Virus record (IMG/VR): IMGVR_UViG_3300000292_000047 | Strand: one strand, 5' to 3' | Length of the DNA stretch: 48,335 nt | Source of the DNA: a virus | Lineage: Duplodnaviria > Heunggongvirae > Uroviricota > Caudoviricetes | Shown: piece after piece, positions 1 through 48,335 of the stretch | Numbering within the stretch: position 1 is the first letter of the stretch | Layout of the letters: each line of letters opens with the position of its first letter | The notes under the pieces: generated by a model | Told to the model about the DNA's origin: nothing | The model's database searches: none | Seen by the model: the letters and a program-made list of their open reading frames with translations, nothing else | Translations under genes and position numbers: made by a program

Positions 1-118
1 ATCAGATTTCTCCGGTTTAACCAGGGCGGGTATCGCTCGGTTTCGGGTATAACCTTAGGAAATTTTTTCCCACCTGTAAAGCGCTTTTTATATAAATCTA
101 TAATTATATAATTCTATG
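1..118. repeat. Copy A of ~105-bp conserved promoter/5'-leader repeat (minus-strand sense); first 54 bp identical to window end
   Basis: Near-identical to 7517-7640 and 16999-17108; contains ccggagaaatctgATG (SD + start) in minus sense and AT-rich tatataaatctataattatata block. Confidence 0.8.
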
Positions 119-701
119 CCACTTGCCAGAGAGCATCATGCAACTGGATACCTCCATTGCACTGGTTGCCCCAGCCATGCCAACCATCAGGTAAATCACC
201 GCGAGCAAACAGCTCAATACGAGGAACATCACCTAACAGCCTTACCAGCTTGTCACGAACCACATCAGGCTTCCGAGAATGCTCCAGACGAGGCGATGTA
301 AACGACTGAATGATCCCCGCATCAAGGCGGGTCGGCAATTTGCCTTTTACCGCAAACAAGCAATCTTCACTGTTTGCACGAGTCATATGCCCCATCCCCA
401 TCACCAGCTTATCTGGTTGTCGGCTACCACATTTGTTCCATGTGAAGCCCTTCATGGTCATAAGCCTGAATCCCCATGCTTTCACCACCAGCAACGCTTC
501 TTCTGGCTGAGTCGGAACCCACCACATGGCCAACAAACACGATTCAGGATTAGCAAGCTGCCAGACAGGAATACGAGCAATATCCTCAGCTTTCATCGTT
601 GGATACTTAAAACCAGCTCCACGATTCCCATCCTTACACTTATCTTTGTATTCCCAGGGGGGATCTGCATAAATCAGATTAAACAATGCAATTGCCTCCA
701 T
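114..701 (-). CDS. MT-A70 family DNA N6-adenine methyltransferase
   Basis: 195 aa; N-terminal DPPW motif (LIYADPPWEY); ATG at 699-701 checked, GGAGG upstream. Confidence 0.7.
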   Translation of the reverse strand: MEAIALFNLIYADPPWEYKDKCKDGNRGAGFKYPTMKAEDIARIPVWQLANPESCLLAMWWVPTQPEEALLVVKAWGFRLMTMKGFTWNKCGSRQPDKLVMGMGHMTRANSEDCLFAVKGKLPTRLDAGIIQSFTSPRLEHSRKPDVVRDKLVRLLGDVPRIELFARGDLPDGWHGWGNQCNGGIQLHDALWQVA

Positions 702-1008
702 GTTAGTTGTGCCTCCGGCGCTTATCTCCGGCAGTCATAACGCTGACCAGCTCTACAGCAGACACAACGAAAAGGGCACTAACCAGACTGATTAATGCCC
801 TTGCCTGTTGTGTGCCGGATATCGCCCGACAACGCTGTTTTGGTAACACGGCTACAGTTCCGTGCCGCTCCAGCTTTTACCCCTTTGCGGATAACAGGCC
901 CTGCCTGTAACTTAGCCCCACGTTCGCCCGAAATGCGCACCAGGCACGCATAAAGATGAGCACGAAGAAGTAACTCCACCGCGCTTATCTTTATGTGTGA
1001 GGGTGAAT

Positions 1009-1084
1009 TGGTGGCCCCTACCGGATTTGAACCGATGACCGTGCGATTATGAGTCGCCTGCTCTAACCACTAAGCTAAGGGGCC
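1009..1084 (-). tRNA. tRNA with CAT anticodon (Met or Ile2), CCA encoded
   Basis: Minus-strand reading GGCCCCT..CTCATAA..GGTTCAAATCC..AGGGGCCACCA; 7-bp acceptor stem, T-arm ATCGG/CCGGT, anticodon loop CTCATAA. Confidence 0.8.
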
Positions 1085-1092
1085 ATATTTGA

Positions 1093-1168
1093 TTTGTTTG
1101 TCTGGTGTGGCGCCGCGCACGAAAATCCCAGCCAATAAATTCAGGATTTTTGGGCGCGGCGGCATATC
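1093..1168. other. Long near-perfect inverted repeat / extended hairpin next to the tRNA
   Basis: tgtttgtctg...gcgccgcgc...aaaatcc // ggatttt...gcgcggcgg...cagacaaaca; three nested stem segments. Confidence 0.6.
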
Positions 1169-1253
1169 AGACAAACATGGTTGATGCGTGCGCCCATGAG
1201 AAAAGCGCATAGAATGTTGTAACTATATATTTATATAATTATAGAAATATATA

Positions 1254-1463
1254 TTACTTTCGGCAGTTGATTTCCCATGCCCTGTTATGAGCCAGAATAT
1301 CTTTCTTTGTCTGGCGGTCCATAACATCGATGTCGTGATCAGTCAGGTAGATGGGCTTTACCCAATCACAGGCGGTATCAACCACCACCGGGACGCTTCC
1401 ACGACTCCCGCAGCTCGCGATCAACATCGTCATCAGCCATATGGTTAACACTCTGCTGTACAT
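1254..1463 (-). CDS. Rz1-like outer-membrane spanin lipoprotein (overlaps Rz-like gene)
   Basis: 69 aa; signal sequence with lipobox LIAS-C; overlaps 3' end of upstream ORF in another frame; last gene of lysis cassette. Confidence 0.5.
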   Translation of the reverse strand: MYSRVLTIWLMTMLIASCGSRGSVPVVVDTACDWVKPIYLTDHDIDVMDRQTKKDILAHNRAWEINCRK

Positions 1464-1656
1464 TCCCCGCCTCTTTTGTCACTTCTATACGCCGCTCCGC
1501 AGTGGCTTTTACGGCGGCTGCATTCTCATTAATGCGCTGCTTTTCAGCTTCATCTTCGGCCTTTTCTCGCCCCTTCATACGACCAAAACCAAACGCGCCG
1601 AATGCAACCAATATAATTGTGCCAATAAATGACAAAACGGCCTTCAAACCAGTCAT
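1378..1656 (-). CDS. Rz-like inner-membrane spanin
   Basis: 92 aa; N-terminal TM helix then charged coiled-coil-like region; ATGA start/stop overlap with endolysin. Confidence 0.55.
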   Translation of the reverse strand: MTGLKAVLSFIGTIILVAFGAFGFGRMKGREKAEDEAEKQRINENAAAVKATAERRIEVTKEAGNVQQSVNHMADDDVDRELRESWKRPGGG

Positions 1657-2195
1657 ACCACCACTCGCTCTTTCATCCAGCCGTAGACAAACGACTCATT
1701 CGCCTCGCGCTTCTCCGCCAACTCCAGATAGCGTTCGCCCTGCGTACAGTTCAGCGACGTCAGCATCACCCGTTCGCCGTCTTTTCCCCGATTCCCAAGA
1801 TAAGCACGCAGCGCATTAATGGTACGTGGACCGATTCGTCCATCTGCATCCAAATCGGGATACAGCTTCCCACGCAGATTGAACACATTCAGCCAGCGTT
1901 GAAGCATTTTGGACGCCACTGTTGGCCCCATATTCACACCGGTATCACACAGCTCTGCGGCAATATCAGAGGATAATGCGGCCACCTGATCAAAGCGTGG
2001 TCCGTACCAGTAATCAGCCTCAAGGATTTCTAGTGCCTGTTCGCGGGTTAAATCGCGCATATCGCCACGGTATCCATGAGCACGGGCAGTGTTCTGAGTA
2101 ATGCCCCACTTTGTTGGGCCTCCCTTGTCGTCAGGGTGATCCACATAGCCGCCCTCTTTTCCAAGAATGCTGTTAAAAATCTCATCTTTGGTCAT
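1653..2195 (-). CDS. Endolysin, GH108-type muramidase with peptidoglycan-binding domain
   Basis: 180 aa; EGGYVDHPDDKGGPTKWGIT motif typical of GH108 lysozymes. Confidence 0.8.
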   Translation of the reverse strand: MTKDEIFNSILGKEGGYVDHPDDKGGPTKWGITQNTARAHGYRGDMRDLTREQALEILEADYWYGPRFDQVAALSSDIAAELCDTGVNMGPTVASKMLQRWLNVFNLRGKLYPDLDADGRIGPRTINALRAYLGNRGKDGERVMLTSLNCTQGERYLELAEKREANESFVYGWMKERVVV

Positions 2196-2478
2196 GATTA
2201 AATCCTAATGCGTCAACTATCCGCGCCAGATTGCCCCTGAAATACAGAACAACGATGCAGATAATCAGATTTCCAATAACCACCAGCCAGTGGGATTCTT
2301 GATAAAGACCGAACACATAACGGAAGGGAACATTGGCGTATACAATGACGTAGATATAAGCCAGAAAGGAAACAAATGGACGATGCCTGGAGTCTTTCCG
2401 TCGATAAAGCATCAGCGCCATTACTATTACTGTGCAAAGCACCGCATTAATCAGTGCTGACGGGTCACTGCTTACCAT
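2182..2478 (-). CDS. Small multi-pass membrane protein, lysis-associated (holin/antiholin-like)
   Basis: Track start at 2514 is TTG; ATG at 2476-2478 has GGAGGGGG SD; about 3 hydrophobic helices. Confidence 0.45.
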   Translation of the reverse strand: MVSSDPSALINAVLCTVIVMALMLYRRKDSRHRPFVSFLAYIYVIVYANVPFRYVFGLYQESHWLVVIGNLIICIVVLYFRGNLARIVDALGFNHDQR

Positions 2479-2860
2479 TTGAACCCCCTCCACGTAAGCG
2501 GGAAAGTATTCCAAAGATGCTACCGAGATCCTGGCTGTTTACGAACGTGAGGATTTTAATTGTCAATGCAGCCACAATAACCGCACCAAGCGCATCAAGA
2601 GGTCGATCGTTGTAGCTGGTCCATTTGGCAAGAAATGAGCCAACTAACGGCGCTCCAATCACTCCAACAATGAACGATGTAAAGAAATAGCCAATCAGCT
2701 TGAGACGGCTAATATTCACCGCTGTAGCAACATAGAAAACAGCGCCAGCAAATGCCCCGAATACAACGCCGTAATCAATACCAGTTGCAATACCAAAAAC
2801 GCTGGCACCCATCAGGCCACCAGCAGCAACGGCCGTACCGGAAATTGGTTCTGCTGACAT
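2465..2860 (-). CDS. Holin-like membrane protein
   Basis: 131 aa; multiple Gly/Ala-rich TM helices; GAGGA SD; first gene of lysis cassette. Confidence 0.5.
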   Translation of the reverse strand: MSAEPISGTAVAAGGLMGASVFGIATGIDYGVVFGAFAGAVFYVATAVNISRLKLIGYFFTSFIVGVIGAPLVGSFLAKWTSYNDRPLDALGAVIVAALTIKILTFVNSQDLGSIFGILSRLRGGGSNGKQ

Positions 2861-2873
2861 TGAAATCCTCGTT

Positions 2874-2906
2874 AAAAAAAAAGCCCCGCCGAAAAAGGCA
2901 GGGCTT
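2874..2906 (-). terminator. Candidate intrinsic terminator (hairpin + U-run on minus strand)
   Basis: agccccgcc-gaaaaa-ggcagggct hairpin followed on minus strand by T-run (plus-strand A9). Confidence 0.5.
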
Positions 2907-3050
2907 CATAAAGCAACAAATTACGCGGTAATCGCTTAACGCAGTTTTACTACGTTAAATGAAACACTACACCCAGTTACCACCTAAAACAAGGTTTCCC
3001 CATAAAAAAACCTTCAAAATGTGGTTAATCGATCAATAAAAAAACAATAC

Positions 3051-3326
3051 TCACAGTAGTGCAGAAAAGAATAGCGGCTTAACTGCTTTCCTCACCTCAC
3101 TAGCGTACATCCCCGCAGCTATCTCAGTTGTGAACAAACGCCCTCCAACTAGCCATGCAACAGGTGCAGATGCCAGGGATGCCAGTGCAATTTCATCTGT
3201 AGCAAGCTCTCTTTCAAGATATTCACGAAATCCGGGGTTAATAGTTACCGTATCCAACATTCTCTGGCGCGCTTCCTTACGTTCACGAATATGGGCAATC
3301 AATTGCTCTTTGGTAAAAGTAGCCAT
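3051..3326 (-). CDS. Hypothetical protein, member of tandem paralogous family
   Basis: Internal ATG at 3324-3326 gives MATFTKEQLI N-terminus shared with 3328-3741 and 4017-4466; IALASL motif. Confidence 0.45.
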   Translation of the reverse strand: MATFTKEQLIAHIRERKEARQRMLDTVTINPGFREYLERELATDEIALASLASAPVAWLVGGRLFTTEIAAGMYASEVRKAVKPLFFSALL

Positions 3327-3327
3327 A

Positions 3328-3741
3328 TCACTTCCCTTTCCCCTGAAGCATGGCGGCGCGGCAGGCATTCCAGCCTGTAGCGTATGCAGCCGCTTTGCTG
3401 CTGCCTTCAACTGGCGCATCCTGCCAATACATTTCTTCCGGCACTACCGGCGCTGGCAAGGCAGCGTGATAGTAGAGTGGCATAGTTTTGTACAGTGGTT
3501 CGCCAGGACTTCCGTCAACCTGATTCCATTCTTCAACCCAGGCATCAACAACCGCTTTGCTGGTTGATACATGTTCTTCTGAATCTACATTTTGTCCTGA
3601 TATACAGAACATAACTGCCTCTGCTTCCAGCGATGCCAGAGCAATTTCATAAGCCCGACGCTCAATATTGTCTCGGACGTCCAGGCTGCCTATGCGCTCT
3701 TTGATTTCTTTAATCAGTTCTTTGTCGGTAAAAGTAGTCAT
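3328..3741 (-). CDS. Hypothetical protein, paralogous family member
   Basis: 137 aa; MTTFTDKELI N-terminus, IALASLEAEAV motif, Pro-rich C-terminal region similar to 4017-4466. Confidence 0.5.
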   Translation of the reverse strand: MTTFTDKELIKEIKERIGSLDVRDNIERRAYEIALASLEAEAVMFCISGQNVDSEEHVSTSKAVVDAWVEEWNQVDGSPGEPLYKTMPLYYHAALPAPVVPEEMYWQDAPVEGSSKAAAYATGWNACRAAMLQGKGK

Positions 3742-3751
3742 GTGTTAGTCC

Positions 3752-4015
3752 TTATCCTGCTGTGCTTTCAACTGATGAGGGGAACAAAATCTTTTCATCA
3801 AACCCTGCATTCATATCATGGACAGCAACACACCAATCCATTGACGAACGATTATCAAGAGCCTCCATGATTTCATCCATGCGGCGCAGGTCATACAGGT
3901 AAATGCTTTTATCGCCAATGGTGTAAAAACCAATTTTTTTCGGTGATGGGCAGCGATCAAGAACGTCCTGTAATTCGTTCAACCATGCCCGTTCTTTTTT
4001 TGTTAAAGTTGCCAT
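3752..4015 (-). CDS. Hypothetical protein (shares MATLTKKE N-terminal motif)
   Basis: 87 aa ORF; start context gccatatcactctcctttga shared with neighbours. Confidence 0.45.
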   Translation of the reverse strand: MATLTKKERAWLNELQDVLDRCPSPKKIGFYTIGDKSIYLYDLRRMDEIMEALDNRSSMDWCVAVHDMNAGFDEKILFPSSVESTAG

Positions 4016-4016
4016 A

Positions 4017-4466
4017 TCACTCTCCTTTGATGCGAATGTTTACAGCCTGACAAGCCTCTTCGAGAACCCAGTCAACAGCGTCTTTCCATGCTCCGGTTTC
4101 GACTGGCGGATTTTCACGCTTAACCTGTTCATAGAAGCGCACTGCTTTAATCAATCCTTCTGGTATCAGTGGCACAGGCGGGGGAGTGAATAACGCCTGA
4201 ATTTCATAGCTCGGCCTGTCGTTGCAATCCTCTTTTGTCGGTACATATTTCCAGTCACCAACCCACGGCTCCCCCTGAGAGTCCGTAACGCCTTTTTTCA
4301 CGTAGCGATATCGCCACGCGACTGGCTCTGCTTCCAACGATGCCAGTGCGATACGAAACACATTGGCAAGCAGACTGCTTGAAGATTGGTTATCGTGCGC
4401 CGGGTCGCTCAGGAAGCCTGTGATGAATGATTTAATCTCCGCACGTTCTTTGGTAATAGTGGTCAT
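4017..4466 (-). CDS. Hypothetical protein, paralogous family member
   Basis: 149 aa; MTTITKERAEI, IALASLEAEPVAW motifs. Confidence 0.5.
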   Translation of the reverse strand: MTTITKERAEIKSFITGFLSDPAHDNQSSSSLLANVFRIALASLEAEPVAWRYRYVKKGVTDSQGEPWVGDWKYVPTKEDCNDRPSYEIQALFTPPPVPLIPEGLIKAVRFYEQVKRENPPVETGAWKDAVDWVLEEACQAVNIRIKGE

Positions 4467-4672
4467 TTATTAATCCTCAAAACTTTATGCCCGGGCGCAA
4501 AAGCACGCGTTTTGTCTTTGCTTATTCGCCAGCCATCCTTGCGCGCCTCTTTTGCACAGCCTGCCCATGACGTACCGATATACTCACCGAAGTCTGGCGA
4601 CTGATATTTACCATTTGTACACTGACGACAATCACAGTAGAGATGCATGGTGTAACTTGCGGCAACAGCCAT
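4463..4672 (-). CDS. Small Cys-rich hypothetical protein
   Basis: ATG at 4670-4672 with AGGAGA SD; 69 aa, HLYCDCRQC...AGC pattern. Confidence 0.4.
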   Translation of the reverse strand: MAVAASYTMHLYCDCRQCTNGKYQSPDFGEYIGTSWAGCAKEARKDGWRISKDKTRAFAPGHKVLRINK

Positions 4673-4673
4673 A

Positions 4674-4865
4674 TCACTCTCCTTTAGTACGCAAGTGGTT
4701 TTTCCAGCGGTTTTGCGCCGCGCTGCGCTTATCTTTGACTCCCTCTCTGGCAATTCCAGAAAATGAAAACAACACCACACGGCGATTGCTAACTCTCAAC
4801 CACTGGCTGGGGTAGCAAAGTCTGTATACACGGGAAATAAGCATCTTTGCTTTACGGTTTTTCAT
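4674..4865 (-). CDS. Small basic hypothetical protein
   Basis: ATG at 4863-4865 with GGGGG SD; stop forms TGATATG junction with next gene. Confidence 0.3.
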   Translation of the reverse strand: MKNRKAKMLISRVYRLCYPSQWLRVSNRRVVLFSFSGIAREGVKDKRSAAQNRWKNHLRTKGE

Positions 4866-5101
4866 CGTTTGCCCCCTGCTTTTCTGCCCTTAACACCATG
4901 CGAGAACCATCATCCAGCTCCCAATTGATTTCACCGCCTTCTGCCATGACAAGATGCCAAACGAGTTGTGCGGCCTCGTTGGTTACATCACAACCGCGAT
5001 CATTGCCTACACGGCGTTTTGTTCCGTCACCTAAATCGCGCATTTTGGCCAACACGATGGTTTTTGATAGCGGTGAAAAACCAAGCTGTAGCCGTGCGGA
5101 A

Positions 5102-5731
5102 TTACTCACTGGTTGCCCCCTGAATACGTTTAAACTCAATTACCCATACCCACGGGTTAGATAGCCAGTTCTCTTGCCCGTAAATACCGCGCCAGATATC
5201 ACCAAAGCCAACGCGATAAACAGCTTCCGGCGGTGTAATCTTGTACGTCGCCGGAGATGCGCCTTCCGCTTTAGCATCTGCCTCGCTCATGTCATGCAGC
5301 CGTTCCACACGCACGTCGGTAATTTCCAGCAAAATACGTGAAGCCCAGCGCGGCATGTGAATCGACGGGGTCCAGCCCTCAGCTGGCTTGCTACTATCTG
5401 AGTAATCAGCCTTGTAATCACACAGTTCAGAAGCCAGAGAGACACCATCTTTGATTTCCTGAATGACATCGTTATCCAGCCAAAAAGCGTTGAATGTTTC
5501 ACGGACCCATATGCGATCACCAACGTTACCGAACGGGCATAAACCATGTTCCGGTGCATCCATAACGTGGGTATAGACACCATTGCGTTTCTTTGTCGGT
5601 TTACGGATAACCAGGCAGTTATCGGCCCTGACATTTTTTACAGGTCGACGAGTCTGCGTCTTCCTGCCTTCGAGGATGGCCCTGACCATCGCATCATTAA
5701 AAATCATGCCGCGCTCTTTCATCTTGCTCAC
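5102..5731 (-). CDS. Hypothetical protein, ASCH-like (start uncertain: GTG 5731 / ATG 5722 / ATG 5707)
   Basis: MIFNDAMVRAILEGRKTQTRR and GDRIWVRETF motifs recalled from ASCH-domain proteins. Confidence 0.45.
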   Translation of the reverse strand: MSKMKERGMIFNDAMVRAILEGRKTQTRRPVKNVRADNCLVIRKPTKKRNGVYTHVMDAPEHGLCPFGNVGDRIWVRETFNAFWLDNDVIQEIKDGVSLASELCDYKADYSDSSKPAEGWTPSIHMPRWASRILLEITDVRVERLHDMSEADAKAEGASPATYKITPPEAVYRVGFGDIWRGIYGQENWLSNPWVWVIEFKRIQGATSE

Positions 5732-6093
5732 TTCAACTCCTCCCGACGACGTTCCTGAAGCTCTAGCATTGCGGCTCGGAAATCCTGCCACCATTCCTCA
5801 TCGGCTACTGGGGTGTTCCGCTCCAGCACCTTGTCCGCATCGGCGATCAGGTTTGCCAGACTCTTGTCTGAAATCTTCGTTACCGGAGTCGTTGGTTGCT
5901 CAACCTGCCCGATAGGTTTTATCGTGCTCAAAAGGAGGCGACGGCGGGAAAGTGGTGCCCCACAACGACGGCCATCTTCCTTGCGATATGTTTCTTTCGG
6001 ACCAACACACCAGGTTGTCGGCGTCTCGCGCAACTTCACTTTTTTCTCACCATCATTGGTAATGATTATTCCGGTATGTGTTTTGATGCTCAT
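5728..6093 (-). CDS. Hypothetical protein
   Basis: 121 aa; ATG 6091-6093; ATGA overlap with upstream gene. Confidence 0.45.
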   Translation of the reverse strand: MSIKTHTGIIITNDGEKKVKLRETPTTWCVGPKETYRKEDGRRCGAPLSRRRLLLSTIKPIGQVEQPTTPVTKISDKSLANLIADADKVLERNTPVADEEWWQDFRAAMLELQERRREELK

Positions 6094-6371
6094 GCCACAG
6101 CCCCTCTCAACGGCTTAACTTTGGCTAATAAGGTGTTAAACAACATGGAGTTAGGATTCATGCCAAATGGCAATTCCGGTTTAGCGGAGTAGTACAGGCA
6201 ACCATTTATTTTCCTGGTTGTTATCTGTCCTTCGGCAACCATGCTTCTCAGTCTGCAACGCATAGAGTTCTGCGACACACCAATGTGCTCCGCGATTACG
6301 TCCACTTTTGAACATGGGTGATCGGTCAGGAAATTAATCACATCTTGGGGGTTAATAATTTTGCGTTTCAT
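6090..6371 (-). CDS. Putative winged-helix DNA-binding protein
   Basis: 93 aa from ATG 6369-6371; HTH-like segment VDVIAEHIGVSQNSMRCRLRSMVAEGQI. Confidence 0.4.
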   Translation of the reverse strand: MKRKIINPQDVINFLTDHPCSKVDVIAEHIGVSQNSMRCRLRSMVAEGQITTRKINGCLYYSAKPELPFGMNPNSMLFNTLLAKVKPLRGAVA

Positions 6372-6416
6372 TGTCGAGGCGTCCTTATACATTTATATAA
6401 ATATATAATTCTATAT

Positions 6417-6438
6417 ACGGCGGGAGACATCCCGCCGT
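6417..6438 (-). terminator. Hairpin downstream of 6449-7516 gene (candidate terminator)
   Basis: acggcggga-gaca-tcccgccgt, 9-bp stem, followed on minus strand by AT-rich tract. Confidence 0.45.
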
Positions 6439-6448
6439 AGGCTTACTG

Positions 6449-7516
6449 TCAGGCTTTCAATAGCGATTCTTTCAGATATCGGGCATCAGCCAGGGCGTTT
6501 GGCGTAATCTTGCGAACCCATGCATTACGGGTTGGACTCCACTTAAAGGCGCGTGATTTAAGCAGCGAACGAATGTTTGCCTCTGGTTTGCCAGGGAAAT
6601 AAAACAGGATGCGGTTATCCTCTGGATCTATCTCCATAGAAAAGCCGTCGTATTCTTCGCGCTGTGCTCCTGTTACAGACTTGACCGATTCAAGCTCCTT
6701 AATACGGCTCTGTAGTCGTTTGATTTCGGCGTTATTGTTGCTCAGTGCGTATGAAGGGAATCCGATGCGCCCACAGAAATCTCCGGCCAGTAACTCTTTG
6801 GCTTCGCTTTCTGTAAACCTGAGATCGATTAATGCAGAAAGCTGCTGTATTTGGTCTTTTTTGTATTTGCGAATGGCCTTATTTGCGGCCTTCATTTTGA
6901 CGTGTGACTTCATGCAGCCTTGCAGCTTACGAAGCAACTTAAATAGCGCATCAGGATCATCAGACGAAATTCCATTACGACCAACACCTGCGGCTTTGCT
7001 CTCGTAGTGTGATGCTTTACTTTCGCATTCAACAAACGCTTTTCTGAATAACGCATCAGCTTTAGACAAACGGCGGCGATGGCCTTTCGCGCTATAATGG
7101 TCAACTAAAATCGGCTGGCCTAACGGGATCACATCCAACAGGTCATGCGCTCGCTTATGCGCTACCGCACCTTCTTTTCTGGCTTTTTCTGCACGAGCAA
7201 TATATCGGGCAAGACGCGCGTTCTGGCGTTCCTGATAGGTGTTTACGTAATCATCTCCGCGCTGCTGCTGTTCAAGCCATGCTTTGCGCAGATCTTCTGT
7301 TACGTCCACCAGCTCCGCAGGGATACAACCAGTTTGGGCTTCATAAGAGTAACCATCCTCATAGATACGCCCATCGTCTTCAACAAAGAAAAAGGTTTCG
7401 TGCTCATCGCTTTTGACCATACGACCATTAACATGGCGTAATAGGTAGCCAGTATCAGTGCTTAACAGGCTGTTAGGGTTGTTGATCCAGTCAGAAATAA
7501 TTACTTGTTTATTCAT
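6449..7516 (-). CDS. Conserved hypothetical protein driven by leader copy B (possibly DUF3560-like)
   Basis: 355 aa from ATG 7514-7516 (MNKQVIISDW) immediately after leader SD ccggagaaatctg; family assignment from memory only. Confidence 0.55.
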   Translation of the reverse strand: MNKQVIISDWINNPNSLLSTDTGYLLRHVNGRMVKSDEHETFFFVEDDGRIYEDGYSYEAQTGCIPAELVDVTEDLRKAWLEQQQRGDDYVNTYQERQNARLARYIARAEKARKEGAVAHKRAHDLLDVIPLGQPILVDHYSAKGHRRRLSKADALFRKAFVECESKASHYESKAAGVGRNGISSDDPDALFKLLRKLQGCMKSHVKMKAANKAIRKYKKDQIQQLSALIDLRFTESEAKELLAGDFCGRIGFPSYALSNNNAEIKRLQSRIKELESVKSVTGAQREEYDGFSMEIDPEDNRILFYFPGKPEANIRSLLKSRAFKWSPTRNAWVRKITPNALADARYLKESLLKA

Positions 7517-7640
7517 CAGATTTCTCCGGTTTAACCAGGGCGGGTATCGCTCGGTTTCGGGTATAACCATAGGAAATTTTTTCCCACCTGTAAAGCACTT
7601 TTTATATAAATCTATAATTATATATTTATAGATTTTCGAT
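7517..7640. repeat. Copy B of ~105-bp promoter/5'-leader repeat
   Basis: Near-identical to 1-118 and 16999-17108. Confidence 0.85.
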
Positions 7641-7685
7641 GTTCCCGATGTCTACACACCATCAAAACAGCTCAAAATGACACTT

Positions 7686-8063
7686 TTACTCTCTTCGCTT
7701 TTTCAAATAGTCGACAACATACGCCCTGGCTTTTGCCAGCTTCCGGCGATACTGTCTGAGGCTAAGAGAAAGGGCGTGGGCTTTATCAATATGCGGTGCA
7801 TTTATGTCGAGGCCCCGAATCTCCCACGCCCCGTATTCAATTCGGACAACCAGCGCCGCAGTCTCATCAACTACCGTGAGGGCCGTCACCGCTCCCTCTA
7901 TACTGGTTTCCAGTGAGTCATTTGGTGCGCCGCCCCCTCCGGTAAACTGGCAGCGCGTAACCATCATCATTTCTAACATCGACGCGAAACCGCTACGGGC
8001 GTTGCAGCCATTGCGCACCCACAGCGCCCATAGCTCAAACAAGCTATCCAGATCGCGTCTCAC
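7686..8063 (-). CDS. Hypothetical protein; possible Q-like antiterminator (weak)
   Basis: 125 aa, GTG start; LFELWALW motif loosely resembles Q-family N-termini; sits immediately upstream of leader copy B. Confidence 0.3.
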   Translation of the reverse strand: MRRDLDSLFELWALWVRNGCNARSGFASMLEMMMVTRCQFTGGGGAPNDSLETSIEGAVTALTVVDETAALVVRIEYGAWEIRGLDINAPHIDKAHALSLSLRQYRRKLAKARAYVVDYLKKRRE

Positions 8064-8066
8064 TGT

Positions 8067-8399
8067 TCAGATCTCCCGTATCGTGACGGGATAAAGCGCC
8101 TCTACCTGCTTTTTCTTCATGATGTAGACGTCTGTTCGCACACCTTTAGTGTCGACACAATCAATCGTCCCATCGTCATAAAACACCATGAAATCAAGTT
8201 TATAAACGACACCACCTGGCAGATGAAAAGGCACCTGCATAAGAAACGTCACAACGCGGCCAGCTTTTCTCAGTAGCTTCAGTTCGCAGTAGTAATCAGC
8301 CTCTTTTTTGCTATCAAAAGCGATATCATCGACAACCGTTTTTTTATTGCCGTATTTGCTTTTCCTGGTCGCTGGTTTGCGAAAGCCGGTATATCTCAT
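8067..8399 (-). CDS. DUF1064-like phage protein
   Basis: 110 aa; SKYGNKKTVVDDIAFDSKKEADYYCELKLL motif typical of this lambdoid nin-region family. Confidence 0.55.
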   Translation of the reverse strand: MRYTGFRKPATRKSKYGNKKTVVDDIAFDSKKEADYYCELKLLRKAGRVVTFLMQVPFHLPGGVVYKLDFMVFYDDGTIDCVDTKGVRTDVYIMKKKQVEALYPVTIREI

Positions 8400-8800
8400 T
8401 TGGTATCCCCTGGTACTTCACCAAGACTAAGATCAAACCCAATTTCGTCTTTAACTGACTGCGGCAACAGCTCCCACGTCTGCGCACACAAAAATTCATC
8501 TGTGCCATAACGCTCAACAAAGCGAGCACAATTACTCAGGGGAGGGTGACGAACGGCAATATGCGGAGGCACACGCCCACCACCAGGCACAACACCGCGA
8601 TGATGTGGTGCGCACAACCCAAAGCTATGGAAGTGGCAATTCTCATCAACGCTGCCGTAATCAGGATCGTGATGTAGCTCCGTCCACAGCTCTGGATTCT
8701 CAATTTCACGGCCATCAATAATGCAAGCTATGCAACCCACGTGAGTGAGCACCGCTTGTATATAAAGTTTCTCTTTCTTCGTTGGTGTACGTCCGTTCAT
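8396..8800 (-). CDS. Cys/His-rich putative zinc-binding protein
   Basis: 134 aa; CIACIIDG...ELHHDP...HFHSFGLCAPHHRG. Confidence 0.45.
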   Translation of the reverse strand: MNGRTPTKKEKLYIQAVLTHVGCIACIIDGREIENPELWTELHHDPDYGSVDENCHFHSFGLCAPHHRGVVPGGGRVPPHIAVRHPPLSNCARFVERYGTDEFLCAQTWELLPQSVKDEIGFDLSLGEVPGDTK

Positions 8801-9033
8801 CAGCGCCCCTTACCATTGATAAAGAGGTTGAACTCGTTGATTAACTGGACATACATGCTTCTGGCCGCGTAGTTCTTTGCCAGCTCTTTACGGGATGAGA
8901 TCCCGCAAAACTCACGCAGAATCACAGAGGCCTCAGAACTGTTTGAAACGTTCTTCCCTGTTTTACTGGTCAGAAAGCGCCAGAATTGGGGATTCTGGCA
9001 ATGCATCGCAGCACCGCGAACATAACTACTCAT
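8800..9033 (-). CDS. Hypothetical protein
   Basis: 77 aa, ATG verified, operon context. Confidence 0.4.
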   Translation of the reverse strand: MSSYVRGAAMHCQNPQFWRFLTSKTGKNVSNSSEASVILREFCGISSRKELAKNYAARSMYVQLINEFNLFINGKGR

Positions 9034-9545
9034 TGATGGCCCCCGTCATTTCTGGTGCTTTTCACCGTGCGGCTTCTTAAAAACCTGCCATCACGAACAA
9101 CAGACACTTCTCGTTTACCCAACCTCATTTCACGGCGGTAACATTCAGAAAATGCCTCGTCCGGCATCATATAAATGCGACGCTTCGCCTCCGTATCCAG
9201 AAGGGAACGGCTTGGGGTTACATATAAGAACGACTCATCAATAGGGACAAAACCACGAGCAAGAATTGCTGGCAGAATACCAGGAAGAACGCAGAAAACA
9301 GCTCCACGATGCAGCAACATCTGGTACTCCATGACCTCCGTAATCCCCGTAACGACTGTTACGGTGTCACGTCTGTTACGGCTGGCAACCAGTCGCTGCA
9401 CACCTCCAATTTTCTGCTCTACAGATAGACGTTTGCTATCGTTATCAATATGATCGATAACAAATCCTTTAATCGTTTGATCAAGGTAGTGCACCACCTG
9501 CGATTGAATCTGGTGATTATCACCAAAGAAGGCCAGAATCATCAT
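9030..9545 (-). CDS. Hypothetical protein
   Basis: 171 aa, ATG verified, ATGA coupling with upstream gene. Confidence 0.45.
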   Translation of the reverse strand: MMILAFFGDNHQIQSQVVHYLDQTIKGFVIDHIDNDSKRLSVEQKIGGVQRLVASRNRRDTVTVVTGITEVMEYQMLLHRGAVFCVLPGILPAILARGFVPIDESFLYVTPSRSLLDTEAKRRIYMMPDEAFSECYRREMRLGKREVSVVRDGRFLRSRTVKSTRNDGGHQ

Positions 9546-10036
9546 TCCTCAAGCCTCCCAAGTGCTGAACGCCGGGCGTTGCTAATCTCCTTATGAATCA
9601 GCTCGATATCGCTGGAATCTTTATTCTTAAGCTCCAGCACGGTAATCGCATCACGAACCTCTGAAACGGTTACGTGTGAGTGTTTCCAGCGAGCAATGAA
9701 TCGCGGACCGCGTAGATTGCAACGCTCCGCAGGCATCCCCAGCTCAGAGAAAACCGCTTTCAGCCTTGATAAGCAGTTAACAGGGAGATTCCCTTTGATC
9801 TTGTTCTGCCGAACCGATGTGCCATCGCTACGCTGGCGCTGACGTTCGGCAAAATCTGCCGCCCATTGCTGGACGTTAATCCGGCCTTCCGAATACGCCA
9901 CCAGCAGCGTCAGGTTATCCGCACGAGGGAATCTCTCGAAGCGATACCAGGCACCAATCAGTGATGACGTAAAGCCAAACTTTCTGGCAACACCAATTTG
10001 GCCTCCATTTTCGTCAACCCACTCCTGAAAGGTCAT
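9542..10036 (-). CDS. Putative early regulator (first gene divergent from repressor; Cro/CII position)
   Basis: 164 aa; ATG 10034-10036 with GGAG SD; N-terminal HTH-like GVARKFGFTSSLIGAW. Confidence 0.35.
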   Translation of the reverse strand: MTFQEWVDENGGQIGVARKFGFTSSLIGAWYRFERFPRADNLTLLVAYSEGRINVQQWAADFAERQRQRSDGTSVRQNKIKGNLPVNCLSRLKAVFSELGMPAERCNLRGPRFIARWKHSHVTVSEVRDAITVLELKNKDSSDIELIHKEISNARRSALGRLEE

Positions 10037-10054
10037 TTAACGAACTCCAGTTAA

Positions 10055-10172
10055 ACCACGATATGTGGTATTAAAACCACATATCGTGAGTTTTTCAATG
10101 GGCGAAACAAAAAATAACCTTCTATTTGTGGTCCACCTCTCGTCTTACCATGTGAAAACCACTAAATGTGGT
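10055..10172. promoter_or_regulatory. Immunity operator region with three ACCAC-N5-GTGGT-type sites between divergent genes
   Basis: accacgatatgtggt (10055-10069), accacatatcgtgag (10076-10090), accactaaatgtggt (10158-10172). Confidence 0.6.
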
Positions 10173-10209
10173 AATGTATAAATAACCCACCATTCACGAT
10201 TGATGAGAC

Positions 10210-10866
10210 ATGAAAAGCAACGACGAGAACATCAAGAAAGAAATAGGTCTGCGCATTCAGACTCTACGGAAACAATCCGGCATGACTGCCGGAGATCTCC
10301 AGCAAGTCACTGGAATAGGCTTAAGCACCTTGCAGAACTATGAGGCCGGATTAAGACAACCATCTATACCTGCCATCAAGAAAATCGCGCACGCCCTGAA
10401 AGCATCAGCGCCTTATATCGCGTGCTTAACAGATAACCCGTTCCCACCCCAGAATACTAACGCTCCTGTTATTCCTGGGCTTGTAGCTATAAAAAATGAC
10501 ATAGCATCGCACGCCGGAGAAAAGCCAGTGCTGGCGATAGAACAGGAGATTCTACGAAGCAAGAACATCAACCCATCGTCTCTGTCAGTTCTCCAGAGCA
10601 ACGATGAGTTAATGTCACCAACAATATCCCCTGGCTCCCAAGTCCTGATTAATACAGACGATACAGAGATTCATGAGGGGATCTATGCCCTTGAAGACAG
10701 AAATGGCCTGGTTGTTTTGAGGCACTGTAGAGTCATACCGGGTGACAATGCTGTTATGCTGTCAACCGAAAGGGATGCTGAAATGAACACTAAGCATCTG
10801 AATAACGAGGAATTTAAGCGTTATAAAGTTCTTGGCCGCGTAGTTAGTGTTGTCAACTGGTTATGA
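10210..10866 (+). CDS. CI-type phage repressor (XRE HTH + S24 LexA-like peptidase domain)
   Basis: 218 aa; N-terminal HTH (LQQVTGIGLSTLQNYEAG), C-terminal S24-like region; divergent from early operon. Confidence 0.75.
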   Translation: MKSNDENIKKEIGLRIQTLRKQSGMTAGDLQQVTGIGLSTLQNYEAGLRQPSIPAIKKIAHALKASAPYIACLTDNPFPPQNTNAPVIPGLVAIKNDIASHAGEKPVLAIEQEILRSKNINPSSLSVLQSNDELMSPTISPGSQVLINTDDTEIHEGIYALEDRNGLVVLRHCRVIPGDNAVMLSTERDAEMNTKHLNNEEFKRYKVLGRVVSVVNWL

Positions 10867-10908
10867 TACACAGCACGGCGAAAGCCGTGCATTTCTACGC
10901 TCAAAAAA

Positions 10909-10923
10909 ACCACATTTTGTGGT
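10909..10923. promoter_or_regulatory. Fourth operator-like palindrome downstream of repressor gene
   Basis: accacattttgtggt, same ACCAC-N5-GTGGT architecture; preceded by GNRA-loop hairpin 10872-10889. Confidence 0.5.
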
Positions 10924-10958
10924 TTTGACAACATGTAAAAGTATAAAAGAGGCTACGC

Positions 10959-11333
10959 ATGGAATTACATACAGCCAATAAAAACGAAACTCTGATCACT
11001 GCTGGAATCGAAATCCAAGCGTTGAACATAGCGATTGAGTGTATGTTATGCCAAATCATTGATAATGAGAAAGATATCGACTGGATAGAATCTATCCTTC
11101 ATCTGGCATCAGAACAAAAAGTCTGCCTCAAAACGGCCTTACAATACGATGTGCCAGCGATATCGAAGCTGTGCCAGCCATTGATGGCATATAACAGGGC
11201 TATTATTTCTGTATGCCTCATGATTCTTGATGAAAACACCCCTCTTAGCGACCGCTCAGAAGCTGCTCTCACCCTCTCACGTAAACAGCGACAGCTAGCA
11301 AATCAACTGATATCAACGATAGCTGACCTCTGA
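10959..11333 (+). CDS. Hypothetical protein
   Basis: 124 aa; AAGAGG SD; followed by hairpin aagcgggc-taac-gcccgctt. Confidence 0.45.
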   Translation: MELHTANKNETLITAGIEIQALNIAIECMLCQIIDNEKDIDWIESILHLASEQKVCLKTALQYDVPAISKLCQPLMAYNRAIISVCLMILDENTPLSDRSEAALTLSRKQRQLANQLISTIADL

Positions 11334-11360
11334 CTGAAAGCGGGCTAACGCCCGCTTACA

Positions 11361-11460
11361 TGATTATAGATTTATATAATTATATAAAACGCTTTTCATC
11401 CGCCAAAAAGTTGGTTATGCTTACCTCGTTCTATAAATATAGATTTATAGAATTATATAA
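11361..11460. promoter_or_regulatory. AT-rich repeat block upstream of parA (candidate centromere/operator)
   Basis: ttatagatttatataattatataa and ctataaatatagatttatagaattatataa; same motif as in leader repeats. Confidence 0.55.
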
Positions 11461-11483
11461 CCAAACACATGGAGTCTCGACAA

Positions 11484-12137
11484 ATGACTATCTCTGTAGG
11501 TATTTTCAACGGAAAAGGCGGCGTAACCAAATCAACAATTGCCCGTGCTTTAGCAGTTGCTTATGCAAAGGCCGGCTGGAATGTATGCCTGATCGATATG
11601 GATGTGCTTAACGGAACGGTAACGCGTTGGGTACAACGCAGAATGGCCAACAATATCGAACCTGCAATCGCGGCGCAGCCGTGCGGCACGCCATCACAAG
11701 TCCAGAAAATCATCGAATCAGAAGTATACGACCTGGTTATCGTCGATGGCGGTGCCTACGCATCTGAATCAGTACCGAAGCTCTCTGAATTTCTGGATAT
11801 GGTTATTTTGCCAACCAGATTCTCTACCGATGACCTAGAAACCACCGTTAACACAGCTCACGGCATCGTTAAAAAGGGTGTGCCAATCAAGAAAATTTGC
11901 ATGGTGTTCTCAGGCGCGGCTGAAAACGAAGCCGACTACATTGAAGCCCAAGAGTACCTAGCTAATACGCCATACTTTGTTGTCGATAAGTACATTCCCC
12001 ACAAGCCAGCTCTGAGCAAAGCTCAGGATAAGGGCTTAAGCCTCATTGAATGCTCATACGTTGCGCCACGCAAAAAGGCAGACGACGTTATTCAGGGGAT
12101 TATCAACCAGCTTGAGGCTCTGACTACTGCCGCGTAA
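11484..12137 (+). CDS. parA: ParA/ParF-type partition ATPase (alternative ATG at 11469)
   Basis: Deviant Walker A GKGGVTKST; MinD/ParA fold; GGAG SD before ATG 11484. Confidence 0.8.
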   Translation: MTISVGIFNGKGGVTKSTIARALAVAYAKAGWNVCLIDMDVLNGTVTRWVQRRMANNIEPAIAAQPCGTPSQVQKIIESEVYDLVIVDGGAYASESVPKLSEFLDMVILPTRFSTDDLETTVNTAHGIVKKGVPIKKICMVFSGAAENEADYIEAQEYLANTPYFVVDKYIPHKPALSKAQDKGLSLIECSYVAPRKKADDVIQGIINQLEALTTAA

Positions 12138-12168
12138 TATATAATTATAGTTTTATAGATTTATATAA
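12136..12168. promoter_or_regulatory. AT-rich repeat block between parA and parG-like gene
   Basis: atataattatagttttatagatttatata. Confidence 0.5.
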
Positions 12169-12180
12169 GAGGGGATACAC

Positions 12181-12429
12181 ATGGCCGGACCATCAAAACC
12201 ACCAAAGAAGAACAGCAAAGGCGTACCGCCATCGATCGAACAACCGCAGGTTTTCGACCCGACTGAAACGCCAACCAGAACCAAATCAGGTGGGGCACAA
12301 ATGGCGTTTAACGTCGACCCTGAATTTAAACGCGAGTACAAAACGTTCGCCAGCTCAATGGATATGTCATTGAAAGAAGTGCTGACAAAATCTTTTGAGT
12401 TACTCAAGGCTCAATACAACCAGAAGTAA
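12181..12429 (+). CDS. ParG-like ribbon-helix-helix centromere-binding protein
   Basis: 82 aa immediately after ParA; basic unstructured N-terminus then predicted beta-strand/helix segment; AGAGGGG SD. Confidence 0.55.
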   Translation: MAGPSKPPKKNSKGVPPSIEQPQVFDPTETPTRTKSGGAQMAFNVDPEFKREYKTFASSMDMSLKEVLTKSFELLKAQYNQK

Positions 12430-12491
12430 GAGAAGGTGACGGCCTCCAGCGCCAACTGTTGGCCGTCGCGACACAACAAGGGGAATTTGTT

Positions 12492-12641
12492 ATGTCCGAG
12501 CAACAATATACACGGTTACTGAAAGCTCGTCTAACCGACCTCAAACGGCTGCAAGCTGGTCGCTTATTTGCCCTGCTATCCACCAGGCCAGAATGGGTAC
12601 GTGAAGCAGTTCTGAAAGGCTTAATGCGCTCCAGCGTTTAA
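12492..12641 (+). CDS. Small hypothetical protein
   Basis: 49 aa from ATG 12492 with AAGGGGAA SD. Confidence 0.3.
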   Translation: MSEQQYTRLLKARLTDLKRLQAGRLFALLSTRPEWVREAVLKGLMRSSV

Positions 12642-12650
12642 ATTCAACCA

Positions 12651-12674
12651 TAAAAAAGGCCCCCGAAGGGGCCT
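12651..12674. terminator. Hairpin terminator, usable on minus strand (bidirectional candidate)
   Basis: aggcccc-cgaa-ggggcct perfect stem; A-run on plus gives U-run on minus. Confidence 0.6.
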
Positions 12675-12679
12675 AATCG

Positions 12680-12802
12680 CTACTTGCTGCTAATGTTTAT
12701 CGTCACATTCAGAGCGTTATCAGTAATCTTCCAACCCTCCCCATGTGGCGTAAACAAAGCCCCAGTAACAACGATAAAAATACACATACAGTATTTTTTC
12801 AT
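12680..12802 (-). CDS. Small hydrophobic peptide (40 aa), candidate type I toxin-like or exported peptide
   Basis: MKKYCMCIFIVVTGALFTPHGEGWKITDNALNVTINISSK; ATG inside track ORF 12680-12862; terminator immediately downstream. Confidence 0.3.
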   Translation of the reverse strand: MKKYCMCIFIVVTGALFTPHGEGWKITDNALNVTINISSK

Positions 12803-13200
12803 TGTATGGCCCTTACAGGCCGTTTCACGGCATCCCCACCGACGAAAACAACGCGAGAGCAAGCACGGCTGCTTGTGCTTGCATGTACGGCAACGGAGAA
12901 TCCTCCCCTAAAGTCGGTGCCCGGGTGCGAATCGGCGGGAAGGTCCACAGGTATTTTACGATTATTTTAAGATTAGTAATAGGAAAGAAATTAAACGAAA
13001 AAACTCGTTTATTTTCACAAAATCAGTAACCTACCCACAATCTGTGAGTTTGCAGGCACAACAAGAATCACAATTTTTTGAAGCATAATAGTGGACTATT
13101 ATTACCTTTTGGGTAAAATTAACTTGCTGCTTGTGCTTGCGTGGTTGTTTATACAACGACGTTATGCTGAAAGGACCGCGAATCCGATCAGCACGAAAGA

Positions 13201-13227
13201 ACCGTCCTCAATAGGGCGGTTTTTTTG
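13201..13227 (+). terminator. Intrinsic terminator (plus)
   Basis: accgtcc-tcaata-gggcggt then T7. Confidence 0.6.
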
Positions 13228-13309
13228 TTTCTGCCTACCAATAAACCCACGCTATGTGGTTGTCTCTGTTAAAATCCCGCCGTATTGACATGAATGCGCC
13301 ATTGGTGGA

Positions 13310-13392
13310 CACTTTCCGAGCCGTAGCAAAATCTACGGTCGGGATTGGAACCCCGTAGACACAATGGCGCATACCGCGTTAGCGGTTTTTTT
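13310..13392 (+). ncRNA. Candidate small structured RNA ending at intrinsic terminator, upstream of antirepressor operon
   Basis: TTGACA at 13285-13290; hairpins ccgtag/ctacgg; terminator accgc-gtta-gcggt + T7 (13373-13392); no ORF. Confidence 0.3.
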
Positions 13393-13558
13393 ATGCGTAA
13401 AGCACTGCTACACCCAAATTATGGTGGGGCGTGCGGGGGAGTCGTAAGACTCGCCGGTTCGTCATTGTGTCCGGTAGTTCCAACCCTGCACGTCTCACCA
13501 CCCAATGATTGGAACCTGACGGTGGTGAGTATCCTTAACCTTTAAGGGAATCATCACA

Positions 13559-13750
13559 ATGACAAACCTACCCCATGACTATTACGTCAACCTCGTAAAG
13601 ATCCTTCTCAAGAAAGCCTCATACGCCGATAAATTCCGCCTGGCTGAAATCATCGAGCGCGAAGCTATGCGCATCGCCAGCAACGATAACGCTGTTTCTG
13701 ACGCAAAAATCTCCCTCGTAACCAAAGTTGTTATGGGAGGTGCAAAATGA
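13559..13750 (+). CDS. Small protein translationally coupled to antirepressor
   Basis: 63 aa; stop overlaps ant start (ATGA). Confidence 0.45.
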   Translation: MTNLPHDYYVNLVKILLKKASYADKFRLAEIIEREAMRIASNDNAVSDAKISLVTKVVMGGAK

Positions 13751-14898
13751 AAACGCTTCCGATCGTTAACACCCTACAGCCTATCCTGCATAATCAGATT
13801 CCAGTAATCACAACTGAGCTACTCGCCCGCCTTTATGGAACAGAAGCAATCCGTATACAGCAAAATCACCATGAAAATAAAACTCGGTTCATTGAGGGGA
13901 AGCACTTCTTTAAAGCTGTTGGTGATGAACTCAAAAATTTGCGACTAGTTTTAAACGAGTCACAAAATGAGGTGCAAATTTCCCCCAAAACTCGCTCTCT
14001 CATCCTCTGGACAGAACGCGGGGCTGCACGTCACGCCAAAATGCTTGAAACTAACCAAGCGTGGGATGTGTTCGAACGGCTGGAAGACTGCTATTTCAAC
14101 CAGAACGCGCAAACGGCCGCGACCGTTACCGTCTCGCCAAACAATCCTCGTGAGGTTGTCGATACGCTCAACGCCAAACCGATGTTTTACATTAAGGTGT
14201 GCAACAACGAGCCACTCACAACCTCAGCCGATGTTGCCCAGGCATTCAGCACCACAAACAATTCCATCGTTATGGCCATCGATGCGTTACGCATTCCTCG
14301 TACAGCTGCGGCACGTCATTTCTTTAAAGAGCAACGACCGCTGGAAGGAAGCGACCGCGAAATAACAATCTATCGCATGACAAAAGACGGATTTACCTTG
14401 CTCATGGAAAGTATCGACGGTCCAGGCGTGAAAGATATCAAGCTGGCCTACATTGAAGCCTTTAACGCTATCAGCAGCGTGTTAAAAACACAGTACGAGC
14501 GTGATCTGGCTAAACGACTGTACCAGGAAAAAACGATTATCCGCGCGGCAACAGAGCATAATCGGCTATTAACAGAACCGAAATACAGGAAGGAACTAAT
14601 CAAGGAGTTTGACAAGGCAACAGGGAAAACCAAAGCGGCGCTAAATCTGCCAGCAATGACTCAGGAAAATGTGATATCAGCCTTACTTCTTGATCTGCTC
14701 AGAAACGCCAGAGCACTTATCAGCTTTGACGAAAACCTGAATCCTCAGCTCAAGCTACTACCACCGACAGGCAAAGTAGTCGACCAGGCTGATCACAACA
14801 GCATACTCAGCGTACTGGATGCAAACCTGCCAGCCAGGACACTACAGGATCTGATAAAAACATGTGCTGATAAGCTGGCACAGAAGAGCAGACCATAA
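13747..14898 (+). CDS. Antirepressor-type regulatory protein (ORF6N-like N-terminus + Rha domain)
   Basis: 383 aa; ITIYRMTKDGFTLLMESIDGPGVKDIKLAYIEAFN matches Rha pattern; GGAGG SD. Confidence 0.7.
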   Translation: MKTLPIVNTLQPILHNQIPVITTELLARLYGTEAIRIQQNHHENKTRFIEGKHFFKAVGDELKNLRLVLNESQNEVQISPKTRSLILWTERGAARHAKMLETNQAWDVFERLEDCYFNQNAQTAATVTVSPNNPREVVDTLNAKPMFYIKVCNNEPLTTSADVAQAFSTTNNSIVMAIDALRIPRTAAARHFFKEQRPLEGSDREITIYRMTKDGFTLLMESIDGPGVKDIKLAYIEAFNAISSVLKTQYERDLAKRLYQEKTIIRAATEHNRLLTEPKYRKELIKEFDKATGKTKAALNLPAMTQENVISALLLDLLRNARALISFDENLNPQLKLLPPTGKVVDQADHNSILSVLDANLPARTLQDLIKTCADKLAQKSRP

Positions 14899-14902
14899 CT
14901 AC

Positions 14903-14930
14903 AAGGGGCTACGGCCCCTTACTCTTTTCT
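14903..14930 (+). terminator. Intrinsic terminator after antirepressor gene
   Basis: aaggggc-tacg-gcccctt followed by actcttttctc. Confidence 0.65.
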
Positions 14931-15636
14931 CTCTTATCAACGCCAGAGACTTTCTGAAAATCCTTTCGAATAGCGTCAGCATCACGCGCTAAGCCCATAC
15001 TGGAACGTGTCGCCATATGACGAAAATGATCAACTGCCGGAAACAAAGAAATAATGGACCCAATAGCTTGCAGCAAACTCGCTTTTCTACGCATCATAAT
15101 TCCACCATAACCGATAACCACCCTTCAGACACAACCCCCCCTCCCCCCATACAGGGTGCCCTTTACCGGAGTTCCGGCCCCTTCTCAAAAGCATCAAAAA
15201 AAGCTCGAGATCGAGTACCGGAACTCATGCCACCAGATAGCTCCACATCGTTTCCAATGCTTCGCCGCCGTGTGCGCCCTGTGGCCCACAATCATGCCAT
15301 TGGTCGTCTGATATACCTTCTTCTGCTCATAGAGCACAGGCGAGTTGTCGCACTCCTACCTTTCTCAGACTCGACTTAGTTTAGATCGCTGTTCCTGGCT
15401 TGCGTCAGCACACTTTCCCCTTGTACGCATACCCGCGCGCCACTTCGCCCAAAAACACCGAACCCAACGAAGTGGCAAAGACAACGACGCGAGCGTGAGT
15501 CTGAAATGGGCACCAGTAAAAAAGGGGTTGCAGGCGCAAAAAGATTTGATTATCTTTAGACGCAAGAAAGCCGCCCCAATCAAGAGGTGTCTTTTTAAAT
15601 CCAGCCTACCAAGCAAGATTTAAATTTCAGACTGAA

Positions 15637-15660
15637 AACCGCCCGGCAAGGCGGTTTTTG
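15637..15660 (+). terminator. Intrinsic terminator closing an ORF-poor region
   Basis: ccgcc-cggcaa-ggcgg + TTTTT. Confidence 0.55.
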
Positions 15661-15719
15661 TCTTTCTGGCGCTTACATTACACCACCATAAAACGATCCG
15701 TAAAGGATCATTTGATCCC

Positions 15720-15980
15720 TTATTCCAATTCTGACGACACTTTAACCTTTTCCCATACAAGGGTTTGCAGCCTTAACAGAATCGCATCTTTATCAAGGTG
15801 TGAAAGATCCTTAACCATATCGTCAAACGACAGAACGCGAATGGCCATCTCAATGACCCTCGGCGGCTCACCCTTCTCATATCGCTTATATGTAGCCAAC
15901 GATATCCCAAACTCTTCGGCGGCTCGCTCCTGCGTCCAGTTCATCCCACGACGCCATAATTTCAATTCGTAACCCGTCAT
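15720..15980 (-). CDS. XRE-family HTH transcriptional regulator
   Basis: 86 aa; LKLWRRGMNWTQERAAEEFGISLATYKRYEKG; GAGGA SD. Confidence 0.65.
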   Translation of the reverse strand: MTGYELKLWRRGMNWTQERAAEEFGISLATYKRYEKGEPPRVIEMAIRVLSFDDMVKDLSHLDKDAILLRLQTLVWEKVKVSSELE

Positions 15981-16081
15981 TACATCCTCTACCTTTCCCT
16001 AGATATTCAATAAATTAGACATAGCCACTCACGACAAAATAAGATGTATTAACAATCCAATCTTTAGGCTTTAGGTAAAAA

Positions 16082-16507
16082 ATGAGTTCATCTGCTTTTG
16101 TCACCGTGGTCACTGGTGTAAGTGTTTTTGTTCTAGGCCAACTCATCGTCAAAGGAGCTATTGAGCCTTACATTTCATTCAGGGAACAACTAGGGAAAAT
16201 ATCCAATCTGTTATTGTGTAACCAAGCAAAAATAGTGAATCCTGGCTCGAACTTAAAGCCAGAAATCATTCATGATCTAAAAGATTCCGCAGCACAGTTA
16301 ATGGCGAAATATTCCACTTTACCTTTCTATATCAAAAAGTTACATATCGGCTTTCGTCTTGTTCCATCAGCCACCGAGATTCTTGGAGCAGCTCGAAATT
16401 TGAACTATATAGCGTCAATACATGAAGGTAAGACTGGGGAGAATCCATCTAGGCATCTCGAAGAGATTGGCCATATGCTCAAAATACCAACTACCTATTC
16501 AAGCTAA
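16082..16507 (+). CDS. Membrane-anchored hypothetical protein (N-terminal TM helix)
   Basis: 141 aa; AFVTVVTGVSVFVLGQLIV helix; divergent from HTH gene; AT-rich. Confidence 0.5.
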   Translation: MSSSAFVTVVTGVSVFVLGQLIVKGAIEPYISFREQLGKISNLLLCNQAKIVNPGSNLKPEIIHDLKDSAAQLMAKYSTLPFYIKKLHIGFRLVPSATEILGAARNLNYIASIHEGKTGENPSRHLEEIGHMLKIPTTYSS

Positions 16508-16575
16508 CCCAATGTAAGTTATCGGCTTGCCCCACAATAAGTTATCTATCTTCAAACGCCCCCTATATTAACACT

Positions 16576-16602
16576 CGCAAAGTGTCAAAATGACACTTTG
16601 CG
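16576..16602. terminator. Perfect 12-bp-arm palindrome between convergent genes (bidirectional terminator candidate)
   Basis: cgcaaagtgtca-aaa-tgacactttgcg. Confidence 0.55.
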
Positions 16603-16610
16603 CATTGTGT

Positions 16611-16991
16611 TTACTTAACGAGGAATAAAAATGGTTTATCGTTCGGCGGTGTAATCGGGGCTGGCTCGCTTTTGCTCATGCGATCAGTGTACCAGGCCAA
16701 CTCCTTGTCAAAGTAAGCCTGATTAAAATAGGCCATGAATGTGGTTTCAAATCCATAACGACCGCTAATACGCAGCATCTGATTGCCGTTCTCTGTTTCC
16801 AGATATACCTGGGCACGTTCCTGATTCTCCTTCAGCCAGGTTAAAGCCTCATCGCACGAGGACAAACGATACTCATCATCGTAGCCGTCATCGATGCGGC
16901 TTGAAGAAGAACGGCAAATCACGCCAACAGAACCAGCCAGGATAGTTTGAATTTTAAGGAAAGCGTTTTTGCGGATTTTAATCATGCTCAT
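16611..16991 (-). CDS. Hypothetical protein driven by leader copy C
   Basis: 126 aa; ATG 16989-16991 directly after leader. Confidence 0.55.
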   Translation of the reverse strand: MSMIKIRKNAFLKIQTILAGSVGVICRSSSSRIDDGYDDEYRLSSCDEALTWLKENQERAQVYLETENGNQMLRISGRYGFETTFMAYFNQAYFDKELAWYTDRMSKSEPAPITPPNDKPFLFLVK

Positions 16992-16998
16992 CGGGTTA

Positions 16999-17108
16999 TC
17001 TCCGGTTTAACCAGGGCGAGTATCGCTCGGTTTCGGGCATAACCTTAGGAAATTTTTTCCCACCTGTAAAGCACTTTTTATATAAATCTATAATTATATA
17101 ATTCTATG
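16999..17108. repeat. Copy C of ~105-bp promoter/5'-leader repeat
   Basis: 3 substitutions relative to copy A; SD-proximal end diverged. Confidence 0.85.
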
Positions 17109-17112
17109 ATCA

Positions 17113-17140
17113 CAAAAAAGCCCCTTTGCAACAGGGGCTT
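17113..17140 (-). terminator. Intrinsic terminator of higBA operon
   Basis: Minus strand: aagcccct-gttgcaaa-ggggctt + T6. Confidence 0.65.
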
Positions 17141-17154
17141 ATCATTCGTTCTGA

Positions 17155-17454
17155 TCAGATGTTAAACGCTATTCGTTTTCCTGTGGGAAGCTCAACATCC
17201 AGGCTTAATTTGCCTCCCATAGCTTCAACGTAACGCTTTAATGTCGCCAGCTTTAAATCATTTCCGCGCTGCTCCAGCTTTGTTACTGCTGGCTGGCTTA
17301 TACCCATCGCCTCAGCAACCTGTTTTTGTGATAACTGGAGTTCTTCACGCATCATCTGCAAGCCGACCTCAAGAATCATCTCATCTGCCATTTCTTTAAT
17401 TCGCGCCTGGCTTTCAGGTGAACGGCTGGCAATCACCTCATCTAATGTTCTCAT
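17155..17454 (-). CDS. higA: HigA-like antitoxin (XRE HTH)
   Basis: 99 aa; LSQKQVAEAMGISQPAVTKLE HTH; directly downstream of toxin gene. Confidence 0.65.
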   Translation of the reverse strand: MRTLDEVIASRSPESQARIKEMADEMILEVGLQMMREELQLSQKQVAEAMGISQPAVTKLEQRGNDLKLATLKRYVEAMGGKLSLDVELPTGKRIAFNI

Positions 17455-17801
17455 TACTTGCTCTCCAGTGTGTTCAGATGTGCTGCAAACTCATCCTCAG
17501 CTATACGCACCAGTTTTTCATAAAACCGTTTATCGTTACTTTTGTCTCCTGCACAAAGAACGATGGCCCGGCGAATCGGATCGAACGCATAAAAGGCTCT
17601 TATCGGACGGCCAGAAAACTGAACGCGAAGCTCTTTCATATTTTTGTACCGAGAACCTTTTACGGTATCGGCATATGGCCTGGGTAACTCAGGTCCGTAA
17701 ACCTGTAGCTTTTTCAAATCAGCCAAAACCTTTTCCTGAAGAGCGTCTTCTTGCTCATTTAGCCAGTCGTCAAATCGCTGGCTAAAAAGTACCGTCCACA
17801 T
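17454..17801 (-). CDS. higB: HigB / Gp49-family (RelE/ParE superfamily) toxin
   Basis: Track start is TTG; ATG 17799-17801 with AGGA SD; ELRVQFSGRPIRAFYAF...LCAGDKSNDKRFYEKLVRIAEDE pattern. Confidence 0.65.
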   Translation of the reverse strand: MWTVLFSQRFDDWLNEQEDALQEKVLADLKKLQVYGPELPRPYADTVKGSRYKNMKELRVQFSGRPIRAFYAFDPIRRAIVLCAGDKSNDKRFYEKLVRIAEDEFAAHLNTLESK

Positions 17802-17810
17802 GCTCAATCC

Positions 17811-17856
17811 TATAACCTGTAGTTTATATCACTAACTATATAACCTGTGGGTTATA
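17811..17856. promoter_or_regulatory. higBA promoter/operator with palindrome
   Basis: tataacctgt direct repeat and tataacc-tgtg-ggttata inverted repeat. Confidence 0.45.
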
Positions 17857-18045
17857 ATTTCAAGAAAAACGGGGCTATTTAACATAATGGACGTTATCGG
17901 CACCACCGGATCACCGTTCATTGTCGGATCTAAAAAATCCGCTCAAAAGATCATGTTTTCCTGGGCGTTTTCCACCGTTTTTTATGTTGCTTATTTGTTA
18001 ATGAAATCTCGTTTTCAGTTTCGCCTCATTTTCGACGCGAAAGCC

Positions 18046-18309
18046 CTATTTTTGTGACTTTACTCCTGGCATATGGACTTCCCAGCGACGAATCCCCATA
18101 GCTGCGCAAAAATCAGCCACATAATTCAATCCCGCCCATTCGCGGATACCACCACGGGCTTTTTCAATGAAAACGGCAATCCCTTTTTTATTGAGAGCAA
18201 AAAGCCGCCAGCTTTTTGTCACTTCGTCCTGGGTAGCCACAACACAAGTGAAAGCTCCCATGCGATACAGGTCCAAGAACTCTTTGCGTGTTTTGCGTAC
18301 AAGTTCCAT
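18046..18309 (-). CDS. Hypothetical protein (start uncertain)
   Basis: Track start TTG; ATG 18307-18309 has GAGG SD. Confidence 0.35.
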   Translation of the reverse strand: MELVRKTRKEFLDLYRMGAFTCVVATQDEVTKSWRLFALNKKGIAVFIEKARGGIREWAGLNYVADFCAAMGIRRWEVHMPGVKSQK

Positions 18310-18332
18310 AACAAACCTCATTTTTGCATGTT

Positions 18333-18620
18333 TCAAACATCTGTTTTGTTATCAATGAAGATTAACCCTAACCCAGCGAAGTAACACAGCAGCGCCCAGG
18401 CTGCATACGGAATGCTGGATCTGGATGTGGACTCCTTTAACATCTGCCAGTTGCGAACATTGCGACTATCTTTTAAGCCTAGTTTTTTGGCCAACTGCGA
18501 GCCGCTCATTCCGGTCAGGCCAATGACTGCCCGAACTTCTCCACATGTAGGAGATTCCCATTCATCCGCTTTTTTTAAACAAGCCGGATTCAACATTTTT
18601 AAAACAGTATCTTTATCCAT
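18333..18620 (-). CDS. Putative HTH DNA-binding protein
   Basis: ATG 18618-18620 with GGAGA SD; GLTGMSGSQLAKKLGL..RNVRNWQ. Confidence 0.4.
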   Translation of the reverse strand: MDKDTVLKMLNPACLKKADEWESPTCGEVRAVIGLTGMSGSQLAKKLGLKDSRNVRNWQMLKESTSRSSIPYAAWALLCYFAGLGLIFIDNKTDV

Positions 18621-18999
18621 AACCATCTCCATTTATTATATCTACGATGGTAGGAAATCTTTTCCTATGTGGCAATAGAAATTTACTACATTGCGTATAA
18701 GACAAGTTTTCTATGTCTAATAGGAAATGATGTTTCTTACATTTTATCGCGTTCTGATGGCTACTGTGTGCGTATTTATCGACGTTTATTGATAAGGCTC
18801 GCCCCTTCCTCCTGCAAAGCCCGGCCGTAGGCCTTATTTCGGCCTTATATAAATTGATTTTGTATAGTTCGAAACGTGCCGTTTCGAAAAGGATGATCAG
18901 GCTGCTCCATGCCTCCGGCAAGTGCCGGAGGAGGTATATTTGAGCGTAGCGACTCGAACCGGCGCGAGCTTTAGCTCGCTGCAAGGGCGAACATATTCA

Positions 19000-19260
19000 C
19001 AGGCAAAGCCTGCGTAAGTTAAATAAAGAAAGTCTTAATAAAAGAAAGTGATTTTGCATTTATTTGTTTAGTGCATCTATTATAAAAAACCATTTGCATA
19101 TACATATCAGAACTGTGGATAACTTTATTAGCCGATGCCTGTAAAGGCGATATTTTTGCTGTGTTCAGGTTTAGAGAAAATTAATTTAGATTGTTTTTTG
19201 AACAGATATTTTATTGCGACGTAGATAATCCTCCGGTAAAACCGGATTCATCATTCAGGT
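19000..19260. promoter_or_regulatory. Candidate replication origin downstream of repA (AT-rich, DnaA box)
   Basis: Perfect DnaA box TTATCCACA on minus strand at 19114-19122; AT-rich flanks. Confidence 0.5.
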
Positions 19261-19263
19261 GGG

Positions 19264-20112
19264 TTAATGTTGGAGTGATTTCCAGGTCTTTCTTAACCTG
19301 TTATAACGCTGCTCAACGAGGGATCGTAAATATGCAAGGTCAGCACCAGGATACATGCCATCAGCAAATTCCTGACTAACCTCTCTGGTGATTTGATGAC
19401 GAAGTTCGGCCTCTCCCTTTTCCCGAACAAGACGCGCAGCTCTCTCCGCTGCTTTCTGTTTTGCCTTTATCTCTCTGGCCGTCTTCCTCTGACGCCATAC
19501 ATTCTCCATCTGCTCCTGAATAACAATACGCTTATAATCAGCCTCCGTTATCGCTTTTTTAAGCCGTTCGCTATTCTTCGCATTGAAGTAATTAAGTTTC
19601 TGGCTAACCGCACGTCTCCATGCTTGTTCAGTAATACCAACGGTTTCCAGCAGTTGATCACGAATCTCTATTTTCGCTGGCCAATACTGTTTATTCACCC
19701 GATCCCAGCGACGTTCATAATCAATAAAACCTAACGCTTTCAGTTGCGACAACGCCCTTGTACAGCGCGTTATAGACTTGTTCCCAGCTTCGGATACGGT
19801 AGACAGGCCGCAAAAATCAGCCAACGCCTCAGCACTAGCCAGAACCCGCTTAGAAATGATGTTTACATGGTGCAAAATCGCAGCGATCACAGCATTAATC
19901 GCCCGACGACGATGCTCGTTTATCCGGCGCTTCCGCTCTGACGGTTGATTAACGTAGAACGCAACCTCACACGTAAGATCACGCCCATTAATGCGCTGTA
20001 AAGCATCAGATAACACCAGCGGCAGCTTGTGCGTATGGTGCTTTGGAGGCTGGAACTCCGGCGACAAATTACAAACGTAAGCTGAACGTAGAGACGGCAT
20101 TGGTCTATCCAT
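19264..20112 (-). CDS. repA: IncFII-type (RepFIIA-like) replication initiator RepA; in-frame upstream ATG at 20244 possible
   Basis: RRRAINAVI and GLSTVSEAGNKSITRCTRALSQLKALGFIDYE align by eye with R100 RepA1 (RRRAIDALL, GLATESAAGKLSITRATRALTFLSELGLITYQ); ATG 20110-20112. Confidence 0.7.
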   Translation of the reverse strand: MDRPMPSLRSAYVCNLSPEFQPPKHHTHKLPLVLSDALQRINGRDLTCEVAFYVNQPSERKRRINEHRRRAINAVIAAILHHVNIISKRVLASAEALADFCGLSTVSEAGNKSITRCTRALSQLKALGFIDYERRWDRVNKQYWPAKIEIRDQLLETVGITEQAWRRAVSQKLNYFNAKNSERLKKAITEADYKRIVIQEQMENVWRQRKTAREIKAKQKAAERAARLVREKGEAELRHQITREVSQEFADGMYPGADLAYLRSLVEQRYNRLRKTWKSLQH

Positions 20113-20156
20113 ATGTTCGCTCTTGCGTCCACGGAAAACCAACGTATAATGGGAGT

Positions 20157-20237
20157 TGTCGAGGCGCCCATGGATTGTTGTTGTTGGTTTTCCGTGGATG
20201 TCGCAAGAAGCCCGCAGATTTATCTGCGGGCTTTTTG
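20157..20237 (+). ncRNA. CopA-like antisense RNA countertranscript to repA leader
   Basis: TTGCGT-N16-TATAAT at 20123-20150; strong terminator gcccgcaga-ttta-tctgcgggc + T5 at 20210-20236. Confidence 0.55.
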
Positions 20238-20710
20238 TTTCCATATCTGGTCACTTTCCAACCAGACACCCACAATCATAACCACGTTACGTGGTTTTAA
20301 GAGAACTCTACCACAACACTTTCGGTCATGCACGAAGTCTCTCACTGATCGAACGATAATCCACCAGTAAAAGGATCTAAATTGGATCTCGTTTTGCGAG
20401 CATCATACTACTGGCCTAACTCCAGTCAATGATTCCCAGCCAGAAACCTGCGGTAAACTCATCGTTCAGCAATATGCTGTCCGGCTTCAAAGATAAGGTG
20501 ACATCATCCCTTAACAGCGCGGCCAGTTCAGTTAAAGGGCTGTTCTGATTTAATGCTGGCCACTCATACCTGGTAATAAGTGGTCAGTCTTAACACTCAC
20601 CATTTGATTGCACCCGTGTTGACGATTTGTTACTGGATATCAGACACGCTGGATAGCCAGTAGAAACATACCATTAAAATTATTACAATAATTGGTCACA
20701 TGATTATCTT

Positions 20711-21274
20711 ATGCTGAATAATAAAGATATGAATATTAATGAACTTAAAGACTGTATTCACTATGAAGTAATCGGTAGCGAGCGTCCTTTCTCCTGGCGA
20801 AAGGCAATTGTTCGCGCAATAAAACATAGAAGGGTTCGTTATTTATTTTGGTGGCGCATAGCCAAATACCTTTTTGATAAAGGCGGATACTGTCGGAAGA
20901 TTGCGGGAAAAATAGAACGTTTCATTCTTGATAAATATAATGTAACAGTCCCTTTAACTGTAAATATAGGGAAAGGCTTTGATATTTCTTATCTCAACAG
21001 TGTTGTTATCGGTCACAAAGTAACAATCGGTGAAAATTGTTCAATTAAGCCCGGAGTAACTATTGGACTTCGCGGGGAATTTAATGATATGGATATTGTT
21101 ATAGGGCATAATGTGACCATTGGTTGTAATGCCACCATTCTTGGTGGCAAAGTGCGTATAGGAAACAATGTCACAATAGGTGCTCATGCATTGGTATTGC
21201 ATGATATTCCTGATGATTCAACATTCATCACTAAATTTCAGTCTGAAGTTATCTGCTCGTCCTCCCGAACATAA
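20711..21274 (+). CDS. Hexapeptide-repeat (left-handed beta-helix) acetyltransferase, moron
   Basis: 187 aa; repeated [LIV]-G-x-x-x-x hexapeptides; AT-rich relative to neighbours; 3' end overlaps convergent Tfa gene. Confidence 0.7.
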
Positions 21275-21855
21275 CCCTGATTCATCAGCTCTGGCCATAC
21301 GATATCCGGAGCTGTACTGGTGTCAATTCTACTCACTAATACTCTGTATTTTCTCCAGGAATCCAGTTGTGAATTTTCCTCGTTTGTTGCTATTTCAAGA
21401 TTAACTGCATCCTGCAGAATTGCGATGTTATCTGTTGCTTCCTGGATCAACCTTGCCTTTTTCTCTTCCGCTTCCCGTATCCGAAACAGTTTTTCTGCTT
21501 CCTCATCATTCACCCAGGATACGCCGTCCCACTTCTGATACTCCCCTGCTGGCGACAACCAGGTGACATTCTCTGGTAGCGGTCCGAGTTCAGAAATAAA
21601 CAATGCGTCCCCCGACGCCACGTCATAGACCGTTTTACCACGATGGTCTTCAACAATATTCCACGATTCATTTTCACTGTTAAAAACTGCCACAAAGCCA
21701 GCAGGAATTTCCGGTGGGGCGATATCTGTAGAATTAGCTGGCAGCCCTGTATGAGGTGGAATATATGCGTCACCTTCACCAATAAACTCATTAGTTCCGG
21801 CCAGCAGGTTATAAATTTTTACGGTACGTGATTGTTCACTCATTCTGAATGCCAT
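21238..21855 (-). CDS. Tail fibre assembly protein (Tfa)
   Basis: 205 aa; [42 protein letters not shown] typical enterobacterial Tfa N-terminus. Confidence 0.8.
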
Positions 21856-24701
21856 TATGCAAGCCTCACAATATAATTAAATGCGATGTTTTTAACGGTG
21901 TTTTCCGCGTTACCAGCAGCGTTAACGGTGATGGTGTGTCCATGTGAACCAATCGCAACAGAGTGCGTATGAGCGCCAATACCAACAGTGTGTGCATGTG
22001 CCCCAGCACTTGTAGCGGTACCTGATACTGAGTGGGTATGTGCGCCAGAAGAAGGCACAGTTCCATTCCCCACCACCGTGCCACTTGATGAACCATCCAG
22101 CCAGTCGAAATTCATACCGCCACTGTTTGGTCTCCTTAATGGAACGGTATGAGTATGTGCGCCAGCACTATTTGCAGTACCAGATACATTATGGGTATGT
22201 GCACCTGTGTTATTCGTTGATTTAGTACCGTAATCAAACGACGATGTGGTTTTCGTACCCAAATCCGTATTGGATGCGCTGGCACTGTGGGTGTGCGATT
22301 TAATGCCATCCTGTTCCTGAGACAATACGGCCCGACCACTGGCGGGTTTGCCCTTGATTGTCCAGCCGCGCATATCTGGAATAACACCAGAAGGATAGGC
22401 AATAGCCAGTTTCGGATATGCTGCCTTATCAAACGTCTGCCCCTGCATGATTGCATAACCTGCAGGTGGCGTATCTGATGGCCACGGCAGCGGAACACCT
22501 GGCGGAAACGCTTCAATATTTGCCGAGCCGTCAAATTTTACGCCGTTAATTGTCCTTGCCGTTTTCAGCTTTGTTGCTGTAGCAGCATTGCCGGATAGTT
22601 CGCCTGAAAGACCACCGCTGAATGTCTGTTTCGCCATCCATGTCTGAGCTTCGTCGATAATTGGCACACGTCTTGTCGTGATCGTGCGGCTTCCCGGATT
22701 TCCTGAAATGCGAACCATAAAAAAGCGGTAGTTGGCTTTACTTACAGTGCTGCGCCATACATGCATTGAGCGTCCCGAACCAGAATCATCACTCGGACCG
22801 ACTGAGATGTTTATCAGGTTGCCATCAATGACGCCCCAGTCCATACCGTCGGGAATATTGGTCATGTTATCAAGCCGAACGGTTATCAGACTGCCCGGCA
22901 CAAAATCGTAGGTCTGCCAGTCCAGGCTGGTGAGCTTTGCCACAGCACCGCCGATACCCAGATTCAGGGGAAGTGAATACGAGGTGTAGACTTCCCGCCA
23001 TTCGCTCCATGAGCTGCCGGTAAAGACGCGCTCAAAGGTGCGGCCTTTAAGGGTTGTACCTGTTCCGGCAGTTGTATAACGCTGCCATACATTAACACCA
23101 TCAAACCGCCTCAACACTTCCAGAATGCCGAGTACAGTCACGCCGTTTCCGTCCAGTACTGGACCGTTGGTCGCTTTACCTGTAACGCTGTAAATACCTG
23201 GTGAGGTTACATCATTCAAATCACCTTCGTAATAACGACTCTCTGACTGATGACCGACTCTTAACCACGGTTCCCACTGCGGATTTGATGCATCCCAGCT
23301 TGCCGCAAGACAGCGGACATACATATTTCCACGGCGAGTGGTATAACGTTGCGTTCTTCCATAATTTCCGCCTTCGAGGATCTCAAGCATCCCCTGAGCA
23401 AAGCCGCCTTCCTCTGGATAATTGCGTTCATATGAAGCTATAGCTGAGCTACTGTTACGCCATAAACCAAGATGCTCGGCGGCTCCAAGCGTATTCAGGT
23501 CTATAGTCGTACTCAAAGGGCGGGTAGCAGATTGAGTGTGACGCCATACGCCCCACGGACCATCAGTGCCATTCCACTTATTGGCGAGTTTACGCATGTA
23601 TACATTGCCGTCTCTCGTGGTAAAGCGTTGCGTACCTGCAAAATTGCCGGCAGCAAAAACCTCAAGCACACCGACAGCATTATCTTCCGGGAAATTTTTC
23701 TCCAGTGTTGCGTTGGTGGATGTTGCTTTAGACCAGATACCTGAATAAGCCTTAACAGGACCAAACGTATTCAGATCAGCATCAAGCGGCATTTCGCCAT
23801 TGTTTTTCATAAACGTCAGGCTGGTAACGCCAACATTGTCCAGAAAAGCTGATTTATCCTGGATATCTGCACCGTTCTGATTTTTCGCCAGACGTGAATT
23901 TGCGTTGTCATTTGCTGCCTTGACCGCTTTTGGCGTTGCCGCCTGCGTTTCAGACGTACTGTTAGTGGCACTACTGAGCTGAACTATCCCTTTTTGTGCC
24001 GTGGTGGCATTCTGGGCGGTATATTTTCCGTCAGCCAGGTCATATGCAGCCTTAACAGCCTTAGGCGTCGCTGCGAGCTTTTCAGACGTGCTATTGGTGG
24101 CATTACTGAGTTGAACAATGCCTTTTGATGTTAAAGTTGCATCAGGATGATTACGTGATTGCTCATGTTTTACAATAGCTTGCTTAAGCCGCTTTGCTGA
24201 AACAGCCAGGGAATCATCTGTACCTGCATCAATTTCTTGTTCATTAGCAAATCTTGCTACTCCAACAACAGTTTCGGTTGCGGGAGGGTTAATAAACTCA
24301 ACATCACCAAATGTAATGTTTTTAGTATCAAGATTTTTAATTGCTATATCACTTGATATTAAAGCAATTGTAGAAGATGCTTTATTTATTATTACTTGTT
24401 CTTGCGAGTATACAGCAAACAATGTTCCTTTATTTGTATACAACCCTATTGTATGGACAACATACTCATCTTTACTATCATCCTTCGCAGTTACATGAAT
24501 GGTATCAGGAGAAACGACTTTGCCTCCTATTGTGGTAAGTCGCTTTATTTCATCTGTTATTTTTGTTTGTGTGGTTGATGTGGCATAATATCTACTACCT
24601 AAACCAACAGAAACGATCTCAACTTTATTTGTTCCAGTCTTGTTGGCATTAACCAGCGCCTTACGCCCGGCGTCAGTCATCGTAAATAATAATTTACTCA
24701 C
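21855..24701 (-). CDS. Tail fibre protein (P2 H-like N-terminal/central region, His-rich C-terminal repeats)
   Basis: 948 aa, GTG start with AAGGA SD; [28 protein letters not shown] repeats like P2 gpH; C-terminal GAHTH(S/N/T)V repeats. Confidence 0.85.
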
Positions 24702-24731
24702 GCTTAATTCCTTGGATTAACAAATCGCAAA

Positions 24732-25313
24732 TTAGCACTCACCAATTAATCGTACATAAGACACAGGCTGGAAAGCACCGACAATACCAACACCACCTGA
24801 AACATTGGTTGCTTGCGAAAATGTAAATAGTGTTCTTGCCGACTTTGCACTCTTGATACTTCTTAACGTATCCTCCAACATCTCTTTCGAAGGAACAGCA
24901 CCATCAAAAGAGTTAATCGAAGCAACAATTGAGGCTGTATATGGTTCGCCAGGTGGTGATGTTTCAAACCATTCTGTTATGTTTACCTCTCCACCCAAGC
25001 TATTTACTACATCTTCAACCGCTGCCCTTGTACCCTTTATTCGCTTTGTTCGTATTATTGATTTAAAAACAGAACGCTTTAACGATACAGGCCAACTATC
25101 CCTCCATGTATCAGCATTCCATTGCCAAGCTAAATGATCGAGAACAACTGAGTCCAGGTTATCAACAACGCTATATATTTCTGTCTTATATATTAAATTG
25201 TTAATTGCTTGTAGTTCATCATCAATAGCTTTCGACATAGCTATCACGTTGGGATCGCTAGCTAAGTTAGGAGGTAAAACATCCAACAAGCTAACATTAA
25301 AGATATCAGCCAT
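24732..25313 (-). CDS. Tail/baseplate protein, P2 gpI-like
   Basis: 193 aa, position between J-like gene and fibre; RTKRIKGTRAAVEDVV motif. Confidence 0.65.
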   Translation of the reverse strand: MADIFNVSLLDVLPPNLASDPNVIAMSKAIDDELQAINNLIYKTEIYSVVDNLDSVVLDHLAWQWNADTWRDSWPVSLKRSVFKSIIRTKRIKGTRAAVEDVVNSLGGEVNITEWFETSPPGEPYTASIVASINSFDGAVPSKEMLEDTLRSIKSAKSARTLFTFSQATNVSGGVGIVGAFQPVSYVRLIGEC

Positions 25314-26430
25314 CCTCTAACCCCGCATACTGGCAATTTATATTTCTCTCTCTGGCGACCTGTGTCTCTCCAACCACATTAAAAACAGGACTTGATATTT
25401 CTAATCTTTTAGCCCCAGCATTTTTTAAACGTTGAATAATTTCATCTGGATTTATATCTCTTCCCATAACCGAACGTTGCCATTGTTTATACTCATCAAT
25501 AGCTTTCTCAACCTCACTTTGAATTAAAGTTGTTCTGTTTTTGTCCGATGAGTTAATCCAGTATTTAATTATTATATCGTATTCAATGCTCTCTGGTTTC
25601 TTAACAAGAACTTTATCTGTGAATGGTCGAATATTAGTTGCAGAGAGAACGCTATTTATCTGCTCTAATAGTTCATCAGAAGGTATATCTCCGTTCTCTA
25701 ACAAAGAACGGATTTCTACAATTCCGGGCGATGGTGTATATACATTCACATCTTTTATATTCTGATTGGCTGTTCTTGTCCAATATTTATAAGAATCCTC
25801 CGGCCCTGCTGTAGACAGTTTTTCCGGCGACAGTTTTATTCTTTCAGCATAATTATCATCTGACTCCGTATCAGCACCAGAATTAGATGTTGTTACATTC
25901 CTTACGCTGGAAACATACGGCAACGGAGTCACCAACTCATTTATTTGCCCTGGTAAAAAGCCATTCCCAGATAAACCAGGTATAACAGCATATCCTGAGA
26001 CTGTACCAACTGTTTTCCCAGCAGGTATTTCCAACAAAATATCTGTTTGGAAAATAACACCATTTCCAGTTGAAACTTGAGTGCCAGCAGGTATTGTATA
26101 TATCCCCGATAATTTTGTTGACAGATTAAACTCAAATGTAGTCAAGGCAGATTGAGCTTCCAGCCTAGGCGTATCCGTCAGATAGCCTATATGGTCGAGA
26201 TATTCACCTTCACCATATGTAAGAAGGTTTTGTTTTGCAGAAAAATCGATAGCTTTTCTTTGCTGTATAATAATCTCACACAATGATAAGATGAATAATC
26301 TACGTGGATCAGCAGGTGCTAATGTTTCACCTGTTATACTCTCAAAAGCCCTGATTGAACGAGTTGTTATATCAGTCGGGTTAGAATCTGCGAAAGTAAT
26401 ATCTGGCAAACCACCACGCGGCAACGTCAT
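25306..26430 (-). CDS. Baseplate J-like protein
   Basis: 374 aa; size, order W-J-I-H. Confidence 0.7.
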   Translation of the reverse strand: MTLPRGGLPDITFADSNPTDITTRSIRAFESITGETLAPADPRRLFILSLCEIIIQQRKAIDFSAKQNLLTYGEGEYLDHIGYLTDTPRLEAQSALTTFEFNLSTKLSGIYTIPAGTQVSTGNGVIFQTDILLEIPAGKTVGTVSGYAVIPGLSGNGFLPGQINELVTPLPYVSSVRNVTTSNSGADTESDDNYAERIKLSPEKLSTAGPEDSYKYWTRTANQNIKDVNVYTPSPGIVEIRSLLENGDIPSDELLEQINSVLSATNIRPFTDKVLVKKPESIEYDIIIKYWINSSDKNRTTLIQSEVEKAIDEYKQWQRSVMGRDINPDEIIQRLKNAGAKRLEISSPVFNVVGETQVARERNINCQYAGLEDG

Positions 26431-26747
26431 TCTCTAACTCCTATCACAAGTTTTGGCCTAATAAAACCATCAGAAACGTCCGTTCTTTCAAAAGTAACAG
26501 AATGGATAATCGCTCTAGGCTCAAACTCACTAATTTTTTGAATTATTTCTCGTGTTGCTGTAGCAATAAAAATTGGACTAGGGCTATCAACAAGACTTGA
26601 ATTAATTCCTAATTTTCTGGCATATGGTACAGTGCCAATTTGAGTATTAATAATAGTAGAGACATTTTGCAAAACTTCTTCTACAACTGTTTTGGGCGAC
26701 CAATCAATCGAGTAAGAAGGTGATGATATGGTAAACGTATTATTCAT
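26427..26747 (-). CDS. Baseplate assembly protein W (gp25-like)
   Basis: 106 aa; position upstream of J. Confidence 0.65.
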   Translation of the reverse strand: MNNTFTISSPSYSIDWSPKTVVEEVLQNVSTIINTQIGTVPYARKLGINSSLVDSPSPIFIATATREIIQKISEFEPRAIIHSVTFERTDVSDGFIRPKLVIGVRE

Positions 26748-27211
26748 AATAATTTACCTAACGCACTTCTAGTTTTTGACTCTATATTGCCAGCAATATC
26801 AACTAATGCTTCTTTCAGAGAGGTCTGTCCGACTTCCTGTAATTTAATGCCGACGATAATCACTCGTGGATTCCCAGTTGGACCGAAATAAGTCCATGAT
26901 TCCTCTATATCTGTAATTATAAAATTACCAAAATACTGAATACCAATTACAACAGGATTTACTTCCTGAATTGATTGCATTGTCCTAAGTAATGAAAGCG
27001 CAGCCAATGGAACAATGCCAAGTGTTGTATCCAACCGCATATTAAAACTAACTTCATCCAGATCTGGACCTATATCCTCCAGAACAGGTTTAAGCCCAAT
27101 AACATCATGGCGCGCTACACGACGCTTTGACGTCCTTTTAAAATTGTTGAACGTATTCACCACTATTGATGAGGCAACAAAAGGCATTGTACCAAGCATA
27201 CCCACAATCAT
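26744..27211 (-). CDS. Putative baseplate/tail protein
   Basis: 155 aa between V-like and W-like genes. Confidence 0.4.
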   Translation of the reverse strand: MIVGMLGTMPFVASSIVVNTFNNFKRTSKRRVARHDVIGLKPVLEDIGPDLDEVSFNMRLDTTLGIVPLAALSLLRTMQSIQEVNPVVIGIQYFGNFIITDIEESWTYFGPTGNPRVIIVGIKLQEVGQTSLKEALVDIAGNIESKTRSALGKLL

Positions 27212-27828
27212 GCCTGAGCCTCCGTTGTCGGAGCGTATTCCCCCTGAGCTGTGTGATGGTGGCCTTTAGATTTAATCCCATCAACATCTATATCACCACC
27301 AACAACCTTAACATTCCCAGAAATTGTAGCTGCAACACCTCCAGCAGAAGATCCTTTCATTCCACCTTTGAAGGTTAGTAATCCTTCAACTGTAGCATTT
27401 CCGGTAATGATGGTTTCTGGAGCATCAATAGTTACGGTTCCTGTAGCCTTAATGGTTACATCTCCGACAGCATCAACAAGGAGTAAATTAGATTCTCTGT
27501 CTATCTCAATACGAGTTCCGTTATTAAATCTAATGACGCGTTTATTAACAGTATTAGATGGCGGCTTCTGTGTTTCATCATAAAAACTACCAAGAATAAA
27601 ACCTTGTTGCGGCCCCGCGGGATGAAAGATACACAAAACTTGCTCACCAATATCTGGCATCCAGTAATCAGCATTCTTATCTGTATTTTTCACAATAACT
27701 GATAACTTTGCCGAAGTGACGTTATCCTGATCATCGAAAGTAACTCTTGCTGTAACATCACCATCATCAATATCAGAAACAACGCCAACTCTTATAGTCT
27801 GACGTAATAATGTTTCTAAATCATTCAT
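27208..27828 (-). CDS. Baseplate spike/assembly protein V-like
   Basis: 206 aa; N-terminal OB-like region, C-terminal Gly/Val-rich beta-helix-like repeats. Confidence 0.65.
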   Translation of the reverse strand: MNDLETLLRQTIRVGVVSDIDDGDVTARVTFDDQDNVTSAKLSVIVKNTDKNADYWMPDIGEQVLCIFHPAGPQQGFILGSFYDETQKPPSNTVNKRVIRFNNGTRIEIDRESNLLLVDAVGDVTIKATGTVTIDAPETIITGNATVEGLLTFKGGMKGSSAGGVAATISGNVKVVGGDIDVDGIKSKGHHHTAQGEYAPTTEAQA

Positions 27829-27830
27829 AA

Positions 27831-28832
27831 TTAATACCCATTAATTACTCTTCGGACATCAATCGAGGTGGTATAACCACTAGTCCCAATTGAATGCACA
27901 GCTTTCGATATAAGATATTTTCCAGAAAATGAACCGAATCCCTCCAGATTTATAGTTACACCAGCTACCAATCTGGTGTCTCCAACCAATACTAAAGATC
28001 CGGTATTTTGATATCTATTTTTAAGCCGCAAAGCAGCCTTTGCCTTACGTTTTGCTTCATCTAAATTAGCTACCAGTTTTCTTATCTTAAGATTCGACCC
28101 TTCTTCTACGGATGGATCTACCCAAGTATACGAAAGCGACTTTCTTTTTTTAGGTACGCGATATTTGCACGTGCAACTTTTATACAAATCTGTAGATTGT
28201 GTGCTAAAGCTATATCTGATTATCTCATCAATACCTAACGTAAGCGTAGCGATAGGATCTTTTTGCTCAAACATCTCTTGAGCAAATATTATTAATTGGC
28301 TATCAGTGACCTTTAACGACAACCCTTCATCCTGGCAAAGTCGATGGAGAAATTTTAAATCGCTTTCCTCCATTTGATCTTCACGCGCATAATATGGATT
28401 ACTATCACCATCAATAAGAAACAACAGTTCAAGGTTAGCTAATTTAGCTATAGAAGTTGCTATATCTTTAAGAGTTGTTTTTTCCCATGCATTACTTTTT
28501 AAATCACGTCTAATGCCTGATGAAACAGGAACAGAAACAGCAGTTACCTCAACCACAGAAGGTGGTCCAGAGCAAGTTATGCCATCTACCTGGAATTTCC
28601 CGCACTCAAGGACGATTTGATTTATAGGCTTAAAGCTCAAATCAATAAAATCACCCTTTTTAGGTGTCCAGTCTCCAGACCATTTCCCATCATCATTTTT
28701 TAATATAATAGAAATATCATCGACCTGACCATCTTCATTATCTGTATAAGACATTGACAAAACATCAGGTGACATATGAGCGGTAATATTTACATTCTGA
28801 TATATAACATCAAAAAGCGTTTTACGTAACAC
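27831..28832 (-). CDS. Late control D-like tail/baseplate hub protein
   Basis: 333 aa following tape measure and X-like gene. Confidence 0.6.
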   Translation of the reverse strand: MLRKTLFDVIYQNVNITAHMSPDVLSMSYTDNEDGQVDDISIILKNDDGKWSGDWTPKKGDFIDLSFKPINQIVLECGKFQVDGITCSGPPSVVEVTAVSVPVSSGIRRDLKSNAWEKTTLKDIATSIAKLANLELLFLIDGDSNPYYAREDQMEESDLKFLHRLCQDEGLSLKVTDSQLIIFAQEMFEQKDPIATLTLGIDEIIRYSFSTQSTDLYKSCTCKYRVPKKRKSLSYTWVDPSVEEGSNLKIRKLVANLDEAKRKAKAALRLKNRYQNTGSLVLVGDTRLVAGVTINLEGFGSFSGKYLISKAVHSIGTSGYTTSIDVRRVINGY

Positions 28833-29040
28833 TATTGCGTCTCCACGGAGGAAAATTGTTTACTGATATTGGCATAACCGGAGCATCAGGAACTTTAAGA
28901 ATAATTCCCGCAGAAAAAAGCACCGTAAAGCGGTGCTCAGTATTAGCATCAATAAGAAGATAAGACAGGTACTCATTACCATACAACTTTAAAGCGATAC
29001 TATCCCATGAGTCCCCTTGAACCGTTCTATAATCATCCAA
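28822..29040 (-). CDS. Tail protein X-like (LysM-like)
   Basis: 72 aa; DSWDSIALKLYGNEYLSYLLIDAN LysM-like. Confidence 0.55.
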   Translation of the reverse strand: MDDYRTVQGDSWDSIALKLYGNEYLSYLLIDANTEHRFTVLFSAGIILKVPDAPVMPISVNNFPPWRRNSVT

Positions 29041-31825
29041 AACTTAATCTCCGTTGTTGGAACATATGAGCACTCAATTTCTTCTCAAAATCAGAATATC
29101 CCGCATCTAATGCTCTTTTAGCTGCTGCCTCAGTTTCCTTTGGTGAACCAGCCGGAAGATTGATTACAGGTGAATAGGTTATTCCACCAGTCACAGCGTT
29201 AACGTTCTGGCGAGGTCCAGAAGTCCCAGCGGCAGATATCCCGTGAGGTGATAAATTTGATTGCCCGAACTTGCTTGCTATTGCATTCTGTAAGCTGTTA
29301 TTCCTGCTAACACCTGATGCCAGAGTAGTCATTATTGCACCACCTGACTTTGTTAGCTGTGAGAATGGACCTTTTTTCGCGTCAGAGAACGGTAAATACT
29401 CACGTACAGAAGAAAAAACGCCTTTCACTTCATTAATTAAAGCATTTGCTTTTGATTTTATCCCAGTGATTAACGTCTCAATTATTTTTGCGCCTGACTC
29501 ACTCCAGTTTATTCCAGATAAATAAGTCGTTACAGATTGGAATGCTCTTATAAAGAGTCCAACTGGTGAAAAACGCATAAAAACAGATACCAGTGTATCT
29601 ATGATTTTCTTTCCTGTTTCGCTCCAGTTAATGCCAGAAAGGTAATTTGTTGTAATTTTAAATGCTTTAATTAAGAACGGAAGCGGAGACATCCATTTAA
29701 AAGCACTAATTAATGTACTGTAAATTCTTACTCCTGCCGAACTCCAGTTTATGTTGGAAAGATAATCCCATGCTTTACCAAACATAGATATAATCCATCC
29801 ATTGAGGTCAAAGTTTAAGATAAAGTTTTTTATAGCCTCAAATGATTTAACTGTATATTCCTTAACAGAAGGCCAAACTCTGACAGCATAATCTCTGATC
29901 TTATCCCAATTCTGATAGAGCAATATTCCTGCGGCAACCAGCGCAGATATAGCCATCTGAATCCACCCGAAGGGTGTTAGCTTTGTCGCTACAGATAAAG
30001 CCAGCATAGCTACCCTACACGCTATAACCACACTTTTCATGGTTAGAAACGCACCTGCCGCCATCACTATCTGAGACACAAAATTGGGGTTGTTAGCTAC
30101 AAATTCACTAATTTTTGTAATCAGCGGAACCAAAACACTAAGCGCGGCATTCAAAGCAGGTTGCAAGGCCTGACCAAAACTTAATGATGCATTGCTAGCC
30201 TGAATACGTAATTGTTTCAATCGCTCCGCATTATCTTTCGTTATGTTGGCAAAATCGCGGTCAATAACAGCACTTCCAGCTCCAAGAGATGTTGCTTTGA
30301 TTCTCTGGTATTCCTTCCAGTTTTGAATCATCGGACGAACAAAGTTCTGAACCTGCATATCGCCAAATAGTTCACCAAGTAACTTCTGATCTCCGTTCTT
30401 AGTCATTTTCATGACAGAATGCATTGCAGCTTCGAATGGATTCTTCCCTTTTTTCTGCGCTGTTGTAACAATTTTATATAAATCTACACCGAAATTTTTC
30501 TTTGCTTTTTTTAGTGTTTCAGGGGAAAGTATTTTTGCCAAAAAGTTGTTCATATTATTAGCAGCCTCATCCGAAGTTGCAGCCCCCTTGCGAGCTATCT
30601 GCAAAGCTGCACCCATCGTCGCGGCTGCTTCTTTACCTCCCATTTTTAATGCCTGGAACTGAGCACCAAGCACAGGAAGATTTTTGGCCATATCTTTAAA
30701 TTCAAAGTTCCCCTCTTTCCCTGCCTGAACCAGAATCCCCATTGCAGACTTCATTTGAGATGGATCAATCTTCAATGAGTCACTTAATGTAAATGATGCT
30801 TTCGAGACATCGAGGATATCAGAGCCAGTAGCTGTAGCTGTTCGCCCAATAGTTAGTAGATTCGCCTGAGCCTCTTTATAATCCTGCCCAGCAGCGACGA
30901 GAAAACCCTGAGCGGCCTGAATATCAGATGCAAACTGGTTGGTAGCCGTTCCGGTAACAAGCATCGCCTGCCCCATCGCCTGAACTTCTTCCGGCTTCAT
31001 ATCTGCCGTAAGACCAATCATTTTGTTTTCACGATTGAAATTTGCTGCATTGTTAGCAGCAGCAAATGCACCAGCCGCTACAGCACCAGTTTGTAATCCT
31101 GACCTTACAAGTTGACTCTTTGCCTCACCAAGATGCTCTCGCTTCAATTCACGCTGCCTTTCCAACGCGCGGTTTAACTCCTCCTGAGCACGTTTTACTG
31201 CAAGAACATTTTTCCGTGCTTCAGCCAACGCATTTTTATAGCTGTTAATTTTATCAATACGTTGTTTTTCTAATGCCCGGTTAAGTTCCTCCTGCTGTTT
31301 TTTCACTTGCTGAACATTTGCTCTGGCTAAAGCCAAAGCCGTTCTGTAGCGGTTAACCTGCTCAACGCTACGGGCCTGAGCCTCACGATTACGATCAATG
31401 CTGGCTTTAAGCTCTTTCTCTCTTGAGGCCAAAGCTCTGGCAGATGTATCAGCTCCCTGATAGGCAGACTTTAAAGCGGCCAGTTCTTCACGCTGAGAAC
31501 GTAGTGATGCTCGTAAATTTGATGAATGTGTTTTTGCCTTCTCAAAGTCACGAAGCATCGCTCTGGTTGGATTGGCCGTGTTTTTTATTTGCTTCTGTAA
31601 CTCTTCAACGCGAGCGGCAGCTTTATGATATTCGAGGGCAGTCTGTCCAACCTTTACTTTTACAGATTGTAGCTTTTGAATTTCCCCATGTTCTTTCGTT
31701 AATCCAGCAAGCTCTGCATTTAATTTAGCAACAGCCTGATTAGCTGTAGTAAAACTTTTGGGGAGAGAGGCGGCAACTTTGCCGCCAATTTCAAAAGCCA
31801 GCTTAAAGTTCTTATTGCTGGCCAT
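29033..31825 (-). CDS. Tail tape measure protein
   Basis: 930 aa, coiled-coil rich, hydrophobic central segments. Confidence 0.85.
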   Translation of the reverse strand: MASNKNFKLAFEIGGKVAASLPKSFTTANQAVAKLNAELAGLTKEHGEIQKLQSVKVKVGQTALEYHKAAARVEELQKQIKNTANPTRAMLRDFEKAKTHSSNLRASLRSQREELAALKSAYQGADTSARALASREKELKASIDRNREAQARSVEQVNRYRTALALARANVQQVKKQQEELNRALEKQRIDKINSYKNALAEARKNVLAVKRAQEELNRALERQRELKREHLGEAKSQLVRSGLQTGAVAAGAFAAANNAANFNRENKMIGLTADMKPEEVQAMGQAMLVTGTATNQFASDIQAAQGFLVAAGQDYKEAQANLLTIGRTATATGSDILDVSKASFTLSDSLKIDPSQMKSAMGILVQAGKEGNFEFKDMAKNLPVLGAQFQALKMGGKEAAATMGAALQIARKGAATSDEAANNMNNFLAKILSPETLKKAKKNFGVDLYKIVTTAQKKGKNPFEAAMHSVMKMTKNGDQKLLGELFGDMQVQNFVRPMIQNWKEYQRIKATSLGAGSAVIDRDFANITKDNAERLKQLRIQASNASLSFGQALQPALNAALSVLVPLITKISEFVANNPNFVSQIVMAAGAFLTMKSVVIACRVAMLALSVATKLTPFGWIQMAISALVAAGILLYQNWDKIRDYAVRVWPSVKEYTVKSFEAIKNFILNFDLNGWIISMFGKAWDYLSNINWSSAGVRIYSTLISAFKWMSPLPFLIKAFKITTNYLSGINWSETGKKIIDTLVSVFMRFSPVGLFIRAFQSVTTYLSGINWSESGAKIIETLITGIKSKANALINEVKGVFSSVREYLPFSDAKKGPFSQLTKSGGAIMTTLASGVSRNNSLQNAIASKFGQSNLSPHGISAAGTSGPRQNVNAVTGGITYSPVINLPAGSPKETEAAAKRALDAGYSDFEKKLSAHMFQQRRLSFG

Positions 31826-31830
31826 TAGTA

Positions 31831-32261
31831 TTAATCCTCATTAAACACGTCAATCCATGCGACGATTCGCCTCAACCGAAGCGAAAGCCAGTAGGATATA
31901 GGTGTTGATTGAGATGATTGAGATAGAGAACTCGCGGCCCTCATTATTTGCTTATCAATAGGTTTTTGTTCATCAAAACCTACGAGAGCAAAAAATTCTG
32001 TACCTTTTGACAAACTTTAACAAAGTCTTTCGCTGGTAATCCATTCAGATACTCTATTGGACGACCAATACAGCGAGCAGCCAAGGCTGCATGGACTTTA
32101 TTATCAAGTGATGTTTGAACTGAAACATGCCCTTGAGATTGCAGTAAGTCAGATACCTCTAAAATATCACTGCCTTTTAGGTTGTCTAAATCAAGGTTGA
32201 GTTCAGTCACCGGCTCAAAGTCTTCAAAACGATATTCTTTACTTAATTTAACGGTTTCCAT
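31831..32261 (-). CDS. Tail assembly chaperone pair (E-like 31980-32261; E+E'-like fusion via -1 frameshift extending to 31831)
   Basis: Slippery TTTTTTG (minus strand; plus 31989-31995) just before E-frame stop; overlapping downstream ORF in -1 frame. Confidence 0.6.
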
Positions 32262-32270
32262 TTTGTCACC

Positions 32271-32792
32271 TTATAAACCTAAATCATCACGAACGCTTTT
32301 TAATATATCTTCACCATCAAAGATACAAATAAAGTTCAACTTATCAATTTCCAGGACTTCTTTTCCATCAATAAATAATTTGATATAGAGAACTTCAAAT
32401 TCATTCTCTGAATCAGTAGCCTTTGCCACCTGTAGCGAACCTAAATCCAGTTTTTTAGGGTTTAGCTTCATTGAAGCCCGAATAGGAACCGTTTTATATT
32501 TTCCTGTTCCTGCATCATAAACCTGCTGGCTACCGCGAAAATCTACCTGATGCGATGAGGATAGAAATAATTTTGTACCAGCAGAGGTCAGAGTTCGCCA
32601 TTTAAGAGAGACAGTCATTGGTTTGAAATGCCCCAGCGTTCCGCTCTCAAGCTCTCCAGCGATACCTGCACCACTAACAGTTTCTGTCATCATCTCAATT
32701 GATGGCAGCTTTGCGTCAGCAACACCGATAATACGGTTTCCTTCACCGTATACTGTAAAGTTAATAAGTCTCTCAGGAATTTGATTGCTCAA
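32271..32792 (-). CDS. Tail tube protein (FII-like)
   Basis: 173 aa; TTG start with AGGAGG SD; between sheath and chaperones. Confidence 0.7.
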   Translation of the reverse strand: MSNQIPERLINFTVYGEGNRIIGVADAKLPSIEMMTETVSGAGIAGELESGTLGHFKPMTVSLKWRTLTSAGTKLFLSSSHQVDFRGSQQVYDAGTGKYKTVPIRASMKLNPKKLDLGSLQVAKATDSENEFEVLYIKLFIDGKEVLEIDKLNFICIFDGEDILKSVRDDLGL

Positions 32793-32808
32793 AGCAACCT
32801 CCTATTAT

Positions 32809-34272
32809 TTATTCAGAAAACAAGTTCAGCAGATAATCAGGATTATATTCCATGACGAACTCTATATCTCTGGCAGGTGAGAATGGTGTCATTTTCACAT
32901 GGAATTTAACAATCCCGTCCATCAATGACGTAATCGTGTTTTCAGACTGATCAAAGGTAACAACACCACCTGCAATATCCTGATTACCAGTGAGGCCGTT
33001 AAGCCAAATATTCGCACTAGTAACAATCGATTCAATTAATCGACGGTTTGCAGGATTGTCTATTTTTGACCAATGCGAAAGAATTAACGTATTACCCACC
33101 CAGTTAAACATACGTCGGCAAACACGAAATGCGTCTTTGGGGTCTGTAGATGTTGGATAAATAGCATTACGGTTTCCCCATGATTTCCAACCATCAAAAT
33201 TAAGGCTTGTTACAATCCCCTGTCCATTTAAGTAGTTTGCCTGGCTAATGTTAAGCCATACCTCACTGCCATCTTTACGTACAGCACCGTCCATCTGTAG
33301 TTTTATATTTGACGGAGAACGTGATGGAATATCACCATACTGACTATCCAGCAAGCATGTTGCTGCCGCTAAATGGGTTGAGTGATGGTAAATATTGTCA
33401 CCAAGTTTCACCATCGGCCAGCACACTGTCTGGTTAGCTGCCATATGATTATTGTTCTGCTTCCATTCAGGAACAGCAGAATAATCACTGATAGTAGATT
33501 TATCAGTCGGCGCATCGGTGATAGCTTCTGCTTTGAACAATTCACTAATCAGCGCAGCTTTAGCCGCCATTAGCTGGCCAACTTCACTATCAGAACTAAA
33601 TCCAGGCGCAATCACTTGTCCTGGAACTAGTTTGAAGCGGGGATAAACATCCGACAGTAACTCAAGCCCCGTATTCGCTTTAGTGTTGGAATCCACACCA
33701 CCAATAATATCGTTTTTAGTTACAGCCCCGGGATCAAGATGCGTATAACTAACCTTAAGAGTGGCGTCTTTTTCAGTAATTTTTCCTCCGCTAATAGCGG
33801 TAATGACCGTATAGCCATTATCATCCAGCGCCAGTACATAATCTGTATCAACCGTTAACCCTGGAGAATCACCATCTGCTTTTTTCACAACAACAGATTT
33901 ATATAAGACACCATCGTTAGAGAGCGTACCTTTCCCGCCAGAAAGTTTTACTACCTCATCAGTTACGTCTTTCTTATGCTTTGCTGGATCAAGCACATTG
34001 ATAAATACAACTGGCGCAACACCATATATTCCAAATGCGACTTTAATTACTTCGCTTAAAGTATATTTCTCGAAGTTTGTGCTATATCCTATTTTAGATA
34101 CGGCCTCTGCGTATGTATAAGCAATGATAGGTTTATTTACCGCTGAGGCTGGATCTTCTAACTGATTAACAGGAGTTGTACCAAATGCGACAATCAACCC
34201 AGCACTAACTTGTACTGGAGGAGTTATAGATGTAGCCAGCTCAGATATATAAATACCGTGGCGATATCCCAT
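32809..34272 (-). CDS. Contractile tail sheath protein (FI-like)
   Basis: 487 aa; position and size. Confidence 0.8.
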   Translation of the reverse strand: MGYRHGIYISELATSITPPVQVSAGLIVAFGTTPVNQLEDPASAVNKPIIAYTYAEAVSKIGYSTNFEKYTLSEVIKVAFGIYGVAPVVFINVLDPAKHKKDVTDEVVKLSGGKGTLSNDGVLYKSVVVKKADGDSPGLTVDTDYVLALDDNGYTVITAISGGKITEKDATLKVSYTHLDPGAVTKNDIIGGVDSNTKANTGLELLSDVYPRFKLVPGQVIAPGFSSDSEVGQLMAAKAALISELFKAEAITDAPTDKSTISDYSAVPEWKQNNNHMAANQTVCWPMVKLGDNIYHHSTHLAAATCLLDSQYGDIPSRSPSNIKLQMDGAVRKDGSEVWLNISQANYLNGQGIVTSLNFDGWKSWGNRNAIYPTSTDPKDAFRVCRRMFNWVGNTLILSHWSKIDNPANRRLIESIVTSANIWLNGLTGNQDIAGGVVTFDQSENTITSLMDGIVKFHVKMTPFSPARDIEFVMEYNPDYLLNLFSE

Positions 34273-34562
34273 TATTTAATCTCCATGATAGAAGAAGAAA
34301 CTCTAGAGTACATTACATACTCGACACTGGTTTTATCAGAAAGTCTTTTTTCTGCATCTGAAAAATCACTGGTTGCCACAAACAAACACTTTGCACCAGG
34401 AATATGTGATATTAATTTTTCACACTCTGGAGATAAGCCATTCTTAAATAGTTTATGCTTCAAAATTGAGAGTTGAGGGATTGTTGGCCCTATATATACA
34501 AATGTTTGAGCAACATCTTCCTTCTTTTCTATATCTTCTTTACTACTTTTCTTATTAGCCAT
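34272..34562 (-). CDS. Hypothetical structural-module protein
   Basis: 96 aa between neck genes and sheath. Confidence 0.4.
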   Translation of the reverse strand: MANKKSSKEDIEKKEDVAQTFVYIGPTIPQLSILKHKLFKNGLSPECEKLISHIPGAKCLFVATSDFSDAEKRLSDKTSVEYVMYSRVSSSIMEIK

Positions 34563-35048
34563 TTAGATAAACTCCTGAGACTGAATATTCTGAGGCTTTA
34601 ATACTAGCCACGTTCCAGTTGCTTCCGTTATCCAATATGGATATGGTTGATCATCAAACATTCGCCATCTGATATCACCCTGAAAGAGAAATTTCTCTTC
34701 AAGTAAAGGCTTCTCCTGAAAATGAAACATCATCCTTTCAAGAAGAGCCATTACCCATTCATATCCAGTATGGTCCTCACAAAAACCACCTAGAAGAAAC
34801 TTAACCTTAACTTCATCCGTTTCAGGCTGCATTCCTCCTTCCGTGGGCCTGATAATCACATGAGGAAATTCTGGCGGTTTATCTGGAGATGGTTGTGATT
34901 TAGGAGGCAAGTACCCTTTAAATATTGTTGGAACAAACAATTTAATATCGCTGTCTGTTTCATCATAAGGAGGCCCCTGCACTAATAAATCATGGAAAAC
35001 CTCATGTTCCAACCGATTTTTTATTGCATCTATCAAAAGATTAATCAA
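34563..35048 (-). CDS. Putative tail completion/neck protein
   Basis: 161 aa; position. Confidence 0.4.
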   Translation of the reverse strand: MINLLIDAIKNRLEHEVFHDLLVQGPPYDETDSDIKLFVPTIFKGYLPPKSQPSPDKPPEFPHVIIRPTEGGMQPETDEVKVKFLLGGFCEDHTGYEWVMALLERMMFHFQEKPLLEEKFLFQGDIRWRMFDDQPYPYWITEATGTWLVLKPQNIQSQEFI

Positions 35049-35389
35049 ATCGGCATTCCTCTGTTAGTATTAACAGTGAGAGTTATTTCCAATACACCAA
35101 CATTATCTGATACTTCATCAACAATATAATTTTTACCGTTGATTTTCATTGACTGGTCTTTGACAGGGAGAACAGGAAAATCTTTTCTTGAAACAAATAA
35201 TATTATTTGCCCCTGATTTATTCCCTCTGCAAACTCAGCATATGAGCGTTTATTCCGCTCATGAATAAGGTCTGTATCAATAACGGCAAGGATATCCTTG
35301 CCGTCTATGTTATATGTATCGGCAAACTCTTTTTCATTGAGGAATATTGCAGAAATATCTTGCGCTATAACCTCTTTGAAGGAGTTCAT
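35045..35389 (-). CDS. Putative head-tail connector/head completion protein
   Basis: 114 aa; position after capsid genes. Confidence 0.4.
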   Translation of the reverse strand: MNSFKEVIAQDISAIFLNEKEFADTYNIDGKDILAVIDTDLIHERNKRSYAEFAEGINQGQIILFVSRKDFPVLPVKDQSMKINGKNYIVDEVSDNVGVLEITLTVNTNRGMPI

Positions 35390-35781
35390 TACTTCTTATT
35401 ACCTTTTTTTTGCGTTGATTTTTTCGCATTACTGGTATCAGAAGTAGCTACAGATTCAGATGAATCATCAGCAACCATTTCCTCATTGCCGCCATCATCC
35501 TCAAACTCAACCTCGAATACACAGCTACCCGCCTCCGTTCGCGTAATCAACCCCGCGTCCACAGCATCATTAACAGCAGATGCGTATCCATGCTCAAAAG
35601 CTAACTTAGCAGCATCATAGCCCCCAGCCGATGCCAAATCACCATCCTCTTCGGTGGCAATAGCATGTCCTGACGCAATCAGTTCGGCAATTCTGGAGTT
35701 ATCCATTAGCCCATTAAGCAAACGGCCCGCTTTTAGCGAGCCGTGGCTTATCGTATCAATGTTTTTAATCAGTCTGGCCAT
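35389..35781 (-). CDS. Hypothetical head-module protein with acidic C-terminus
   Basis: 130 aa immediately after major capsid gene. Confidence 0.4.
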   Translation of the reverse strand: MARLIKNIDTISHGSLKAGRLLNGLMDNSRIAELIASGHAIATEEDGDLASAGGYDAAKLAFEHGYASAVNDAVDAGLITRTEAGSCVFEVEFEDDGGNEEMVADDSSESVATSDTSNAKKSTQKKGNKK

Positions 35782-36825
35782 TTAAACCACCTTAGCCACC
35801 AGATAGGCATCAGCCACACCAGGATTAGGCAGTGGAGATGACTTCATGGCAACATAACGGCCAGCCGGCTTACGAGTTACCCAAGTGTCTGGAACTCGTG
35901 GTGACTCAACAATCGTTAGAGTCTTTTCGGCGTCATCTACAAGCTCTACAGCACCATACAGCATCGTTCCTCGACCAGGAGAGCCAAAGAGGATCTTATC
36001 TTCCGGTACTAATGGTTCAGGTTTTCCTGTTTTATCATTGCGAATAAGTTCGTCGTAACCATAAAAATCGACACCTTCAAGATTGCCATAATGAGTTACG
36101 CCTTCTTCTAACTCTTTAGGCTCAATATACCCAAGCTCTTTTCGGCGATTATCAAGATATTTAGTTACTGCTTCATTTTTAACGAAGGCATCAACAACTT
36201 TTGCGCCCATTACGGCAACACGAGGTGTAAAACCTGAAGTTAGTGATACCCGACGTTTCCAGTTGCGAACATTGACTAACGGATCTGATTTTGCTGCACT
36301 CCATAAATCATCACCTGTCAGTTCAAGATATGGTTTATCTCCTTCCTCTTCAGGCCAAAAATAAACTGTGTCATCCACTCCTTCACCAACAATATCAACC
36401 TGCCCCGTAAACAAGACTTGTGCACACATCCATTCTTCACGGCGGTTAACCATTTCATCAAGCTCAAGCAAATCTTTACCTAATTGCTCGGCGGCTCGTT
36501 CTGCTGGCGATTTTGCGTTGTAAATATTCTCACCCGGAAGCCTGTTTAAAAGCAGCTCGGCTGTTGTTACCAAATCAGGTGCAACAAGTGGTGGCTCCAG
36601 AGTTCTCGTTACAAAGCCGCGTCGCTCAACGGTTTTTGAGCCAAAACCTTTACCAACAAACGGAGCCATAGTACGGCCACCGCGAACAAAATCCAGATCA
36701 ACTTTCTTTGTATTAAAGGTCTGAACACCAGGAAAAAAGGTACGAAGAAGAAAACGACGAGCCTTGAAATTCTGAATAACAGGCTCAAGCATCGTACGTC
36801 GTTCAAAAATATCAATATTCGGCAT
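35782..36825 (-). CDS. Major capsid protein (lambda gpE-like)
   Basis: 347 aa; position after protease and decoration genes. Confidence 0.8.
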   Translation of the reverse strand: MPNIDIFERRTMLEPVIQNFKARRFLLRTFFPGVQTFNTKKVDLDFVRGGRTMAPFVGKGFGSKTVERRGFVTRTLEPPLVAPDLVTTAELLLNRLPGENIYNAKSPAERAAEQLGKDLLELDEMVNRREEWMCAQVLFTGQVDIVGEGVDDTVYFWPEEEGDKPYLELTGDDLWSAAKSDPLVNVRNWKRRVSLTSGFTPRVAVMGAKVVDAFVKNEAVTKYLDNRRKELGYIEPKELEEGVTHYGNLEGVDFYGYDELIRNDKTGKPEPLVPEDKILFGSPGRGTMLYGAVELVDDAEKTLTIVESPRVPDTWVTRKPAGRYVAMKSSPLPNPGVADAYLVAKVV

Positions 36826-36845
36826 AAAAATACGACCTCTTTATA

Positions 36846-37229
36846 TTATGCAGATGGATTTTGTTGTGCGGTATTAAGGAATATTCCAACCTTCCGGCAA
36901 GCCAGATATACATCGGCAACTTTTGCTGATTCAGGAAGGATAACCGCATGTGCATTGAACATTCCGGTCAGCCATGCTGTTCCGACTTGCGCTGAATCAG
37001 TCGCATCAATATTGTGTTGAGCGATACAATACGGTTCTTTTGCCTCCCCTTCACCAGAGAGATTTATTGGCGCCACAGTGACAACATTTGTTGTCTGATC
37101 AATACTGACAAAAGCAAGTAACTCACCCCGTTTTACTTTACCGCTGGCAAGTTTAATACTTGTCGGAATTGCTGGCATACCACCAGAAATAATCAGATTA
37201 TCTGGTTCAAATGAAAAAGACTCTCGCAT
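36846..37229 (-). CDS. Head decoration-like protein
   Basis: 127 aa between protease/scaffold and major capsid. Confidence 0.45.
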   Translation of the reverse strand: MRESFSFEPDNLIISGGMPAIPTSIKLASGKVKRGELLAFVSIDQTTNVVTVAPINLSGEGEAKEPYCIAQHNIDATDSAQVGTAWLTGMFNAHAVILPESAKVADVYLACRKVGIFLNTAQQNPSA

Positions 37230-37238
37230 AAACTCACC

Positions 37239-38327
37239 TTAATTTTTATCGCGGTTTTTAAATACTGACCCAATAACATTTTTTACTGCTTCAGCCTGTT
37301 TGTTGCCGTTGTTTTCTGGTTGATTAACATCAACTGAATCATTCACCTCACTTGCGTCTTCTTGCCGTTGATTAAGAAAGTTTTTGTTACGCGCTCGCTC
37401 TGCATTCATAATTTCCAAAGCAAGTTCAGCCGCAGAAACTCCTGTTTTGAATTTTGCATTCTTAACCAGGTCGTCATGACCAGGAATCACGCTATTCTCG
37501 ATTGTTTCAATGCGCTCGCGTTCTGATTTAACGCCCTCGTCTTTACCAGCATTAAAAACCTGATTGTATAATTCTGGATATTTATTTTTTAATTCATCAA
37601 GAGTCACAATATCGTCCTCATTTTGTTCATTTGATTCAGTAGATAACTCATTTTTATTTTGCGGCAACTTTGCGAGTGAATCAGGTAATTTTGAAAACCT
37701 TGATGCTTCAAAAGTTATTCCATTAAGCGAAAGCATCCCTTCCTTTATAGAAGCGGATAAGCGTATTGGTTTTTCAACTTCGTCAGCAAATCCAAGCTCT
37801 ACAGCCTCTTCTGCATTTAGCCATGTTTCCTGATCCATTAGTTCAATTAATTTATCCTCAGAAAGCCCTGTTTTCTCCTTATATGCAGATAAAATACTAT
37901 TGCGTATCTTATCCATCATCTCAGCAATATCACGCAATTCATCCGCATCGCCAGCAGCAAATATCCACGGATTATGGATCATCATCATAGCATTAGATGG
38001 GATAATAATTTTATCACCCGCCATTGCAATAATAGTTGCAGCCGATGCAGCAATCCCGTCGATATAAACCGTAATATTCGCCTTATGACGCTTTAATGAT
38101 GAAAGAATAGCTTGAGCAGTAAAAACAGAACCACCATAACTATTAATTTTTACGTTGATAGTATTTGATGAAATATCCTTTAATTTATTAACTATGTCAG
38201 AAGAAGAAACCTCATCAAATTCACCAATATACCCGTAAATTAAAAGTTCAGCCGGAGAGTCATCTTCACCCGTGCTATTTTTTATTTCCCACCAATTAGG
38301 CATCATCAGTCTCCATATTTTGTTCAT
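37239..38327 (-). CDS. Head maturation protease (ClpP/S49 fold) with C-terminal scaffold-like domain
   Basis: SYGGSVFTAQAILSSL..GIAASAATIIAMAGDKIIIPSNAMMMIHNP; acidic coiled-coil C-terminus. Confidence 0.8.
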   Translation of the reverse strand: MNKIWRLMMPNWWEIKNSTGEDDSPAELLIYGYIGEFDEVSSSDIVNKLKDISSNTINVKINSYGGSVFTAQAILSSLKRHKANITVYIDGIAASAATIIAMAGDKIIIPSNAMMMIHNPWIFAAGDADELRDIAEMMDKIRNSILSAYKEKTGLSEDKLIELMDQETWLNAEEAVELGFADEVEKPIRLSASIKEGMLSLNGITFEASRFSKLPDSLAKLPQNKNELSTESNEQNEDDIVTLDELKNKYPELYNQVFNAGKDEGVKSERERIETIENSVIPGHDDLVKNAKFKTGVSAAELALEIMNAERARNKNFLNQRQEDASEVNDSVDVNQPENNGNKQAEAVKNVIGSVFKNRDKN

Positions 38328-39870
38328 TTACCTCAGAAACAGGAGGTGTAATAAGCCCCAACTCACGGCGAGCATTCTCTTCTCTGCCACAGATTTGTGC
38401 GGTTTCTTCCCAGTTAAGACCTGACATTTCAGCCGCTTCTTTTTCACGGGTAGAGAATGTTTCCTCAACACGCAGTTTTGCAGCTTTGACTTCTTTAAGG
38501 GGATCTAATTGGCCTTGTGATGGGCCATACCATTGAGCGCCACTCCATGCAGCGCGATATTCAGGCCCATAAAAAAAACCAGGGGCAATAACACGACCTT
38601 TAGCAACGGCTTCGGCCAACCATTCCTCATAGATCGGTTGGCAAAATGACTGAACCATCCAGTCACGTCGCATACGGAACATTTTCCAGGCTTCAAGTAA
38701 TGCGGCCCTGCTTGCGCTATAACTTGCTGTAAAATGCTTTACCAAGAGTTCGTAAGGGAGTTCTAAAGCAGCCCCAATTTGACGGCATATGGCGACAACA
38801 AAACCATCAAATGCCGTATTTGGTCGCCCGGGATTTGCTGTATCTATCGACTCACCTTCACCCAAACTTACTATGGAGCCATTCCCCATTTCTTGGGTGT
38901 TATTATCATGGTTATCGATCTGCTCGTACTGAGGGATACCCGATTCACCGACTGGCCCATCAGGAGCGTCTGTTTTAATAAAGACAGTAAACATCCCTGA
39001 CACAACCGCAGCAACCAATTCAGCATCGGTGTATCGTCCTAACTGCTTCAATGCTTCAATTACAGGAGCAAGGACAGGAACGCCACGGCGTTGCCCAGGC
39101 CTTTCAAAATCCTGCATGACATGCAGAATATTTCTTCTTCCTGTTTTACTCCCATATGCGGGAATACGTTCCCACTTGCGGGTTACAAAACCAGAAGTCC
39201 CGGCTGGGTGATGTTTTGCAACCCAGTACGCCACAGGCTCGCTAAATTCACCAACCTCTACGCCACCGTAAAGATTTGGTATAAAACGATCCTCTGGATT
39301 GCAAACACGATCACCTTCAATTAAATAGACGCACAAATCATATATAACACCCTTACGCTTAATAACTGGTAGCGCAGCAAATATATCGCCAGATGTTAAC
39401 GCAGATATTTGGACCAATGATTGCAATTGTCCAAAAGTACACATTCTTGATGCATCACAATTTGGAGAATCAGCCCATAATCTAAACTCACGCTCAACAT
39501 GCTTTTCCCATGCTCGCGCTTCTTCCTGCGTCATCCCCAAGAAATCGGCATCAATGTTCGCATTTAGTTTTAAACCGGAACCAACAACGTTTGTCCTGAT
39601 AGTTTTTATTGCGCCAACAGATAGCGGGTTTCCCATGAAGAGATCACGAGAACGCTCACGCAATTTATCTATATTTTTAACAATATCATCATCAGGAGAA
39701 CCAGCTTTACTAAACCAACCCCTTAATGATTTTTTATGAGTGCTTGCACCATGACGTGAATATCCAAGGTTATTAATACCTTCAAGTGCTTCTAACCGTT
39801 TTCTTGCCAAAGCTCGATTTAATGCCCTCTGAGGTGAAAACGGCGCAATAACTCGATCAAGAATATTCAT
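38296..39870 (-). CDS. Portal protein
   Basis: 524 aa between gpW-like gene and protease. Confidence 0.8.
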   Translation of the reverse strand: MNILDRVIAPFSPQRALNRALARKRLEALEGINNLGYSRHGASTHKKSLRGWFSKAGSPDDDIVKNIDKLRERSRDLFMGNPLSVGAIKTIRTNVVGSGLKLNANIDADFLGMTQEEARAWEKHVEREFRLWADSPNCDASRMCTFGQLQSLVQISALTSGDIFAALPVIKRKGVIYDLCVYLIEGDRVCNPEDRFIPNLYGGVEVGEFSEPVAYWVAKHHPAGTSGFVTRKWERIPAYGSKTGRRNILHVMQDFERPGQRRGVPVLAPVIEALKQLGRYTDAELVAAVVSGMFTVFIKTDAPDGPVGESGIPQYEQIDNHDNNTQEMGNGSIVSLGEGESIDTANPGRPNTAFDGFVVAICRQIGAALELPYELLVKHFTASYSASRAALLEAWKMFRMRRDWMVQSFCQPIYEEWLAEAVAKGRVIAPGFFYGPEYRAAWSGAQWYGPSQGQLDPLKEVKAAKLRVEETFSTREKEAAEMSGLNWEETAQICGREENARRELGLITPPVSEVNEQNMETDDA

Positions 39871-40106
39871 AAATCTCTTATCACCACTCGTTTAATTCGT
39901 GGGCCTCGGCGTACACCTGCTGATAATCTTTCTACTTCATTACGCCAGTAATCCATCTCTTTTCTGACTTCTGATAAATCCGCACGAGTTAACTGCCGCG
40001 TACCAAATTTATATGACTGACCGCCAATAGCAATAGCGCGATATGCTTCCCGCCAGACAGATAACATCTCTCTGGCTTCAGTCAGAGAAAATGCTTCATT
40101 GTTCAT
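39867..40106 (-). CDS. Head-tail joining protein (lambda gpW-like)
   Basis: 79 aa between terminase large subunit and portal. Confidence 0.55.
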   Translation of the reverse strand: MNNEAFSLTEAREMLSVWREAYRAIAIGGQSYKFGTRQLTRADLSEVRKEMDYWRNEVERLSAGVRRGPRIKRVVIRDL

Positions 40107-40117
40107 TTATATTTCCT

Positions 40118-41974
40118 CTATATGGTTACGCCTTTACTTATAACTCTACGGCGTCTTCTACGTATACCTGACGAGTTCTGCACATACACATTACCTCGCA
40201 TTTCCTGTTCGGCAAGCCAGTTAAAATTAGGGTTCAGAATTTCCATCGCGGCAGTTGCATAGTTACGGCAATCAAGAGGCTCGTTACGCTCGTAGACTTT
40301 CACCCACTTTTCTTTTGTCTGCCCATTTTTATATTCAAATATTTTTTTCTCTGATAATAATCCTTTAAAGTATTCGGTATCATATCCTCTGTCAGAATCT
40401 AATGGGAAATGCATATAACCAGGACCAGGATCATGTAGTTTAATTCTTGCCATGATGGTCCCTTTACCATCATCAACCCCCAAATTAAACAACATAGCAC
40501 CCACACGGTTATTATTACTTGGCTTTCCTATAAATGGTAAACCTACCCCACCACGCCCCCTGATAGAGTATATTCGCCTTGATTCTCTCGGCTTAGTAAA
40601 GCGATATACCTCTGTCGTAAAATGCCCACCAGAGTCAATACAAACGGAAGAAATCTGTAATTTTCGACCGTCACGGAATGACCAGCTACGGAGTAAGTAT
40701 TCATCAAGTTGTTTCCAGACAACATCTTGTGCGGGATCACCTGGGAATATTTTATATTCTATCCCCCATGACTCCTTACCTTTTCCCCAACCGACCAATT
40801 CACAAACTAAATACGTGTCCTGTACGTCAACACCAGCACTTAACAATAAAACATCATCTGGTAAAAACTCTTCAAACCTTATTCTGCGTTGCAACAAGTA
40901 TTCAGGATCGATATCGTCTTTAGCATCCTCTTTCCATGGCTCACCCAGCTTAAGGTTAATAAACTCCATTAATCCATTTTTATCGCGGTTTCTGGTTGCT
41001 TCCGTAAATTCTTCAACCAGCTCTGACAATGCAACCCACGGGGAGTAAAGACTGTTAATATGAAAACCAACAATACCTTTAACTCCAGTATGTTCAGCTA
41101 TCCATACCCCCTTCGCCAACCAATCAACGTCTGGTTTACCAGATCCGCGCATAATCCCGCCGCACTCACAGCACTCATATCTGGCCGTTTCCGGTAACGC
41201 CTCACCTGAATCGCTCTTATCCCATCTGACTTGCGACCATTTCATCACCTGCATGGTGCCACAACATGGGCAAGGAACATGGTAGTAACGCTGATCGGAG
41301 AGCTTAAACCACTTGTGGATTTTGCTTGTTTCCTCCAAAACAGGAGTAGAAACAAAAACTTTCTTACGATTATGAAAGTTGGTAGTACGCTGAATACCTA
41401 GTTTTAGTGGGTCGCCCTCCTGCGTCACACCGTAACGATCAATCTCATCAGCTAACAGTATTCGAATTGGCCTGGATGCAAGACCTGCTGGGGAATTAGC
41501 ACCAACAAGTGCTATATATCCACCAGCGTAATGCTTCATACGTATAGTCGTGCTGGACTTTTTGGCTGCACCGCGCCCCTCTTTCCCTTCATGCAGCTTG
41601 TGTTTCAAACCAGGGGAATATTTGAACGTCGGATCAATACGCTCTTTTGAAAAAGCCTCAGCCGCCTCTACCGTTGGATAAATCATCAACTGAGGAGATG
41701 GCTCCTGATCTGCAAAGTAACCCATAACATTTAGCTGTAATTCGGATTTACCAATTTGCGAGCTACATTGCATCACTACTGTTTCTGTATCAGCGTCACC
41801 AATAACATCCATTGGTTCACGCAAATATGGCACTCGGCTTGTACGCCACGGCCCTGGCTCTGGAGACGTTCCCGGCGCTACATGACGATACTTATCAGCC
41901 CATTCGGAAACAGTTAGCCGTGATTTAGGGCGAAGCGCACGGAAAAAAGCGGTGCTCCATACTGTTTCGCCCAT
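40118..41974 (-). CDS. Terminase large subunit
   Basis: 618 aa; ATPase N-terminal region and nuclease C-terminal region; position. Confidence 0.85.
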   Translation of the reverse strand: MGETVWSTAFFRALRPKSRLTVSEWADKYRHVAPGTSPEPGPWRTSRVPYLREPMDVIGDADTETVVMQCSSQIGKSELQLNVMGYFADQEPSPQLMIYPTVEAAEAFSKERIDPTFKYSPGLKHKLHEGKEGRGAAKKSSTTIRMKHYAGGYIALVGANSPAGLASRPIRILLADEIDRYGVTQEGDPLKLGIQRTTNFHNRKKVFVSTPVLEETSKIHKWFKLSDQRYYHVPCPCCGTMQVMKWSQVRWDKSDSGEALPETARYECCECGGIMRGSGKPDVDWLAKGVWIAEHTGVKGIVGFHINSLYSPWVALSELVEEFTEATRNRDKNGLMEFINLKLGEPWKEDAKDDIDPEYLLQRRIRFEEFLPDDVLLLSAGVDVQDTYLVCELVGWGKGKESWGIEYKIFPGDPAQDVVWKQLDEYLLRSWSFRDGRKLQISSVCIDSGGHFTTEVYRFTKPRESRRIYSIRGRGGVGLPFIGKPSNNNRVGAMLFNLGVDDGKGTIMARIKLHDPGPGYMHFPLDSDRGYDTEYFKGLLSEKKIFEYKNGQTKEKWVKVYERNEPLDCRNYATAAMEILNPNFNWLAEQEMRGNVYVQNSSGIRRRRRRVISKGVTI

Positions 41975-41979
41975 GAGGT

Positions 41980-42531
41980 TTATTCTTCCTGCTTAATAAA
42001 TCGGGATTCCTGGAGCGCCTGAAGCGCAAAATTAATCTCGTCTTCAATAATGCGCTCGATCTCCCTGGCTGTTTTGCCTTCACAACGGGGAGCTGCTCTT
42101 GGAGCAATACTAAATAAGCGGCTACGCAATTCATTAGCTGCCAGAAATGCATCATCCCTGACCGCATCTTTAGCGATGAGAGAGCCTTCCTTTTCTTCAA
42201 ATTCAAGGCGTTTCAGCTTTGCCTGATAAATTTTTTCTGCGGTCTTAGCCTTGTTGAATTGCACCGCAACACCGGAAGTACCACCAGCTAATCCGGCATC
42301 ATCAGCGGGTAACTCTGGTTGTTCCGAAGATATCCCATGCCCTCTTTTTCCATTTTCAGCAGATACCTCACGACCAACCTGTCGGCTCGCTTCATAAGCC
42401 GCACTGGCTTTATCAAAATCCAGCTTGCCGCTTTTCAGCACTGGAATGCGACCGGAACGACAGAGCTTCGTAACCATTGCCGGAGAAATACCTTTCCGGC
42501 GGGCAAACTCTGACTTACTGACGATGGCCAT
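41980..42531 (-). CDS. Terminase small subunit (HTH)
   Basis: Track start TTG; ATG at 42529-42531; N-terminal HTH SKSEFARRKGISPAMVTKL. Confidence 0.55.
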   Translation of the reverse strand: MAIVSKSEFARRKGISPAMVTKLCRSGRIPVLKSGKLDFDKASAAYEASRQVGREVSAENGKRGHGISSEQPELPADDAGLAGGTSGVAVQFNKAKTAEKIYQAKLKRLEFEEKEGSLIAKDAVRDDAFLAANELRSRLFSIAPRAAPRCEGKTAREIERIIEDEINFALQALQESRFIKQEE

Positions 42532-43121
42532 TACTTGCAACCATTAGCAAGATACTGAACAAATCCCTCATGCGTTTCATGCGCGTCGTGGTACTGACGA
42601 TAAACATCCAGCAACAATGCAATTTCCATATCCGTCGCGGGAATACGTTCTTTATCAATAGCCAGGTACTTAATTTGAACAACAGGGGAAGAATTATCGT
42701 CTTCTTCCTGCGGCTGTTCATCGCTTAACATTTCGTCAAGCTCTGCATCATTAAACCCAAGCAGATCAATATCAAAATCATCATCCATTAACTCTTTGAC
42801 TTCTTCGGCCAGAAGCTGCATATCCCAGCCAGCATTTAAGGCCAGCTTGTTATCTGCAATCCTGTAAGCCTTCTTCTGTTTTTCAGAAAGGTTACTCAAC
42901 CGAATCGCCGGAACTTTATCCATTTCCAGAATTTCGGCTGCTGCAAGCCGACCATGCCCCGCAATCAGTTCATTCTTTTCATCGATCAGCACAGGATTAG
43001 TGAAACCGAACTCACGGATACTGTTCACCAACTGTTCAACTTGCTCATCTGAATGAGTCCGTGAATTTTTGGCATATCTGAGCAGCTTACCGACTGGTAA
43101 ATATTCGATTTTTAGAGTCAT
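42531..43121 (-). CDS. ParB-like nuclease domain protein
   Basis: 196 aa; ParB N-terminal fold motifs (LIAGHGRLAAA); paralog of 45788-46411. Confidence 0.7.
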   Translation of the reverse strand: MTLKIEYLPVGKLLRYAKNSRTHSDEQVEQLVNSIREFGFTNPVLIDEKNELIAGHGRLAAAEILEMDKVPAIRLSNLSEKQKKAYRIADNKLALNAGWDMQLLAEEVKELMDDDFDIDLLGFNDAELDEMLSDEQPQEEDDNSSPVVQIKYLAIDKERIPATDMEIALLLDVYRQYHDAHETHEGFVQYLANGCK

Positions 43122-43678
43122 TTTTTAACCACCATAACACAACAGGTTAAAGAAAACTGTTTAACTTATTGATACTAAAAGAGAAAAATGACGATCTTTT
43201 TACTCATAAAAAATCACACAAACCAGCATAATTATCTGATTTTATTAAGTTTTTATAAGTAAAAAGGATCTTGCGATGGTGTTTTGGTTAAAAGATTGGA
43301 TGTATTTGCATGATTTATAACGATTTTTATCAGAACAACATCACATTGGTTAAAGATCTGCGCGTATCTTGATGATCTAAAAGAAAATTTTCTACTTTCT
43401 TTTTACCAGCACAAATACAGCAAAAAATCACGTTTTCCCGATATTTTTCAATGAGATGAGTAAATTTCTTTTACCGCAACTTTTAACCTAACTTTTTTCA
43501 CGTTTAGCTAGCCGAACATCGGGGTTCGAATGACCCGCATCCAACGCTTTTGGCCAGAAGGACCCAATTCTGCCGGACGATGAAACGATGCTCGTGCTCA
43601 CCCACAGACAGCCAGCGAGCGACGCTACAGAACACAGTGAATACACCCTGCATAACAACACCATCAACCACACGATGA

Positions 43679-44398
43679 TTAACGAGAGAACGTCTTAGAA
43701 AGAATGTCATCAATAGCCTTTGTGACTTCATCAGCAAACGCATCCTCACCAGCACGTAGCGCCACGCCATGCCAATCAAGACGCTGCGAATAGTTAGGTT
43801 GCTGGATAAACGTAAGGATCAACGTAGGACGCCGCCCAACGCGCTGCCAGACGCCTGGTTGAAGCGGGTTACTTGTACCAGGTCGAACAACAAAAAACTC
43901 CGTAGGCTTGCCCTGACGGCGATTTTGATGCGCATCTCGCTGAACTCTTAGGCCAGATAAGACCTGCTGTAATTGCCCCCGCGAAATATTCCCGTATTTG
44001 TCCAGCTTTGCGCCGGGACCAGGAGCAAGCTGCCAGCCGTTAGGCAAATATCCACCAGCCCTTAGCGCCCCTTCTGAGCGTTTGTACTGTCGTTGGCCAC
44101 CTTCGATTTGCGGAGTCAACGTTACAGGGGCTGGCGTTCCTCCCCATTCACGAGCATACACAATGGCTGTAGGATCACTCTTCTTTGCGGCCAAAACGTA
44201 AGTAGAGTTCTGAATCCACGGCGTGGGCCTGTCAAATACCCGATTAATTTCATTCTTAATCGCAGCCTGAGAAGCCTTTGCCGTTCTGGTTGCCGCAAGC
44301 GCCATTGCGAATGGCAATTCACGTTCTTCAAGGCGCTGGAGTTGTCGTTGAATATCCTGAGAAGAAAAATCCATCTTTATCTCAATTCTGTCAGCCAC
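43679..44398 (-). CDS. Hypothetical protein
   Basis: 239 aa; GTG start with AGGAGG SD. Confidence 0.45.
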   Translation of the reverse strand: MADRIEIKMDFSSQDIQRQLQRLEERELPFAMALAATRTAKASQAAIKNEINRVFDRPTPWIQNSTYVLAAKKSDPTAIVYAREWGGTPAPVTLTPQIEGGQRQYKRSEGALRAGGYLPNGWQLAPGPGAKLDKYGNISRGQLQQVLSGLRVQRDAHQNRRQGKPTEFFVVRPGTSNPLQPGVWQRVGRRPTLILTFIQQPNYSQRLDWHGVALRAGEDAFADEVTKAIDDILSKTFSR

Positions 44399-44414
44399 CA
44401 GCGCCTCCTACACA

Positions 44415-45788
44415 CTACTTAATCAACGGCCGGAAAGCCGCCAGCACATCATCAGATCGTCCGATTGTTGAACCACCAGGCAACGGCAACTCAAACTCAA
44501 AACGAACAGCTTTCTCCAGACTCTCCCAGCGAAGAGAATCATCGTTAATAACGTGCAAATACCAGCTCTTACAGTTGAATATTGACCGCTTAATCCTGAA
44601 ACCATGTACACGACACAACTGCTTCACTTCATCATCAGAGTGAAACTTCTGGTAAAACCAGTGCCCCTTCCGGTACAACGCGGTAAAACCGTTATGATCA
44701 ATAAAATAAAGCCGGCTTTTGGAACTCGCCGCTTGTGTTTGCTTCAGGACTGTTTCCAGCTCTCCACGGCTACGACCAGAAAAGAATATTGACCCACCAG
44801 CTTTACACAGGCCTTTCAGAACCGTCAGAACAGACCATTCAGCCTCGACACTATCGACCGAGTTCAAAACGCTATCGCAAATCACGTAGTCGTAACGCCC
44901 TCGCGTTTTTAAGTCGTCCACCAGCGTATCAATCATCCGGTTTGTTGCGGTCCTATCCAGAGTGTTTCCAGCGCCCTTACGGCGGAAAAGCTCGAGATCA
45001 TGCAGGTTATATCCCTTTGCCCTGAGCATTCGCGCGTAGTCTCCCTGCCCCGAACCAAAATCAATTCCTCTTGGCGTCTTGGCAATGATCGGGAGGATCA
45101 ACGACTCATACAGGTTTGATTTCAGGCTGCCACCATTACGCAACCGCATAAGCTGCGCATACGTCTGGATGTATGTTGTTTTCTCCAGATGAGAATACTC
45201 AAATACACCATAAGTTTTATTCAGATAACTTTGGTATTTTTCCTTCTCAACATCAGGGATCACAAACACCGTTAGCGGTGTGCGCGTCATTTTCGCTGCT
45301 AATGCATACTGAGCACAGTGAATAACCTCACCAGACTGAGTAGCAACACAACCACCCCACGGACCATACTTGATAACCAGTTCCGCTATGTTCTTTCGAA
45401 CATATGCCATTTTCGCGCGCATATTGCCTGAGATCTGGCTTGCCGATACCTGAACAAAACCATGCTTATCTTCCAGACCGGACACCCTGCAACGCTCATC
45501 TCCGCTATCAAAATCCGTTCCGTTATGCAGTTGGTTAAACCGTACTTCGTCGTATACCGTCGTTTCACAGGGCAACACATACACCGCAGCACGCGTTATT
45601 CCCAACTTACGTAGCGCCTTCGTCCTTTGGTGTCCCGCCACCAGCAAATCGCCGCGCACTATCAATGGCTTCACAAGCCCCAGCTCCCTGACGCTTTCCG
45701 CCAGCCTCGCAAGATCATCCTCACCGATAAAACGCGGGTTATATTCCGCGCCGCGTAGGTGCGTTATGTCGTAATTCAGGTGAAGCAT
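44415..45788 (-). CDS. ParB-like domain fused to class I SAM-dependent methyltransferase
   Basis: N-terminal ParB-like region (LVAGHQRTKAL); C-terminal GIDFGSGQGDYA motif I; ATG 45786-45788 with GGAGG SD, TGATG coupling to upstream gene. Confidence 0.7.
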   Translation of the reverse strand: MLHLNYDITHLRGAEYNPRFIGEDDLARLAESVRELGLVKPLIVRGDLLVAGHQRTKALRKLGITRAAVYVLPCETTVYDEVRFNQLHNGTDFDSGDERCRVSGLEDKHGFVQVSASQISGNMRAKMAYVRKNIAELVIKYGPWGGCVATQSGEVIHCAQYALAAKMTRTPLTVFVIPDVEKEKYQSYLNKTYGVFEYSHLEKTTYIQTYAQLMRLRNGGSLKSNLYESLILPIIAKTPRGIDFGSGQGDYARMLRAKGYNLHDLELFRRKGAGNTLDRTATNRMIDTLVDDLKTRGRYDYVICDSVLNSVDSVEAEWSVLTVLKGLCKAGGSIFFSGRSRGELETVLKQTQAASSKSRLYFIDHNGFTALYRKGHWFYQKFHSDDEVKQLCRVHGFRIKRSIFNCKSWYLHVINDDSLRWESLEKAVRFEFELPLPGGSTIGRSDDVLAAFRPLIK

Positions 45789-46411
45789 CAGCACACCTCC
45801 CCAGCCAGCAATGCGGATACAAATCCGATATAGCTGCCATTATCATCAACATAACGAGACACCGCGCAGTCAAAACGATCCGCTTCCTCATCCGTTGCCG
45901 GGATTTTATGACCTCCAAATGACAGGTACTGAACTTTTACGCCTGATTTGGCCTCATCCTTCTCAAATGGGATATCCATACCCTCTGTGTCATCGTAGAC
46001 CGCCGCACTCAATAAGTTATCCAGTTCGCGCTGAGTAAAACCAATTGAGTCCAGAGCAAAATCATCGGCCGCAAGATCTGCAAGCTCCGCGCTTAACAAC
46101 TCTTCATCCCAACCAGCATTCAGCGGAATACGGTTGTCGGCCAGACGATATGCCTTCTTCTGATTCTCCGTTAGCCCAGCCAGAACAATGCAGGGAACAT
46201 CATCCATCCCCAACTGAGTGGCCGCAGCAATTCGACCATGACCAGCAATTACAACGTTGTTCTCGTCTATCAGGATCGGATTAGTCCATCCGTACTCCTG
46301 TATGCTGGCAACAATCTGATCTACCTGCTCCACGGAGTGTGTGCGAGCGTTCTTTTCATAACCAATCAACACAGAAAGTGGTAAAGAAACCACATTAAGA
46401 TGTTTTGTCAT
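45788..46411 (-). CDS. ParB-like nuclease domain protein
   Basis: 207 aa; VIAGHGRIAAA; shares C-terminal region with 42531-43121. Confidence 0.7.
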   Translation of the reverse strand: MTKHLNVVSLPLSVLIGYEKNARTHSVEQVDQIVASIQEYGWTNPILIDENNVVIAGHGRIAAATQLGMDDVPCIVLAGLTENQKKAYRLADNRIPLNAGWDEELLSAELADLAADDFALDSIGFTQRELDNLLSAAVYDDTEGMDIPFEKDEAKSGVKVQYLSFGGHKIPATDEEADRFDCAVSRYVDDNGSYIGFVSALLAGEVC

Positions 46412-46645
46412 GCCGTTTATCCGCTAAAATCCCCTCGCTTGTGCAAGCAAGTGGGCCTCGGTTTGTATCCACGGCACCCTGTGGGTATGAATGACTGTCG
46501 TCAGGTCGCAACTGACGGCGGTCGCCCACCTTCCAGTAATAAAAAAGCCACCAGCATTAACTCCACAGCGAGCTGGAGTTAATGAGGCAGCTTTGGTTTG
46601 CGCATTATCGCAGCCCCTGGTAAGCACAAGAGCTGCTGTAATGCG

Positions 46646-47056
46646 TTACGCAGGGATCAAACGGATGCGGCCGTTATTTACCTCAATACGAGAGTATTCC
46701 GGCTTACCATCAACGATTCCAGTAATGACAAGTTCGCCATCAGACGAGCATTCTTCTTTGTCGTCTTCAAGTACCGCGCCTTCTGGCAAATCAACACAGG
46801 CAAAAACAGGGCAGCCTGGATAACGATCATCTTCCATCGCAATCAACATCGATTCACCGAACCACTCTGTGGTAGCACGACCATCAGCCGCCTGATAGTG
46901 AATCAAATACTGGTTTTCGCCATTTGCATACTGAGCACGGGCTTGAACTTCTCCCCACTCTTCACTGATACGCATTGTTACCAGTTGGGATAATTCAAAC
47001 TTAAACGGAACAGACTCTGCACCAATGGCAATCGGTTTATCTTCTTTCTTTTCCAT
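46646..47056 (-). CDS. Hypothetical protein (internally duplicated domain?)
   Basis: 136 aa, ATG verified. Confidence 0.45.
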   Translation of the reverse strand: MEKKEDKPIAIGAESVPFKFELSQLVTMRISEEWGEVQARAQYANGENQYLIHYQAADGRATTEWFGESMLIAMEDDRYPGCPVFACVDLPEGAVLEDDKEECSSDGELVITGIVDGKPEYSRIEVNNGRIRLIPA

Positions 47057-47103
47057 AACATCACCTGAAAATAAAAGCCCCGCGACACGCGAGGCTGTAA
47101 GAG

Positions 47104-47256
47104 TTACTTTCGATAGAAATCAAGGCGCATTTGCTCCCGCTTAAGCCGAAAAGCTCTCTGCGCCACTAAGATGCGCCACAGGACACCAGCAATAACCACC
47201 AGCGAGATACAAAAACACACAGCCACAACCATCAGAAAAATGCCAAGACCATTCAT
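47104..47256 (-). CDS. Unannotated small membrane peptide (50 aa)
   Basis: Hand translation: MNGLGIFLMVVAVCFCISLVVIAGVLWRILVAQRAFRLKREQMRLDFYRK; ATGA overlap with stop of 47253-47465; below track size cut-off. Confidence 0.4.
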   Translation of the reverse strand: MNGLGIFLMVVAVCFCISLVVIAGVLWRILVAQRAFRLKREQMRLDFYRK

Positions 47257-47465
47257 GAAACTATCCATTTTTCAATGAATACCTCCAGTAATATCAAGAG
47301 ATACGCCGTACCCAGCGCGGTTCCTACCGATATAGCTAAGACAAACCTCAAAGATAACGAGGTATCTTTCGCTTTTCTCCAGACGTAAGCGCCAGCCAGA
47401 AATACCAACAAATCTCTTATTGGAAGCGGAAACCAGAACAAATCACTCGGCATAAGCACGATCAT
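47253..47465 (-). CDS. Small two-helix membrane protein
   Basis: 70 aa, hydrophobic. Confidence 0.4.
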   Translation of the reverse strand: MIVLMPSDLFWFPLPIRDLLVFLAGAYVWRKAKDTSLSLRFVLAISVGTALGTAYLLILLEVFIEKWIVS

Positions 47466-47742
47466 CTTCCGCTGCTGATTTACACGCCGCAGTTACTGAT
47501 ATATTGATAACCGGTGCGCTAATCGTGATGGACGACTCTGTCGGTTGACGCGATATAACTGAACGATGGTTATCAATGAAGTCCACAATCTCATTCAGGC
47601 ATTCTTTAGCTGCCTCATCGTGACTTTTTCCGTATGCTTCACGGAGGACTTTCATCCTCATCATTGCTCCGTCACATATAGTCGAAAGCGCGTAAAGCAC
47701 ATCACTAACCGCCATTTCTTTTTTGGTGCTTGTCGAAGGCAT
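47443..47742 (-). CDS. Hypothetical protein
   Basis: 99 aa; AGGAGA SD. Confidence 0.45.
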   Translation of the reverse strand: MPSTSTKKEMAVSDVLYALSTICDGAMMRMKVLREAYGKSHDEAAKECLNEIVDFIDNHRSVISRQPTESSITISAPVINISVTAACKSAAEDDRAYAE

Positions 47743-47816
47743 CCCATGTTCTCCTTTGTCTGGATGTAAAAAAGCCCCGGCAATTGCCGAGGCTCGTTGT
47801 TCGTTATCGTTACGGT

Positions 47817-48014
47817 TTAATGCTCGCGTCGTCCGGCGACAACTTCGGATTTGTATTTCAGGTCGCCCAGCAAGAATTGCAGTTTAAGCATCTTTGCCGC
47901 CGTGTAGTTCCCTGATTCCACAACCTCTTTCATGAGGTCATAAACGGCCGCTACATCATCAGCCAGGAACTCTTTGCGTTGCTGCTCAGTCGCACGTTTG
48001 AAGGAAATACGCAT
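47817..48014 (-). CDS. Hypothetical protein
   Basis: 65 aa from ATG 48012-48014; TGATG coupling to upstream gene. Confidence 0.4.
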   Translation of the reverse strand: MRISFKRATEQQRKEFLADDVAAVYDLMKEVVESGNYTAAKMLKLQFLLGDLKYKSEVVAGRREH

Positions 48015-48283
48015 CACTCATCATCTCCTGCCGCACATACAACCTCACAAAAAAAATCAGCAGAATGTTTCTCCTTGAACGAATGACGCTCAAAACCGCA
48101 CTCAATATCAGGCGCAAAAACATCCACCACATACGGTCTTTCAGAATGTTTGTTTTCCCAACGATAAACCGTAGTGACGTTGAAATGTTTTAACGCTTCA
48201 CGGAACTCAACGCTGCCCGTCAGGTTTTTTGAGGTCAGGTATTGCAGGAGGTTTTTTACTACTTCACGGTCTTGTACTTTCAT
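48014..48283 (-). CDS. Hypothetical protein, first gene behind leader copy A/D
   Basis: 89 aa; ATG 48281-48283 directly after ccggagaaatctg. Confidence 0.5.
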   Translation of the reverse strand: MKVQDREVVKNLLQYLTSKNLTGSVEFREALKHFNVTTVYRWENKHSERPYVVDVFAPDIECGFERHSFKEKHSADFFCEVVCAAGDDE

Positions 48284-48335
48284 CAGATTTCTCCGGTTTA
48301 ACCAGGGCGGGTATCGCTCGGTTTCGGGTATAACC
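48282..48335. repeat. Copy D of leader repeat, identical to window positions 1-54
   Basis: 54/54 identity with window start. Confidence 0.9.

Follow-up and report, generated by a model that had tools for sequence, protein, structure and literature searches.

A three-copy promoter cassette that probably coordinates a small regulon in an Escherichia coli phage-plasmid

Why would a phage-plasmid place nearly the same stretch of DNA before three unrelated genes? To our knowledge, outside P1 and N15 little is understood of how such elements combine upkeep as a plasmid with development as a phage. The repeated stretch described here suggests a concrete form of wiring, in which putative partition-protein sites are built into a promoter module that is reused at several operons, beside a putative Aca-type operator. 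If this is true, expression of variable cargo genes would be linked to genome copy number and to how much partition protein is present.

Three copies of one cassette

The window (the whole 48,335-nt stretch that was analysed) is a circular ~48.3-kb E. coli phage-plasmid with a 54-nt overlap between its ends. It carries three ~120-nt cassettes, all on the minus strand, each ending in the start codon of an unrelated gene. The original prediction had placed repeats at 1–118 and 48282–48335; because the window ends overlap, these are one copy split by the linearised circle. The three loci that it named stand, with these boundaries and parts:

1–119, minus strand: cassette copy 1, 5′ part, crossing the circle junction into 48281–48335
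88–119, minus strand: array of copy 1, overlapping the stop codon of an MT-A70 gene (114–701)
75–80, 56–72 and 52–57, minus strand: −35, inverted repeat and −10 of copy 1
19–42 and 9–13, minus strand: leader hairpin and Shine-Dalgarno sequence of copy 1
48281–48335, minus strand: cassette copy 1, 3′ part, of which 48282–48335 duplicates 1–54
48281–48283, minus strand: ATG of copy 1, starting an 89-aa gene (48014–48283)
7514–7633, minus strand: cassette copy 2, the element under study, with array, promoter, leader and start codon of a DUF3560 gene (6449–7516)
16989–17109, minus strand: cassette copy 3, with array 17078–17109, −35 17065–17070 and inverted repeat 17046–17062
17042–17047, 17009–17032 and 16999–17003, minus strand: −10, hairpin and Shine-Dalgarno sequence of copy 3
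16989–16991, minus strand: ATG of copy 3, starting a 126-aa gene (16611–16991)
17118–17140, minus strand: terminator-like hairpin and T-run directly upstream of copy 3, which would insulate the cassette from a RelE/antitoxin operon

The start codons of all three genes had been called correctly; the end sequence said to be common to the copies does not hold for copy 3, which ends in ...ccggagataacccgATG and not in ...ccggagaaatctgATG. Pairwise identity among the copies is 92–93%, far above that of the flanking coding sequences, which do not align to one another, as had been predicted. A 29-nt promoter core occurs exactly three times in the window against 0.00 expected from shuffles.

A search of related genomes, proposed with the prediction, found the cassette in E. 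coli, Yersinia phage, Salmonella and Serratia. It is present in 62 plasmid records (184 places), most of the listed records having it in three places, in three Yersinia phage genomes (three places each) and in 74 of 5,426 complete E. coli genomes (median, 3 copies); E. coli ATCC 25922 harbours a near-identical plasmid with the cassette. This bears on the concern that the repeats are an assembly artefact or a miniature mobile element. The sequence is indeed repeated, and one copy straddles the window ends, but more than 60 independent complete assemblies, and phage genomes as well, have the same three copies. Terminal inverted repeats bounding the copies were looked for and found at none; each copy runs from an array to an ATG, and the start codon fusion always has the same orientation. 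We give either origin a negligible chance.

Literature searches on phage-plasmid ParG, vB_YpM and the ATCC 25922 phage-plasmid turned up no description of the cassette, and the HQ103 paper contained nothing relevant to it. Plasmid pSLy3, considered as a relative, is a 114-kb SSU5-type plasmid of a different family and was ruled out.

A predicted self-contained expression unit

Comparison with Salmonella and two Serratia phage-plasmids resolves the cassette into an array of four TTATAKAW repeats (8 bp each) and then, after 7 bp, a sigma-70 promoter (TTTACA-17-TAWGGT), a hairpin and a ribosome-binding site (RBS), in that order. The same comparison shows a 17-bp inverted repeat (TAGGA-N7-TCCTA) that fills the promoter spacer and extends into the −10. 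The parts of copy 2 are:

7602–7633, minus strand: array ATCTATAA ATATATAA TTATAGAT TTATATAA, ending 7 bp upstream of the −35; putative operator or centromere-type array for an 82-aa ribbon-helix-helix (RHH) protein
7589–7594, minus strand: −35 hexamer TTTACA
7570–7586, no strand: 17-bp inverted repeat TGGGA-N7-TCCTA, overlapping the first two −10 bases; putative operator of an Aca-like helix-turn-helix (HTH) protein
7566–7571, minus strand: −10 hexamer TATGGT after a 17-bp spacer (TAAGGT in copies 1 and 3)
7533–7556, minus strand: leader hairpin AACCG-A-GCG-AUACC-CGC-CC-UGGUU, predicted to lie a few nucleotides from the mRNA 5′ end
7514–7527, minus strand: Shine-Dalgarno sequence GGAGA (7523–7527) and ATG (7514–7516)

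Comparative data fit the earlier reading of the element as promoter, 5′ leader, Shine-Dalgarno sequence and start codon, to which the inverted repeat, the hairpin and an array-less fourth promoter at an Aca-like HTH gene (below) can be added. Neighbouring positions vary, but Escherichia, Salmonella and two Serratia lineages all keep the −35, the −10, the 17-bp spacing and a GGAG RBS. Across these four lineages the −35 appears as TTTACA, TTGCAG, TTGATG or TTGTGC and the −10 as TAAGGT, TATGGT, TAATAT or TAGTAT. A consensus promoter scan flagged copy 2 only; TAAGGT is a poor −10.

RNAalifold independently recovers the leader hairpin. Two of its pairs switch from AU to GC on both sides between clades (MAFFT and RNAalifold), a covariation that consists of one split, Escherichia/Salmonella versus Serratia, and other variation is confined to the loop. 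Because single-copy leader folds have unremarkable z-scores (−0.5 to −2.0), the hairpin rests on comparative data and not on energy. Rfam at gathering score gave no match in the cassettes, its four matches in the window being ryfA, C4, isrK and a tRNA. Taken together, the comparisons support a self-contained expression unit, with a sigma-70 promoter, a short 5′ UTR that would start with a small hairpin if transcription begins where predicted, a strong RBS and a start codon.

Two candidate inputs were set aside. Complementarity of the leader to the C4, isrK and ryfA RNAs of the window was no better than that of shuffles, which gave no support to trans-antisense control. Input from CI is unlikely, since the cassette lacks its probable operators (ACCAC/GTGGT palindromes at 10057–10088 and 10120–10175, within 10050–10180).

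Repeat arrays shared with the partition locus

The window contains eight arrays, each exactly 32 bp long (4 × TTATAKAW), at 88–119, 1223–1254, 6385–6416, 7602–7633, 11356–11387, 11429–11460, 12137–12168 and 17078–17109; there are 27 pattern matches against 0.00 by chance. Cassettes and par locus carry them alike, so the suggestion that the AT-rich distal part of the cassette matches the repeats flanking parA/parG was right. Salmonella also has eight arrays, at positions equivalent to those in the window. The features outside the cassettes are:

11356–11460, plus strand: parA control region, with array 11356–11387, −35 TTTTCA (11393–11398), −10 TATGCT (11416–11421) and array 11429–11460
11484–12137, plus strand: small Walker-type ParA, 217 aa, without an N-terminal DNA-binding domain
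12137–12168, plus strand: array between the parA stop codon and the RBS of the RHH gene
12181–12429, plus strand: 82-aa ParG/omega-like protein, with a disordered basic N-terminal tail and then strand-helix-helix; candidate array binder
1223–1254, no strand: array between lysis genes and tRNA-Met (1009–1084)
6385–6416, minus strand: array abutting the RBS of a MarR-like 93-aa gene (6090–6371), a ‘type 2’ junction (AAGGACGCCTCGACAATG) that resembles the junction of the second parA array with its RBS

The parA promoter is laid out as in the cassette (array, then −35, here with a 5-bp gap), with a second array downstream. The locus has two features of type Ib systems, and the arrays beside it are a putative third, as centromere and operator: a ParA of the ~200–220-aa class, with Pfam matches to CbiA (1.5e-12), ParA (3e-9) and MipZ (4.8e-9) from residue 5–7, and an adjoining downstream RHH-fold protein with a flexible N-terminal tail. 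Among 50 homologues of the latter, Pfam assigns 18 to RHH_10, 11 to Antitox_RHH and 1 to ParG. TP228 ParG (1p94) is matched in register by the family profile at a very weak E value of 0.49, third of four weak PDB matches and the sole partition protein among them, and a structural model of the 82-aa protein has a disordered tail and two helices. The β-strand of this protein family varies, reading AQM or K[A/P]M.

Repeat unit and par locus vary together. The TTATAKAW unit has 47, 43 and 11 matches in the window, Salmonella and genome L002, versus 13, 7 and 2 for the other form; the TTAAAKAW unit has 26 and 29 matches in the two Serratia plasmids, versus 2 and 2. Within each genome, par-locus and cassette arrays share one unit. 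A conjugative plasmid (NZ_CP037908.1) also has arrays around its own parA and RHH genes, and it and the window have no more in common than ParA (45%), the RHH protein (41%) and RelE/antitoxin; a 94-aa gene beside a cassette remnant in that plasmid was considered and is not the Aca-like protein.

By analogy with ParG, which binds 4-bp boxes with 4-bp AT-rich spacers and represses parFG (PMC3130281), and with omega, which binds heptad arrays in three promoter regions (PMC9499535), we infer that dimers of the 82-aa RHH partner of ParA bind the arrays cooperatively. Omega can also activate at low occupancy (PMC4627068), so the arrays may serve to repress or to activate. The arrays may double as dispersed centromere sites.

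Could they be centromeres only, with any promoter control exerted through the inverted repeat alone? Arrays without a following promoter exist at 1223–1254, 6385–6416 and 12137–12168, the last two abutting RBSs; RHH partition proteins use such repeats as centromeres (PMC3130281, PMC9499535), and N15 has four separate centromere sites (PMC7205306). Against this, the gap between array and −35 is 7 bp in the three window cassettes and fixed at 7–8 bp in the 9 of 12 copies from four lineages in which it was measured (all but Ssp_1–3; 5 bp at parA) despite 60–70% sequence divergence, which would be difficult to account for if the arrays had no contact with RNA polymerase, and the same sites play both roles in TP228 and pSM19035. 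We therefore regard a purely centromeric function as unlikely and favour arrays that would also act on the promoter.

An inverted repeat and an Aca-like protein

The inverted repeat occurs exactly four times each in the window and in genomes L003 and L025 (0.7–1.0 expected), and genome L026 has four perfect occurrences and one stray one-mismatch match elsewhere. The fourth occurrence lacks an array and, in all four of these genomes, lies before a conserved 95-aa HTH gene. In the window:

18647–18675, minus strand: fourth promoter TTGCCA-17-TACCAT, without an array, with a perfect inverted repeat (TAGGAAAAGATTTCCTA, 18651–18667) in the same register
18333–18620, minus strand: 95-aa HTH protein, homologous to the Aca-type repressor domain of AcrIF24 and to Aca1/Aca3; candidate inverted-repeat binder

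In E. coli the three cassette repeats each have one arm mismatch (TGGGA), and only the promoter of the HTH gene has a perfect repeat; the arms are kept in four lineages. Profile searches of the PDB with the 95-aa protein matched the AcrIF24 HTH domain (2.2e-7 to 4e-7) and Aca3 (0.0084). Foldseek with a structural model (pLDDT 85) gave AcrIF24 (7dtr; TM 0.67, 32% identity) and DNA-bound Aca1 (7c0g) as the best matches, with a probability of 1.00 yet E values of just 0.02–0.09. The HTH of AcrIF24 binds a short inverted repeat in its own promoter and represses (PMC9638941). We pair the 95-aa protein with the inverted repeat because this repeat, in an unchanged register, also lies in the promoter of its own gene; on this guilt by association, a dimer of the protein probably binds the cassette repeats.

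Uniform cassettes, changing cargo

The cargo genes behind the cassette change from one lineage to the next. They have no informative match in Pfam, PHROG, NCBIfam or PDB, dedicated PDB searches with the three downstream proteins gave no matches, and none of the downstream genes resembles a known Acr. They make up a short, defined list of genes that may act in establishment or against defences.

Cassettes resemble the other copies in their own genome more closely than their orthologues in other genomes: paralogue identity is 92–93% in E. coli and 95–98% in Salmonella, and E. coli and Salmonella cassettes are 84–89% identical whatever their orthology. Variants of the −10 and of the bases before the ATG form a mosaic over copies and strains. 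The copies are thus kept alike by gene conversion, in concerted evolution, and the architecture is old nonetheless. Shared regulatory input and recent spread by recombination had been offered as alternative causes of the high identity; both find backing here. The cassette is a clear natural example of regulatory DNA kept uniform through gene conversion while the genes that it serves turn over.

AT-rich DNA upstream of a −35 is commonly an UP element, and the very AT-rich arrays could work partly as UP elements or H-NS sites. Might the cassette be no more than an ordinary strong promoter duplicated by recombination, its AT-rich part an UP element or H-NS target and its inverted repeat and hairpin incidental? 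The copies are homogenised within the genome, so their identity alone says little about selection. An ordinary promoter would not account for repeats that are strictly 8-bp periodic, lineage-specific and always matched to the par-locus arrays of the same genome, nor for inverted-repeat arms that are kept in four lineages and have one further occurrence, before a conserved HTH gene. The 84–89% identity between E. coli and Salmonella cassettes also compares with only 45–68% for the proteins that they front. We find this explanation quite unlikely and prefer a regulated module.

Another alternative is an activator-dependent middle or late phage promoter, where an activator would be recruited during lytic growth by the inverted repeat or by the arrays (about −45 to −75). 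The Ogr/Delta sites of P2/P4 late promoters are a precedent for activator recruitment, and the arrays lie where a class I activator could be expected. Copy 1 stands at the head of a long leftward run toward terminase and virion genes, the genes behind copy 2 lead to the lysis cassette, and omega activates at partial occupancy (PMC4627068). The arrays, however, also bracket parA and occur in a conjugative plasmid without phage genes; Serratia cassettes do not lie before virion operons; and an inverted repeat within the 17-bp spacer, overlapping the −10, is in a repressor position. Such a promoter is very unlikely, and control by repression remains our preferred reading.

A proposed two-repressor regulon

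Because it carries probable sites for the plasmid’s own partition protein and for an Aca-type repressor, the cassette appears to place a small regulon, spread over the plasmid, under common control. We think it probable that it is a portable promoter that two repressors control, its copies evolving in concert before variable cargo, with the binders and the sign of their action deduced from the DNA and from homology. RHH dimers would coat the four 8-bp repeats 7 bp upstream of the −35, as ParG and omega do on their own arrays, and a dimer of the Aca-like HTH protein would sit on the inverted repeat in the spacer and −10. Both proteins would repress the three promoters, which would fire on entry into a cell or when copy number outruns the repressors and would be held down in the established plasmid-prophage. 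The idea is directly testable because the module is small, sharply defined and present in E. coli ATCC 25922.

A fuller scheme, which we offer tentatively and find doubtful as a whole, is an entry switch. A burst of cargo expression in the naive cell (candidate anti-defence or establishment functions) would be shut off by the two repressors once the element is established, lytic increase in copy number would titrate them and reopen the promoters, and the arrays would serve as dispersed centromeres. The circuit would be KorA/KorB-like and independently assembled from RHH and Aca-type regulators, as a portable, gene-converting module on a plasmid and early-gene backbone that has been joined to at least three virion modules.

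Relation to known systems

In RK2, some of the KorB sites are placed immediately upstream of the −35, and those of KorA overlap the −10. KorA and KorB jointly hold RK2 plasmid genes down at steady state (PMC2680271, PMC11790492). RK2/RP4 is alike in logic, with a partition DNA-binding protein and a small HTH dimer that have operators at many promoters, but this is an analogy and not membership. KorB is a ParB-type CTP-dependent clamp, whereas the 82-aa protein is RHH-like with no ParB domain and so falls outside the KorA/KorB (IncP-1) type of partition regulator; KorA is not Aca-like, and RK2 has no repeated promoter cassette.

Omega of pSM19035 (Inc18) is likewise a small RHH partner of a small ParA, with arrays of short non-palindromic repeats in several promoters, including those of its own par genes, that double as centromeres (PMC9499535); binding here is putative, as is the parallel of a partition protein acting as plasmid-wide regulator. 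Arrays in non-par promoter regions, characteristic of the omega type, are present in the three cassettes, in Salmonella and in both Serratia plasmids. The 82-aa protein has no detectable sequence similarity to omega, each array has four 8-bp repeats instead of 7–10 heptads, and the element is a phage-plasmid of a Gram-negative host whose extra promoters are near-identical cassettes with a second operator and a common leader.

TP228 ParF/ParG (parH, OF operator) shares the type Ib organisation, the RHH protein with a flexible N-terminal tail and 8-bp-periodic sites (4-bp box and 4-bp AT-rich spacer), direct and inverted. ParG is both centromere binder and repressor of its own promoter (PMC3130281), a putative parallel here. 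The match to it has an E value of 0.49, however, the box is ACTC there and TATAG/TAAAG here, and the sites of ParG form a cluster upstream of parFG and are not dispersed among other promoters. The N15 prophage-plasmid uses type Ia SopAB with single palindromes and has no shared promoter/leader cassette, but it too is a phage-plasmid with several separate partition-protein sites in place of one locus (PMC7205306), as is putatively the case here.

Promoters of Aca1, Aca2 and AcrIF24 have a small HTH dimer on an inverted repeat in or over the −35/−10 of a strong promoter, that of its own gene included (PMC9638941, PMC9410906), an arrangement putatively reproduced here by a sequence and fold relative. 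Three of the four inverted-repeat promoters described here, unlike those, lie away from the HTH gene and also carry partition-protein arrays; in both cases the genes behind the promoter vary between relatives. In Serratia, the junction of array and RBS, and only that junction, fronts a Lar-like restriction-alleviation gene.

Three copies of a promoter and leader cassette on a phage-plasmid

The original prediction of a promoter and 5' leader shared by three minus-strand loci is supported: three cassettes of about 120 nt each, 92–93% identical to one another, carry the start codons of the genes named for them, and their flanks do not align to each other on either side. The predicted 3' end held only in part; all copies end in a start codon, but copy 3 reads GAGATAACCCGATG, not GAGAAATCTGATG.

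Cassette copies in the window
1-119, then over the junction as far as the ATG at 48281-48283, minus strand: copy 1
7514-7633, minus strand: copy 2
16989-17109, minus strand: copy 3

By sequence comparison, the window begins and ends with the same 54 nt, which makes it a circle of about 48.28 kb that has been linearised. It matches 62 plasmid records at 99.4–99.9% identity over the region tested, mostly from E. coli, including the plasmid of ATCC 25922 and measuring 46–52 kb for most of those listed; three Yersinia phage genomes (vB_YpM_39/41/44) also match. Because an annotated relative combines virion genes (P2-like tail genes, terminase, portal, holins, endolysin) with RepA and ParA, alongside a RelE/antitoxin pair, a CI-like repressor, Ref and DUF1064, the window is a phage-plasmid. 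Almost all genes on its cassette-bearing side lie on the minus strand. The cassette occurs in 74 of 5,426 complete E. coli genomes (median, 3 copies), with 214 of 217 places on plasmids, and assembly artefact is ruled out as the source of the copies. One E. coli ATCC 25922 assembly (NZ_CP032086.1, 94,204 bp) has six places on a single record, which probably represents either a mis-assembly or two head-to-tail units of the 48-kb plasmid. Neither the cassette nor how this family of phage-plasmids is regulated was found described in the searchable literature.

The array of copy 1 contains the 3' end of an MT-A70 methyltransferase gene, and the long minus-strand run downstream of that copy (42531-46411) encodes three proteins with ParB/Srx-like N-terminal domains before terminase, one of them a methyltransferase fusion. 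In copy 2, the −10 variant TATGGT makes an in-frame ATG (7568-7570, minus strand), so the mechanically called ORF is longer (6449-7570); SD spacing and RefSeq relatives indicate 7516 as the true start.

Promoter anatomy across four lineages

We compared an E. coli group (the window, L001 and IMG/VR contigs), the Salmonella Weltevreden plasmid NZ_LN890526.1, and plasmids of Serratia marcescens (CP083756.1) and Serratia sp. (NZ_CP074139.1), the last two located through homologues, 40–50% identical, of the small gene after parA. The cassette, which had been proposed for a search of related genomes, was found in the Salmonella and both Serratia plasmids, and every compared genome has three with arrays. 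The window and both Serratia elements share cI, parA, the ribbon-helix-helix (RHH) gene, repA, a 95-aa helix-turn-helix (HTH) gene with its neighbour, and an early operon with Ref and DUF1064, at 28–69% identity; between cI and parA each has a similar-sized gene (~125–130 aa) without detectable homology between window and Serratia. Virion modules differ, one Serratia element having a lambda-like head and P2-like tail and the other being fully lambda-like and siphoviral. With the P2-like myovirus of the window, one backbone (cI, parA, RHH gene, repA, Aca-like gene, Ref, DUF1064) is thus joined to three virion modules. The S. marcescens element carries blaTEM-1.

The aligned cassette comprises four 8-bp repeats, a gap of ~7 bp (AAAGTGC or AAAGGTC), a −35 hexamer (TTTACA, TTGCAG, TTGATG or TTGTGC), a 17-bp spacer, a −10 hexamer (TAAGGT, TATGGT, TAATAT or TAGTAT), ~10 variable bases, a hairpin and AAACCGGAGA(U)AANCCGAUG. 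Across lineages, hexamers and spacing are kept but the discriminator and the first transcribed bases vary, the pattern that would be expected of a working sigma-70 promoter. A terminator-like hairpin directly precedes copy 3 in E. coli and Salmonella.

Evolution of the copies

Paralogous cassettes are 92–93% identical in E. coli and 95–98% in Salmonella, versus 84–89% for any pair between the two, orthologous or not, and genome-specific substitutions are common to all three copies. Among E. coli-type elements, the −10 variants TAAGGT/TATGGT and the pre-ATG variants AAATCTG/ATAACCCG sit on different copies in different strains, a mosaic that reads as the signature of repeated gene conversion. 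This mosaic, with paralogues closer than orthologues, supports the recent spread by recombination that had been suggested; the other suggestion, a shared regulatory input, is supported as well. The Serratia elements show homogenisation of copies 1 and 2 (90–92%); copy 3 is 82% identical to its orthologue versus 76–81% to its paralogues.

Between E. coli and Salmonella, the three downstream proteins are only 45–68% identical. These proteins have no homologue in the two Serratia plasmids, whose cassettes front other small genes. Kept far better than the proteins downstream, the cassette is a control module that persists while its cargo varies.

Arrays shared with the par module

The window holds eight arrays, each exactly 32 bp (four units of TTATAKAW), against a shuffle expectation of 0.00. 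Three lie in cassettes, two on either side of the parA promoter, and one each between the parA stop codon and the following gene, abutting the ribosome-binding site of the gene that follows DUF3560, and between the lysis genes and tRNA-Met; none of the eight is in the virion half. The distal AT-rich part of the cassette thus does match the par repeats, as claimed. The parA promoter (TTTTCA-17-TATGCT) shares the design of the cassettes, with one array 5 bp upstream, and has another just downstream, a layout repeated in Serratia.

TTATAKAW outnumbers TTAAAKAW in the window (47 vs 13), in Salmonella (43 vs 7) and in the 28.5-kb conjugative cfr plasmid NZ_CP037908.1 (11 vs 2), whereas TTAAAKAW prevails in the two Serratia plasmids (26 and 29 vs 2 and 2); within every genome compared, cassette and par-locus arrays have the same unit. 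A repeat unit specific to lineage argues against a plain duplicated promoter with an UP element, which we regard as unlikely.

On NZ_CP037908.1, TTATAKAW arrays lie ahead of parA and in the gap separating parA from a small gene. Searched with 22 proteins of the window's non-structural half, this plasmid yielded homologues of ParA (45%) and the small protein (41%), a RelE/antitoxin pair 96–97% identical to the window's, and otherwise only weak RepA and HTH-only (cI) matches. Arrays on this non-phage plasmid speak against an activator-dependent phage promoter, which we hold to be very unlikely. Given so few shared proteins, and since ParA proteins of type Ib have no domain for site-specific DNA binding, the 82-aa RHH protein (12181-12429, plus strand) is the sole common array-binding candidate. 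At 4001-4048 the same plasmid retains a cassette remnant (97.9% identity) cut by IS26 after GGGAAAAAT, which together with the RelE/antitoxin identity points to recent exchange between phage-plasmid and conjugative plasmid.

A library-wide HMMER search for homologues of the 82-aa protein gave 58 matches at E ≤ 0.001, about 50 being proteins of 62–140 aa whose N-terminal tail is basic and rich in proline (MA..KPP.KKN.KG.PP) and precedes a strand-helix-helix pattern. An RHH fold is indicated by Pfam matches to RHH_10 (18/50), Antitox_RHH (11/50) and ParG (1/50); the family profile aligns in register, weakly (E 0.49), with TP228 ParG (1p94). In the AlphaFold model the N-terminal half is unstructured and helices span 47-59 and 62-79. 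The putative beta-strand is AQM(A/S)FNVD or AQLNLYVD in three TTATA lineages and K(A/P)MNFN(V/M)D in two TTAAA lineages, a suggestive correlation only. ParG dimers bind 4-bp boxes with 4-bp AT-rich spacers (8-bp period) in direct and inverted orientation, coating centromere and parFG operator alike (PMC3130281), and the heptad arrays bound by pSM19035 omega act as centromeres and overlap three promoter regions (PMC9499535). These precedents lead us to propose that the 82-aa protein coats each array of four units. The arrays may repress rather than activate, although omega does both, activating at partial occupancy and repressing once occupancy is full (PMC4627068).

The array at 1223-1254 lies ~140 nt upstream (minus sense) of tRNA-Met (CAT; 1009-1084, minus strand), with no clear promoter found between them. 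A second reused junction, an array directly followed by the ribosome-binding site GGA(G/C)NCTCGACAA(A)TG, occurs in the window at the gene after DUF3560 (6371-6416, minus strand) and at parA (11429-11486, plus strand), and ahead of a Lar-like restriction-alleviation gene in both Serratia plasmids (CP083756.1, 38068-38107; NZ_CP074139.1, 27681-27729).

A putative Aca-type operator in the spacer

Within each cassette spacer, TAGGA and TCCTA form the arms of an inverted repeat, and the first two −10 bases belong to its right arm (TAGGAAAATATTTCCTA in Salmonella, TAGGAAAAAAAGTCCTA in Serratia, TGGGAAAAAATTTCCTA in E. coli cassettes). Allowing one mismatch, TAGGA-N7-TCCTA has exactly four sites each in the window, the Salmonella plasmid and CP083756.1, and four perfect sites in NZ_CP074139.1, against about 0.7–1.0 expected by chance per genome searched. 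The fourth repeat, which lacks an array, occupies the equivalent register of a promoter (TTGCCA-17-TACCAT, 18647-18675) upstream of the conserved 95-aa gene adjoining repA.

On profile evidence the 95-aa protein is an Aca-type HTH protein (E 2e-7 to 4e-7 against the AcrIF24 C-terminal HTH domain; 0.008 against Aca3), and its model (pLDDT 85) comes closest in fold to AcrIF24 and to Aca1 in complex with palindromic DNA. By binding a short inverted repeat, the HTH domain of AcrIF24 represses its own promoter (PMC9638941). An operator within the 17-bp spacer, overlapping the −10, is in a repressor position, and we infer by association that the 95-aa protein autoregulates and represses the three cassettes. 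CI was rejected as an input; its likely operators, ACCAC/GTGGT palindromes, are absent from the cassette. Such palindromes (for example, CACGATATGTGGTATTAAAACCACATATCGTG) lie at 10050-10180, in the interval separating the CI-like gene from the divergent early operon, and are probably CI operators without relation to the cassette.

Proposed regulation

We favour, with some reserve, a promoter that is kept in check by two repressors whose genes lie at other sites of the element; it would open at entry, or once copy number outruns the repressors, and the arrays may double as dispersed centromeres. That they are centromeres only is unlikely, given their fixed distance from the −35. The pSM19035 omega regulon and TP228 ParG are closest to the cassette by mechanism, and RK2 KorA/KorB, not a relative, by logic. 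The putative second operator and its candidate regulator are best grouped with Aca-controlled promoters, although no known anti-CRISPR follows the cassette. Regulation by the cassette is directly testable in a standard strain.

A probable leader hairpin

RNAalifold predicted one hairpin from 12 distinct leaders: AACC(G)-A-GC(G)-AUACC-(C)GC-CC-(U)GGUU in E. coli and GGCC-G-(G)GC-AUACC-GC(C)-AA-GGCC in Serratia. Two outer pairs are A-U in one clade and G-C in the other, with both partners changed, and so trace to a single split; four further pairs do not vary, and the remaining variation is in the loop. Because covariation comes from one split and single-sequence fold z-scores are unremarkable, we grade the hairpin as probable, not certain. 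It would begin no more than a few nucleotides from the predicted 5' end, a position occupied by known stabilising 5' stem-loops, and a stabilising role is our best guess. The leader matched no Rfam family, and its complementarity to the window's C4, isrK and ryfA RNAs was not above chance. Those RNAs, matched at Rfam gathering scores, lie as follows.

RNA matches and following ORFs in the window
12652-12948, minus strand: ryfA
13320-13392, plus strand: isrK
13417-13505, plus strand: C4 antisense RNA
13559-14898, plus strand: small ORF, then a 383-aa Rha/Ant-like ORF

This region adjoins the par genes and looks like P1/P7 immI-type antirepressor control, present besides the CI-like repressor.

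What the first reader, a model, noticed from the sequence alone, without database searches (positions are those of the whole stretch)
7686..8063. Possible Q-like antiterminator placed directly upstream of a leader copy
The 125-aa product has an N-terminal L-E-L-W-x-x-W pattern loosely like Q-family antiterminators and is the last gene before leader copy B. If it is an antiterminator, the leader copies could be its target promoters. Similarity is weak and remembered, not computed.
Basis: inference. Interest (0 to 1): 0.35.

Follow-up and report, generated by a model that had tools for sequence, protein, structure and literature searches.

The report
Divergent Q-type phage antiterminator gene
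This 125-codon gene of a plasmid-like temperate phage encodes a distant, so far unannotated relative of the phage 21 Q protein, and it most likely lets RNA polymerase read through the terminators in front of the phage's lysis and particle genes; it is a useful annotation rather than a new principle.

Summary
The ORF is real: 7686-8063, minus strand, 125 aa, GTG start. It is the last gene of the early-right operon, and leader copy B starts about 50 nt downstream. Direct Pfam and PHROG scans give no function. A profile of 111 relatives matches the solved phage 21 Q antiterminator (E=3e-5). hhalign against six annotated Q proteins of the Q21/933W/QuuD type gives 94% probability (E=1e-7) over residues 2-79. 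That stretch covers the W-x-x-W helix, which contacts RNA polymerase in Q21, and the segment aligned with Q21's torus-forming region. Both AlphaFold models have six helices, and Q21 chains rank first in Foldseek, though not significantly. The three leader copies share a sigma-70-like promoter, TTTACA-17-TA(T/A)GGT. Strong intrinsic terminators lie directly in front of the holin genes and in front of the packaging and structural genes, with no promoter after them. A terminator before the lysis genes recurs in relatives from Pseudomonas and Vibrio. Antitermination itself, and loading at the leader copies, are inferred. No Q-binding element or sigma-dependent pause element could be identified. 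I class it as a new, unannotated member of a known kind.

The parts
7686..8063 (-). Q-like gene, 125 aa, GTG start. Predicted helices are H1 5-17 (ELWxxW), H2 29-36, H3 51-65, H4 67-77, H5 91-97 and H6 102-124, with H5-H6 forming a helix-turn-helix.
7504..7633 (-). Leader copy B: AT-rich 8-bp-period array 7633-7600; -35 TTTACA 7594-7589; 17-nt spacer GGTGGGAAAAAATTTCC; -10 TATGGT 7571-7566; conserved initial transcribed region 7561-7524; GGAG 7527-7524; ATG 7516 of the DUF3560 gene.
1..119 (-). Leader copy A: array 119-86, -35 at 80-75, -10 TAAGGT at 57-52, transcribed part 47-10. Bases 1-54 repeat 48282-48335, the overlap left by a circular assembly.
48281..48335 (-). End of leader copy A and the ATG (48283-48281) of the first gene of the late transcription unit.
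16980..17109 (-). Leader copy C: -35 at 17070-17065, -10 at 17047-17042. It is placed right after terminator 17140-17118 and drives a 126-aa gene of unknown function (16991-16611).
2880..2907 (-). Strong intrinsic terminator (11-bp stem, -20 kcal/mol, T9 tail). It lies 4.66 kb downstream of the leader B promoter and about 20 nt before the holin start, with no promoter in between.
1378..2860 (-). Lysis cassette: holin, holin, endolysin, Rz-like spanin.
772..802 (-). Terminator-like hairpin (14 bp, -17.9 kcal/mol, weak T tail) between tRNA-Met and the DNA methyltransferase gene.
47772..47795 (-). Strong intrinsic terminator (-18.2 kcal/mol) about 540 nt downstream of the leader A promoter and 30 nt before the next gene start.
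47076..47096 (-). Second intrinsic terminator (-14.7 kcal/mol) about 1.24 kb downstream of the leader A promoter and 20 nt before the next gene start. The ParB-like, packaging and structural genes follow.
28918..28938 (-). Internal terminator of the late unit, downstream of the 930-aa ORF (29033-31825).
17118..17140 (-). Terminator at the end of the long late transcription unit.
8067..10036 (-). The rest of the early-right operon that ends with the Q-like gene: a 164-aa, a 171-aa and a 77-aa gene, a Ref-like RecA-dependent nuclease and DUF1064.
10210..10866 (+). Divergently transcribed cI/LexA-type repressor (HTH_3 plus Peptidase_S24).

Best explanation
The gene encodes a small DNA-binding protein of the Q21/Q933W/QuuD (Pfam PF06530) antiterminator superfamily, from a divergent clade that nobody has annotated. 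It is made last from the early-right operon once the cI-type repressor is removed. It then most likely binds RNA polymerase that has just started at a phage promoter and travels with it. Helix 1 (ELWxxW) would dock on the beta' dock. The flexible stretch at residues 18-50 would form a ring in the RNA exit channel, as in Q21. The polymerase then ignores the intrinsic terminators that sit directly in front of the lysis, packaging and structural genes. The most likely loading sites are the three identical promoter/leader cassettes. What is shown is the homology, the fold class, the gene position, the promoter copies and the terminators. What is inferred is the antitermination activity, the loading site and the loading mechanism.
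For: Homology. The family profile (111 sequences) against all PDB sequences finds Q21 (6JNX/6P18) at E=3e-5, with profile positions 5-92 on Q21 residues 12-95; every other hit has E>=0.29. hhalign of the family against six annotated Q proteins gives 94.2% probability and E=1.1e-7, with residues 2-79 aligned to Q21 13-90. PF06530 gives sub-threshold hits in 10 of 111 relatives. One relative aligns to positions 5-111 of the 118-position model at 21.9 bits, against a cut-off of 26. W12, W15 and V16 align with Q21 W23, W26 and V27; W26 and V27 contact the beta' dock in the Q21 complex (PMC6606751).

Fold. Both AF2 models (pLDDT 77 and 88) have six helices like Q21. The H1-H3 connection is the low-confidence part, which fits Q21's mobile torus segment (10.1101/651190). 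Q21 chains take ranks 1-5 and 7-10 in Foldseek against the PDB, followed by sigma region 4.

Position. It is the last gene of the early operon, after recombination-nuclease genes, which is where Q sits in lambdoid phages. A promoter follows it directly.

Need for antitermination. Terminators of -15 to -20 kcal/mol lie 20-30 nt before the starts of the holin gene and of the genes that lead into the packaging and structural region, with no promoter after them. A terminator immediately before the lysis genes recurs in relatives whose Q-like protein is 63%, 38% and 39% identical.

Precedent. Other remote Q21-fold proteins, such as BrrG of the Bartonella GTA, have been shown to be antiterminators (10.1101/2024.11.20.624540).
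Against: The protein itself has no Pfam hit at E<=0.1. The shallow profile of close relatives gives only 23% in hhalign and no Q21 hit in the PDB. The Foldseek E-values are not significant (0.3-1, TM about 0.5). The homology covers the N-terminal two thirds only. The C-terminal part is an ordinary short-turn helix-turn-helix, not the helix-turn[loop]-helix of Q21. The leader cassettes contain no terminator; the nearest ones are 0.54 kb (copy A) and 4.66 kb (copy B) downstream. Copy C drives a single gene with no internal terminator found. I found no direct-repeat Q-binding element between -35 and -10. I found only a poor -10-like element (GATA(C/G)T, in 3 of 5 cassette variants) in the transcribed leader. 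A sigma-70-like match on its own is no more than chance gives (20 found, 25 expected). No experiment on this family exists in the searched literature.
Confidence: 0.6

Rival explanations
1. The protein is a Q-type antiterminator but does not load at the three leader cassettes. It would load at another promoter, for example a weak promoter-like site (TTGTTT-17-TAGTGT, about 2998-2964) in the 190-nt gap just upstream of terminator 2907-2880, giving a classical PR'-tR'-lysis layout. On this reading the leader cassettes are ordinary strong promoters controlled by whatever protein binds the AT-rich arrays.
For: In the P. aeruginosa and Vibrio relatives a conserved promoter-like block lies 60-90 nt upstream of the terminator that precedes the lysis genes, which is a lambdoid PR'-tR' layout. 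The 9-mer AGGTGG(G/T)AA from the leader spacer occurs once more in the window, inside this pre-lysis gap. Relatives with a 50-65% identical protein have no leader cassette within 4 kb.
Against: The pre-lysis site is a poor promoter (3 of 6 matches in each hexamer) and the promoter scan did not report it. A 9-mer match with one mismatch is expected by chance about once in three such comparisons. The two regions otherwise do not align. This model leaves the two terminators behind leader A unexplained.
Confidence: 0.2
2. The protein is a sigma-region-4-like transcription activator, or a substitute for sigma region 4. It would switch on the leader promoters, or promoters embedded in the AT-rich arrays, by binding promoter DNA and the beta flap. 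It would not modify elongation.
For: The C-terminal half is a sigma-R4-type helix-turn-helix. Relatives give weak hits to Sigma70_ECF and Sigma70_r4_2, to sigma R4 structures, and to BFVD entries labelled sigma70 or RNA polymerase. GafA, with a similar fold, was first read as a sigma-like activator. The leader cassettes have no terminator of their own.
Against: The conserved and statistically matched part is the N-terminal H1-H4 region, which is specific to Q21-type proteins and absent from sigma factors and LuxR-type activators. There is no sigma region 2. The leader promoter already has a 5/6 -35 element, a 17-nt spacer and a usable -10, so it does not look activator-dependent. An activator would not explain how polymerase passes strong terminators placed 20-30 nt before gene starts.
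Confidence: 0.13
3. The protein has another role unrelated to late-gene control, for example a repressor, an anti-sigma-like inhibitor of the host polymerase, or a partition or operator protein that binds the AT-rich arrays.
For: All databases call it hypothetical. AT-rich arrays with an 8-bp period, the same period as the Q21 binding site, flank the leader promoters.
Against: The putative recognition helix (SLRTYRRxLAxAR) is almost constant across lineages, while the arrays have completely different sequences there: AT-rich in enterics and AGCGAAWW in Pseudomonas. The arrays also sit upstream of parA, which points to the partition protein instead. The specific match to Q21 argues against an unrelated role.
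Confidence: 0.05

Closest known systems
Q21, the late antiterminator of phage 21 (PDB 6JNX/6JNY, 6P18-6P1C; Pfam PF06530)
   Same: It is the only significant solved-structure match by sequence profile. The six-helix layout is shared. The W-x-x-W helix 1 that contacts the beta' dock is shared, and so is a flexible H1-H3 connection corresponding to the torus segment. The C-terminal half is sigma-R4-like in both. The gene is last in the delayed-early operon, next to recombination-nuclease genes, with a promoter directly downstream.
   Different: Identity is about 16-22%, and the protein fails the Pfam threshold. It is 125 aa against 162 aa. It has a short-turn HTH with an extra loop before H5, instead of the HT[loop]H. 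It has no TGAGCA-type direct repeats between -35 and -10, no clear -10-like pause element, and no terminator within 50 nt of the start site as in PR'21. It has three candidate target promoters instead of one.
Q of Stx phage 933W type and QuuD/DLP12-type Q (about 127-144 aa; also PF06530)
   Same: The size is similar. The N-terminal motif is the same (MRDIxxVLExWGAW against MRRDLDSLFELWALW). The HTH has an uninterrupted short turn, with xxLxKAExxIxxxL against RKLAKARAYVVDYL.
   Different: These proteins pass the Pfam model and this one does not. This one has a roughly 14-residue insertion between H4 and H5, and a G-rich loop (GGGG) in the H2-H3 linker.
PA0613 family (NCBIfam NF051483), a gene beside the R/F-pyocin lysis and structural genes of P. 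aeruginosa
   Same: The match is weak but full-length: E=2.5e-4, residues 1-123 on model positions 1-117 of 119. Of 111 relatives, 58 match, the best at 6.7e-9. The size is the same. A review describes PA0612-PA0613 as regulatory genes adjacent to the pyocin lysis gene PA0614 (PMC11871291).
   Different: The score is far below the equivalog cut-off (21 bits against 100), so the protein is a relative and not a member. No function is published for PA0613 in the searched library. I could not retrieve the locus to inspect it.
BrrG (Bartonella GTA) and GafA/GafZ (alphaproteobacterial GTAs)
   Same: These are remote Q21-fold proteins recognised by structure rather than sequence. According to the preprint, BrrG binds near a strong constitutive promoter and allows read-through of terminators, including a synthetic one.
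   Different: They come from a different host group and are larger. No sequence relation was tested here.
Q-lambda (PF03589) and AlpA of P. aeruginosa
   Same: They are functional analogues. Each binds promoter DNA, loads on early-paused polymerase and gives processive antitermination of lysis and late genes.
   Different: They have unrelated sequence and fold. AlpA appears only at rank 27 in Foldseek, with probability 0.14.

Membership tests
Pfam PF06530 (Phage_antitermQ; Q21/Q933W/QuuD type) | The protein scores above the curated gathering threshold of the family model. | tested here: not met
   There is no hit at E<=0.1 for the window protein. Ten of 111 relatives give sub-threshold hits, best E=1e-4. 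The relative in L029 scores 21.9 bits against a cut-off of 26, over model positions 5-111 of 118.
Q21 superfamily (remote homology) | There is a significant profile-level match to Q21 and to annotated Q proteins. | tested here: met
   hmmsearch of profile A3 against PDB sequences finds Q21 at E=3e-5, and the next hit is at 0.29. hhalign of A3 against A5 gives 94.2% probability, E=1.1e-7, over 78 columns. The shallow profile A1 alone gives only 23%.
Q21 superfamily | Helix 1 carries the conserved W-G/A-x-W-V motif that contacts the beta' dock (Q21 W26, V27). | tested here: met
   W12, W15 and V16 align with Q21 W23, W26 and V27. W12 and W15 are at least 90% conserved in 111 relatives. The contact itself is taken from PMC6606751 and was not tested for this protein.
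Q21 superfamily | The fold has six helices: H1 packed on a sigma-R4-like H3-H6 bundle, and a mobile H1-H2-H3 segment able to form the exit-channel torus. | tested here: inconclusive
   The AF2 models show six helices, with low confidence only in residues 18-50. Q21 chains are the top Foldseek hits, but at E=0.3-1 and TM about 0.5. Torus formation cannot be tested by these tools.
Q21 (narrow sense) | The DNA-binding motif is a helix-turn[loop]-helix with a long loop that reads the minor groove. | tested here: not met
   H5 (91-97) and H6 (102-124) are joined by a 4-residue turn. The long loop (78-90) lies before H5. The profile match stops at residue 79. In this respect the protein resembles the 933W/QuuD subtype.
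Q-dependent antitermination system | The gene is last in the delayed-early operon, with a constitutive-looking promoter directly downstream. | tested here: met
   the same order holds in relatives; compare Q in SfI, ev207 and ArgO145.
Q-dependent antitermination system | Intrinsic terminator(s) lie between the target promoter and the late (lysis and structural) genes. | tested here: met
   Terminators are at 2907-2880, 47795-47772 and 47096-47076 (-15 to -20 kcal/mol), each 20-30 nt before a gene start. A terminator before the lysis genes is conserved in L028, L031 and L032. They are 0.5-4.7 kb from the promoter, not within about 200 nt as in lambda and phage 21.
Q-dependent antitermination system | A Q-binding element lies in the promoter, and a -10-like sigma-dependent pause element lies in the initial transcribed region. 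| tested here: inconclusive
   The spacer holds a conserved GGAAA-N3-TTTCC inverted repeat but no direct repeats. The only -10-like element is GATA(C/G)T, in 3 of 5 cassette variants, and it reads GATACC in copies A and B. Footprinting is needed.
Q-dependent antitermination system | The protein causes terminator read-through and binds RNA polymerase. | not testable with these tools
   This needs reporter assays or in vitro transcription.
NCBIfam NF051483 (PA0613 family, equivalog) | The protein scores above the curated cut-off of 100 bits. | tested here: not met
   It scores 21.3 bits at E=2.5e-4, although the alignment is full-length. It is related but not a member.
Sigma-70/ECF sigma factors | Region 2 (-10 recognition and core binding) is present together with region 4. 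| tested here: not met
   Only region-4-like similarity is found, in the C-terminal 75 residues. The protein is 125 aa and has no region-2 match.

The most novel reading that the evidence does not exclude
The protein founds an unrecognised clade of Q21-like antiterminators (PHROG 5285, with the PA0613 family as a relative). The clade would be the late switch of a widespread lineage of 36-52 kb phage-plasmids in Escherichia, Salmonella, Vibrio, Pseudomonas and others. In this phage it would load at three dispersed, identical promoter cassettes without a recognisable sigma-dependent pause element, which would be a loading mode different from lambda, 21 and 82. By extension, PA0613 would be the missing antiterminator that couples PrtN induction to expression of the 30-kb R/F-pyocin cluster of P. 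aeruginosa.
Probability: 0.2. Interest if true: 0.6.

Novelty: new member of a known kind. Interest (0 to 1): 0.38.

Why it matters
It gives a testable function to a protein family that is 'hypothetical' in every source consulted. That includes PHROG 5285, three phage records, 80 plasmid records in PLSDB (57 from Escherichia) and about 130 clusters at 50% identity. It also explains how a common E. coli phage-plasmid can express lysis and particle genes that lie behind strong terminators. The three identical promoter cassettes offer a compact system for asking how a Q21-type protein is recruited when the classical binding and pause elements are not evident. The weak but full-length link to the PA0613 family suggests a concrete experiment on pyocin regulation. 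None of this changes the known principle of Q-type antitermination.

Tried and rejected
1. Direct scans of the single protein led nowhere. Pfam gave nothing, PHROGs gave only an 'unknown function' family, and NCBIfam gave only a weak PA0613_fam hit.
2. The shallow profile of close relatives (A1) was too weak. Against the PDB it found only a Tc3 transposase HTH at E=0.19, and hhalign gave 23%. The deep profile from the representative search was needed.
3. The word-indexed homologue search with the Q21 fragment returned mostly frameshifted fragments, so alignment A4 was discarded. Annotated Q genes from phage records were used instead.
4. Searching again with A3 for named relatives found no named protein.
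5. I considered the AT-rich 8-bp-period arrays as the Q-binding element, because the period equals that of the Q21 site. I rejected this as the leading idea. The arrays also lie upstream of parA, and they differ completely between lineages while the protein's recognition helix stays the same.
6. The 9-mer AGGTGG(G/T)AA, shared by the leader spacers and the pre-lysis gap, is kept only as a lead. Chance expectation is about 0.4 matches, and the regions otherwise do not align.
7. The search for a sigma-dependent pause element in the leader found only GATA(C/G)T, in 3 of 5 cassette variants.
8. The leader RNA forms only a small hairpin (-9.9 kcal/mol, z=-2.5) and no terminator, and Rfam has no match there.
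9. I tried to fetch the PA0613 locus.
10. Literature searches for PA0613, pyocin or tailocin antitermination, and the vB_YpM phages found nothing on this protein.

Full report
WHAT IS THERE. The window is a circular phage genome of 48,281 bp; its two ends overlap by 54 nt. It is 99% identical to Yersinia phages vB_YpM_41, 44 and 39, in which every gene is annotated 'hypothetical protein'. The same element occurs as a 46-52 kb non-mobilizable plasmid in many E. coli strains. There are 80 plasmid records with a relative of the protein, 57 of them from Escherichia, and all are annotated hypothetical. The ORF named in the finding exists exactly as described: 7686..8063 on the minus strand, 125 aa, GTG start, with a GGGAG 9 nt upstream. 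It closes an operon that starts next to a divergent cI/LexA-type repressor gene (10210-10866). The operon runs through three unknown genes, a Ref-like RecA-dependent nuclease gene and a DUF1064 gene.

THE LEADER COPIES. Three copies of a unit of about 130 nt lie on the minus strand at 7633-7504, at 17109-16980, and at 119-1 continuing into 48335-48282. Each unit has five parts. First comes an AT-rich array with an 8-bp period. Then comes TTTACA, then a 17-nt spacer GGTGGGAAAAAATTTCC, then TA(T/A)GGT. Last is a leader of about 42 nt that is nearly identical in all copies and ends in GGAG and the start codon of three unrelated genes. Phages whose Q-like protein is 89-92% identical carry a diverged cassette. 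That cassette keeps the -35, the GGAAA-N3-TTTCC inverted repeat of the spacer, the -10 and the transcribed segment GAAACCGAGCGATA..CGCCCTGGTTAAACCGGAG. The 7 nt around the expected start site vary. A sigma-70-like match alone is not above chance (20 found, 25 expected), so the evidence for a promoter is the threefold conservation. The leader RNA forms only a small hairpin, has no terminator and has no Rfam match.

WHAT THE PROTEIN IS. Scanned alone, the protein has no Pfam match. It belongs to PHROG 5285 ('unknown function'). It gives a weak but full-length match to NCBIfam PA0613_fam (E=2.5e-4, 21 bits against a cut-off of 100). An exhaustive profile search found about 130 clusters of 110-150-aa relatives. 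A profile of 111 of them matches one solved structure significantly, the phage 21 antiterminator Q21 (E=3e-5; the next hit is at 0.29). I built an independent alignment of six annotated Q proteins from phage records: the 21/SfI type, a Vibrio phage, the QuuD-like ev207, the 933W-like ArgO145, APSE-3 and a Pasteurella phage. hhalign of the two alignments gives 94.2% probability and E=1.1e-7 over residues 2-79. Ten of the 111 relatives touch Pfam PF06530 below threshold. One of them aligns to nearly the whole model at 21.9 bits, against a cut-off of 26. Yin et al. assign Q21 and Q933W to PF06530 (10.1101/651190).

The matched region contains helix 1 with W12, W15 and V16, which align with Q21 W23, W26 and V27. 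In the cryo-EM structure W26 and V27 touch the beta' dock (PMC6606751). The matched region also contains the segment that in Q21 rearranges into the ring in the RNA exit channel. In both AlphaFold models that segment (about residues 18-50) is the only low-confidence part. The models have six helices, as Q21 has. Q21 chains take the first ranks in Foldseek, followed by sigma region 4. This mirrors the published description of Q21 as a sigma-R4-like fold. However, the E-values (0.3-1) are not significant on their own.

The C-terminal third is an ordinary helix-turn-helix with a short turn. It is closer to the 933W/QuuD subtype than to the helix-turn[loop]-helix of Q21, and it lies outside the statistically supported alignment.

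WHY AN ANTITERMINATOR IS NEEDED HERE. From the leader B promoter, transcription runs through 4.66 kb of accessory genes. It then meets a strong terminator at 2907-2880 (-20 kcal/mol, T9 tail) that ends about 20 nt before the first holin gene. Holin, holin, endolysin and spanin follow. From the leader A promoter it meets terminators at 47795-47772 (-18 kcal/mol, after about 540 nt) and 47096-47076 (after about 1.24 kb). Each of these ends 20-30 nt before the next start codon. The ParB-like, packaging and structural genes follow. No promoter fits between these terminators and the genes behind them, so those genes can be expressed only by read-through. A terminator placed immediately before the lysis genes is also present in a related enteric element (63% identical protein), in a P. 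aeruginosa plasmid (38%) and in a Vibrio plasmid (39%). In the latter two, a conserved promoter-like block lies 60-90 nt upstream of that terminator, which is the classical PR'-tR'-lysis arrangement. In all of these elements the Q-like gene sits in the early-right operon, between the repressor region and the lysis and packaging genes.

MECHANISM, AND WHAT IS NOT SHOWN. The best reading is Q21-type processive antitermination. The protein would be made last from the early operon, load on polymerase that has just initiated, and carry it through the terminators. Four things are shown: homology to Q21 over the polymerase-contacting two thirds, the fold class, the gene position, and the layout of promoters and terminators. 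Three things are inferred: the activity, the loading at the leader cassettes, and the way of loading.

The cassettes differ from PR' of phage 21, which I read from phage SfI (TTGACA, two TGAGCA repeats 8 bp apart, a weak -10, a -10-like TAAGCT just after the start site, and a terminator within about 50 nt). The cassettes have no direct repeats in the spacer. Their only -10-like element is the poor GATA(C/G)T (GATACC in copies A and B). They have no nearby terminator. Copy C drives a single gene of unknown function.

Two alternatives therefore remain open. In the first, the protein loads elsewhere, for instance at a weak promoter-like site in the 190-nt gap before terminator 2907-2880. That site happens to share the 9-mer AGGTGG(G/T)AA with the leader spacers, but a match of this kind is expected by chance about once in three tries, and the regions otherwise do not align. 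In the second, the protein is a sigma-R4-like activator. This fits the C-terminal domain. It does not fit the Q-specific N-terminal match, the reasonable -35 of the promoter, or the terminators.

THE AT-RICH ARRAYS. Their 8-bp period equals that of the Q21 binding site, which made them tempting as Q-binding elements. But arrays with the same period also lie directly upstream of a ParA-type gene (11469-12137). That gene is followed by an 82-aa ORF that reads like a ParG/omega-type protein; this is my reading, with no Pfam hit. The same double placement recurs in relatives with entirely different repeat units: AAGATATA in L028 and AGCGAAWW in the Pseudomonas plasmid. Meanwhile the putative recognition helix of the Q-like protein is nearly invariant. 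The arrays therefore more likely belong to the partition or operator protein. That raises the separate possibility that the plasmid-maintenance system also holds the late promoters down.

COMPARISON AND NOVELTY. The protein works like, and is a remote homologue of, the Q21/Q933W/QuuD antiterminators. It fails the Pfam and NCBIfam membership thresholds and lacks the Q21-specific loop in the HTH. So it is best filed as a new, unannotated member (a sister clade) of a known kind, not as a member of PF06530 in the strict sense. Other remote Q21-fold proteins, such as BrrG, have recently been shown to be antiterminators, so the inference follows an established pattern. I found no paper on this family or on PA0613 function. 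The link to PA0613, which lies beside the lysis and structural genes of the R/F-pyocin cluster, is a lead worth testing but rests on weak scores.

VERDICT. The function and the target sites still need experiments. Interest is moderate.

Noticed in passing
window 86-119, 1221-1262, 6383-6424, 7600-7633, 11354-11387, 11427-11460, 17076-17109; L028 3023-3125, 6331-6363, 14901-14925; L031 1487-1581, 6080-6100: AT-rich arrays of 8-bp units lie just upstream of the -35 of all three leader promoters. They also lie directly upstream of a ParA-type ATPase gene, of a MarR-like gene and of the tRNA. Relatives keep the same placements with unrelated repeat units (AAGATATA; AGCGAAWW). They look like centromere or operator sites of a type Ib partition protein that may also control the late promoters.
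   Followed up: partly
window 11469-12137 (+) and 12181-12429 (+): A ParA-type ATPase gene (Pfam CbiA/ParA/MipZ) is followed by an 82-aa ORF with a disordered N-terminus and a C-terminus that reads like a ribbon-helix-helix (ParG/omega-like). The ORF has no Pfam hit. Related contigs also carry Rep3 or IncFII RepA genes, so this lineage is a phage-plasmid.
   Followed up: partly
window 13320-13392 (+), 13417-13505 (+), 13559-13750 (+), 13747-14898 (+): There are Rfam matches to the isrK sRNA and the C4 antisense RNA. A 63-aa ORF and an ORF6N/pRha antirepressor gene follow. This is a P1/P7 immI-like (and Gifsy-1 isrK-anrP-like) antirepressor switch that probably sits upstream of the cascade leading to the Q-like gene.
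   Followed up: no
window 12652-12948 (-): There is a full-length Rfam match to ryfA RNA (141.8 bits), with its own terminator at 12674-12657, between the partition genes and the immI-like module.
   Followed up: no
window 1-54 and 48282-48335: The first and last 54 bases are identical, so the window is a circular assembly of 48,281 bp opened inside leader copy A.
   Followed up: yes
L031 8030-8100 and L032 9160-9235: The P. aeruginosa and Vibrio phage-plasmids share a conserved non-coding block of about 70 nt: TTGTAA-17-TAATCT/TACCTT, then GCCAT(C/T)GTGGTGTT(C/G)GTGT. It lies 60-90 nt upstream of the terminator that precedes their lysis genes. It is a good candidate for the Q-dependent late promoter in those lineages.
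   Followed up: partly
window 2964-2998 (-): The 9-mer AGGTGGTAA (2985-2977, one mismatch from the leader spacer AGGTGGGAA) lies inside a weak promoter-like site, TTGTTT-17-TAGTGT, about 60 nt upstream of terminator 2907-2880. It is conserved in vB_YpM_41. Statistically it is only a lead.
   Followed up: partly
window 42531-43121, 44415-45794, 45788-46411 (-): Three paralogous ParB-like nuclease or N-terminal ParB-domain genes lie at the head of the late region, just behind the two terminators. A DNA methyltransferase gene (114-701) lies directly upstream of leader A.
   Followed up: no
window 6369-6379 (-), 11447-11471 (+); L013-L015 and L020 about 4414-4428: A conserved translation-start context, (G)A(G/C)NC(C/T)TCGACAA(A)TG, follows AT-rich arrays at several unrelated genes in this phage and in its relatives. 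It is a second kind of shared 'leader', distinct from the three long copies.
   Followed up: no
window 1012-1084 (-): A tRNA gene (annotated tRNA-Met in the relative vB_YpM_41) lies between the lysis cassette and the methyltransferase gene. This matches the tRNAs found downstream of Q in 21- and 933W-type phages.
   Followed up: no

Follow-up and report, generated by a model that had tools for sequence, protein, structure and literature searches.

ACCAC-N5-GTGGT dyads as very probable operators of a lambda-like repressor in a family of phage-plasmids

The S24-type C-terminal region of the lambda CI repressor serves in oligomerisation, and in lambda-type switches the two regulatory proteins share the same operators. 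Phage P1 has dispersed operators that include Op51 and Op53, one of which lies at the operon of the c4 antisense RNA and the antirepressor, while the other controls a replication function. In plasmid R1, the CopB protein acts upstream of the CopA/CopT region of repA. The CB repressor of N15 and phiKO2 binds three OR sites and two OL sites at the repA promoter, and lowers copy number (PMC4997575). CB is devoid of the residues for RecA cleavage, and the phiKO2 protein forms tetramers and probably octamers too (PMC4997575).

The ‘p-p47’ phage-plasmids have recently been linked to piperacillin-tazobactam heteroresistance via an increase in copy number, and the paper describing them does not mention a repressor or operators (bioRxiv 10.64898/2026.08.19.745698). 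The whole stretch of DNA analysed here (the window, 48,335 bp) has relatives that appear to be this ‘p-p47’ family, as judged from size, host, and RepA/CopA. The element family of the window comprises ~118 members, among them one of 48,488 bp (NZ_CP009073.1) in E. coli ATCC 25922. Its immunity region is 98-100% identical to that of at least 58 circular plasmids of ~47-50 kb, found in Escherichia and a few other enterobacteria, and of three Yersinia pestis phages, and most of the immunity-region genes in these plasmid and phage records are annotated as ‘hypothetical protein’. We found no literature on the motif described below or on immunity control in these phage-plasmids; the operator design is familiar from other systems and is undescribed for this element family.

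The 15-bp dyad ACCAC-N5-GTGGT has five exact matches in the window where 0.02 are expected, a count that was reached in none of 100 shuffles. They are found at 10055-10069, 10158-10172, 10909-10923, 20281-20295, and 28552-28566. The original prediction had named four sites, three between a repressor gene and a divergent early operon and one beyond the repressor stop codon, and all four are present where it placed them, three of them exact and the one at 10076 degenerate, with two mismatches. The extended left arm AAACCAC is common to the sites at 10055, 10076, 10158, and 10909, and the fuller form of the dyad is AAACCAC-N5-GTGGTTT. The sites of the immunity locus are:

10055-10069: candidate operator O1, ACCACGATATGTGGT (= ACCACgatatGTGGT), an exact match, with the start codon (ATG) of the leftward early gene 19 nt away
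10076-10090: degenerate candidate operator O2, ACCACATATCGTGAG (= ACCACatatcGTGAG), ACCAC-N5-GTGAG, both mismatches in the right half
10128-10132: lone half-site GTGGT, about midway between O2 and O3
10158-10172: candidate operator O3, ACCACTAAATGTGGT (= ACCACtaaatGTGGT), an exact match overlapping the promoter of the repressor gene
10909-10923: candidate operator O4, ACCACATTTTGTGGT (= ACCACattttGTGGT), an exact match, OL-like, between the repressor terminator and the gene at 10959

O2 is an inverted copy of O1 and starts 21 bp past it. The lone GTGGT, which is preceded by a conserved AACCTTC and occupies invariant columns of the alignment, is possibly a weak additional operator. O4 begins 43 nt past the stop codon of the repressor gene (10866), and its end is 36 nt short of the ATG at 10959. 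The exact match at 28552-28566, which lies within a 333-aa open reading frame, lacks A/T flanks, and has no equivalent in a whole-plasmid scan of the Salmonella relative, is attributed to chance. The same holds for two near-matches at 46368 and 46389, spaced by 21 bp, that fall within the N-terminus of a ParB-like open reading frame (our own translation) and have no equivalent in the Salmonella relative.

Conservation was assessed in 11 loci, the window and 10 diverged relatives with repressors that are 60-67% identical; the relatives were drawn from the protein database, look-ups of the encoding contigs, and IMG/VR, and a search of genome contigs with the repressor protein found none. Across these loci, invariant columns make up 26/30 of the half-site positions of O1-O3, 3/15 of their spacers, and 27/128 of the other intergenic positions, and in the O4 region 10/10 of the half-sites, 0/5 of the spacer, and 23/77 of the remainder. 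O1 reads (A/C)CCAC-N5-GTGGT, with an invariant right half and with the CCCAC form of the left half in 6 relatives, O2 in the relatives reads ACCAC-N5-GTG(G/A)G, with an invariant left half, and the half-sites of O3 are identical in 11/11 loci. O1 and O2 are spaced by 21 bp in the window, as they are in the 8 relatives with both sites scored. The spacer of O4 is variable even between near-identical loci, in which the repressor is 99-100% identical. O1 and O2 together form a 13-bp perfect inverted repeat (-24.5 kcal/mol), which the scan reports as terminator-like; the idea that it is a selected hairpin was rejected, since the O1 and O2 spacers of the relatives are non-complementary, and as judged from the alignment the selected feature here is the half-sites and not an RNA structure. 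Other immunity types provide a further comparison. Most sites of the divergent region in L016, whose repressor is 27% identical, have ACTAC left halves, and the L016-L021 and L033 types carry tandem operator-like sites directly after the repressor terminator, with degenerate right halves in L016. The proposal that the sites form an immunity operator family is thus borne out by half-sites that are near-invariant while spacers and flanks drift, in 11 loci in which the helix-turn-helix of the repressor is invariant, and by a motif that shifts with repressor type at homologous positions. The ACCAC-N5-GTGGT repeats are very probably real binding sites for the phage-plasmid's lambda-like repressor.

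The genes and promoters flanked or overlapped by O1-O3 are:

9542-10036, minus strand: 164-aa first gene in the divergent early operon, PHROG 7452 (function unannotated), in the position of cro
10070-10098, minus strand: putative early (lytic) promoter, with -35 TTGAAA (10098-10093), a 17-nt spacer containing O2, and an AT-rich -10 TTTAAT (10075-10070)
10169-10177, plus strand: putative extended -10 of the repressor promoter, TGGTAATGT, with its TG supplied by the right half of O3
10210-10866, plus strand: CI-like repressor, 218 aa, with an HTH_3 N-terminal domain and a sub-threshold S24-like C-terminal domain

The N-terminus of the repressor matches Pfam HTH_3 at 43 bits (cutoff 23, E=4.5e-11), and the protein matches PHROG 4 ‘transcriptional repressor’ (E=9.6e-27). 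Residues 113-212 score 18.4 bits for Peptidase_S24, under the cutoff of 23.3, and residues 110-214 match PHROG 6201 ‘CI-like repressor’ (E=2.9e-9). Comparison with PDB sequences gave only short generic HTH matches. A tblastn search of 50,697 phage records gave, outside the three Yersinia phages, cI proteins of Vibrio phages as the best matches, with ~26% identity, and N15, phiKO2, and PY54 are not among the matches listed (best 40 of 138 records). An alignment of 12 homologues shows that residues 12-49 are almost entirely invariant. On inspection of the homologue alignment, the Ser/Lys autocleavage motif is not recognisable: the expected catalytic Ser of G-[DN]-S-M is an invariant Leu, in D-x-L-M-x-P-T-I, and the region expected to hold the Lys reads L-R-H-C-R. 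The absence of this dyad is consistent with the report that neither mitomycin C nor ciprofloxacin induces p-p49 (bioRxiv 10.64898/2026.08.19.745698), provided that the window is a member of the p-p49 family. The 164-aa early protein, for which there was no Pfam match and no PDB sequence match, may by analogy be Cro-like.

The TTG of the early-promoter -35 is kept in 11/11 loci. Its -10, TTTAAT, is without the usual A at position 2, and a promoter scan of the window did not report the promoter. The scan did report the equivalent promoter of L016 (TTGATA-17-AATTAT), and this locus repeats the geometry of -35, operator-filled spacer, -10, and operator; in the window, the operator downstream of the putative -10 is O1. 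On the repressor side, TGGTAAnnT is invariant in 11 loci, and the TGnTAnnnT geometry recurs in two other immunity types, as TGTTACGCT in L016-L020 and TGGTAGCCT in L033. The overlap of operators with both promoters is our own reading of sequence and alignment, with tool support in L016 only.

Beyond the repressor gene, O4 lies among the following features:

10873-10890, plus strand: repressor-gene intrinsic terminator, GCACGGC-GAAA-GCCGTGC and then a T-run (-15 kcal/mol, z = -4.8)
10959-11333, plus strand: gene of 124 aa directly 3' of O4, PHROG 7632, of unknown function
11338-11357, plus strand: GC hairpin between gene 10959 and the par region (-15.8 kcal/mol, z = -5.0)

The repressor terminator is kept in 11 loci; L011 carries a compensatory change in it, and L010 a G-U pair. 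The scan calls the counterpart of this hairpin a terminator in both L003 and L016. The 124-aa protein is confidently predicted to be a four-helix bundle (AlphaFold pLDDT 91.6); a Foldseek search against the PDB found nothing beyond generic or designed helical bundles, with no match at E <= 0.001, and Pfam returned nothing. From the position of O4, control of gene 10959-11333 by the repressor is plausible. No convincing sigma-70 promoter was found between O4 and the ATG at 10959 by the scan, the 11-way alignment, or comparison with L016 and L003. Two candidate elements were rejected, namely TTGACA at 10925-10930 as the -35 of gene 10959, which is lineage-specific and without a -10 partner, and a leftward antisense promoter with the conserved TGTAAA read as a TTTACA -35, for which the -10 would land in the variable operator spacer. 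The suggestion that repressor control extends to the par operon found no support, as an invariant GC hairpin follows gene 10959 and the par genes have conserved AT-rich repeats of their own and no ACCAC motif. The stem of this hairpin is invariant and its loops are variable (8 loci); it has a weak T-run and is not among the terminators called by the scan.

The original prediction lacked two conserved members of the family, the 20281 site at repA and the 13246 site at the antirepressor operon. They and their neighbours are:

13246-13260: operator-like site CCCACgctatGTGGT, with one mismatch, between a terminator-like hairpin with T-run and the isrK/C4-antirepressor promoter region
13320-13505, plus strand: isrK-like RNA (13320-13392; Rfam isrK, 67.7 bits) and C4 antisense RNA (13417-13505; RF01695, 77.8 bits)
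19264-20100, minus strand: repA, IncFII-type plasmid replication initiator, whose homologues are named RepA and carry PF02387 IncFII_repA
20281-20295: candidate operator ACCACgttacGTGGT, an exact match, 181-195 nt upstream of the repA start and upstream of a CopA-like hairpin

The start of repA (20100) was set by comparison with the annotated Salmonella repA. The site upstream of this gene, which is 9.4 kb from the repressor gene, is kept in each of the 4 ACCAC-type relatives examined; its half-sites are invariant and its spacers variable (L013, L014, L015). In L016, with its 27%-identical repressor, ACTACaaaacGTAGC (ACTAC-N5-GTAGC) replaces it at homologous alignment columns. A search upstream of repA found no copB-sized open reading frame. 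Unrelated plasmids were sought as a repressor-free control, and the repA leader was not found at the DNA level outside this phage-plasmid family; the 60%-identical RepA that had been picked as the control sits in another phage-plasmid with the same architecture, and served as a test of motif against repressor type. The site at 13246 has the CCCAC form seen in O1 of the 6 relatives, and its centre is ~68 bp upstream of the putative isrK transcription start (~13320). It is present in near-identical loci, takes the form ACCACaatgcGTGAT..GTGGT in L004, L006, L007, and L032, and is absent from the Salmonella relative L013. The C4 RNA is followed by a 63-aa open reading frame and then by a 383-aa putative antirepressor (13747-14898), and a C4 RNA upstream of the antirepressor gene is also found in the Salmonella relative. 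By our own reading of the sequence, the 383-aa protein is a putative Rha/ORF6N protein; its counterparts in relatives are annotated as Rha family or match Phage_pRha.

We consider it probable that the dyads are operators of dimers of the 218-aa CI-like repressor, with roles in lytic shut-off, in autoregulation, at O4, at repA, and at the antirepressor operon, an explanation whose demonstrated part is the enrichment, position, and conservation of the motif and its change with repressor type. Dimers of the product of 10210-10866 would bind the ACCAC-N5-GTGGT dyads, and O1 and O2, 21 bp or ~two helical turns apart, would bracket the -10 of the leftward early promoter, where cooperative binding would shut off the lytic operon. 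O3, which overlaps the extended -10 and the region upstream in the repressor promoter, would mediate negative autoregulation. O4 would be an OL-type operator that blocks transcription into the 124-aa gene, whether from terminator read-through or from a weak local promoter, and it could pair with O3 over ~750 bp. The same repressor would occupy the operators upstream of repA (20281-20295) and of the C4-antirepressor operon (13246-13260), so that, as in N15 and P1, plasmid replication and antirepressor expression would be linked to the immunity state. We infer the identity of the binding protein, the direction of regulation, and the looping from the sequence comparisons. More tentatively, the repressor of these ~48-kb phage-plasmids might assume the IncFII role of CopB by occupying the dyad ahead of CopA/CopT, setting copy number in lysogeny, with replication released once an antirepressor inactivates the repressor, and O4 might loop to O3 and thereby autoregulate the repressor gene. 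In one high-copy p-p49 mutant, DA81419, a SNP lies in a ‘potential transcriptional regulator’ and not in the repA control region (bioRxiv 10.64898/2026.08.19.745698). A CopB-like role of the repressor, if true, could also account for this SNP outside the repA control region.

For O4, a purely auxiliary function is a real, if somewhat doubtful, possibility. The site would then be promoterless, looping to O3 across 751 bp with the repressor gene enclosed or acting as a roadblock behind the terminator, and gene 10959 would not be a dedicated target. There is no conserved -35/-10 pair between O4 and the conserved ribosome-binding site, O3 and O4 are each single, perfect, and fully invariant, and the C-terminal region of the repressor is S24-like, the type that oligomerises in lambda CI. 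The oligomers reported for phiKO2 CB, tetramers and probably octamers, also fit such looping (PMC4997575). The O3-O4 distance of 750-759 bp in 11 loci would seem to point the same way, but it is explained by the conserved length of the repressor gene and for that reason is not independent evidence. Against an auxiliary function, O4 always lies 30-45 nt before the ATG of the next gene, as is typical of an operator with a local target, and other immunity types have two tandem sites there, like a promoter-proximal OL. It is very improbable that the palindrome at 10909 is only an RNA hairpin, belonging to the repressor terminator or acting as a bidirectional terminator, and no protein site at all. 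It does fold as AAAACCAC/GUGGUUUU, flanked by A and U runs, but the fold is weak (-9.3 kcal/mol, z = -2.1), and 9/200 shuffles fold equally well or better. The original prediction, which would have been undone by a palindrome that is only a terminator stem, stands on this point, as there is a separate and stronger terminator 19 nt upstream, at 10873-10890, which is conserved and shows compensatory changes. The arms at 10909 are invariant in 11/11 loci without covariation, and their sequence is identical to that of the arms of the promoter-embedded sites; the palindrome falls short of an intrinsic terminator, and the same dyad is found at repA and at O3, where a terminator is unexpected.

The motif might be recognised mainly by the 164-aa early product (9542-10036) instead of the 218-aa repressor, which we consider unlikely. 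The gene is in the cro position, proteins of lambda-type switches use common operators, and the N-terminal half of the product is highly conserved among ACCAC-type elements and diverged in the ACTAC-type L016 (42% identity). Because the repressor and the 164-aa protein diverge in parallel, the comparative data fit the repressor, the 164-aa protein, or both as the binder. With neither a Pfam nor a PDB sequence match, however, a DNA-binding fold of the 164-aa protein is hypothetical, and the perfect dyads found where the repressor gene, repA, and the antirepressor operon have their promoters suit a repressor that maintains lysogeny. The Cro of N15, phiKO2, and PY54 binds a single OR site and no site at repA, in contrast to CB, which binds each of the five operators (PMC4997575). 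For the six intergenic sites, chance palindromes or the elements of a different system (a par centromere or RepA iterons, for instance) are effectively refuted by the sequence comparisons. The match at 28552, which is inside an open reading frame, without A/T flanks, and unconserved in the Salmonella relative, indicates that not every match need be functional, but five matches are far above the 0.02 expected, the par region carries different AT-rich repeats of its own, and the motif is concentrated at the immunity locus and differs between repressor types.

The defined motif delimits a testable regulon, comprising the early operon, the repressor gene, the gene downstream of it, repA, and the antirepressor operon. 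It also leads to the prediction that an element deprived of the repressor or of the repA operator would have a higher copy number and, with it, more resistance-gene dosage. Lambda, N15, and P1 already exemplify the regulatory logic, and the value of the present analysis lies in annotation and in enabling experiments rather than in a new principle.

The operator family is closest to lambda OR/OL and to the sites of N15 CB. As with lambda CI/Cro, there is a helix-turn-helix repressor with a C-terminal region that is S24-like, if below the Pfam cutoff, and several dyad operators lie between divergent repressor and early genes and overlap both promoters. The dyads are likewise of odd length (15 bp here, 17 bp in lambda), with neighbouring sites ~two turns apart, which suits cooperative binding, and an extra operator region lies past the 3' end of the repressor unit in the same direction, as OL lies past cI-rexAB. 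Unlike lambda, the locus has a single O4 instead of three OL sites, no N-like gene, no clear PL-type promoter, and no recognisable Ser/Lys autocleavage motif; O3 overlaps the extended -10 and the upstream region, in contrast to the activating position of OR2, and more operators lie kilobases off, at repA and the antirepressor operon. The repressor has no detectable similarity to lambda CI (BLASTP E ~1 with an approximate lambda CI query, an uninformative comparison).

The repressor resembles the CB of N15 and phiKO2 in being without recognisable RecA-cleavage residues and, by sequence only, in having an operator upstream of repA (20281-20295). Homology to CB is not evident by tblastn among the matches listed (best 40 of 138). 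N15, a linear plasmid, has a RepA type of its own, whereas the closest records here are circular and the replicon is IncFII-type (PF02387) with a CopA-like antisense hairpin; the N15 operators are 16-bp T-A-(N)10-T-A sequences, unlike the ACCAC-N5-GTGGT dyads of the window, and the repA site, adjacent to the repressor gene in N15, is 9.4 kb away from it here. The likeness to the P1 C1/immI system (c4-icd-ant) lies in the dispersed operators and in a C4 RNA that precedes a putative Rha-type antirepressor. C1 itself, unrelated to HTH_3, recognises an asymmetric 17-bp site, in contrast to the HTH_3 repressor and symmetric 15-bp dyads of this locus, and the immI-like site here carries one mismatch and is found in only part of the phage-plasmid family. 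Finally, as with IncFII CopB of R1/NR1, a protein operator lies upstream of the CopA/CopT region of repA, but the presumed binder is a prophage repressor encoded 9.4 kb away. A prophage repressor at repA, if true, would couple the control of replication to the lysis-lysogeny state.

The four sites of the original prediction are all present, three of them (O1, O3 and O4) as exact ACCAC-N5-GTGGT and all with the longer arm AAACCAC. They are listed here with their surroundings and two further operator-like sites.

10055-10069: O1
10076-10090: O2, ACCACATATCGTGAG, with two mismatches, an inverted copy of O1
10158-10172: O3
10210-10866, plus strand: CI-like repressor gene, 218 aa
10873-10890: hairpin with T-run
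10909-10923: O4
10959-11333, plus strand: gene of 124 aa
13246-13260: operator-like site, CCCACgctatGTGGT, flanked by a terminator-like hairpin plus T-run on one side and an isrK-like RNA on the other
20281-20295: operator-like site, 181-195 nt upstream of an IncFII-type repA (19264-20100, minus strand)

Exact matches number five in the 48 kb against 0.02 expected. The occurrence of the motif is real and far beyond chance; the matches at 20281 and 28552 are additions to the earlier list. The exact match at 28552-28566, ACCACagaagGTGGT, lies within a 333-aa ORF (27831-28832, minus strand), lacks A/T flanks and is probably due to chance, but could be a weak intragenic site. Together with the near-matches at 46368 and 46389, which translation places inside ORFs, it is treated as chance, because scanning the entire plasmid of the Salmonella relative yielded no equivalents.

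The comparison covered ten relatives that share synteny with the window and have repressors 60-67% identical to its own. Among them the helix-turn-helix (repressor residues 12-49) shows almost no variation, and these repressors should therefore recognise the same DNA sequence. In the divergent region, invariant columns make up 26/30 of the half-sites of O1-O3, 3/15 of their spacers and 27/128 of the other intergenic positions; at O4 the counts are 10/10, 0/5 and 23/77. The O4 spacer reads ATTTT, GCTTT or GATTT, with constant arms, even where the repressors of the loci compared are 99-100% identical. From the start of O1 to that of O2 the distance is 21 bp, both in the window and in the eight relatives in which both sites were scored. 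This half-site conservation, and the variation of the motif with repressor type, strongly support the reading of these sequences as an operator family. The protein that binds them could be the repressor, the 164-aa product of the divergent first early gene (9542-10036, minus strand), or both. Analogy with N15 and phiKO2 favours the repressor, which has an HTH_3 domain (E=4.5e-11) and a PHROG match to "transcriptional repressor"; for the 164-aa product no annotated function was found.

On our own reading of the promoter context, the putative early promoter on the minus strand has a conserved TTG at -35 (10098-10093), a 17-nt spacer consisting essentially of O2, and an AT-rich hexamer (10075-10070) followed by O1. 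The scan tool does not report it in the window because position 2 of the hexamer is T, not A; it does report TTGATA-17-AATTAT, of equivalent geometry, in L016, a distant relative. In the repressor promoter, the putative extended -10, TGGTAAnnT, takes its TG from the right arm of O3; it is invariant in 11 loci, and this arrangement is also seen in two other immunity types. The geometry suggests that occupancy of O1 and O2 would occlude the early promoter and that occupancy of O3 would autoregulate the repressor gene. Between O2 and O3, about 41 bp (some four helical turns) from each, lies the element AACCTTC-N-GTGGT (10117-10132), nearly invariant in 11 loci and ending in an extra GTGGT half-site (10128-10132) that is invariant across the aligned loci; it may act as a weak half-operator or be bound by another protein. 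In the window lineage only, the O1 and O2 spacers are complementary, forming a perfect 13-bp inverted repeat with a T-run (10057-10088; hairpin of -24.5 kcal/mol, z = -8.6), which is probably incidental or recent, since the spacers in relatives are not complementary.

The possibility that the palindrome at O4 is only a terminator stem is contradicted by the separate, conserved hairpin at 10873-10890 (-15 kcal/mol, z = -4.8), which has a compensatory change in one relative (L011) and a G-U pair in another (L010). The O4 hairpin itself is weak (-9.3 kcal/mol, z = -2.1), and its arms are invariant in sequence, without covariation. By these features O4 appears to be an OL-like operator rather than a terminator stem. 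Gene 10959-11333, which starts 36 nt downstream with a conserved ribosome-binding site, encodes a protein whose structure is predicted with confidence to be a four-helix bundle and for which the searches gave no informative match. Neither the promoter scan nor the alignment of relatives revealed a conserved sigma-70 promoter in the stretch from O4 to the ATG, and a TTGACA beside O4 is restricted to the window's lineage. O4 may repress a weak or atypical promoter, block read-through of the repressor transcript or serve as a looping partner of O3, 751 bp away, and these roles are not mutually exclusive. The suggested extension of O4 control to the par operon is unlikely: gene 10959-11333 is followed by an invariant GC hairpin (11338-11357, -15.8 kcal/mol), past which some read-through is possible because its T-run is weak, and the parA upstream region contains no ACCAC motif but its own conserved AT-rich repeats. 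These repeats, TATAGATTTATAnAATTATATAA at 11360-11387 and 11433-11460, flank a putative parA promoter, are kept in relatives and are probably the centromere/operator of a system comprising a small ParA (217 aa) and an 82-aa partner.

Region 9000-12500 of the window is shared, at 99-99.9% identity, by dozens of non-mobilizable circular plasmids (47-50 kb), which come mainly from Escherichia and in a few cases from Salmonella or Klebsiella; three phages of Yersinia pestis (vB_YpM_39, 41 and 44) match it at 98.7-98.9% identity. Genes for capsid, portal, terminase and holin, together with ParA, occur on one of the closest plasmids, family members carry an IncFII-type repA, and tail genes are also found in the diverged Salmonella relative. 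Such genes on circular records indicate that the element is a circular phage-plasmid. We infer that it belongs to the p-p47 family, E. coli phage-plasmids of 47-49 kb with RepA/CopA control and no typeable replicon (2026 preprint, bioRxiv 10.64898/2026.08.19.745698), in the text of which the words repressor and operator do not occur. A tRNA gene lies at 1012-1084 on the minus strand (Rfam tRNA, 65.8 bits).

The most useful addition is that the operator family appears to reach the repA and antirepressor promoters. The repA site lies just upstream of a CopA-like hairpin with compensatory changes across relatives, and in all four ACCAC-type relatives checked it occupies the corresponding position with unchanged arms. 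Its spacer is GTAAC in the window, GTTGT in L013, GATGC in L014 and GATGT in L015; L016 has ACTACaaaacGTAGC at the homologous alignment columns. This putative operator mirrors the OL sites at the repA promoter of N15 and phiKO2, where binding by CB lowers copy number (PMC4997575). A strong promoter-like sequence directed at repA, TTGACT-16-TATGAT (20429-20402), lies about 110 bp further upstream, and the operator could therefore serve a second promoter or act as a roadblock. No copB-sized ORF was found upstream of repA. The CopA-like hairpin, GCCCGCAGA-TTTA-TCTGCGGGC (20211-20235) with a T-run on the plus strand, resembles a terminator for a CopA-like antisense RNA. Among high-copy p-p49 mutants, 1/15 carried a SNP that lay not in the repA control region but in "a potential transcriptional regulator" (bioRxiv 10.64898/2026.08.19.745698), which is suggestive only, because the preprint gives the regulator no gene name.

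The site at 13246 is less certain as an operator than the repA site. A variant of it occurs in several relatives, and the Salmonella relative lacks it. It is positioned upstream of the putative isrK core promoter, and the isrK-like RNA is directly followed by a C4 antisense RNA (13320-13505, plus strand), a 63-aa ORF and a 383-aa putative antirepressor. In the ORF-poor stretch between the par genes and this operon is a full-length match to ryfA RNA (12652-12948, minus strand; Rfam RF00126, 141.8 bits). Loci of this kind code for a small toxic peptide that belongs to a type I toxin-antitoxin pair, and the match may therefore be a plasmid-stabilising module. The S24-like C-terminal region of the repressor scores below threshold, and inspection of the homologue alignment revealed no recognisable Ser/Lys autocleavage residues. 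The missing autocleavage residues fit the reported absence of SOS-type induction, as neither mitomycin C nor ciprofloxacin induced p-p47 elements (bioRxiv 10.64898/2026.08.19.745698). Together with the isrK-C4 module, they suggest induction through the antirepressor rather than through RecA cleavage.

On this phage-plasmid backbone, as seen in L016 (18780-19700), L017-L021 and L033, at least three types of immunity occur, with repressors 27-32% identical to that of the window. In L016, from Citrobacter freundii, synteny is kept with a repressor of only 27% identity; in its divergent region ACTAC is the left half of most sites, a single site having ACCAC and another ACGAC paired with GTAGT. Its repressor terminator is followed by two sites in tandem, ACCACacagcGGGTC and ACTACatattGAGAA, and five IMG/VR relatives of L016 retain these sites. 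L033, the third type (32% identity), has two AACCAC-type sites directly after the terminator. The placing of an operator right after the repressor terminator is thus a design conserved in three immunity groups. Among these types the half-sites vary between ACCAC, ACTAC and ACGAC, and the right arm is often degenerate; this natural series could serve to map specificity determinants. As for known systems, the repressor, without recognisable autocleavage residues, resembles N15 CB, which also lacks them (PMC4997575), the isrK-C4 unit corresponds to the antirepressor control module of P1 immI and Gifsy-1 isrK, and the 13246 site with its C4/antirepressor layout resembles that of P1 immI; the system is a new, uncharacterised case of lambda/N15/P1-style immunity control.

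Follow-up and report, generated by a model that had tools for sequence, protein, structure and literature searches.

A probable type Ib partition locus on an Escherichia coli phage-plasmid whose candidate RHH centromere-binding protein probably also regulates genes plasmid-wide

The window analysed here (the whole stretch of 48,335 nucleotides, a circular ~48-kb Escherichia coli phage-plasmid) probably encodes a type Ib partition system whose RHH centromere-binding protein also regulates genes throughout the plasmid. The short-repeat arrays found at the par locus and elsewhere all change sequence together in related elements, and one small DNA-binding protein is therefore likely to serve both in plasmid segregation and in the control of a set of plasmid genes. 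Of 5426 complete E. coli genomes, 71 carry a member of the family, with 71 of 72 placements on plasmids of 47-51 kb (ATCC 25922 is one carrier strain); members account for 61 PLSDB plasmids, and are also found in Salmonella, Klebsiella, Citrobacter, Serratia and Lelliottia. The pSLy3 group was considered and rejected as a home for the family, pSLy3 being an SSU5-like element of 114 kb. Annotation of this phage-plasmid family is nearly absent.

A 16-mer, TTATAGATTTATATAA, occurs six times in the window when a copy with a single mismatch is counted:

88-103, minus strand, copy of the 16-mer
7602-7617, minus strand, copy of the 16-mer
11364-11379, plus strand, copy of the 16-mer
11445-11460, copy with one mismatch
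12153-12168, plus strand, copy of the 16-mer
17078-17093, minus strand, copy of the 16-mer

With up to three mismatches allowed there are 26 matches, against 0.86 expected, and none of 100 shuffled sequences reached that number. An 8-bp register resolves the matches into eight arrays of contiguous TTATAKAW units, in either orientation and mostly four to an array. Three of these bracket the par genes (11356-11387, 11429-11460 and 12137-12168), three lie at leader promoters (88-119, 7602-7633 and 17078-17109), and the remaining two are found at 6385-6416 and 1207-1254. All eight are intergenic and confined to the regulatory and plasmid part of the window (1-17.1 kb), with none of the eight in the structural-gene part. 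The initial annotation had placed repeats of the motif on either side of the par genes, in every leader copy, and in degenerate form at 6391-6416 and 1224-1256; the flanking and leader copies stand, and the two degenerate sites are genuine, with extents that had been drawn too small. A role for the arrays as iterons was ruled out, as RepA is of the IncFII type and repA (19264-20244) has no array nearby.

The par locus itself comprises the following features:

11340-11355, plus strand, terminator-like hairpin GCGGGCTAACGCCCGC, read directly, which ends the upstream 124-aa gene
11356-11387, plus strand, par array 1, TTACATGA/TTATAGAT/TTATATAA/TTATATAA, ending 5 nt 5' of the -35
11393-11421, plus strand, predicted sigma-70 promoter of parA (TTTTCA, 17-nt spacer, TATGCT)
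11429-11460, plus strand, par array 2, TTCTATAA/ATATAGAT/TTATAGAA/TTATATAA
11484-12137, plus strand, parA, encoding an ATPase of 217 aa that has a deviant Walker A motif and lacks an N-terminal DNA-binding domain
12137-12168, plus strand, par array 3, ATATATAA/TTATAGTT/TTATAGAT/TTATATAA
12181-12429, plus strand, gene for the 82-aa ParG-like candidate centromere-binding protein (disordered tail at residues 1-45, RHH at ~40-80)
12492-12641, plus strand, conserved 49-aa ORF, which follows the RHH gene in most relatives examined

The hairpin isolates the par promoter, and equivalent hairpins lie 5' of par array 1 in the relatives. A lineage-specific array occupies the position of par array 1 in 11 of 11 lineages, and a -35/17(±1)/-10 pair is likewise present in all 11, within the sole stretch between par arrays 1 and 2 that is not AT-rich. 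Par array 2 spans approximately +1 to +32 of the predicted transcript, with the ATG of parA (at 11484, rather than 11469, in RefSeq relatives) 23 nt further 3', while par array 3, which overlaps the stop codon of parA, ends 12 nt 5' of the ATG of the small gene. Short-repeat arrays that adjoin the operon and surround its predicted promoter, in a layout kept across 11 lineages, are what is expected of a type Ib locus.

The same is true of the ATPase, which is small (type Ib ParA proteins have about 200-220 aa), carries a deviant Walker A motif of the form KGGxxK[ST] (GKGGVTKST, N-terminal in the protein and encoded at 11511-11537, as first read) and has no N-terminal HTH domain. It matches the Pfam families CbiA, ParA and MipZ and is assigned by PHROG to a ParA-like partition protein; the NCBIfam model ParA_partition aligns over positions 2-200 of 203 with 78.6 bits, under its cutoff of 180, and the best partition matches in the PDB are ParF (4dzz, E=3e-4) and TP228 ParA (5u1g). 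Together with an RHH protein of ParG-like build, these matches bear out the initial proposal of a partition cassette, although the span given for it (11361-12168) excluded the small gene itself. Three proteins with a ParB/Srx N-terminal domain near the terminase (for example at 45788-46411 and 44415-45794) were considered as partners of ParA and rejected, being far from parA and in the packaging region; for one such protein, a methyltransferase domain is annotated in a relative.

Direct sequence searches of Pfam, NCBIfam and the PDB with the 82-aa protein gave no significant match, and a word-index homologue search found only relatives at least 80% identical, such that the family was reached only through an exhaustive profile search, which returned 101 remote homologues of 70-90 aa; in a Pfam scan of 83 of these, RHH_10 was matched by 42 and ParG, weakly, by 5. 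Profile matches to ParG and 56B are weak (E 0.1-0.2; ParG 1p94, E=0.19). In an AF2 monomer model, helices are predicted at residues 47-59 and 64-80 with pLDDT 88-93, and residues 1-45 are unstructured; every top match of the model in a Foldseek search of the PDB is an RHH protein, ParG 1p94 included. The tail is rich in lysine and proline and carries a conserved MAxPxKPPKKNxKGxPPS; in type Ib systems the N-terminus bears an Arg/Lys ‘finger’ for stimulation of the ParA ATPase, to which this Lys-rich motif may or may not correspond. As modelled, then, a small RHH protein with a flexible N-terminal tail is encoded directly 3' of parA, as in type Ib systems. Judged from sequence, the protein is ParG-like by architecture but falls outside the ParG family proper (Pfam PF09274). 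The 49-aa ORF further downstream is probably part of the par operon.

Two partition systems with RHH proteins offer a basis for comparison. The ParG protein of TP228 binds arrays of 8-bp period (a 4-bp box plus a 4-bp spacer), direct or inverted, with one dimer per box, and these arrays, located 5' of the operon, are operator and centromere at once (PMC3130281). The phage-plasmid locus resembles ParF/ParG in its small Walker-type ParA and its small partner (~80 aa, predicted to combine a flexible N-terminal tail with a C-terminal RHH), and resembles parH-OF in the 8-bp period and the mixture of direct and inverted orientations. It differs in its unit (TTATAKAW, as opposed to ACTC plus an AT spacer), in its array size (about four units, as opposed to 8 and 12), in the marginal similarity of the small protein to ParG (no Pfam ParG match), and in possessing five further arrays elsewhere in the genome, whereas TP228 ParG is described as regulating its own operon alone. 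[quoted passage not shown] That RHH centromere-binding protein is also a regulator of several operons, a role which by analogy the 82-aa protein may share; in both cases contiguous, short, non-palindromic repeats of mixed orientation are found at several promoters, and the functional minimum of four repeats in pSM19035 equals the usual array size here. The differences lie in the repeats (7-bp heptads, WATCACW, at 7-10 per site, versus 8-bp TTATAKAW at about 4 per site), in the host (Firmicutes/Gram-positive, for an inc18 plasmid), and in the targets, which in pSM19035 are copy control, partition and toxin-antitoxin genes and here would be phage-plasmid operons and, on a conjugative relative described below, T4SS genes.

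Beyond the par locus, the arrays and the promoters associated with them are as follows:

88-119, minus strand, leader-1 array, GCATAGAA/TTATATAA/TTATAGAT/TTATATAA in the direction of the gene, 7 nt 5' of the -35
80-75 and 57-52, minus strand, predicted leader-1 promoter (-35 TTTACA and -10 TAAGGT, respectively), of an 89-aa gene (48014-48283, minus strand) reached across the ends of the window
7602-7633, minus strand, leader-2 array, 5' of a -35 (TTTACA, 7594-7589) and -10 (TATGGT, 7571-7566), for a DUF3560 gene (6449-7516, minus strand)
17078-17109, minus strand, leader-3 array, 5' of a -35 (17070-17065) and -10 (17047-17042), for a 126-aa gene (16611-16991, minus strand)
6385-6416, minus strand, array 13 nt 5' of a winged-helix regulator gene (6090-6371, minus strand)
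1207-1254, no strand assigned, degenerate array of six units, between lysis genes and a tRNA gene

The three leaders are duplicates of one promoter/leader module, a stretch of about 130 nt, array through to ATG, that is common to three minus-strand gene starts; a search of Rfam with the leaders returned no family. The 126-aa gene driven by leader 3 adjoins a RelE/ParE toxin-antitoxin and the repA region. As in the omega system, arrays are present at the promoters of several separate operons, here 5' of the -35 at parA and at the three leader promoters. The leader arrays, at approximately -43 to -74, occupy a position compatible with both repression and activation. The array at 6385-6416 comes after the hairpin that terminates the DUF3560 gene, with a ribosome-binding context, GGACGCCTCGACAATG, similar to that of parA; arrays placed against a ribosome-binding site in this manner have no obvious promoter and leave no room for one, and might act as a roadblock, through an internal promoter or as centromeres alone.

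The weightiest evidence comes from comparison with relatives, which were gathered through their ParA homologues, giving ten diverged lineages (ParA 40-56% identical, plus L005, from Salmonella). In L005, 8 of 8 arrays are found at orthologous places, the equivalent of 1207-1254 being L005 43880-43927. The ten diverged relatives keep the gene order cI, parA, RHH gene, and all ten keep the promoter plan of array, -35, 17(±1) nt, -10, array and ribosome-binding site. The repeat unit falls into lineage-specific classes:

TTATAKAW, in the window and L005
TCKTTAAW, in L006, L009, L010 and L014
ATATAAAT/ATATMTTT, in L007, L008, L012 and L013
ATACATAA/ATATGTAT, in L011

Most relatives with enough flanking sequence have dispersed arrays built from the lineage's own unit: 5-6 such sites in L006, 6 in L007, 4 in L008, 2 in L009, and 1 each in L010, L012 and L013, against null expectations of ~0.3 or less; no dispersed array was found in the 14 kb available for L011. 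Between lineages, 24-mers with up to six mismatches gave no discrimination, since all AT-rich arrays match one another at that level; exact 11-mers gave a matrix that is close to block-diagonal.

This co-variation bears on whether the AT-rich blocks might be nothing other than UP-element-like or curved DNA, or sites for H-NS, IHF or Fis, spread by duplication of a promoter cassette and bound by no plasmid-encoded protein. The arrays at the leaders and at parA do occupy the position of an UP element, their sequence is nearly pure A+T, and the three leaders are clearly mutual duplicates. Yet the units vary with lineage among hosts that are all Enterobacterales, and they differ even between the window and L013, both of which come from E. 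coli. The units keep a strict 8-bp register in both orientations and in some cases include G or C (TTCGTTAA, TTTAATTC), and in the relatives it is the array alone that changes, next to a conserved promoter core and spacer palindrome. Other arrays follow the promoter, precede the RHH gene, or lie within operons at ribosome-binding sites. The combination of lineage-specific units with arrays that abut ribosome-binding sites contradicts a plain UP-element reading, which we regard as highly improbable.

A second question is which plasmid-encoded protein would bind the arrays. The class of the unit follows the predicted beta-strand with which the RHH protein would read DNA (xNF[NK]V, LLL[QR]L and [AGS]FNV), in a correspondence that is not a clean code: the conjugative plasmid NZ_CP037908.1 (L015) combines a strand QLNLYV with a unit of the TTATAT/CTATAA type. 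Many genes diverge between lineages (identity is 30-46% for cI and 20-27% for the 124-aa neighbour), and therefore co-variation by itself does not point to the RHH protein in particular. The arrays might, for example, be operators of another lineage-specific DNA-binding protein, such as a small HTH or winged-helix regulator, with the par promoter as one member of its regulon and the RHH protein bound to some of the arrays or to none. Several other regulators are indeed encoded nearby, among them the winged-helix gene at 6090-6371, directly behind an array, and an HTH gene at 15720-15980.

Several observations make that alternative unlikely. One is provided by L015, which shares little with the phage-plasmids other than parA, the RHH gene and a toxin-antitoxin block, and in which the par-type array recurs twice within the T4SS operon. 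Neither the cI-like gene nor those for the 124-aa and 49-aa proteins are present on L015. As this plasmid carries the arrays, the cI-like repressor is ruled out as their binder, and so is the 124-aa upstream protein, which is also poorly conserved between lineages. The 49-aa protein was rejected as the specificity determinant on other grounds, being clearly similar between the window and L007/L008 despite their different motifs. Arrays around the parA promoter and before the RHH gene conform, moreover, to the standard type Ib layout (PMC3130281, PMC9499535), and RHH proteins, not HTH dimers, are the ones that typically use short tandem units of 7-8 bp with mixed orientations.

If the RHH protein does occupy all of the arrays, the dispersed ones could still be extra centromeres or condensation sites only, with their proximity to promoters incidental. 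Each array has about four contiguous units, four being the minimum that activates ParA in pSM19035, the arrays at 1207-1254 and 6385-6416 have no recognisable promoter, and N15 offers a precedent for dispersed centromere sites, of which it has four (the IR sites). Against this, three of the arrays are placed relative to the -35 as is par array 1; arrays have been copied along with the promoter in every lineage; and each small operon of the maintenance region in the relatives has its own array-plus-promoter module, five of them in L007. Protein bound as an array 5-7 bp from a -35 would probably not leave transcription unaffected, and the sites of both known RHH systems double as operators. A purely centromeric role for the dispersed arrays accordingly seems doubtful, and the dual role of the RHH protein in partition and regulation is preferred.

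N15 is a linear phage-plasmid with a type Ia SopAB system, whose SopA is large, whose SopB is an HTH protein and whose IR sites (IR1-4) are single palindromes; the title of a 2008 paper by Ravin, Rech and Lane, as listed in PMC11652158, connects the Sop system with late gene expression. The suggestion in the initial annotation that N15 is the relevant analogue holds for dispersal, since in both phage-plasmids partition sites are scattered over the genome and not clustered beside the par operon. It does not extend to mechanism: with an 82-aa RHH candidate and tandem 8-bp arrays, the present system, probably type Ib, is of another kind, nearer to the omega/parS of pSM19035 and the ParG/parH-OF of TP228. 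The further proposal that the partition protein may act as a global regulator is favoured, on the strength of sequence comparison, by the own-lineage units in dispersed arrays and by the T4SS arrays of L015. The latter parallel the dispersed operators of KorB in the IncP plasmid RK2, a partition ParB homologue that co-regulates operons for replication, maintenance and transfer through about a dozen such sites. Unlike the RHH candidate and tandem units described here, KorB is a large HTH protein, a ParB of the type Ia or chromosomal kind, and its sites are single 13-bp palindromes.

From these comparisons, we infer that RHH dimers would coat each array cooperatively, each unit taking a single dimer. 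At the par locus, where two arrays bracket the promoter and a third precedes the RHH gene, this would produce autorepression, and the par arrays and RHH protein would together form a partition complex that stimulates ParA. With the five further arrays occupied as well, the expression of a set of operons across the plasmid would depend on how much partition protein is present, most likely through repression, to judge from array position. The dispersed arrays could double as extra centromeres.

A more far-reaching possibility, put forward tentatively, is that of an ‘establishment regulon’ in the phage-plasmid family and related conjugative plasmids, in which the RHH protein is a master repressor whose specificity and operators have been co-switched several times. 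The protein would be absent in a naive cell, so that all array-controlled promoters would fire, to be shut down while the partition protein accumulates. Among the genes behind such promoters in one relative is a Lar-type restriction-alleviation gene, and in the conjugative relative the arrays are found among T4SS genes. Joint switching of RHH specificity and of all eight or more arrays, on several occasions, would create incompatibility or immunity groups, and dozens of 8-bp units would have to evolve in concert within each genome.

If the dual role of the RHH protein is correct, these results would provide the first regulatory map for the family, consisting of a small RHH protein, a 32-bp operator and defined target promoters. 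They would extend the principle established for omega and KorB, that of a partition protein acting as a plasmid-wide regulator, to type Ib phage-plasmids of Gram-negative hosts and to the transfer genes of a conjugative plasmid. The lineages would then represent a natural series of matched protein and operator specificity classes, suited to the study of how the RHH beta-strand reads DNA, of concerted change in specificity at multiple sites and of the origin of incompatibility groups, and would supply orthogonal repressor/operator pairs that may be useful as tools.

The exact 16-mer TTATAGATTTATATAA occurs three times on the minus strand (88, 7602, 17078) and twice on the plus strand (11364, 12153), and a scan of the window that allowed up to three mismatches returned 26 matches against 0.86 expected. 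In an 8-bp register these matches resolve into eight arrays of contiguous TTATAKAW units, oriented either way, all intergenic and found only within the first 17 kb of the window; the unit TTATATAA is a palindrome in its own right. The initial annotation had placed the partition genes amid repeats and the same motif elsewhere, including every leader copy, and these matches and arrays bear it out. Its degenerate sites at 6391-6416 and 1224-1256 are present and slightly longer, and its cassette (11361-12168) does hold repeats, although the small gene sits just beyond that span.

88-119: array of leader module 1
1207-1254: six-unit array, with the lysis genes on one side and a tRNA gene on the other
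6385-6416: array past a hairpin, adjoining the ribosome-binding site of gene 6090-6371 (winged-helix regulator)
7602-7633: array of leader module 2
11340-11355: terminator-like hairpin, closing the upstream gene
11356-11387: par array 1, then 5 nt to the -35
11393-11398 (TTTTCA), 17-nt spacer, 11416-11421 (TATGCT): parA promoter, predicted from consensus and conserved position
11429-11460: par array 2, 7 nt past the -10, then ribosome-binding site GGAG and the parA ATG (11484)
12137-12168: par array 3, sharing bases with the parA stop, 12 nt between its end and the small gene
17078-17109: array of leader module 3

A 180-nt repeat that leaves the right end of the window resumes at its left end, and the window is therefore a circular phage-plasmid. 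Sixty-one PLSDB plasmids of 46-52 kb, every one typed as non-mobilizable, match it at 95-99.9% identity; 71 of the 5426 complete E. coli genomes contain it, with all but one of 72 placements on plasmids, and three unannotated Yersinia myoviruses (vB_YpM_39/41/44) are 98% identical. Annotated in RefSeq relatives are an IncFII-type repA, a RelE/ParE toxin-antitoxin pair, a cI-like repressor (HTH domain, with a weak Peptidase_S24 match below threshold), the ParA gene, and a P2-like tail module, terminase, portal and capsid. The IncFII-type RepA, together with array location, excludes the arrays as iterons.

The parA gene (11484-12137) encodes a 217-aa product with the expected Walker A motif, GKGGVTKST, near its N-terminus, an assignment upheld by Pfam matches to CbiA, ParA and MipZ, by an end-to-end alignment to NCBIfam ParA_partition (scoring under the model cutoff) and by ParF and TP228 ParA as best partition-protein structures. 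The protein lacks an N-terminal DNA-binding domain, in keeping with the type Ib format, and a promoter between two arrays is the classic plan for an autoregulated type Ib operon.

The 82-aa product of the small gene (12181-12429) gave, as a direct query, zero matches in any library searched. An exhaustive profile search with it gathered 101 cluster representatives, mostly of 70-90 aa, in a ribbon-helix-helix (RHH) family whose members have a variable linker separating the N-terminal motif MAxPxKPPKKNxKGxPPS from the C-terminal block LNFKVxxEFxREFKxxAxxxDMSMxxLLxxxFExxK. Pfam scans of 83 members matched RHH_10 in 42, Antitox_RHH in 21 and ParG in 5, and the best PDB matches of the family profile, both RHH and both weak, were 56B (E 0.12) and ParG (E 0.19). 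An AlphaFold monomer model built on the family alignment leaves residues 1-45 unstructured, with confident helices at 47-59 and 64-80, and its top Foldseek matches in the PDB (the PutA DNA-binding domain, StnY, CdbA, CopG and ParG) are all RHH. On these profile, AlphaFold and Foldseek results, the description 'ParG-like' holds for architecture (a predicted RHH fold with an unstructured tail) and not for sequence, which lies outside Pfam ParG.

Several further elements lie near this cassette or elsewhere in the window. Directly 3' of the par operon is a full-length Rfam match to ryfA RNA (12652-12948, minus; 141.8 bits, gathering score 80); the phage-plasmid may here carry a small toxin or a type I toxin-antitoxin locus. 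Matches to isrK (13320-13392, plus) and C4 antisense RNA (13417-13505, plus) are followed by a 63-aa ORF (13559-13750, plus) and an ORF6N and Rha-domain protein (13747-14898, plus), a block beside the par cassette that resembles a P1/P7-style immI module for antirepressor control (c4, icd, ant). ACCAC(A)-N-(T)GTGGT palindromes, at 10057-10088 and 10903-10930 on either side of the cI-like gene and again near repA and the ParB/Srx genes (20275-20302, 46383-46410), could be repressor operators or merely terminator hairpins. The two ParB/Srx N-terminal-domain proteins 5' of the terminase (44415-45794 and 45788-46411, both minus), near which relatives have a third such gene annotated, and one with a methyltransferase domain, should not be confused with the partition system.

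The comparison loci L005-L014, all phage-plasmid relatives, comprise a Salmonella plasmid (L005) and contigs with ParA homologues 40-56% identical (Serratia L006, Lelliottia L007, and L008-L014). The gene order cI-like gene, variable gene, parA, ~80-aa RHH gene, 49-aa gene is kept in nearly all, and upstream of parA every one has an array, -35, 17(+-1) nt, -10, array and ribosome-binding site. The RHH proteins themselves are just 29-55% identical overall, and the unit differs among lineages.

Array units and predicted RHH beta-strands
Window, L005: unit TTATAKAW; strand [AGS]FNV
L006, L009, L010, L014: unit TCKTTAAW (other registers TTTAAAKA, TTTAATTC, TTCGTTAA); strand xNF[NK]V
L007, L008, L012, L013: unit ATATAAAT / ATATMTTT; strand LLL[QR]L
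L011: unit ATACATAA / ATATGTAT; strand LTFNI

When each locus was searched with the unit of its own par arrays, arrays outside par numbered 5-6 in L006, 6 in L007, 4 in L008, 2 in L009 and 1 each in L010, L012 and L013, against ~0.3 or less expected, and these counts are minima, as no relative was sampled beyond 10 kb of flank. L005 retains all eight arrays at orthologous positions. Exact 11-mers drawn from par arrays and looked for outside par give a matrix close to block-diagonal: window 11-mers have sites in the window only, and those of L007, L008, L012 and L013 mainly inside their own group. The suggestion is that unit class follows the predicted beta-strand, with no strict code. The alternative that the AT-rich blocks are simply UP-element-like, as the initial annotation had allowed, or host nucleoid-protein sites, is contradicted, since units are lineage-specific although the host species is the same, some include G or C, the 8-bp register is strict, and arrays occupy non-promoter positions too.

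It is possible that a different DNA-binding protein reads the arrays, a reading weakened by the type Ib layout at par and by NZ_CP037908.1, a 28.5-kb conjugative plasmid (MOBC/MPF_T) with homologous parA and 77-aa RHH genes, each preceded by an array. The cI-like gene, 124-aa neighbour and 49-aa gene are all absent from it, and the par-type array TATAATTATATTTTTATAG recurs at 11989-12010, directly 5' of virB10, and at 13764-13785, both within the type IV secretion operon. Setting aside a toxin-antitoxin block, what it has in common with the phage-plasmids is parA and the RHH gene, and this argues more strongly than any other result for the arrays being read by the RHH protein rather than by another phage-plasmid regulator.

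Outside par, three of the window's arrays each head a copy of a conserved module of ~130 nt:

48271-48335 plus 1-116, minus: leader module 1, 89-aa gene 48014-48283 (minus)
7504-7630, minus: leader module 2, DUF3560 gene 6449-7516 (minus)
16980-17106, minus: leader module 3, 126-aa gene 16611-16991 (minus)

The order is array, AAAGYGC, TTTACA, 17 nt holding the inverted repeat GGAAA-N3-TTTCC, TAWGGT, a 5'UTR of ~50 nt, GGAGA and ATG, and the spacing of array to -35 is nearly identical to that of par array 1; these promoters too are predicted from consensus and conserved position. The UTRs of the window and L008 resemble each other in shape, each folding into a modest two-step hairpin (z-scores -0.9 to -2.4). 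Dispersed arrays also head promoter/leader modules in L006-L008, where the -35, a spacer palindrome (TAGGAC-N5-GTCCTA), the -10 and the UTR are common across lineages and the array alone differs; the palindrome, constant while the array changes, looks like the operator of a second, conserved regulator.

At the winged-helix gene, the start context GGACGCCTCGACAATG is similar to parA's GGAGTCTCGACAAATG, and it looks as if par array 2 and its ribosome-binding site were duplicated as one unit, as a regulatory element or a duplication scar. The context GGAGYCTCGACAA(A)TG, common to parA (11472-11486) and the winged-helix gene (6371-6386, minus), also precedes parA and 'leader-2 position' genes in L006-L009, L012 and L013, and in window and relatives it marks the gene next in line after several of the dispersed arrays. 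Just past the six-unit array is the tRNA gene (Ile or Met by relatives' annotation; region 1012-1084, minus, and 1095-1177), preceded by a 34-bp inverted repeat, 85% complementary. Dispersed arrays lie directly 5' of a Lar-type restriction-alleviation gene in L009 (array 7228-7259, gene 6513-7199) and an Rv2179c-like exonuclease gene in L010 (1866-1897, 1259-1855), neighbours that hint at establishment or anti-defence functions among array-controlled genes.

Function, for arrays and RHH protein alike, we infer throughout from sequence. By analogy with systems already solved or footprinted, each 8-bp unit would take one RHH dimer, with adjacent dimers interacting. Precedents in TP228 and pSM19035 suggest that the par arrays would serve autorepression and assembly of the partition complex, that the conserved Lys-rich tail would stimulate ParA, and that the leader arrays would place three operons and the winged-helix gene under the RHH protein. 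TP228 ParG binds, one dimer per box, 4-bp boxes in direct and inverted orientation with regular 4-bp AT spacers, in an operator that also serves as centromere (PMC3130281); the 7-bp repeats of pSM19035 omega overlap three promoters, and ParA activation requires at least 4 contiguous repeats (PMC9499535), four units being the usual array size in the window phage-plasmid. At leader promoters, repression appears more likely than activation, because in relatives these promoters come close to consensus (TTGCnn, 17 nt, TATTAT or TATAAT), the leader arrays are placed like the upstream array of the parA promoter, itself probably autoregulated, and both precedents, ParG and omega, are repressors. The arrays at 1207-1254 and 6385-6416 could be extra centromeres and nothing more; for those 5-7 bp from a -35 this is unlikely.

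The 32-kb non-mobilizable plasmid NZ_CP024829.1, which has repA, the toxin-antitoxin block and the leader-3 gene in common with the phage-plasmid, may be its deletion derivative. A window-type leader fragment (array plus -35, 47 nt, 100% identical) lies beside IS26 and next to the same RelE/ParE block in cfr-carrying conjugative plasmids (1444-1490 of NZ_CP037908.1). Both cases suggest that phage-plasmids and conjugative plasmids have exchanged maintenance modules.

The system would work like omega/parS and ParG/parH-OF; the RHH protein is no sequence member of the ParG family, and the heptads of omega are not used. Genome-wide site dispersal is common to it and N15 SopB, but it is not type Ia; KorB of RK2, with sites dispersed genome-wide, invites the same comparison. 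A literature search, thin on subscription journals, found no account of this phage-plasmid group's partition system or arrays, which is weak evidence. The principle that a partition protein also regulates is established already; what appears to be new is the family, the 8-bp unit, the tie to phage-plasmid promoters and type IV secretion genes, and the co-varying specificity classes.

Follow-up and report, generated by a model that had tools for sequence, protein, structure and literature searches.

The window analyzed here, the whole stretch of 48,335 nucleotides, is a 48-kb phage-plasmid of the myovirus type that encodes tail sheath, tape measure, portal, terminase, major head, and ParA proteins. 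Its relatives are annotated with RepA and with RelE/ParE plus a partner, and the same genes lie in the window at 19264-20244 and 17155-17801. Directly after parA and an 82-aa gene, and upstream of an isrK/C4/ant immunity module, we found a pair of divergent transcription units resembling the timP/TimR locus of enterobacteria. The features of this region are as follows.

11469-12137, parA, the first gene in the local order
12181-12429, an 82-aa gene between parA and the 60-aa ORF
ending at 12641, the 60-aa ORF, between the 82-aa gene and timP
12652..12948, minus strand, putative timP (ryfA-like) toxin mRNA of 297 nt with a 146-nt structured 5'UTR, a 40-codon ORF, and a terminator (Rfam RF00126)
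12652..12675, minus strand, predicted timP intrinsic terminator, a G+C-rich hairpin (12674 to 12657) plus a U run (terminator scan; aligns to the Rfam terminal hairpin)
12680..12802, minus strand, TimP-like ORF, 40 aa plus stop, MKKYCMCIFIVVTGALFTPHGEGWKITDNALNVTINISSK (translation; NCBIfam NF040796 alignment)
12806..12823, minus strand, predicted SL4, mRNA nt 126-143 (Rfam structure alignment)
12819-12823, minus strand, site 4, mRNA nt 126-130, ACGGC, in the 5' flank of SL4, with 5-bp complementarity to site 2
12837..12843, minus strand, pseudoknot site 3, mRNA nt 106-112, GUCGGUG, in the SL3 loop, complement of site 1
12868..12885, minus strand, predicted TimR-binding site, mRNA nt 64-81, CAUGCAAGCACAAGCAGC, in the 5' arm and loop of SL2 (nt 67-90)
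12887..12891, minus strand, site 2, mRNA nt 58-62, GCCGU, which can pair with site 4 (read from sequence)
12913..12919, minus strand, pseudoknot site 1, mRNA nt 30-36, CACCGAC, in upper SL1, perfect complement of site 3
12953..12958, minus strand, putative timP -10-like hexamer TAAAAT, 5 nt upstream of the first aligned base (read from sequence)
12949..13091, spacer between the divergent transcription units, 41-49% identical between variants, with flanks 95-100% identical
13092..13119, plus strand, sRNA promoter-like site TGGACT-16-TAAAAT (promoter scan, sigma-70-like, 9/12 matches)
13126..13227, plus strand, putative TimR-like antitoxin sRNA of ~102 nt (fold; architecture and alignment to K-12 timR)
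13320-13392, isrK-like RNA, the next feature after TimR
13417-13505, C4 antisense RNA, followed by a 63-aa ORF
13747-14898, ORF6N/Ant-type gene, after the 63-aa ORF

The whole window was scanned against Rfam. The minus strand from 12948 to 12652 matched the ryfA family (RF00126) at 141.8 bits (E 1.8e-36; gathering score, 80 bits) over positions 1-296 of the 296-position model, and the match was not truncated. In a small-database blastn search, the window timP RNA was 67% identical to K-12 ryfA over 202 nt. The timP homology was picked up by the covariance model, the peptide profile, and small-database blastn alone, and when 5426 E. coli genomes were searched by blastn, chromosomal timP loci were not reached by the window query. 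In Salmonella, ryfA is the mRNA of TimP, a 38-aa toxic inner-membrane protein. Its repressor, TimR, is a divergently encoded sRNA that base-pairs through 18 nt at its 5' end with the timP leader, the paired site preceding the ribosome-binding site (RBS) by more than 60 nt (PMC7667032). The E. coli K-12 annotation lists timR (b4811), ryfA (b4440), and timP (b4812, 41 aa).

A sequence-only reading had proposed a type I toxin-antitoxin-like pair here, arranged in the manner of zorO-orzO or tisB-istR. The pair is supported by the homology to timP/TimR (RF00126 at 141.8 bits, the TimP profile at E 7e-5, and similarity of the TimR body), and timP/TimR is itself a characterized system with exactly such an architecture. 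That reading did not give the family name timPR, and the homology lies beyond the reach of inspecting the letters. Judged by these comparisons, both RNAs and the peptide are homologous to timP/TimR, and the region is very probably a type I toxin-antitoxin locus of the timPR (ryfA/TimR) family borne by a phage-plasmid. The window copy is a divergent, unannotated relative of the known enterobacterial timP/TimR, that is, a known kind of system in a new location.

The 40-codon minus-strand ORF postulated at 12680-12802 is present, and its N-terminal half is hydrophobic as described: residues 4-17 have a mean Kyte-Doolittle hydropathy of 2.36, and the remainder has a mean of -0.53. The value for residues 4-17 is close to that of K-12 TimP (2.34). 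The peptide begins with MKK followed by the hydrophobic stretch, which resembles a signal sequence or a membrane anchor. The NCBIfam model NF040796 (toxic_TimP) aligned with residues 1-40 of 40 at 23 bits (E 7.1e-5), below the curated cut-off of 45 bits, and K-12 TimP scored 86.8; no Pfam model matched the window peptide. By eye, the pattern MK..C.CI..IV.GAL.T...DN.L.V.N..SSK is common to the window peptide and K-12 TimP, and the identity between the two is ~36%. On these scores, the window peptide is a divergent relative outside the curated TimP subfamily, which explains why annotation pipelines miss peptides of the window type. With a score below the cut-off and ~36% identity, toxic activity of the window peptide cannot be assumed. 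The ATG falls at nt 147 of the RNA in the window, K-12, L128 (from a second mobile lineage described below), and the plasmid variant termed group A; in group B, it reads as nt 146 because the group B extract starts one base later.

The minimum free energy (MFE) fold of the timP-like RNA had a z score of -4.0. Directly downstream of the ORF, the hairpin terminator noted in the sequence-only reading was recovered as a terminator-like hairpin (12674 to 12657) followed by a T run; the convergent 60-aa ORF, ending at 12641, runs toward the same terminator. Upstream of the RNA, the candidate -35 element is weak (ATTACT, with a 16-nt spacer), and the timP promoter, weak by consensus, fell below the threshold of the promoter scan. 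A minus-strand promoter-like site from 12828 to 12801 lies within the leader just before the ATG and was treated as a chance match.

In work by the Holmqvist laboratory, translation of Salmonella timP was shown to need a 7-bp pseudoknot between upper SL1 and SL3 (PMC11228461). SL2 is the TimR-binding stem-loop in Salmonella, and TimR binds the active conformer and disrupts the pseudoknot (PMC11228461, PMC13000454). A contact between sites 2 and 4 opens SL4 and frees the Shine-Dalgarno sequence for timP translation (PMC13000454). The window leader holds counterparts of each of these elements. The whole-RNA MFE fold also pairs nt 30-36 with nt 106-112, and K-12 carries CGCUGGC/GCCAGUG at the same alignment columns as pseudoknot sites 1 and 3 of the window, the K-12 pairing having been identified from sequence. 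SL4 is predicted to sequester the Shine-Dalgarno region AAGGG, 4-10 nt upstream of the ATG.

Seven leaders were aligned, comprising the window, three plasmid variants, one viral contig, the second lineage, and K-12. The pseudoknot helix was 100% paired in 7 of 7 sequences, with two pairs changing on both sides; over the whole leader structure, 87.5% of cells were paired, compared with 34-43% when the partners were slid by 1-3 columns. These pair counts are supportive rather than independent proof, because few sequences were compared and the structure being scored derives from the Rfam alignment and from these very sequences. The SL4 pair 133-144 changes from C-G to U-A on both sides in L128 and K-12. 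GCCGUA and CGG, which include the CCG core of the site 2-4 contact, were invariant in the alignment.

On the plus strand, the promoter-like site at 13092..13119 places the predicted RNA start at ~13126, which is the exact start of the complementarity to the timP leader. The predicted sRNA comprises a free 5' seed (13126-13143), a stem-loop, a second stem-loop with the loop CCGCGAA, and a terminator (13201-13227). Its fold has a predicted energy of -42.8 kcal/mol (z = -5.7 vs shuffled sequences) and leaves the 5' end essentially unpaired. The claim that a plus-strand RNA would end at 13201-13227 agrees with this fold, in which a strong terminal hairpin is followed by a U run; a simple terminator scanner did not list this terminator. 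A promoter-like site, an 18-bp duplex beginning at sRNA nt 1, and the terminator at 13201-13227 were found together, matching the criterion in PMC7667032.

The sRNA could be aligned to the annotated K-12 timR (100 nt), and the fold and four-part architecture are common to both, as is the conserved segment GAAAGG(A)CCGCGAA. In small-database blastn, it was 77% identical to a second K-12 TimR-like copy over 66 nt (E 4e-6). No TimR family was matched among the Rfam models, the best score being that of RNAI (26 bits vs a threshold of 47). This match and the other weak Rfam matches in the region, including the Phe leader and GcvB, lie far below threshold and were set aside as spurious. When viral contigs were scanned with a loose TimR-core pattern, at least 120 loci were returned, almost all of them chance matches; only L026, L060, and L081 were real. 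A stricter 34-nt TimR pattern matched seven viral contigs and had no match in species-representative genomes.

The two units are joined by a 15-nt repeat, GCTGCTTGTGCTTGC, which is present exactly at 12868-12882 and 13126-13140, in both cases on the plus strand, as had been noted. With a tolerance of up to two mismatches, the chance expectation for the window is 0.10 matches, and none of 100 shuffles reached three. A third near-copy at 44728-44742 (two mismatches) lies in a ParB-like gene, is invariant, and does not covary with the seed; it was considered a chance match. The copy at 12868-12882 had been placed in the likely 5'UTR of the minus-strand ORF, a placement that can now be refined to the loop and 5' arm of SL2 within the 146-nt leader. 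The 15-nt complementarity claimed between the two RNAs is real, and only its length needs correction: the ungapped duplex runs over 18 bp with one G-U pair. It joins sRNA 13126-13143 (TimR nt 1-18) to the mRNA from 12885 to 12868 (nt 64-81). One of 2000 sRNA shuffles reached an 18-bp run. K-12 TimR pairs at mRNA nt 64-82, matching nt 64-81 in the window; the TimR site in SL2 is more than 60 nt distant from the RBS on its 5' side, and its spacing to the ORF is conserved.

Across three sequence variants and a second lineage, the seed at the sRNA 5' end covaries with its SL2 target. The second lineage, present on a Logan contig and on a viral contig of 44.8 kb, came to light through a homologue of 39 aa with 68% identity to the window peptide; its ryfA score was 166 bits. 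Its sRNA promoter has the same layout as that of the window (TAGACA, 17 nt, TAAAAA). The seeds and their targets were as follows.

Window type: sRNA seed GCTGCTTG (GCUGCUUG...); target on the sRNA strand GCTGCTTG (GCUGCUUG...)
Group A (e.g. the ATCC 25922 plasmid and Yersinia phages): sRNA seed GCTGTTTG (GCUGUUUG...); target on the sRNA strand GCTGTTTG (GCUGUUUG...)
Group B (e.g. JE86-ST05_p3): sRNA seed GCCGCTTG (GCCGCUUG...); target on the sRNA strand ACCGCTTG (ACCGCUUG...)
Second lineage (L128/L130): sRNA seed CAGGUUAGUGCUUGCAU; its own SL2, as mRNA, AUGCAAGCACUAACCUG; exact complement

In groups A and B, the seed-target duplex extends to 21 bp. Whole-RNA duplex prediction gave long, meaningless duplexes and was replaced by a search for ungapped runs together with seed-versus-leader energies. 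Cognate seed-leader duplexes had predicted energies of -34 to -42 kcal/mol, and crosses with the K-12 or L128 types reached -18 to -25 kcal/mol. For the crosses between the window and K-12, the predicted values were -21 and -25 kcal/mol vs -36 and -40 kcal/mol for the cognate pairs. As the seed and target are unrelated to the K-12 pair, cross-repression with K-12 timPR is not expected. The three plasmid variants probably cross-react with one another, their predicted energies being -32 to -35 kcal/mol.

Conservation was compared between elements that are ~98% identical over ~86% of the window. Identity between variants was 98% in the ORF, 93-99% in the sRNA, 83-84% in the leader, where compensatory changes occur, and 41-49% in the spacer, which on this comparison appears unconstrained apart from the promoters. 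Reading of the spacer sequence disclosed no LexA box; CTGTGAGTTTGCAGGC does not fit CTGT-N8-ACAG. The divergent block, ~12849-13125, is sharply bounded by the two pairing sites and has 40-60% identity where the remainder of the elements has 98%.

Since the repeat has its two copies on one DNA strand, covariation by itself does not distinguish RNA pairing from a duplicated protein-binding site, and the argument for RNA pairing therefore rests on the homology with timPR. The 15-nt copies might instead be elements acting at the DNA level, such as sites for a plasmid partition or repressor protein, or recombination scars, with the RNA complementarity being incidental. They are indeed direct repeats on one strand, close to parA and to a small gene of ribbon-helix-helix size, and they delimit the hypervariable block 12849-13125. 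However, the copies sit at the sRNA 5' end and in SL2, where the RNA pairing partners of the chromosomal homologue have been proven experimentally, and in the second lineage and K-12 mutual complementarity of the two sites is retained despite wholly different sequences. Moreover, there are two copies only, with no array, and the near-copy at 44728 does not covary. We consider a DNA-level origin of the repeat very improbable.

In UPEC, APEC, and Shigella, RyfA has been regarded as an sRNA with effects on virulence and stress resistance (PMC8205139, PMC13188913), and according to the APEC paper, a toxic peptide from ryfA is not yet established in E. coli. The 297-nt window RNA could accordingly be mainly regulatory, with the TimR-like RNA as its antagonist and the ORF yielding no functional toxin here, and the score of the peptide below the TimP cut-off would fit such a role. 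Against this, every variant and the second lineage have an intact ORF, with the same start at nt 147 and with its hydrophobic N-terminal segment kept; it is 98% conserved beside a spacer of 41-49% identity; and the elements that control translation (SL4 over the Shine-Dalgarno sequence, the pseudoknot, and sites 2 and 4) are kept through compensatory changes. A mainly regulatory RNA thus appears unlikely, and the two roles are not mutually exclusive.

Read as a toxin mRNA and its antitoxin, the locus would work in the following way. The minus strand would give a 297-nt mRNA (12948 to 12652) whose 146-nt leader folds into four stem-loops and which would encode a 40-aa, membrane-targeted TimP-like toxin. 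By homology with Salmonella timP, translation would require the 7-bp pseudoknot between CACCGAC of upper SL1 and GUCGGUG of the SL3 loop, and a second long-range contact, between GCCGU and ACGGC, would open SL4 and expose the Shine-Dalgarno sequence. The plus strand, starting 177 bp away in the divergent direction, would produce the ~102-nt TimR-like sRNA (13126-13227), the free 5' end of which is predicted to form the 18-bp duplex with the SL2 loop and 5' arm (mRNA nt 64-81). This pairing would be expected to break up the active conformation with its pseudoknot, thereby blocking translation of the toxin. If TimR is unstable and the timP mRNA more stable, cells losing the element would be penalized, as with hok/sok. 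We infer this working mode from homology, with strong structural support and with the mechanism and stability data published for timPR (PMC7667032, PMC11228461, PMC13000454); expression of both RNAs, toxicity of the peptide, and repression by the sRNA are likewise presumed for the window copy by analogy.

The likeness to chromosomal timP/TimR extends over the whole locus: a homologous full-length mRNA, an ORF of ~40 aa with a signal-like N-terminus at nt 147, and a divergent sRNA of ~100 nt whose 5' end pairs over 18-19 nt with SL2 at leader nt 64-82, together with the SL1-SL3 pseudoknot, the site 2-4 contact, an SL4 that sequesters the Shine-Dalgarno sequence, and a homologous sRNA body and terminator. 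The two differ in that the window copy adjoins parA on a phage-plasmid, whereas the chromosomal locus lies between sseA and sseB; the promoters are 177 bp apart here and ~400 bp apart in K-12; the site 2-4 contact has 5 bp here and 6 bp in Salmonella; and the peptide, ~36% identical to K-12 TimP, falls below the NCBIfam cut-off, with a seed and target unrelated to those of K-12.

With hok/sok (parB of plasmid R1), srnB, and pndA, the locus has in common that a plasmid-borne type I system combines a small membrane toxin with an antisense RNA; as in hok/sok, a structured mRNA would prevent premature translation. The established role of hok/sok is a penalty for plasmid loss. In the window locus, no hok/sok family was matched in Rfam or NCBIfam, and the two units do not overlap, their 5' ends being 177 bp apart. 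Sok overlaps the hok/mok leader in cis, whereas the window genes are separate and their pairing is limited to 18 nt. Activation of hok needs 3' processing, coupling to mok, and RNase III. In contrast, activation of timP is a purely structural switch (PMC11228461, PMC13000454).

The tisB/istR-1, zorO/orzO, shoB/ohsC, and dinQ/agrB systems resemble the window locus in having divergent adjacent genes and an sRNA whose complementarity to the toxin leader is short, perfect, and far upstream of the RBS, but they are unrelated to it in sequence. These E. coli systems are chromosomal and depend on processing of the mRNA and on ribosome standby sites, with LexA controlling tisB and dinQ. According to a survey, chromosomes are the only known location of many type I families (PMC5367252). 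Our literature searches turned up no description of a plasmid- or phage-borne timPR or ryfA, which does not disprove that one exists.

The distribution of the locus was examined with the timP-like RNA. It was found in 58 PLSDB plasmids, all of them 46-52 kb and non-mobilizable, from Escherichia and one Klebsiella; in three Yersinia pestis phages; and in 72 of 5426 complete E. coli genomes. On the plasmid of E. coli ATCC 25922 (NZ_CP009073.1), the timP-like RNA occupies 20577-20873 of the plus strand and the sRNA ~20300-20402 of the minus strand. None of the carrier records examined carries an annotation of timP, TimR, or ryfA, and the features listed under the matches in these records are neighboring genes that overlap the edge of the query. 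That the locus has never been annotated, that it is divergent from chromosomal timP, and that it has no blastn match to the chromosomal loci in the 5426 genomes could suggest a decaying, chromosome-derived remnant that is no longer functional. However, the ORF, terminators, promoter, and pairing are all intact in the copies kept by the 58 plasmids, the three phages, and several viral contigs, and the compensatory changes imply continuing selection on pairing and structure. Decay is, in our estimation, extremely improbable.

The most natural reading of the role of the locus is maintenance of the plasmid-prophage in the manner of hok/sok, a role that we assign by analogy. Deletion of timR in Salmonella did not stop growth at native expression (PMC7667032), and a killing or addiction phenotype is for this reason uncertain. 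We tentatively entertain, as somewhat less than an even prospect, that the divergent, short-complementarity class of type I systems, described so far only on chromosomes, was captured by the phage-plasmid family as an addiction or defense module. If so, the captured copy would have its own sRNA-target specificity, insulated from the chromosomal timPR of the host, and the segment 12849-13125, including both pairing sites, would be an exchangeable specificity cassette.

The locus is of modest interest; its main uses are in exposing a gap in annotation and in offering a natural system in which a biological role of timPR could be tested. The gap includes the widely used control strain E. coli ATCC 25922 and the three Yersinia pestis phages. 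timPR has been studied only as a chromosomal locus, and a copy beside the partition genes of a low-copy phage-plasmid allows direct tests of a maintenance or exclusion role. The variants amount to natural compensatory mutants of the sRNA-target pair and of the pseudoknot, and they support the published structural-switch model. The type II module of the RelE/ParE type on the same element could also cover maintenance.

Directly downstream of the terminator of TimR, the TimR-like antitoxin sRNA, and on the same strand, the window carries two stretches of RNA and protein genes:

13320-13505, plus strand: isrK-like RNA (67.7 bits) and C4 antisense RNA (77.8 bits)
13559-14898, plus strand: 63-aa ORF and 383-aa ORF6N/Ant-type gene

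These four elements make up a P1-type immI immunity module. In group B relatives (for example JE86-ST05_p3), identity falls to just 48-78% across the C4 region, against 92-100% in the sequence on either side. This divergence between conserved flanks suggests that immunity specificity differs between the window and the group B elements.

The interval between the TimR terminator and isrK also varies. In group A relatives (for example the ATCC 25922 plasmid) and Yersinia phages, it holds an additional block of ~795 bp containing a minus-strand helix-turn-helix gene, located in four of the relatives as follows:

L002 3562-4134: extra block/helix-turn-helix gene
L003 3834-4373: extra block/helix-turn-helix gene
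L005 2059-2631: extra block/helix-turn-helix gene
L007 2302-2874: extra block/helix-turn-helix gene

The site of the block falls between window positions 13228 and 13268; compared with group A, the block is absent from both the window and group B.

Around timPR in L128, a member of the second mobile timPR lineage, the neighbors are altered:

L128 373-1572 and 2755-3977: isrK/C4 module, Rha-family gene, and IS91-family transposase

Here, the isrK/C4 module and the Rha-family gene stand between the timPR pair and the partition gene parA, and the IS91-family transposase lies beyond TimR. These altered neighbors argue that the toxin-antitoxin pair shifts position within the maintenance and immunity region. 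A further pair is encoded on the same element as timPR:

17155-17801: RelE/ParE-family toxin gene and helix-turn-helix partner

This pair is 99% identical to the annotated pair of the ATCC 25922 plasmid (NZ_CP009073.1) and gives the element a type II toxin-antitoxin module in addition to timPR.

Besides its two exact copies, the 15-nt repeat has a third, imperfect one:

44728-44742, plus strand: GCCGCTTGTGTTTGC, 2 mismatches, within a ParB-like gene (44415-45794, minus strand)

The minus-strand mRNA of this gene could pair with the TimR seed at 14 of 15 positions. The near-copy is the same in group A as in group B, staying fixed where the seed changes, and is therefore probably due to chance.

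At the timP terminator hairpin (12651-12675), an A run flanks one side and a T run the other, and the stop codon of a convergent 60-aa ORF (12459-12641) lies 10 nt before the hairpin region. The hairpin may thus end transcription arriving from both directions.

The E. coli K-12 locus (L001) holds two further elements:

L001 13690-13787, minus strand: unannotated second TimR-like copy, directly upstream of ryfA
L001 ~13533-13560, plus strand: short stretch similar to the start of ryfA (its 5' end), adjoining annotated timR

The second copy keeps the body of the sRNA, and its 5' end pairs with ryfA over 11 bp only, three of them G-U. The timR/ryfA locus looks like a tandem duplication in partial decay.

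Elsewhere in the window, one tRNA gene was detected:

1012-1084, minus strand: tRNA gene (65.8 bits)

In relatives, a tRNA-Ile is annotated near the lysis genes.
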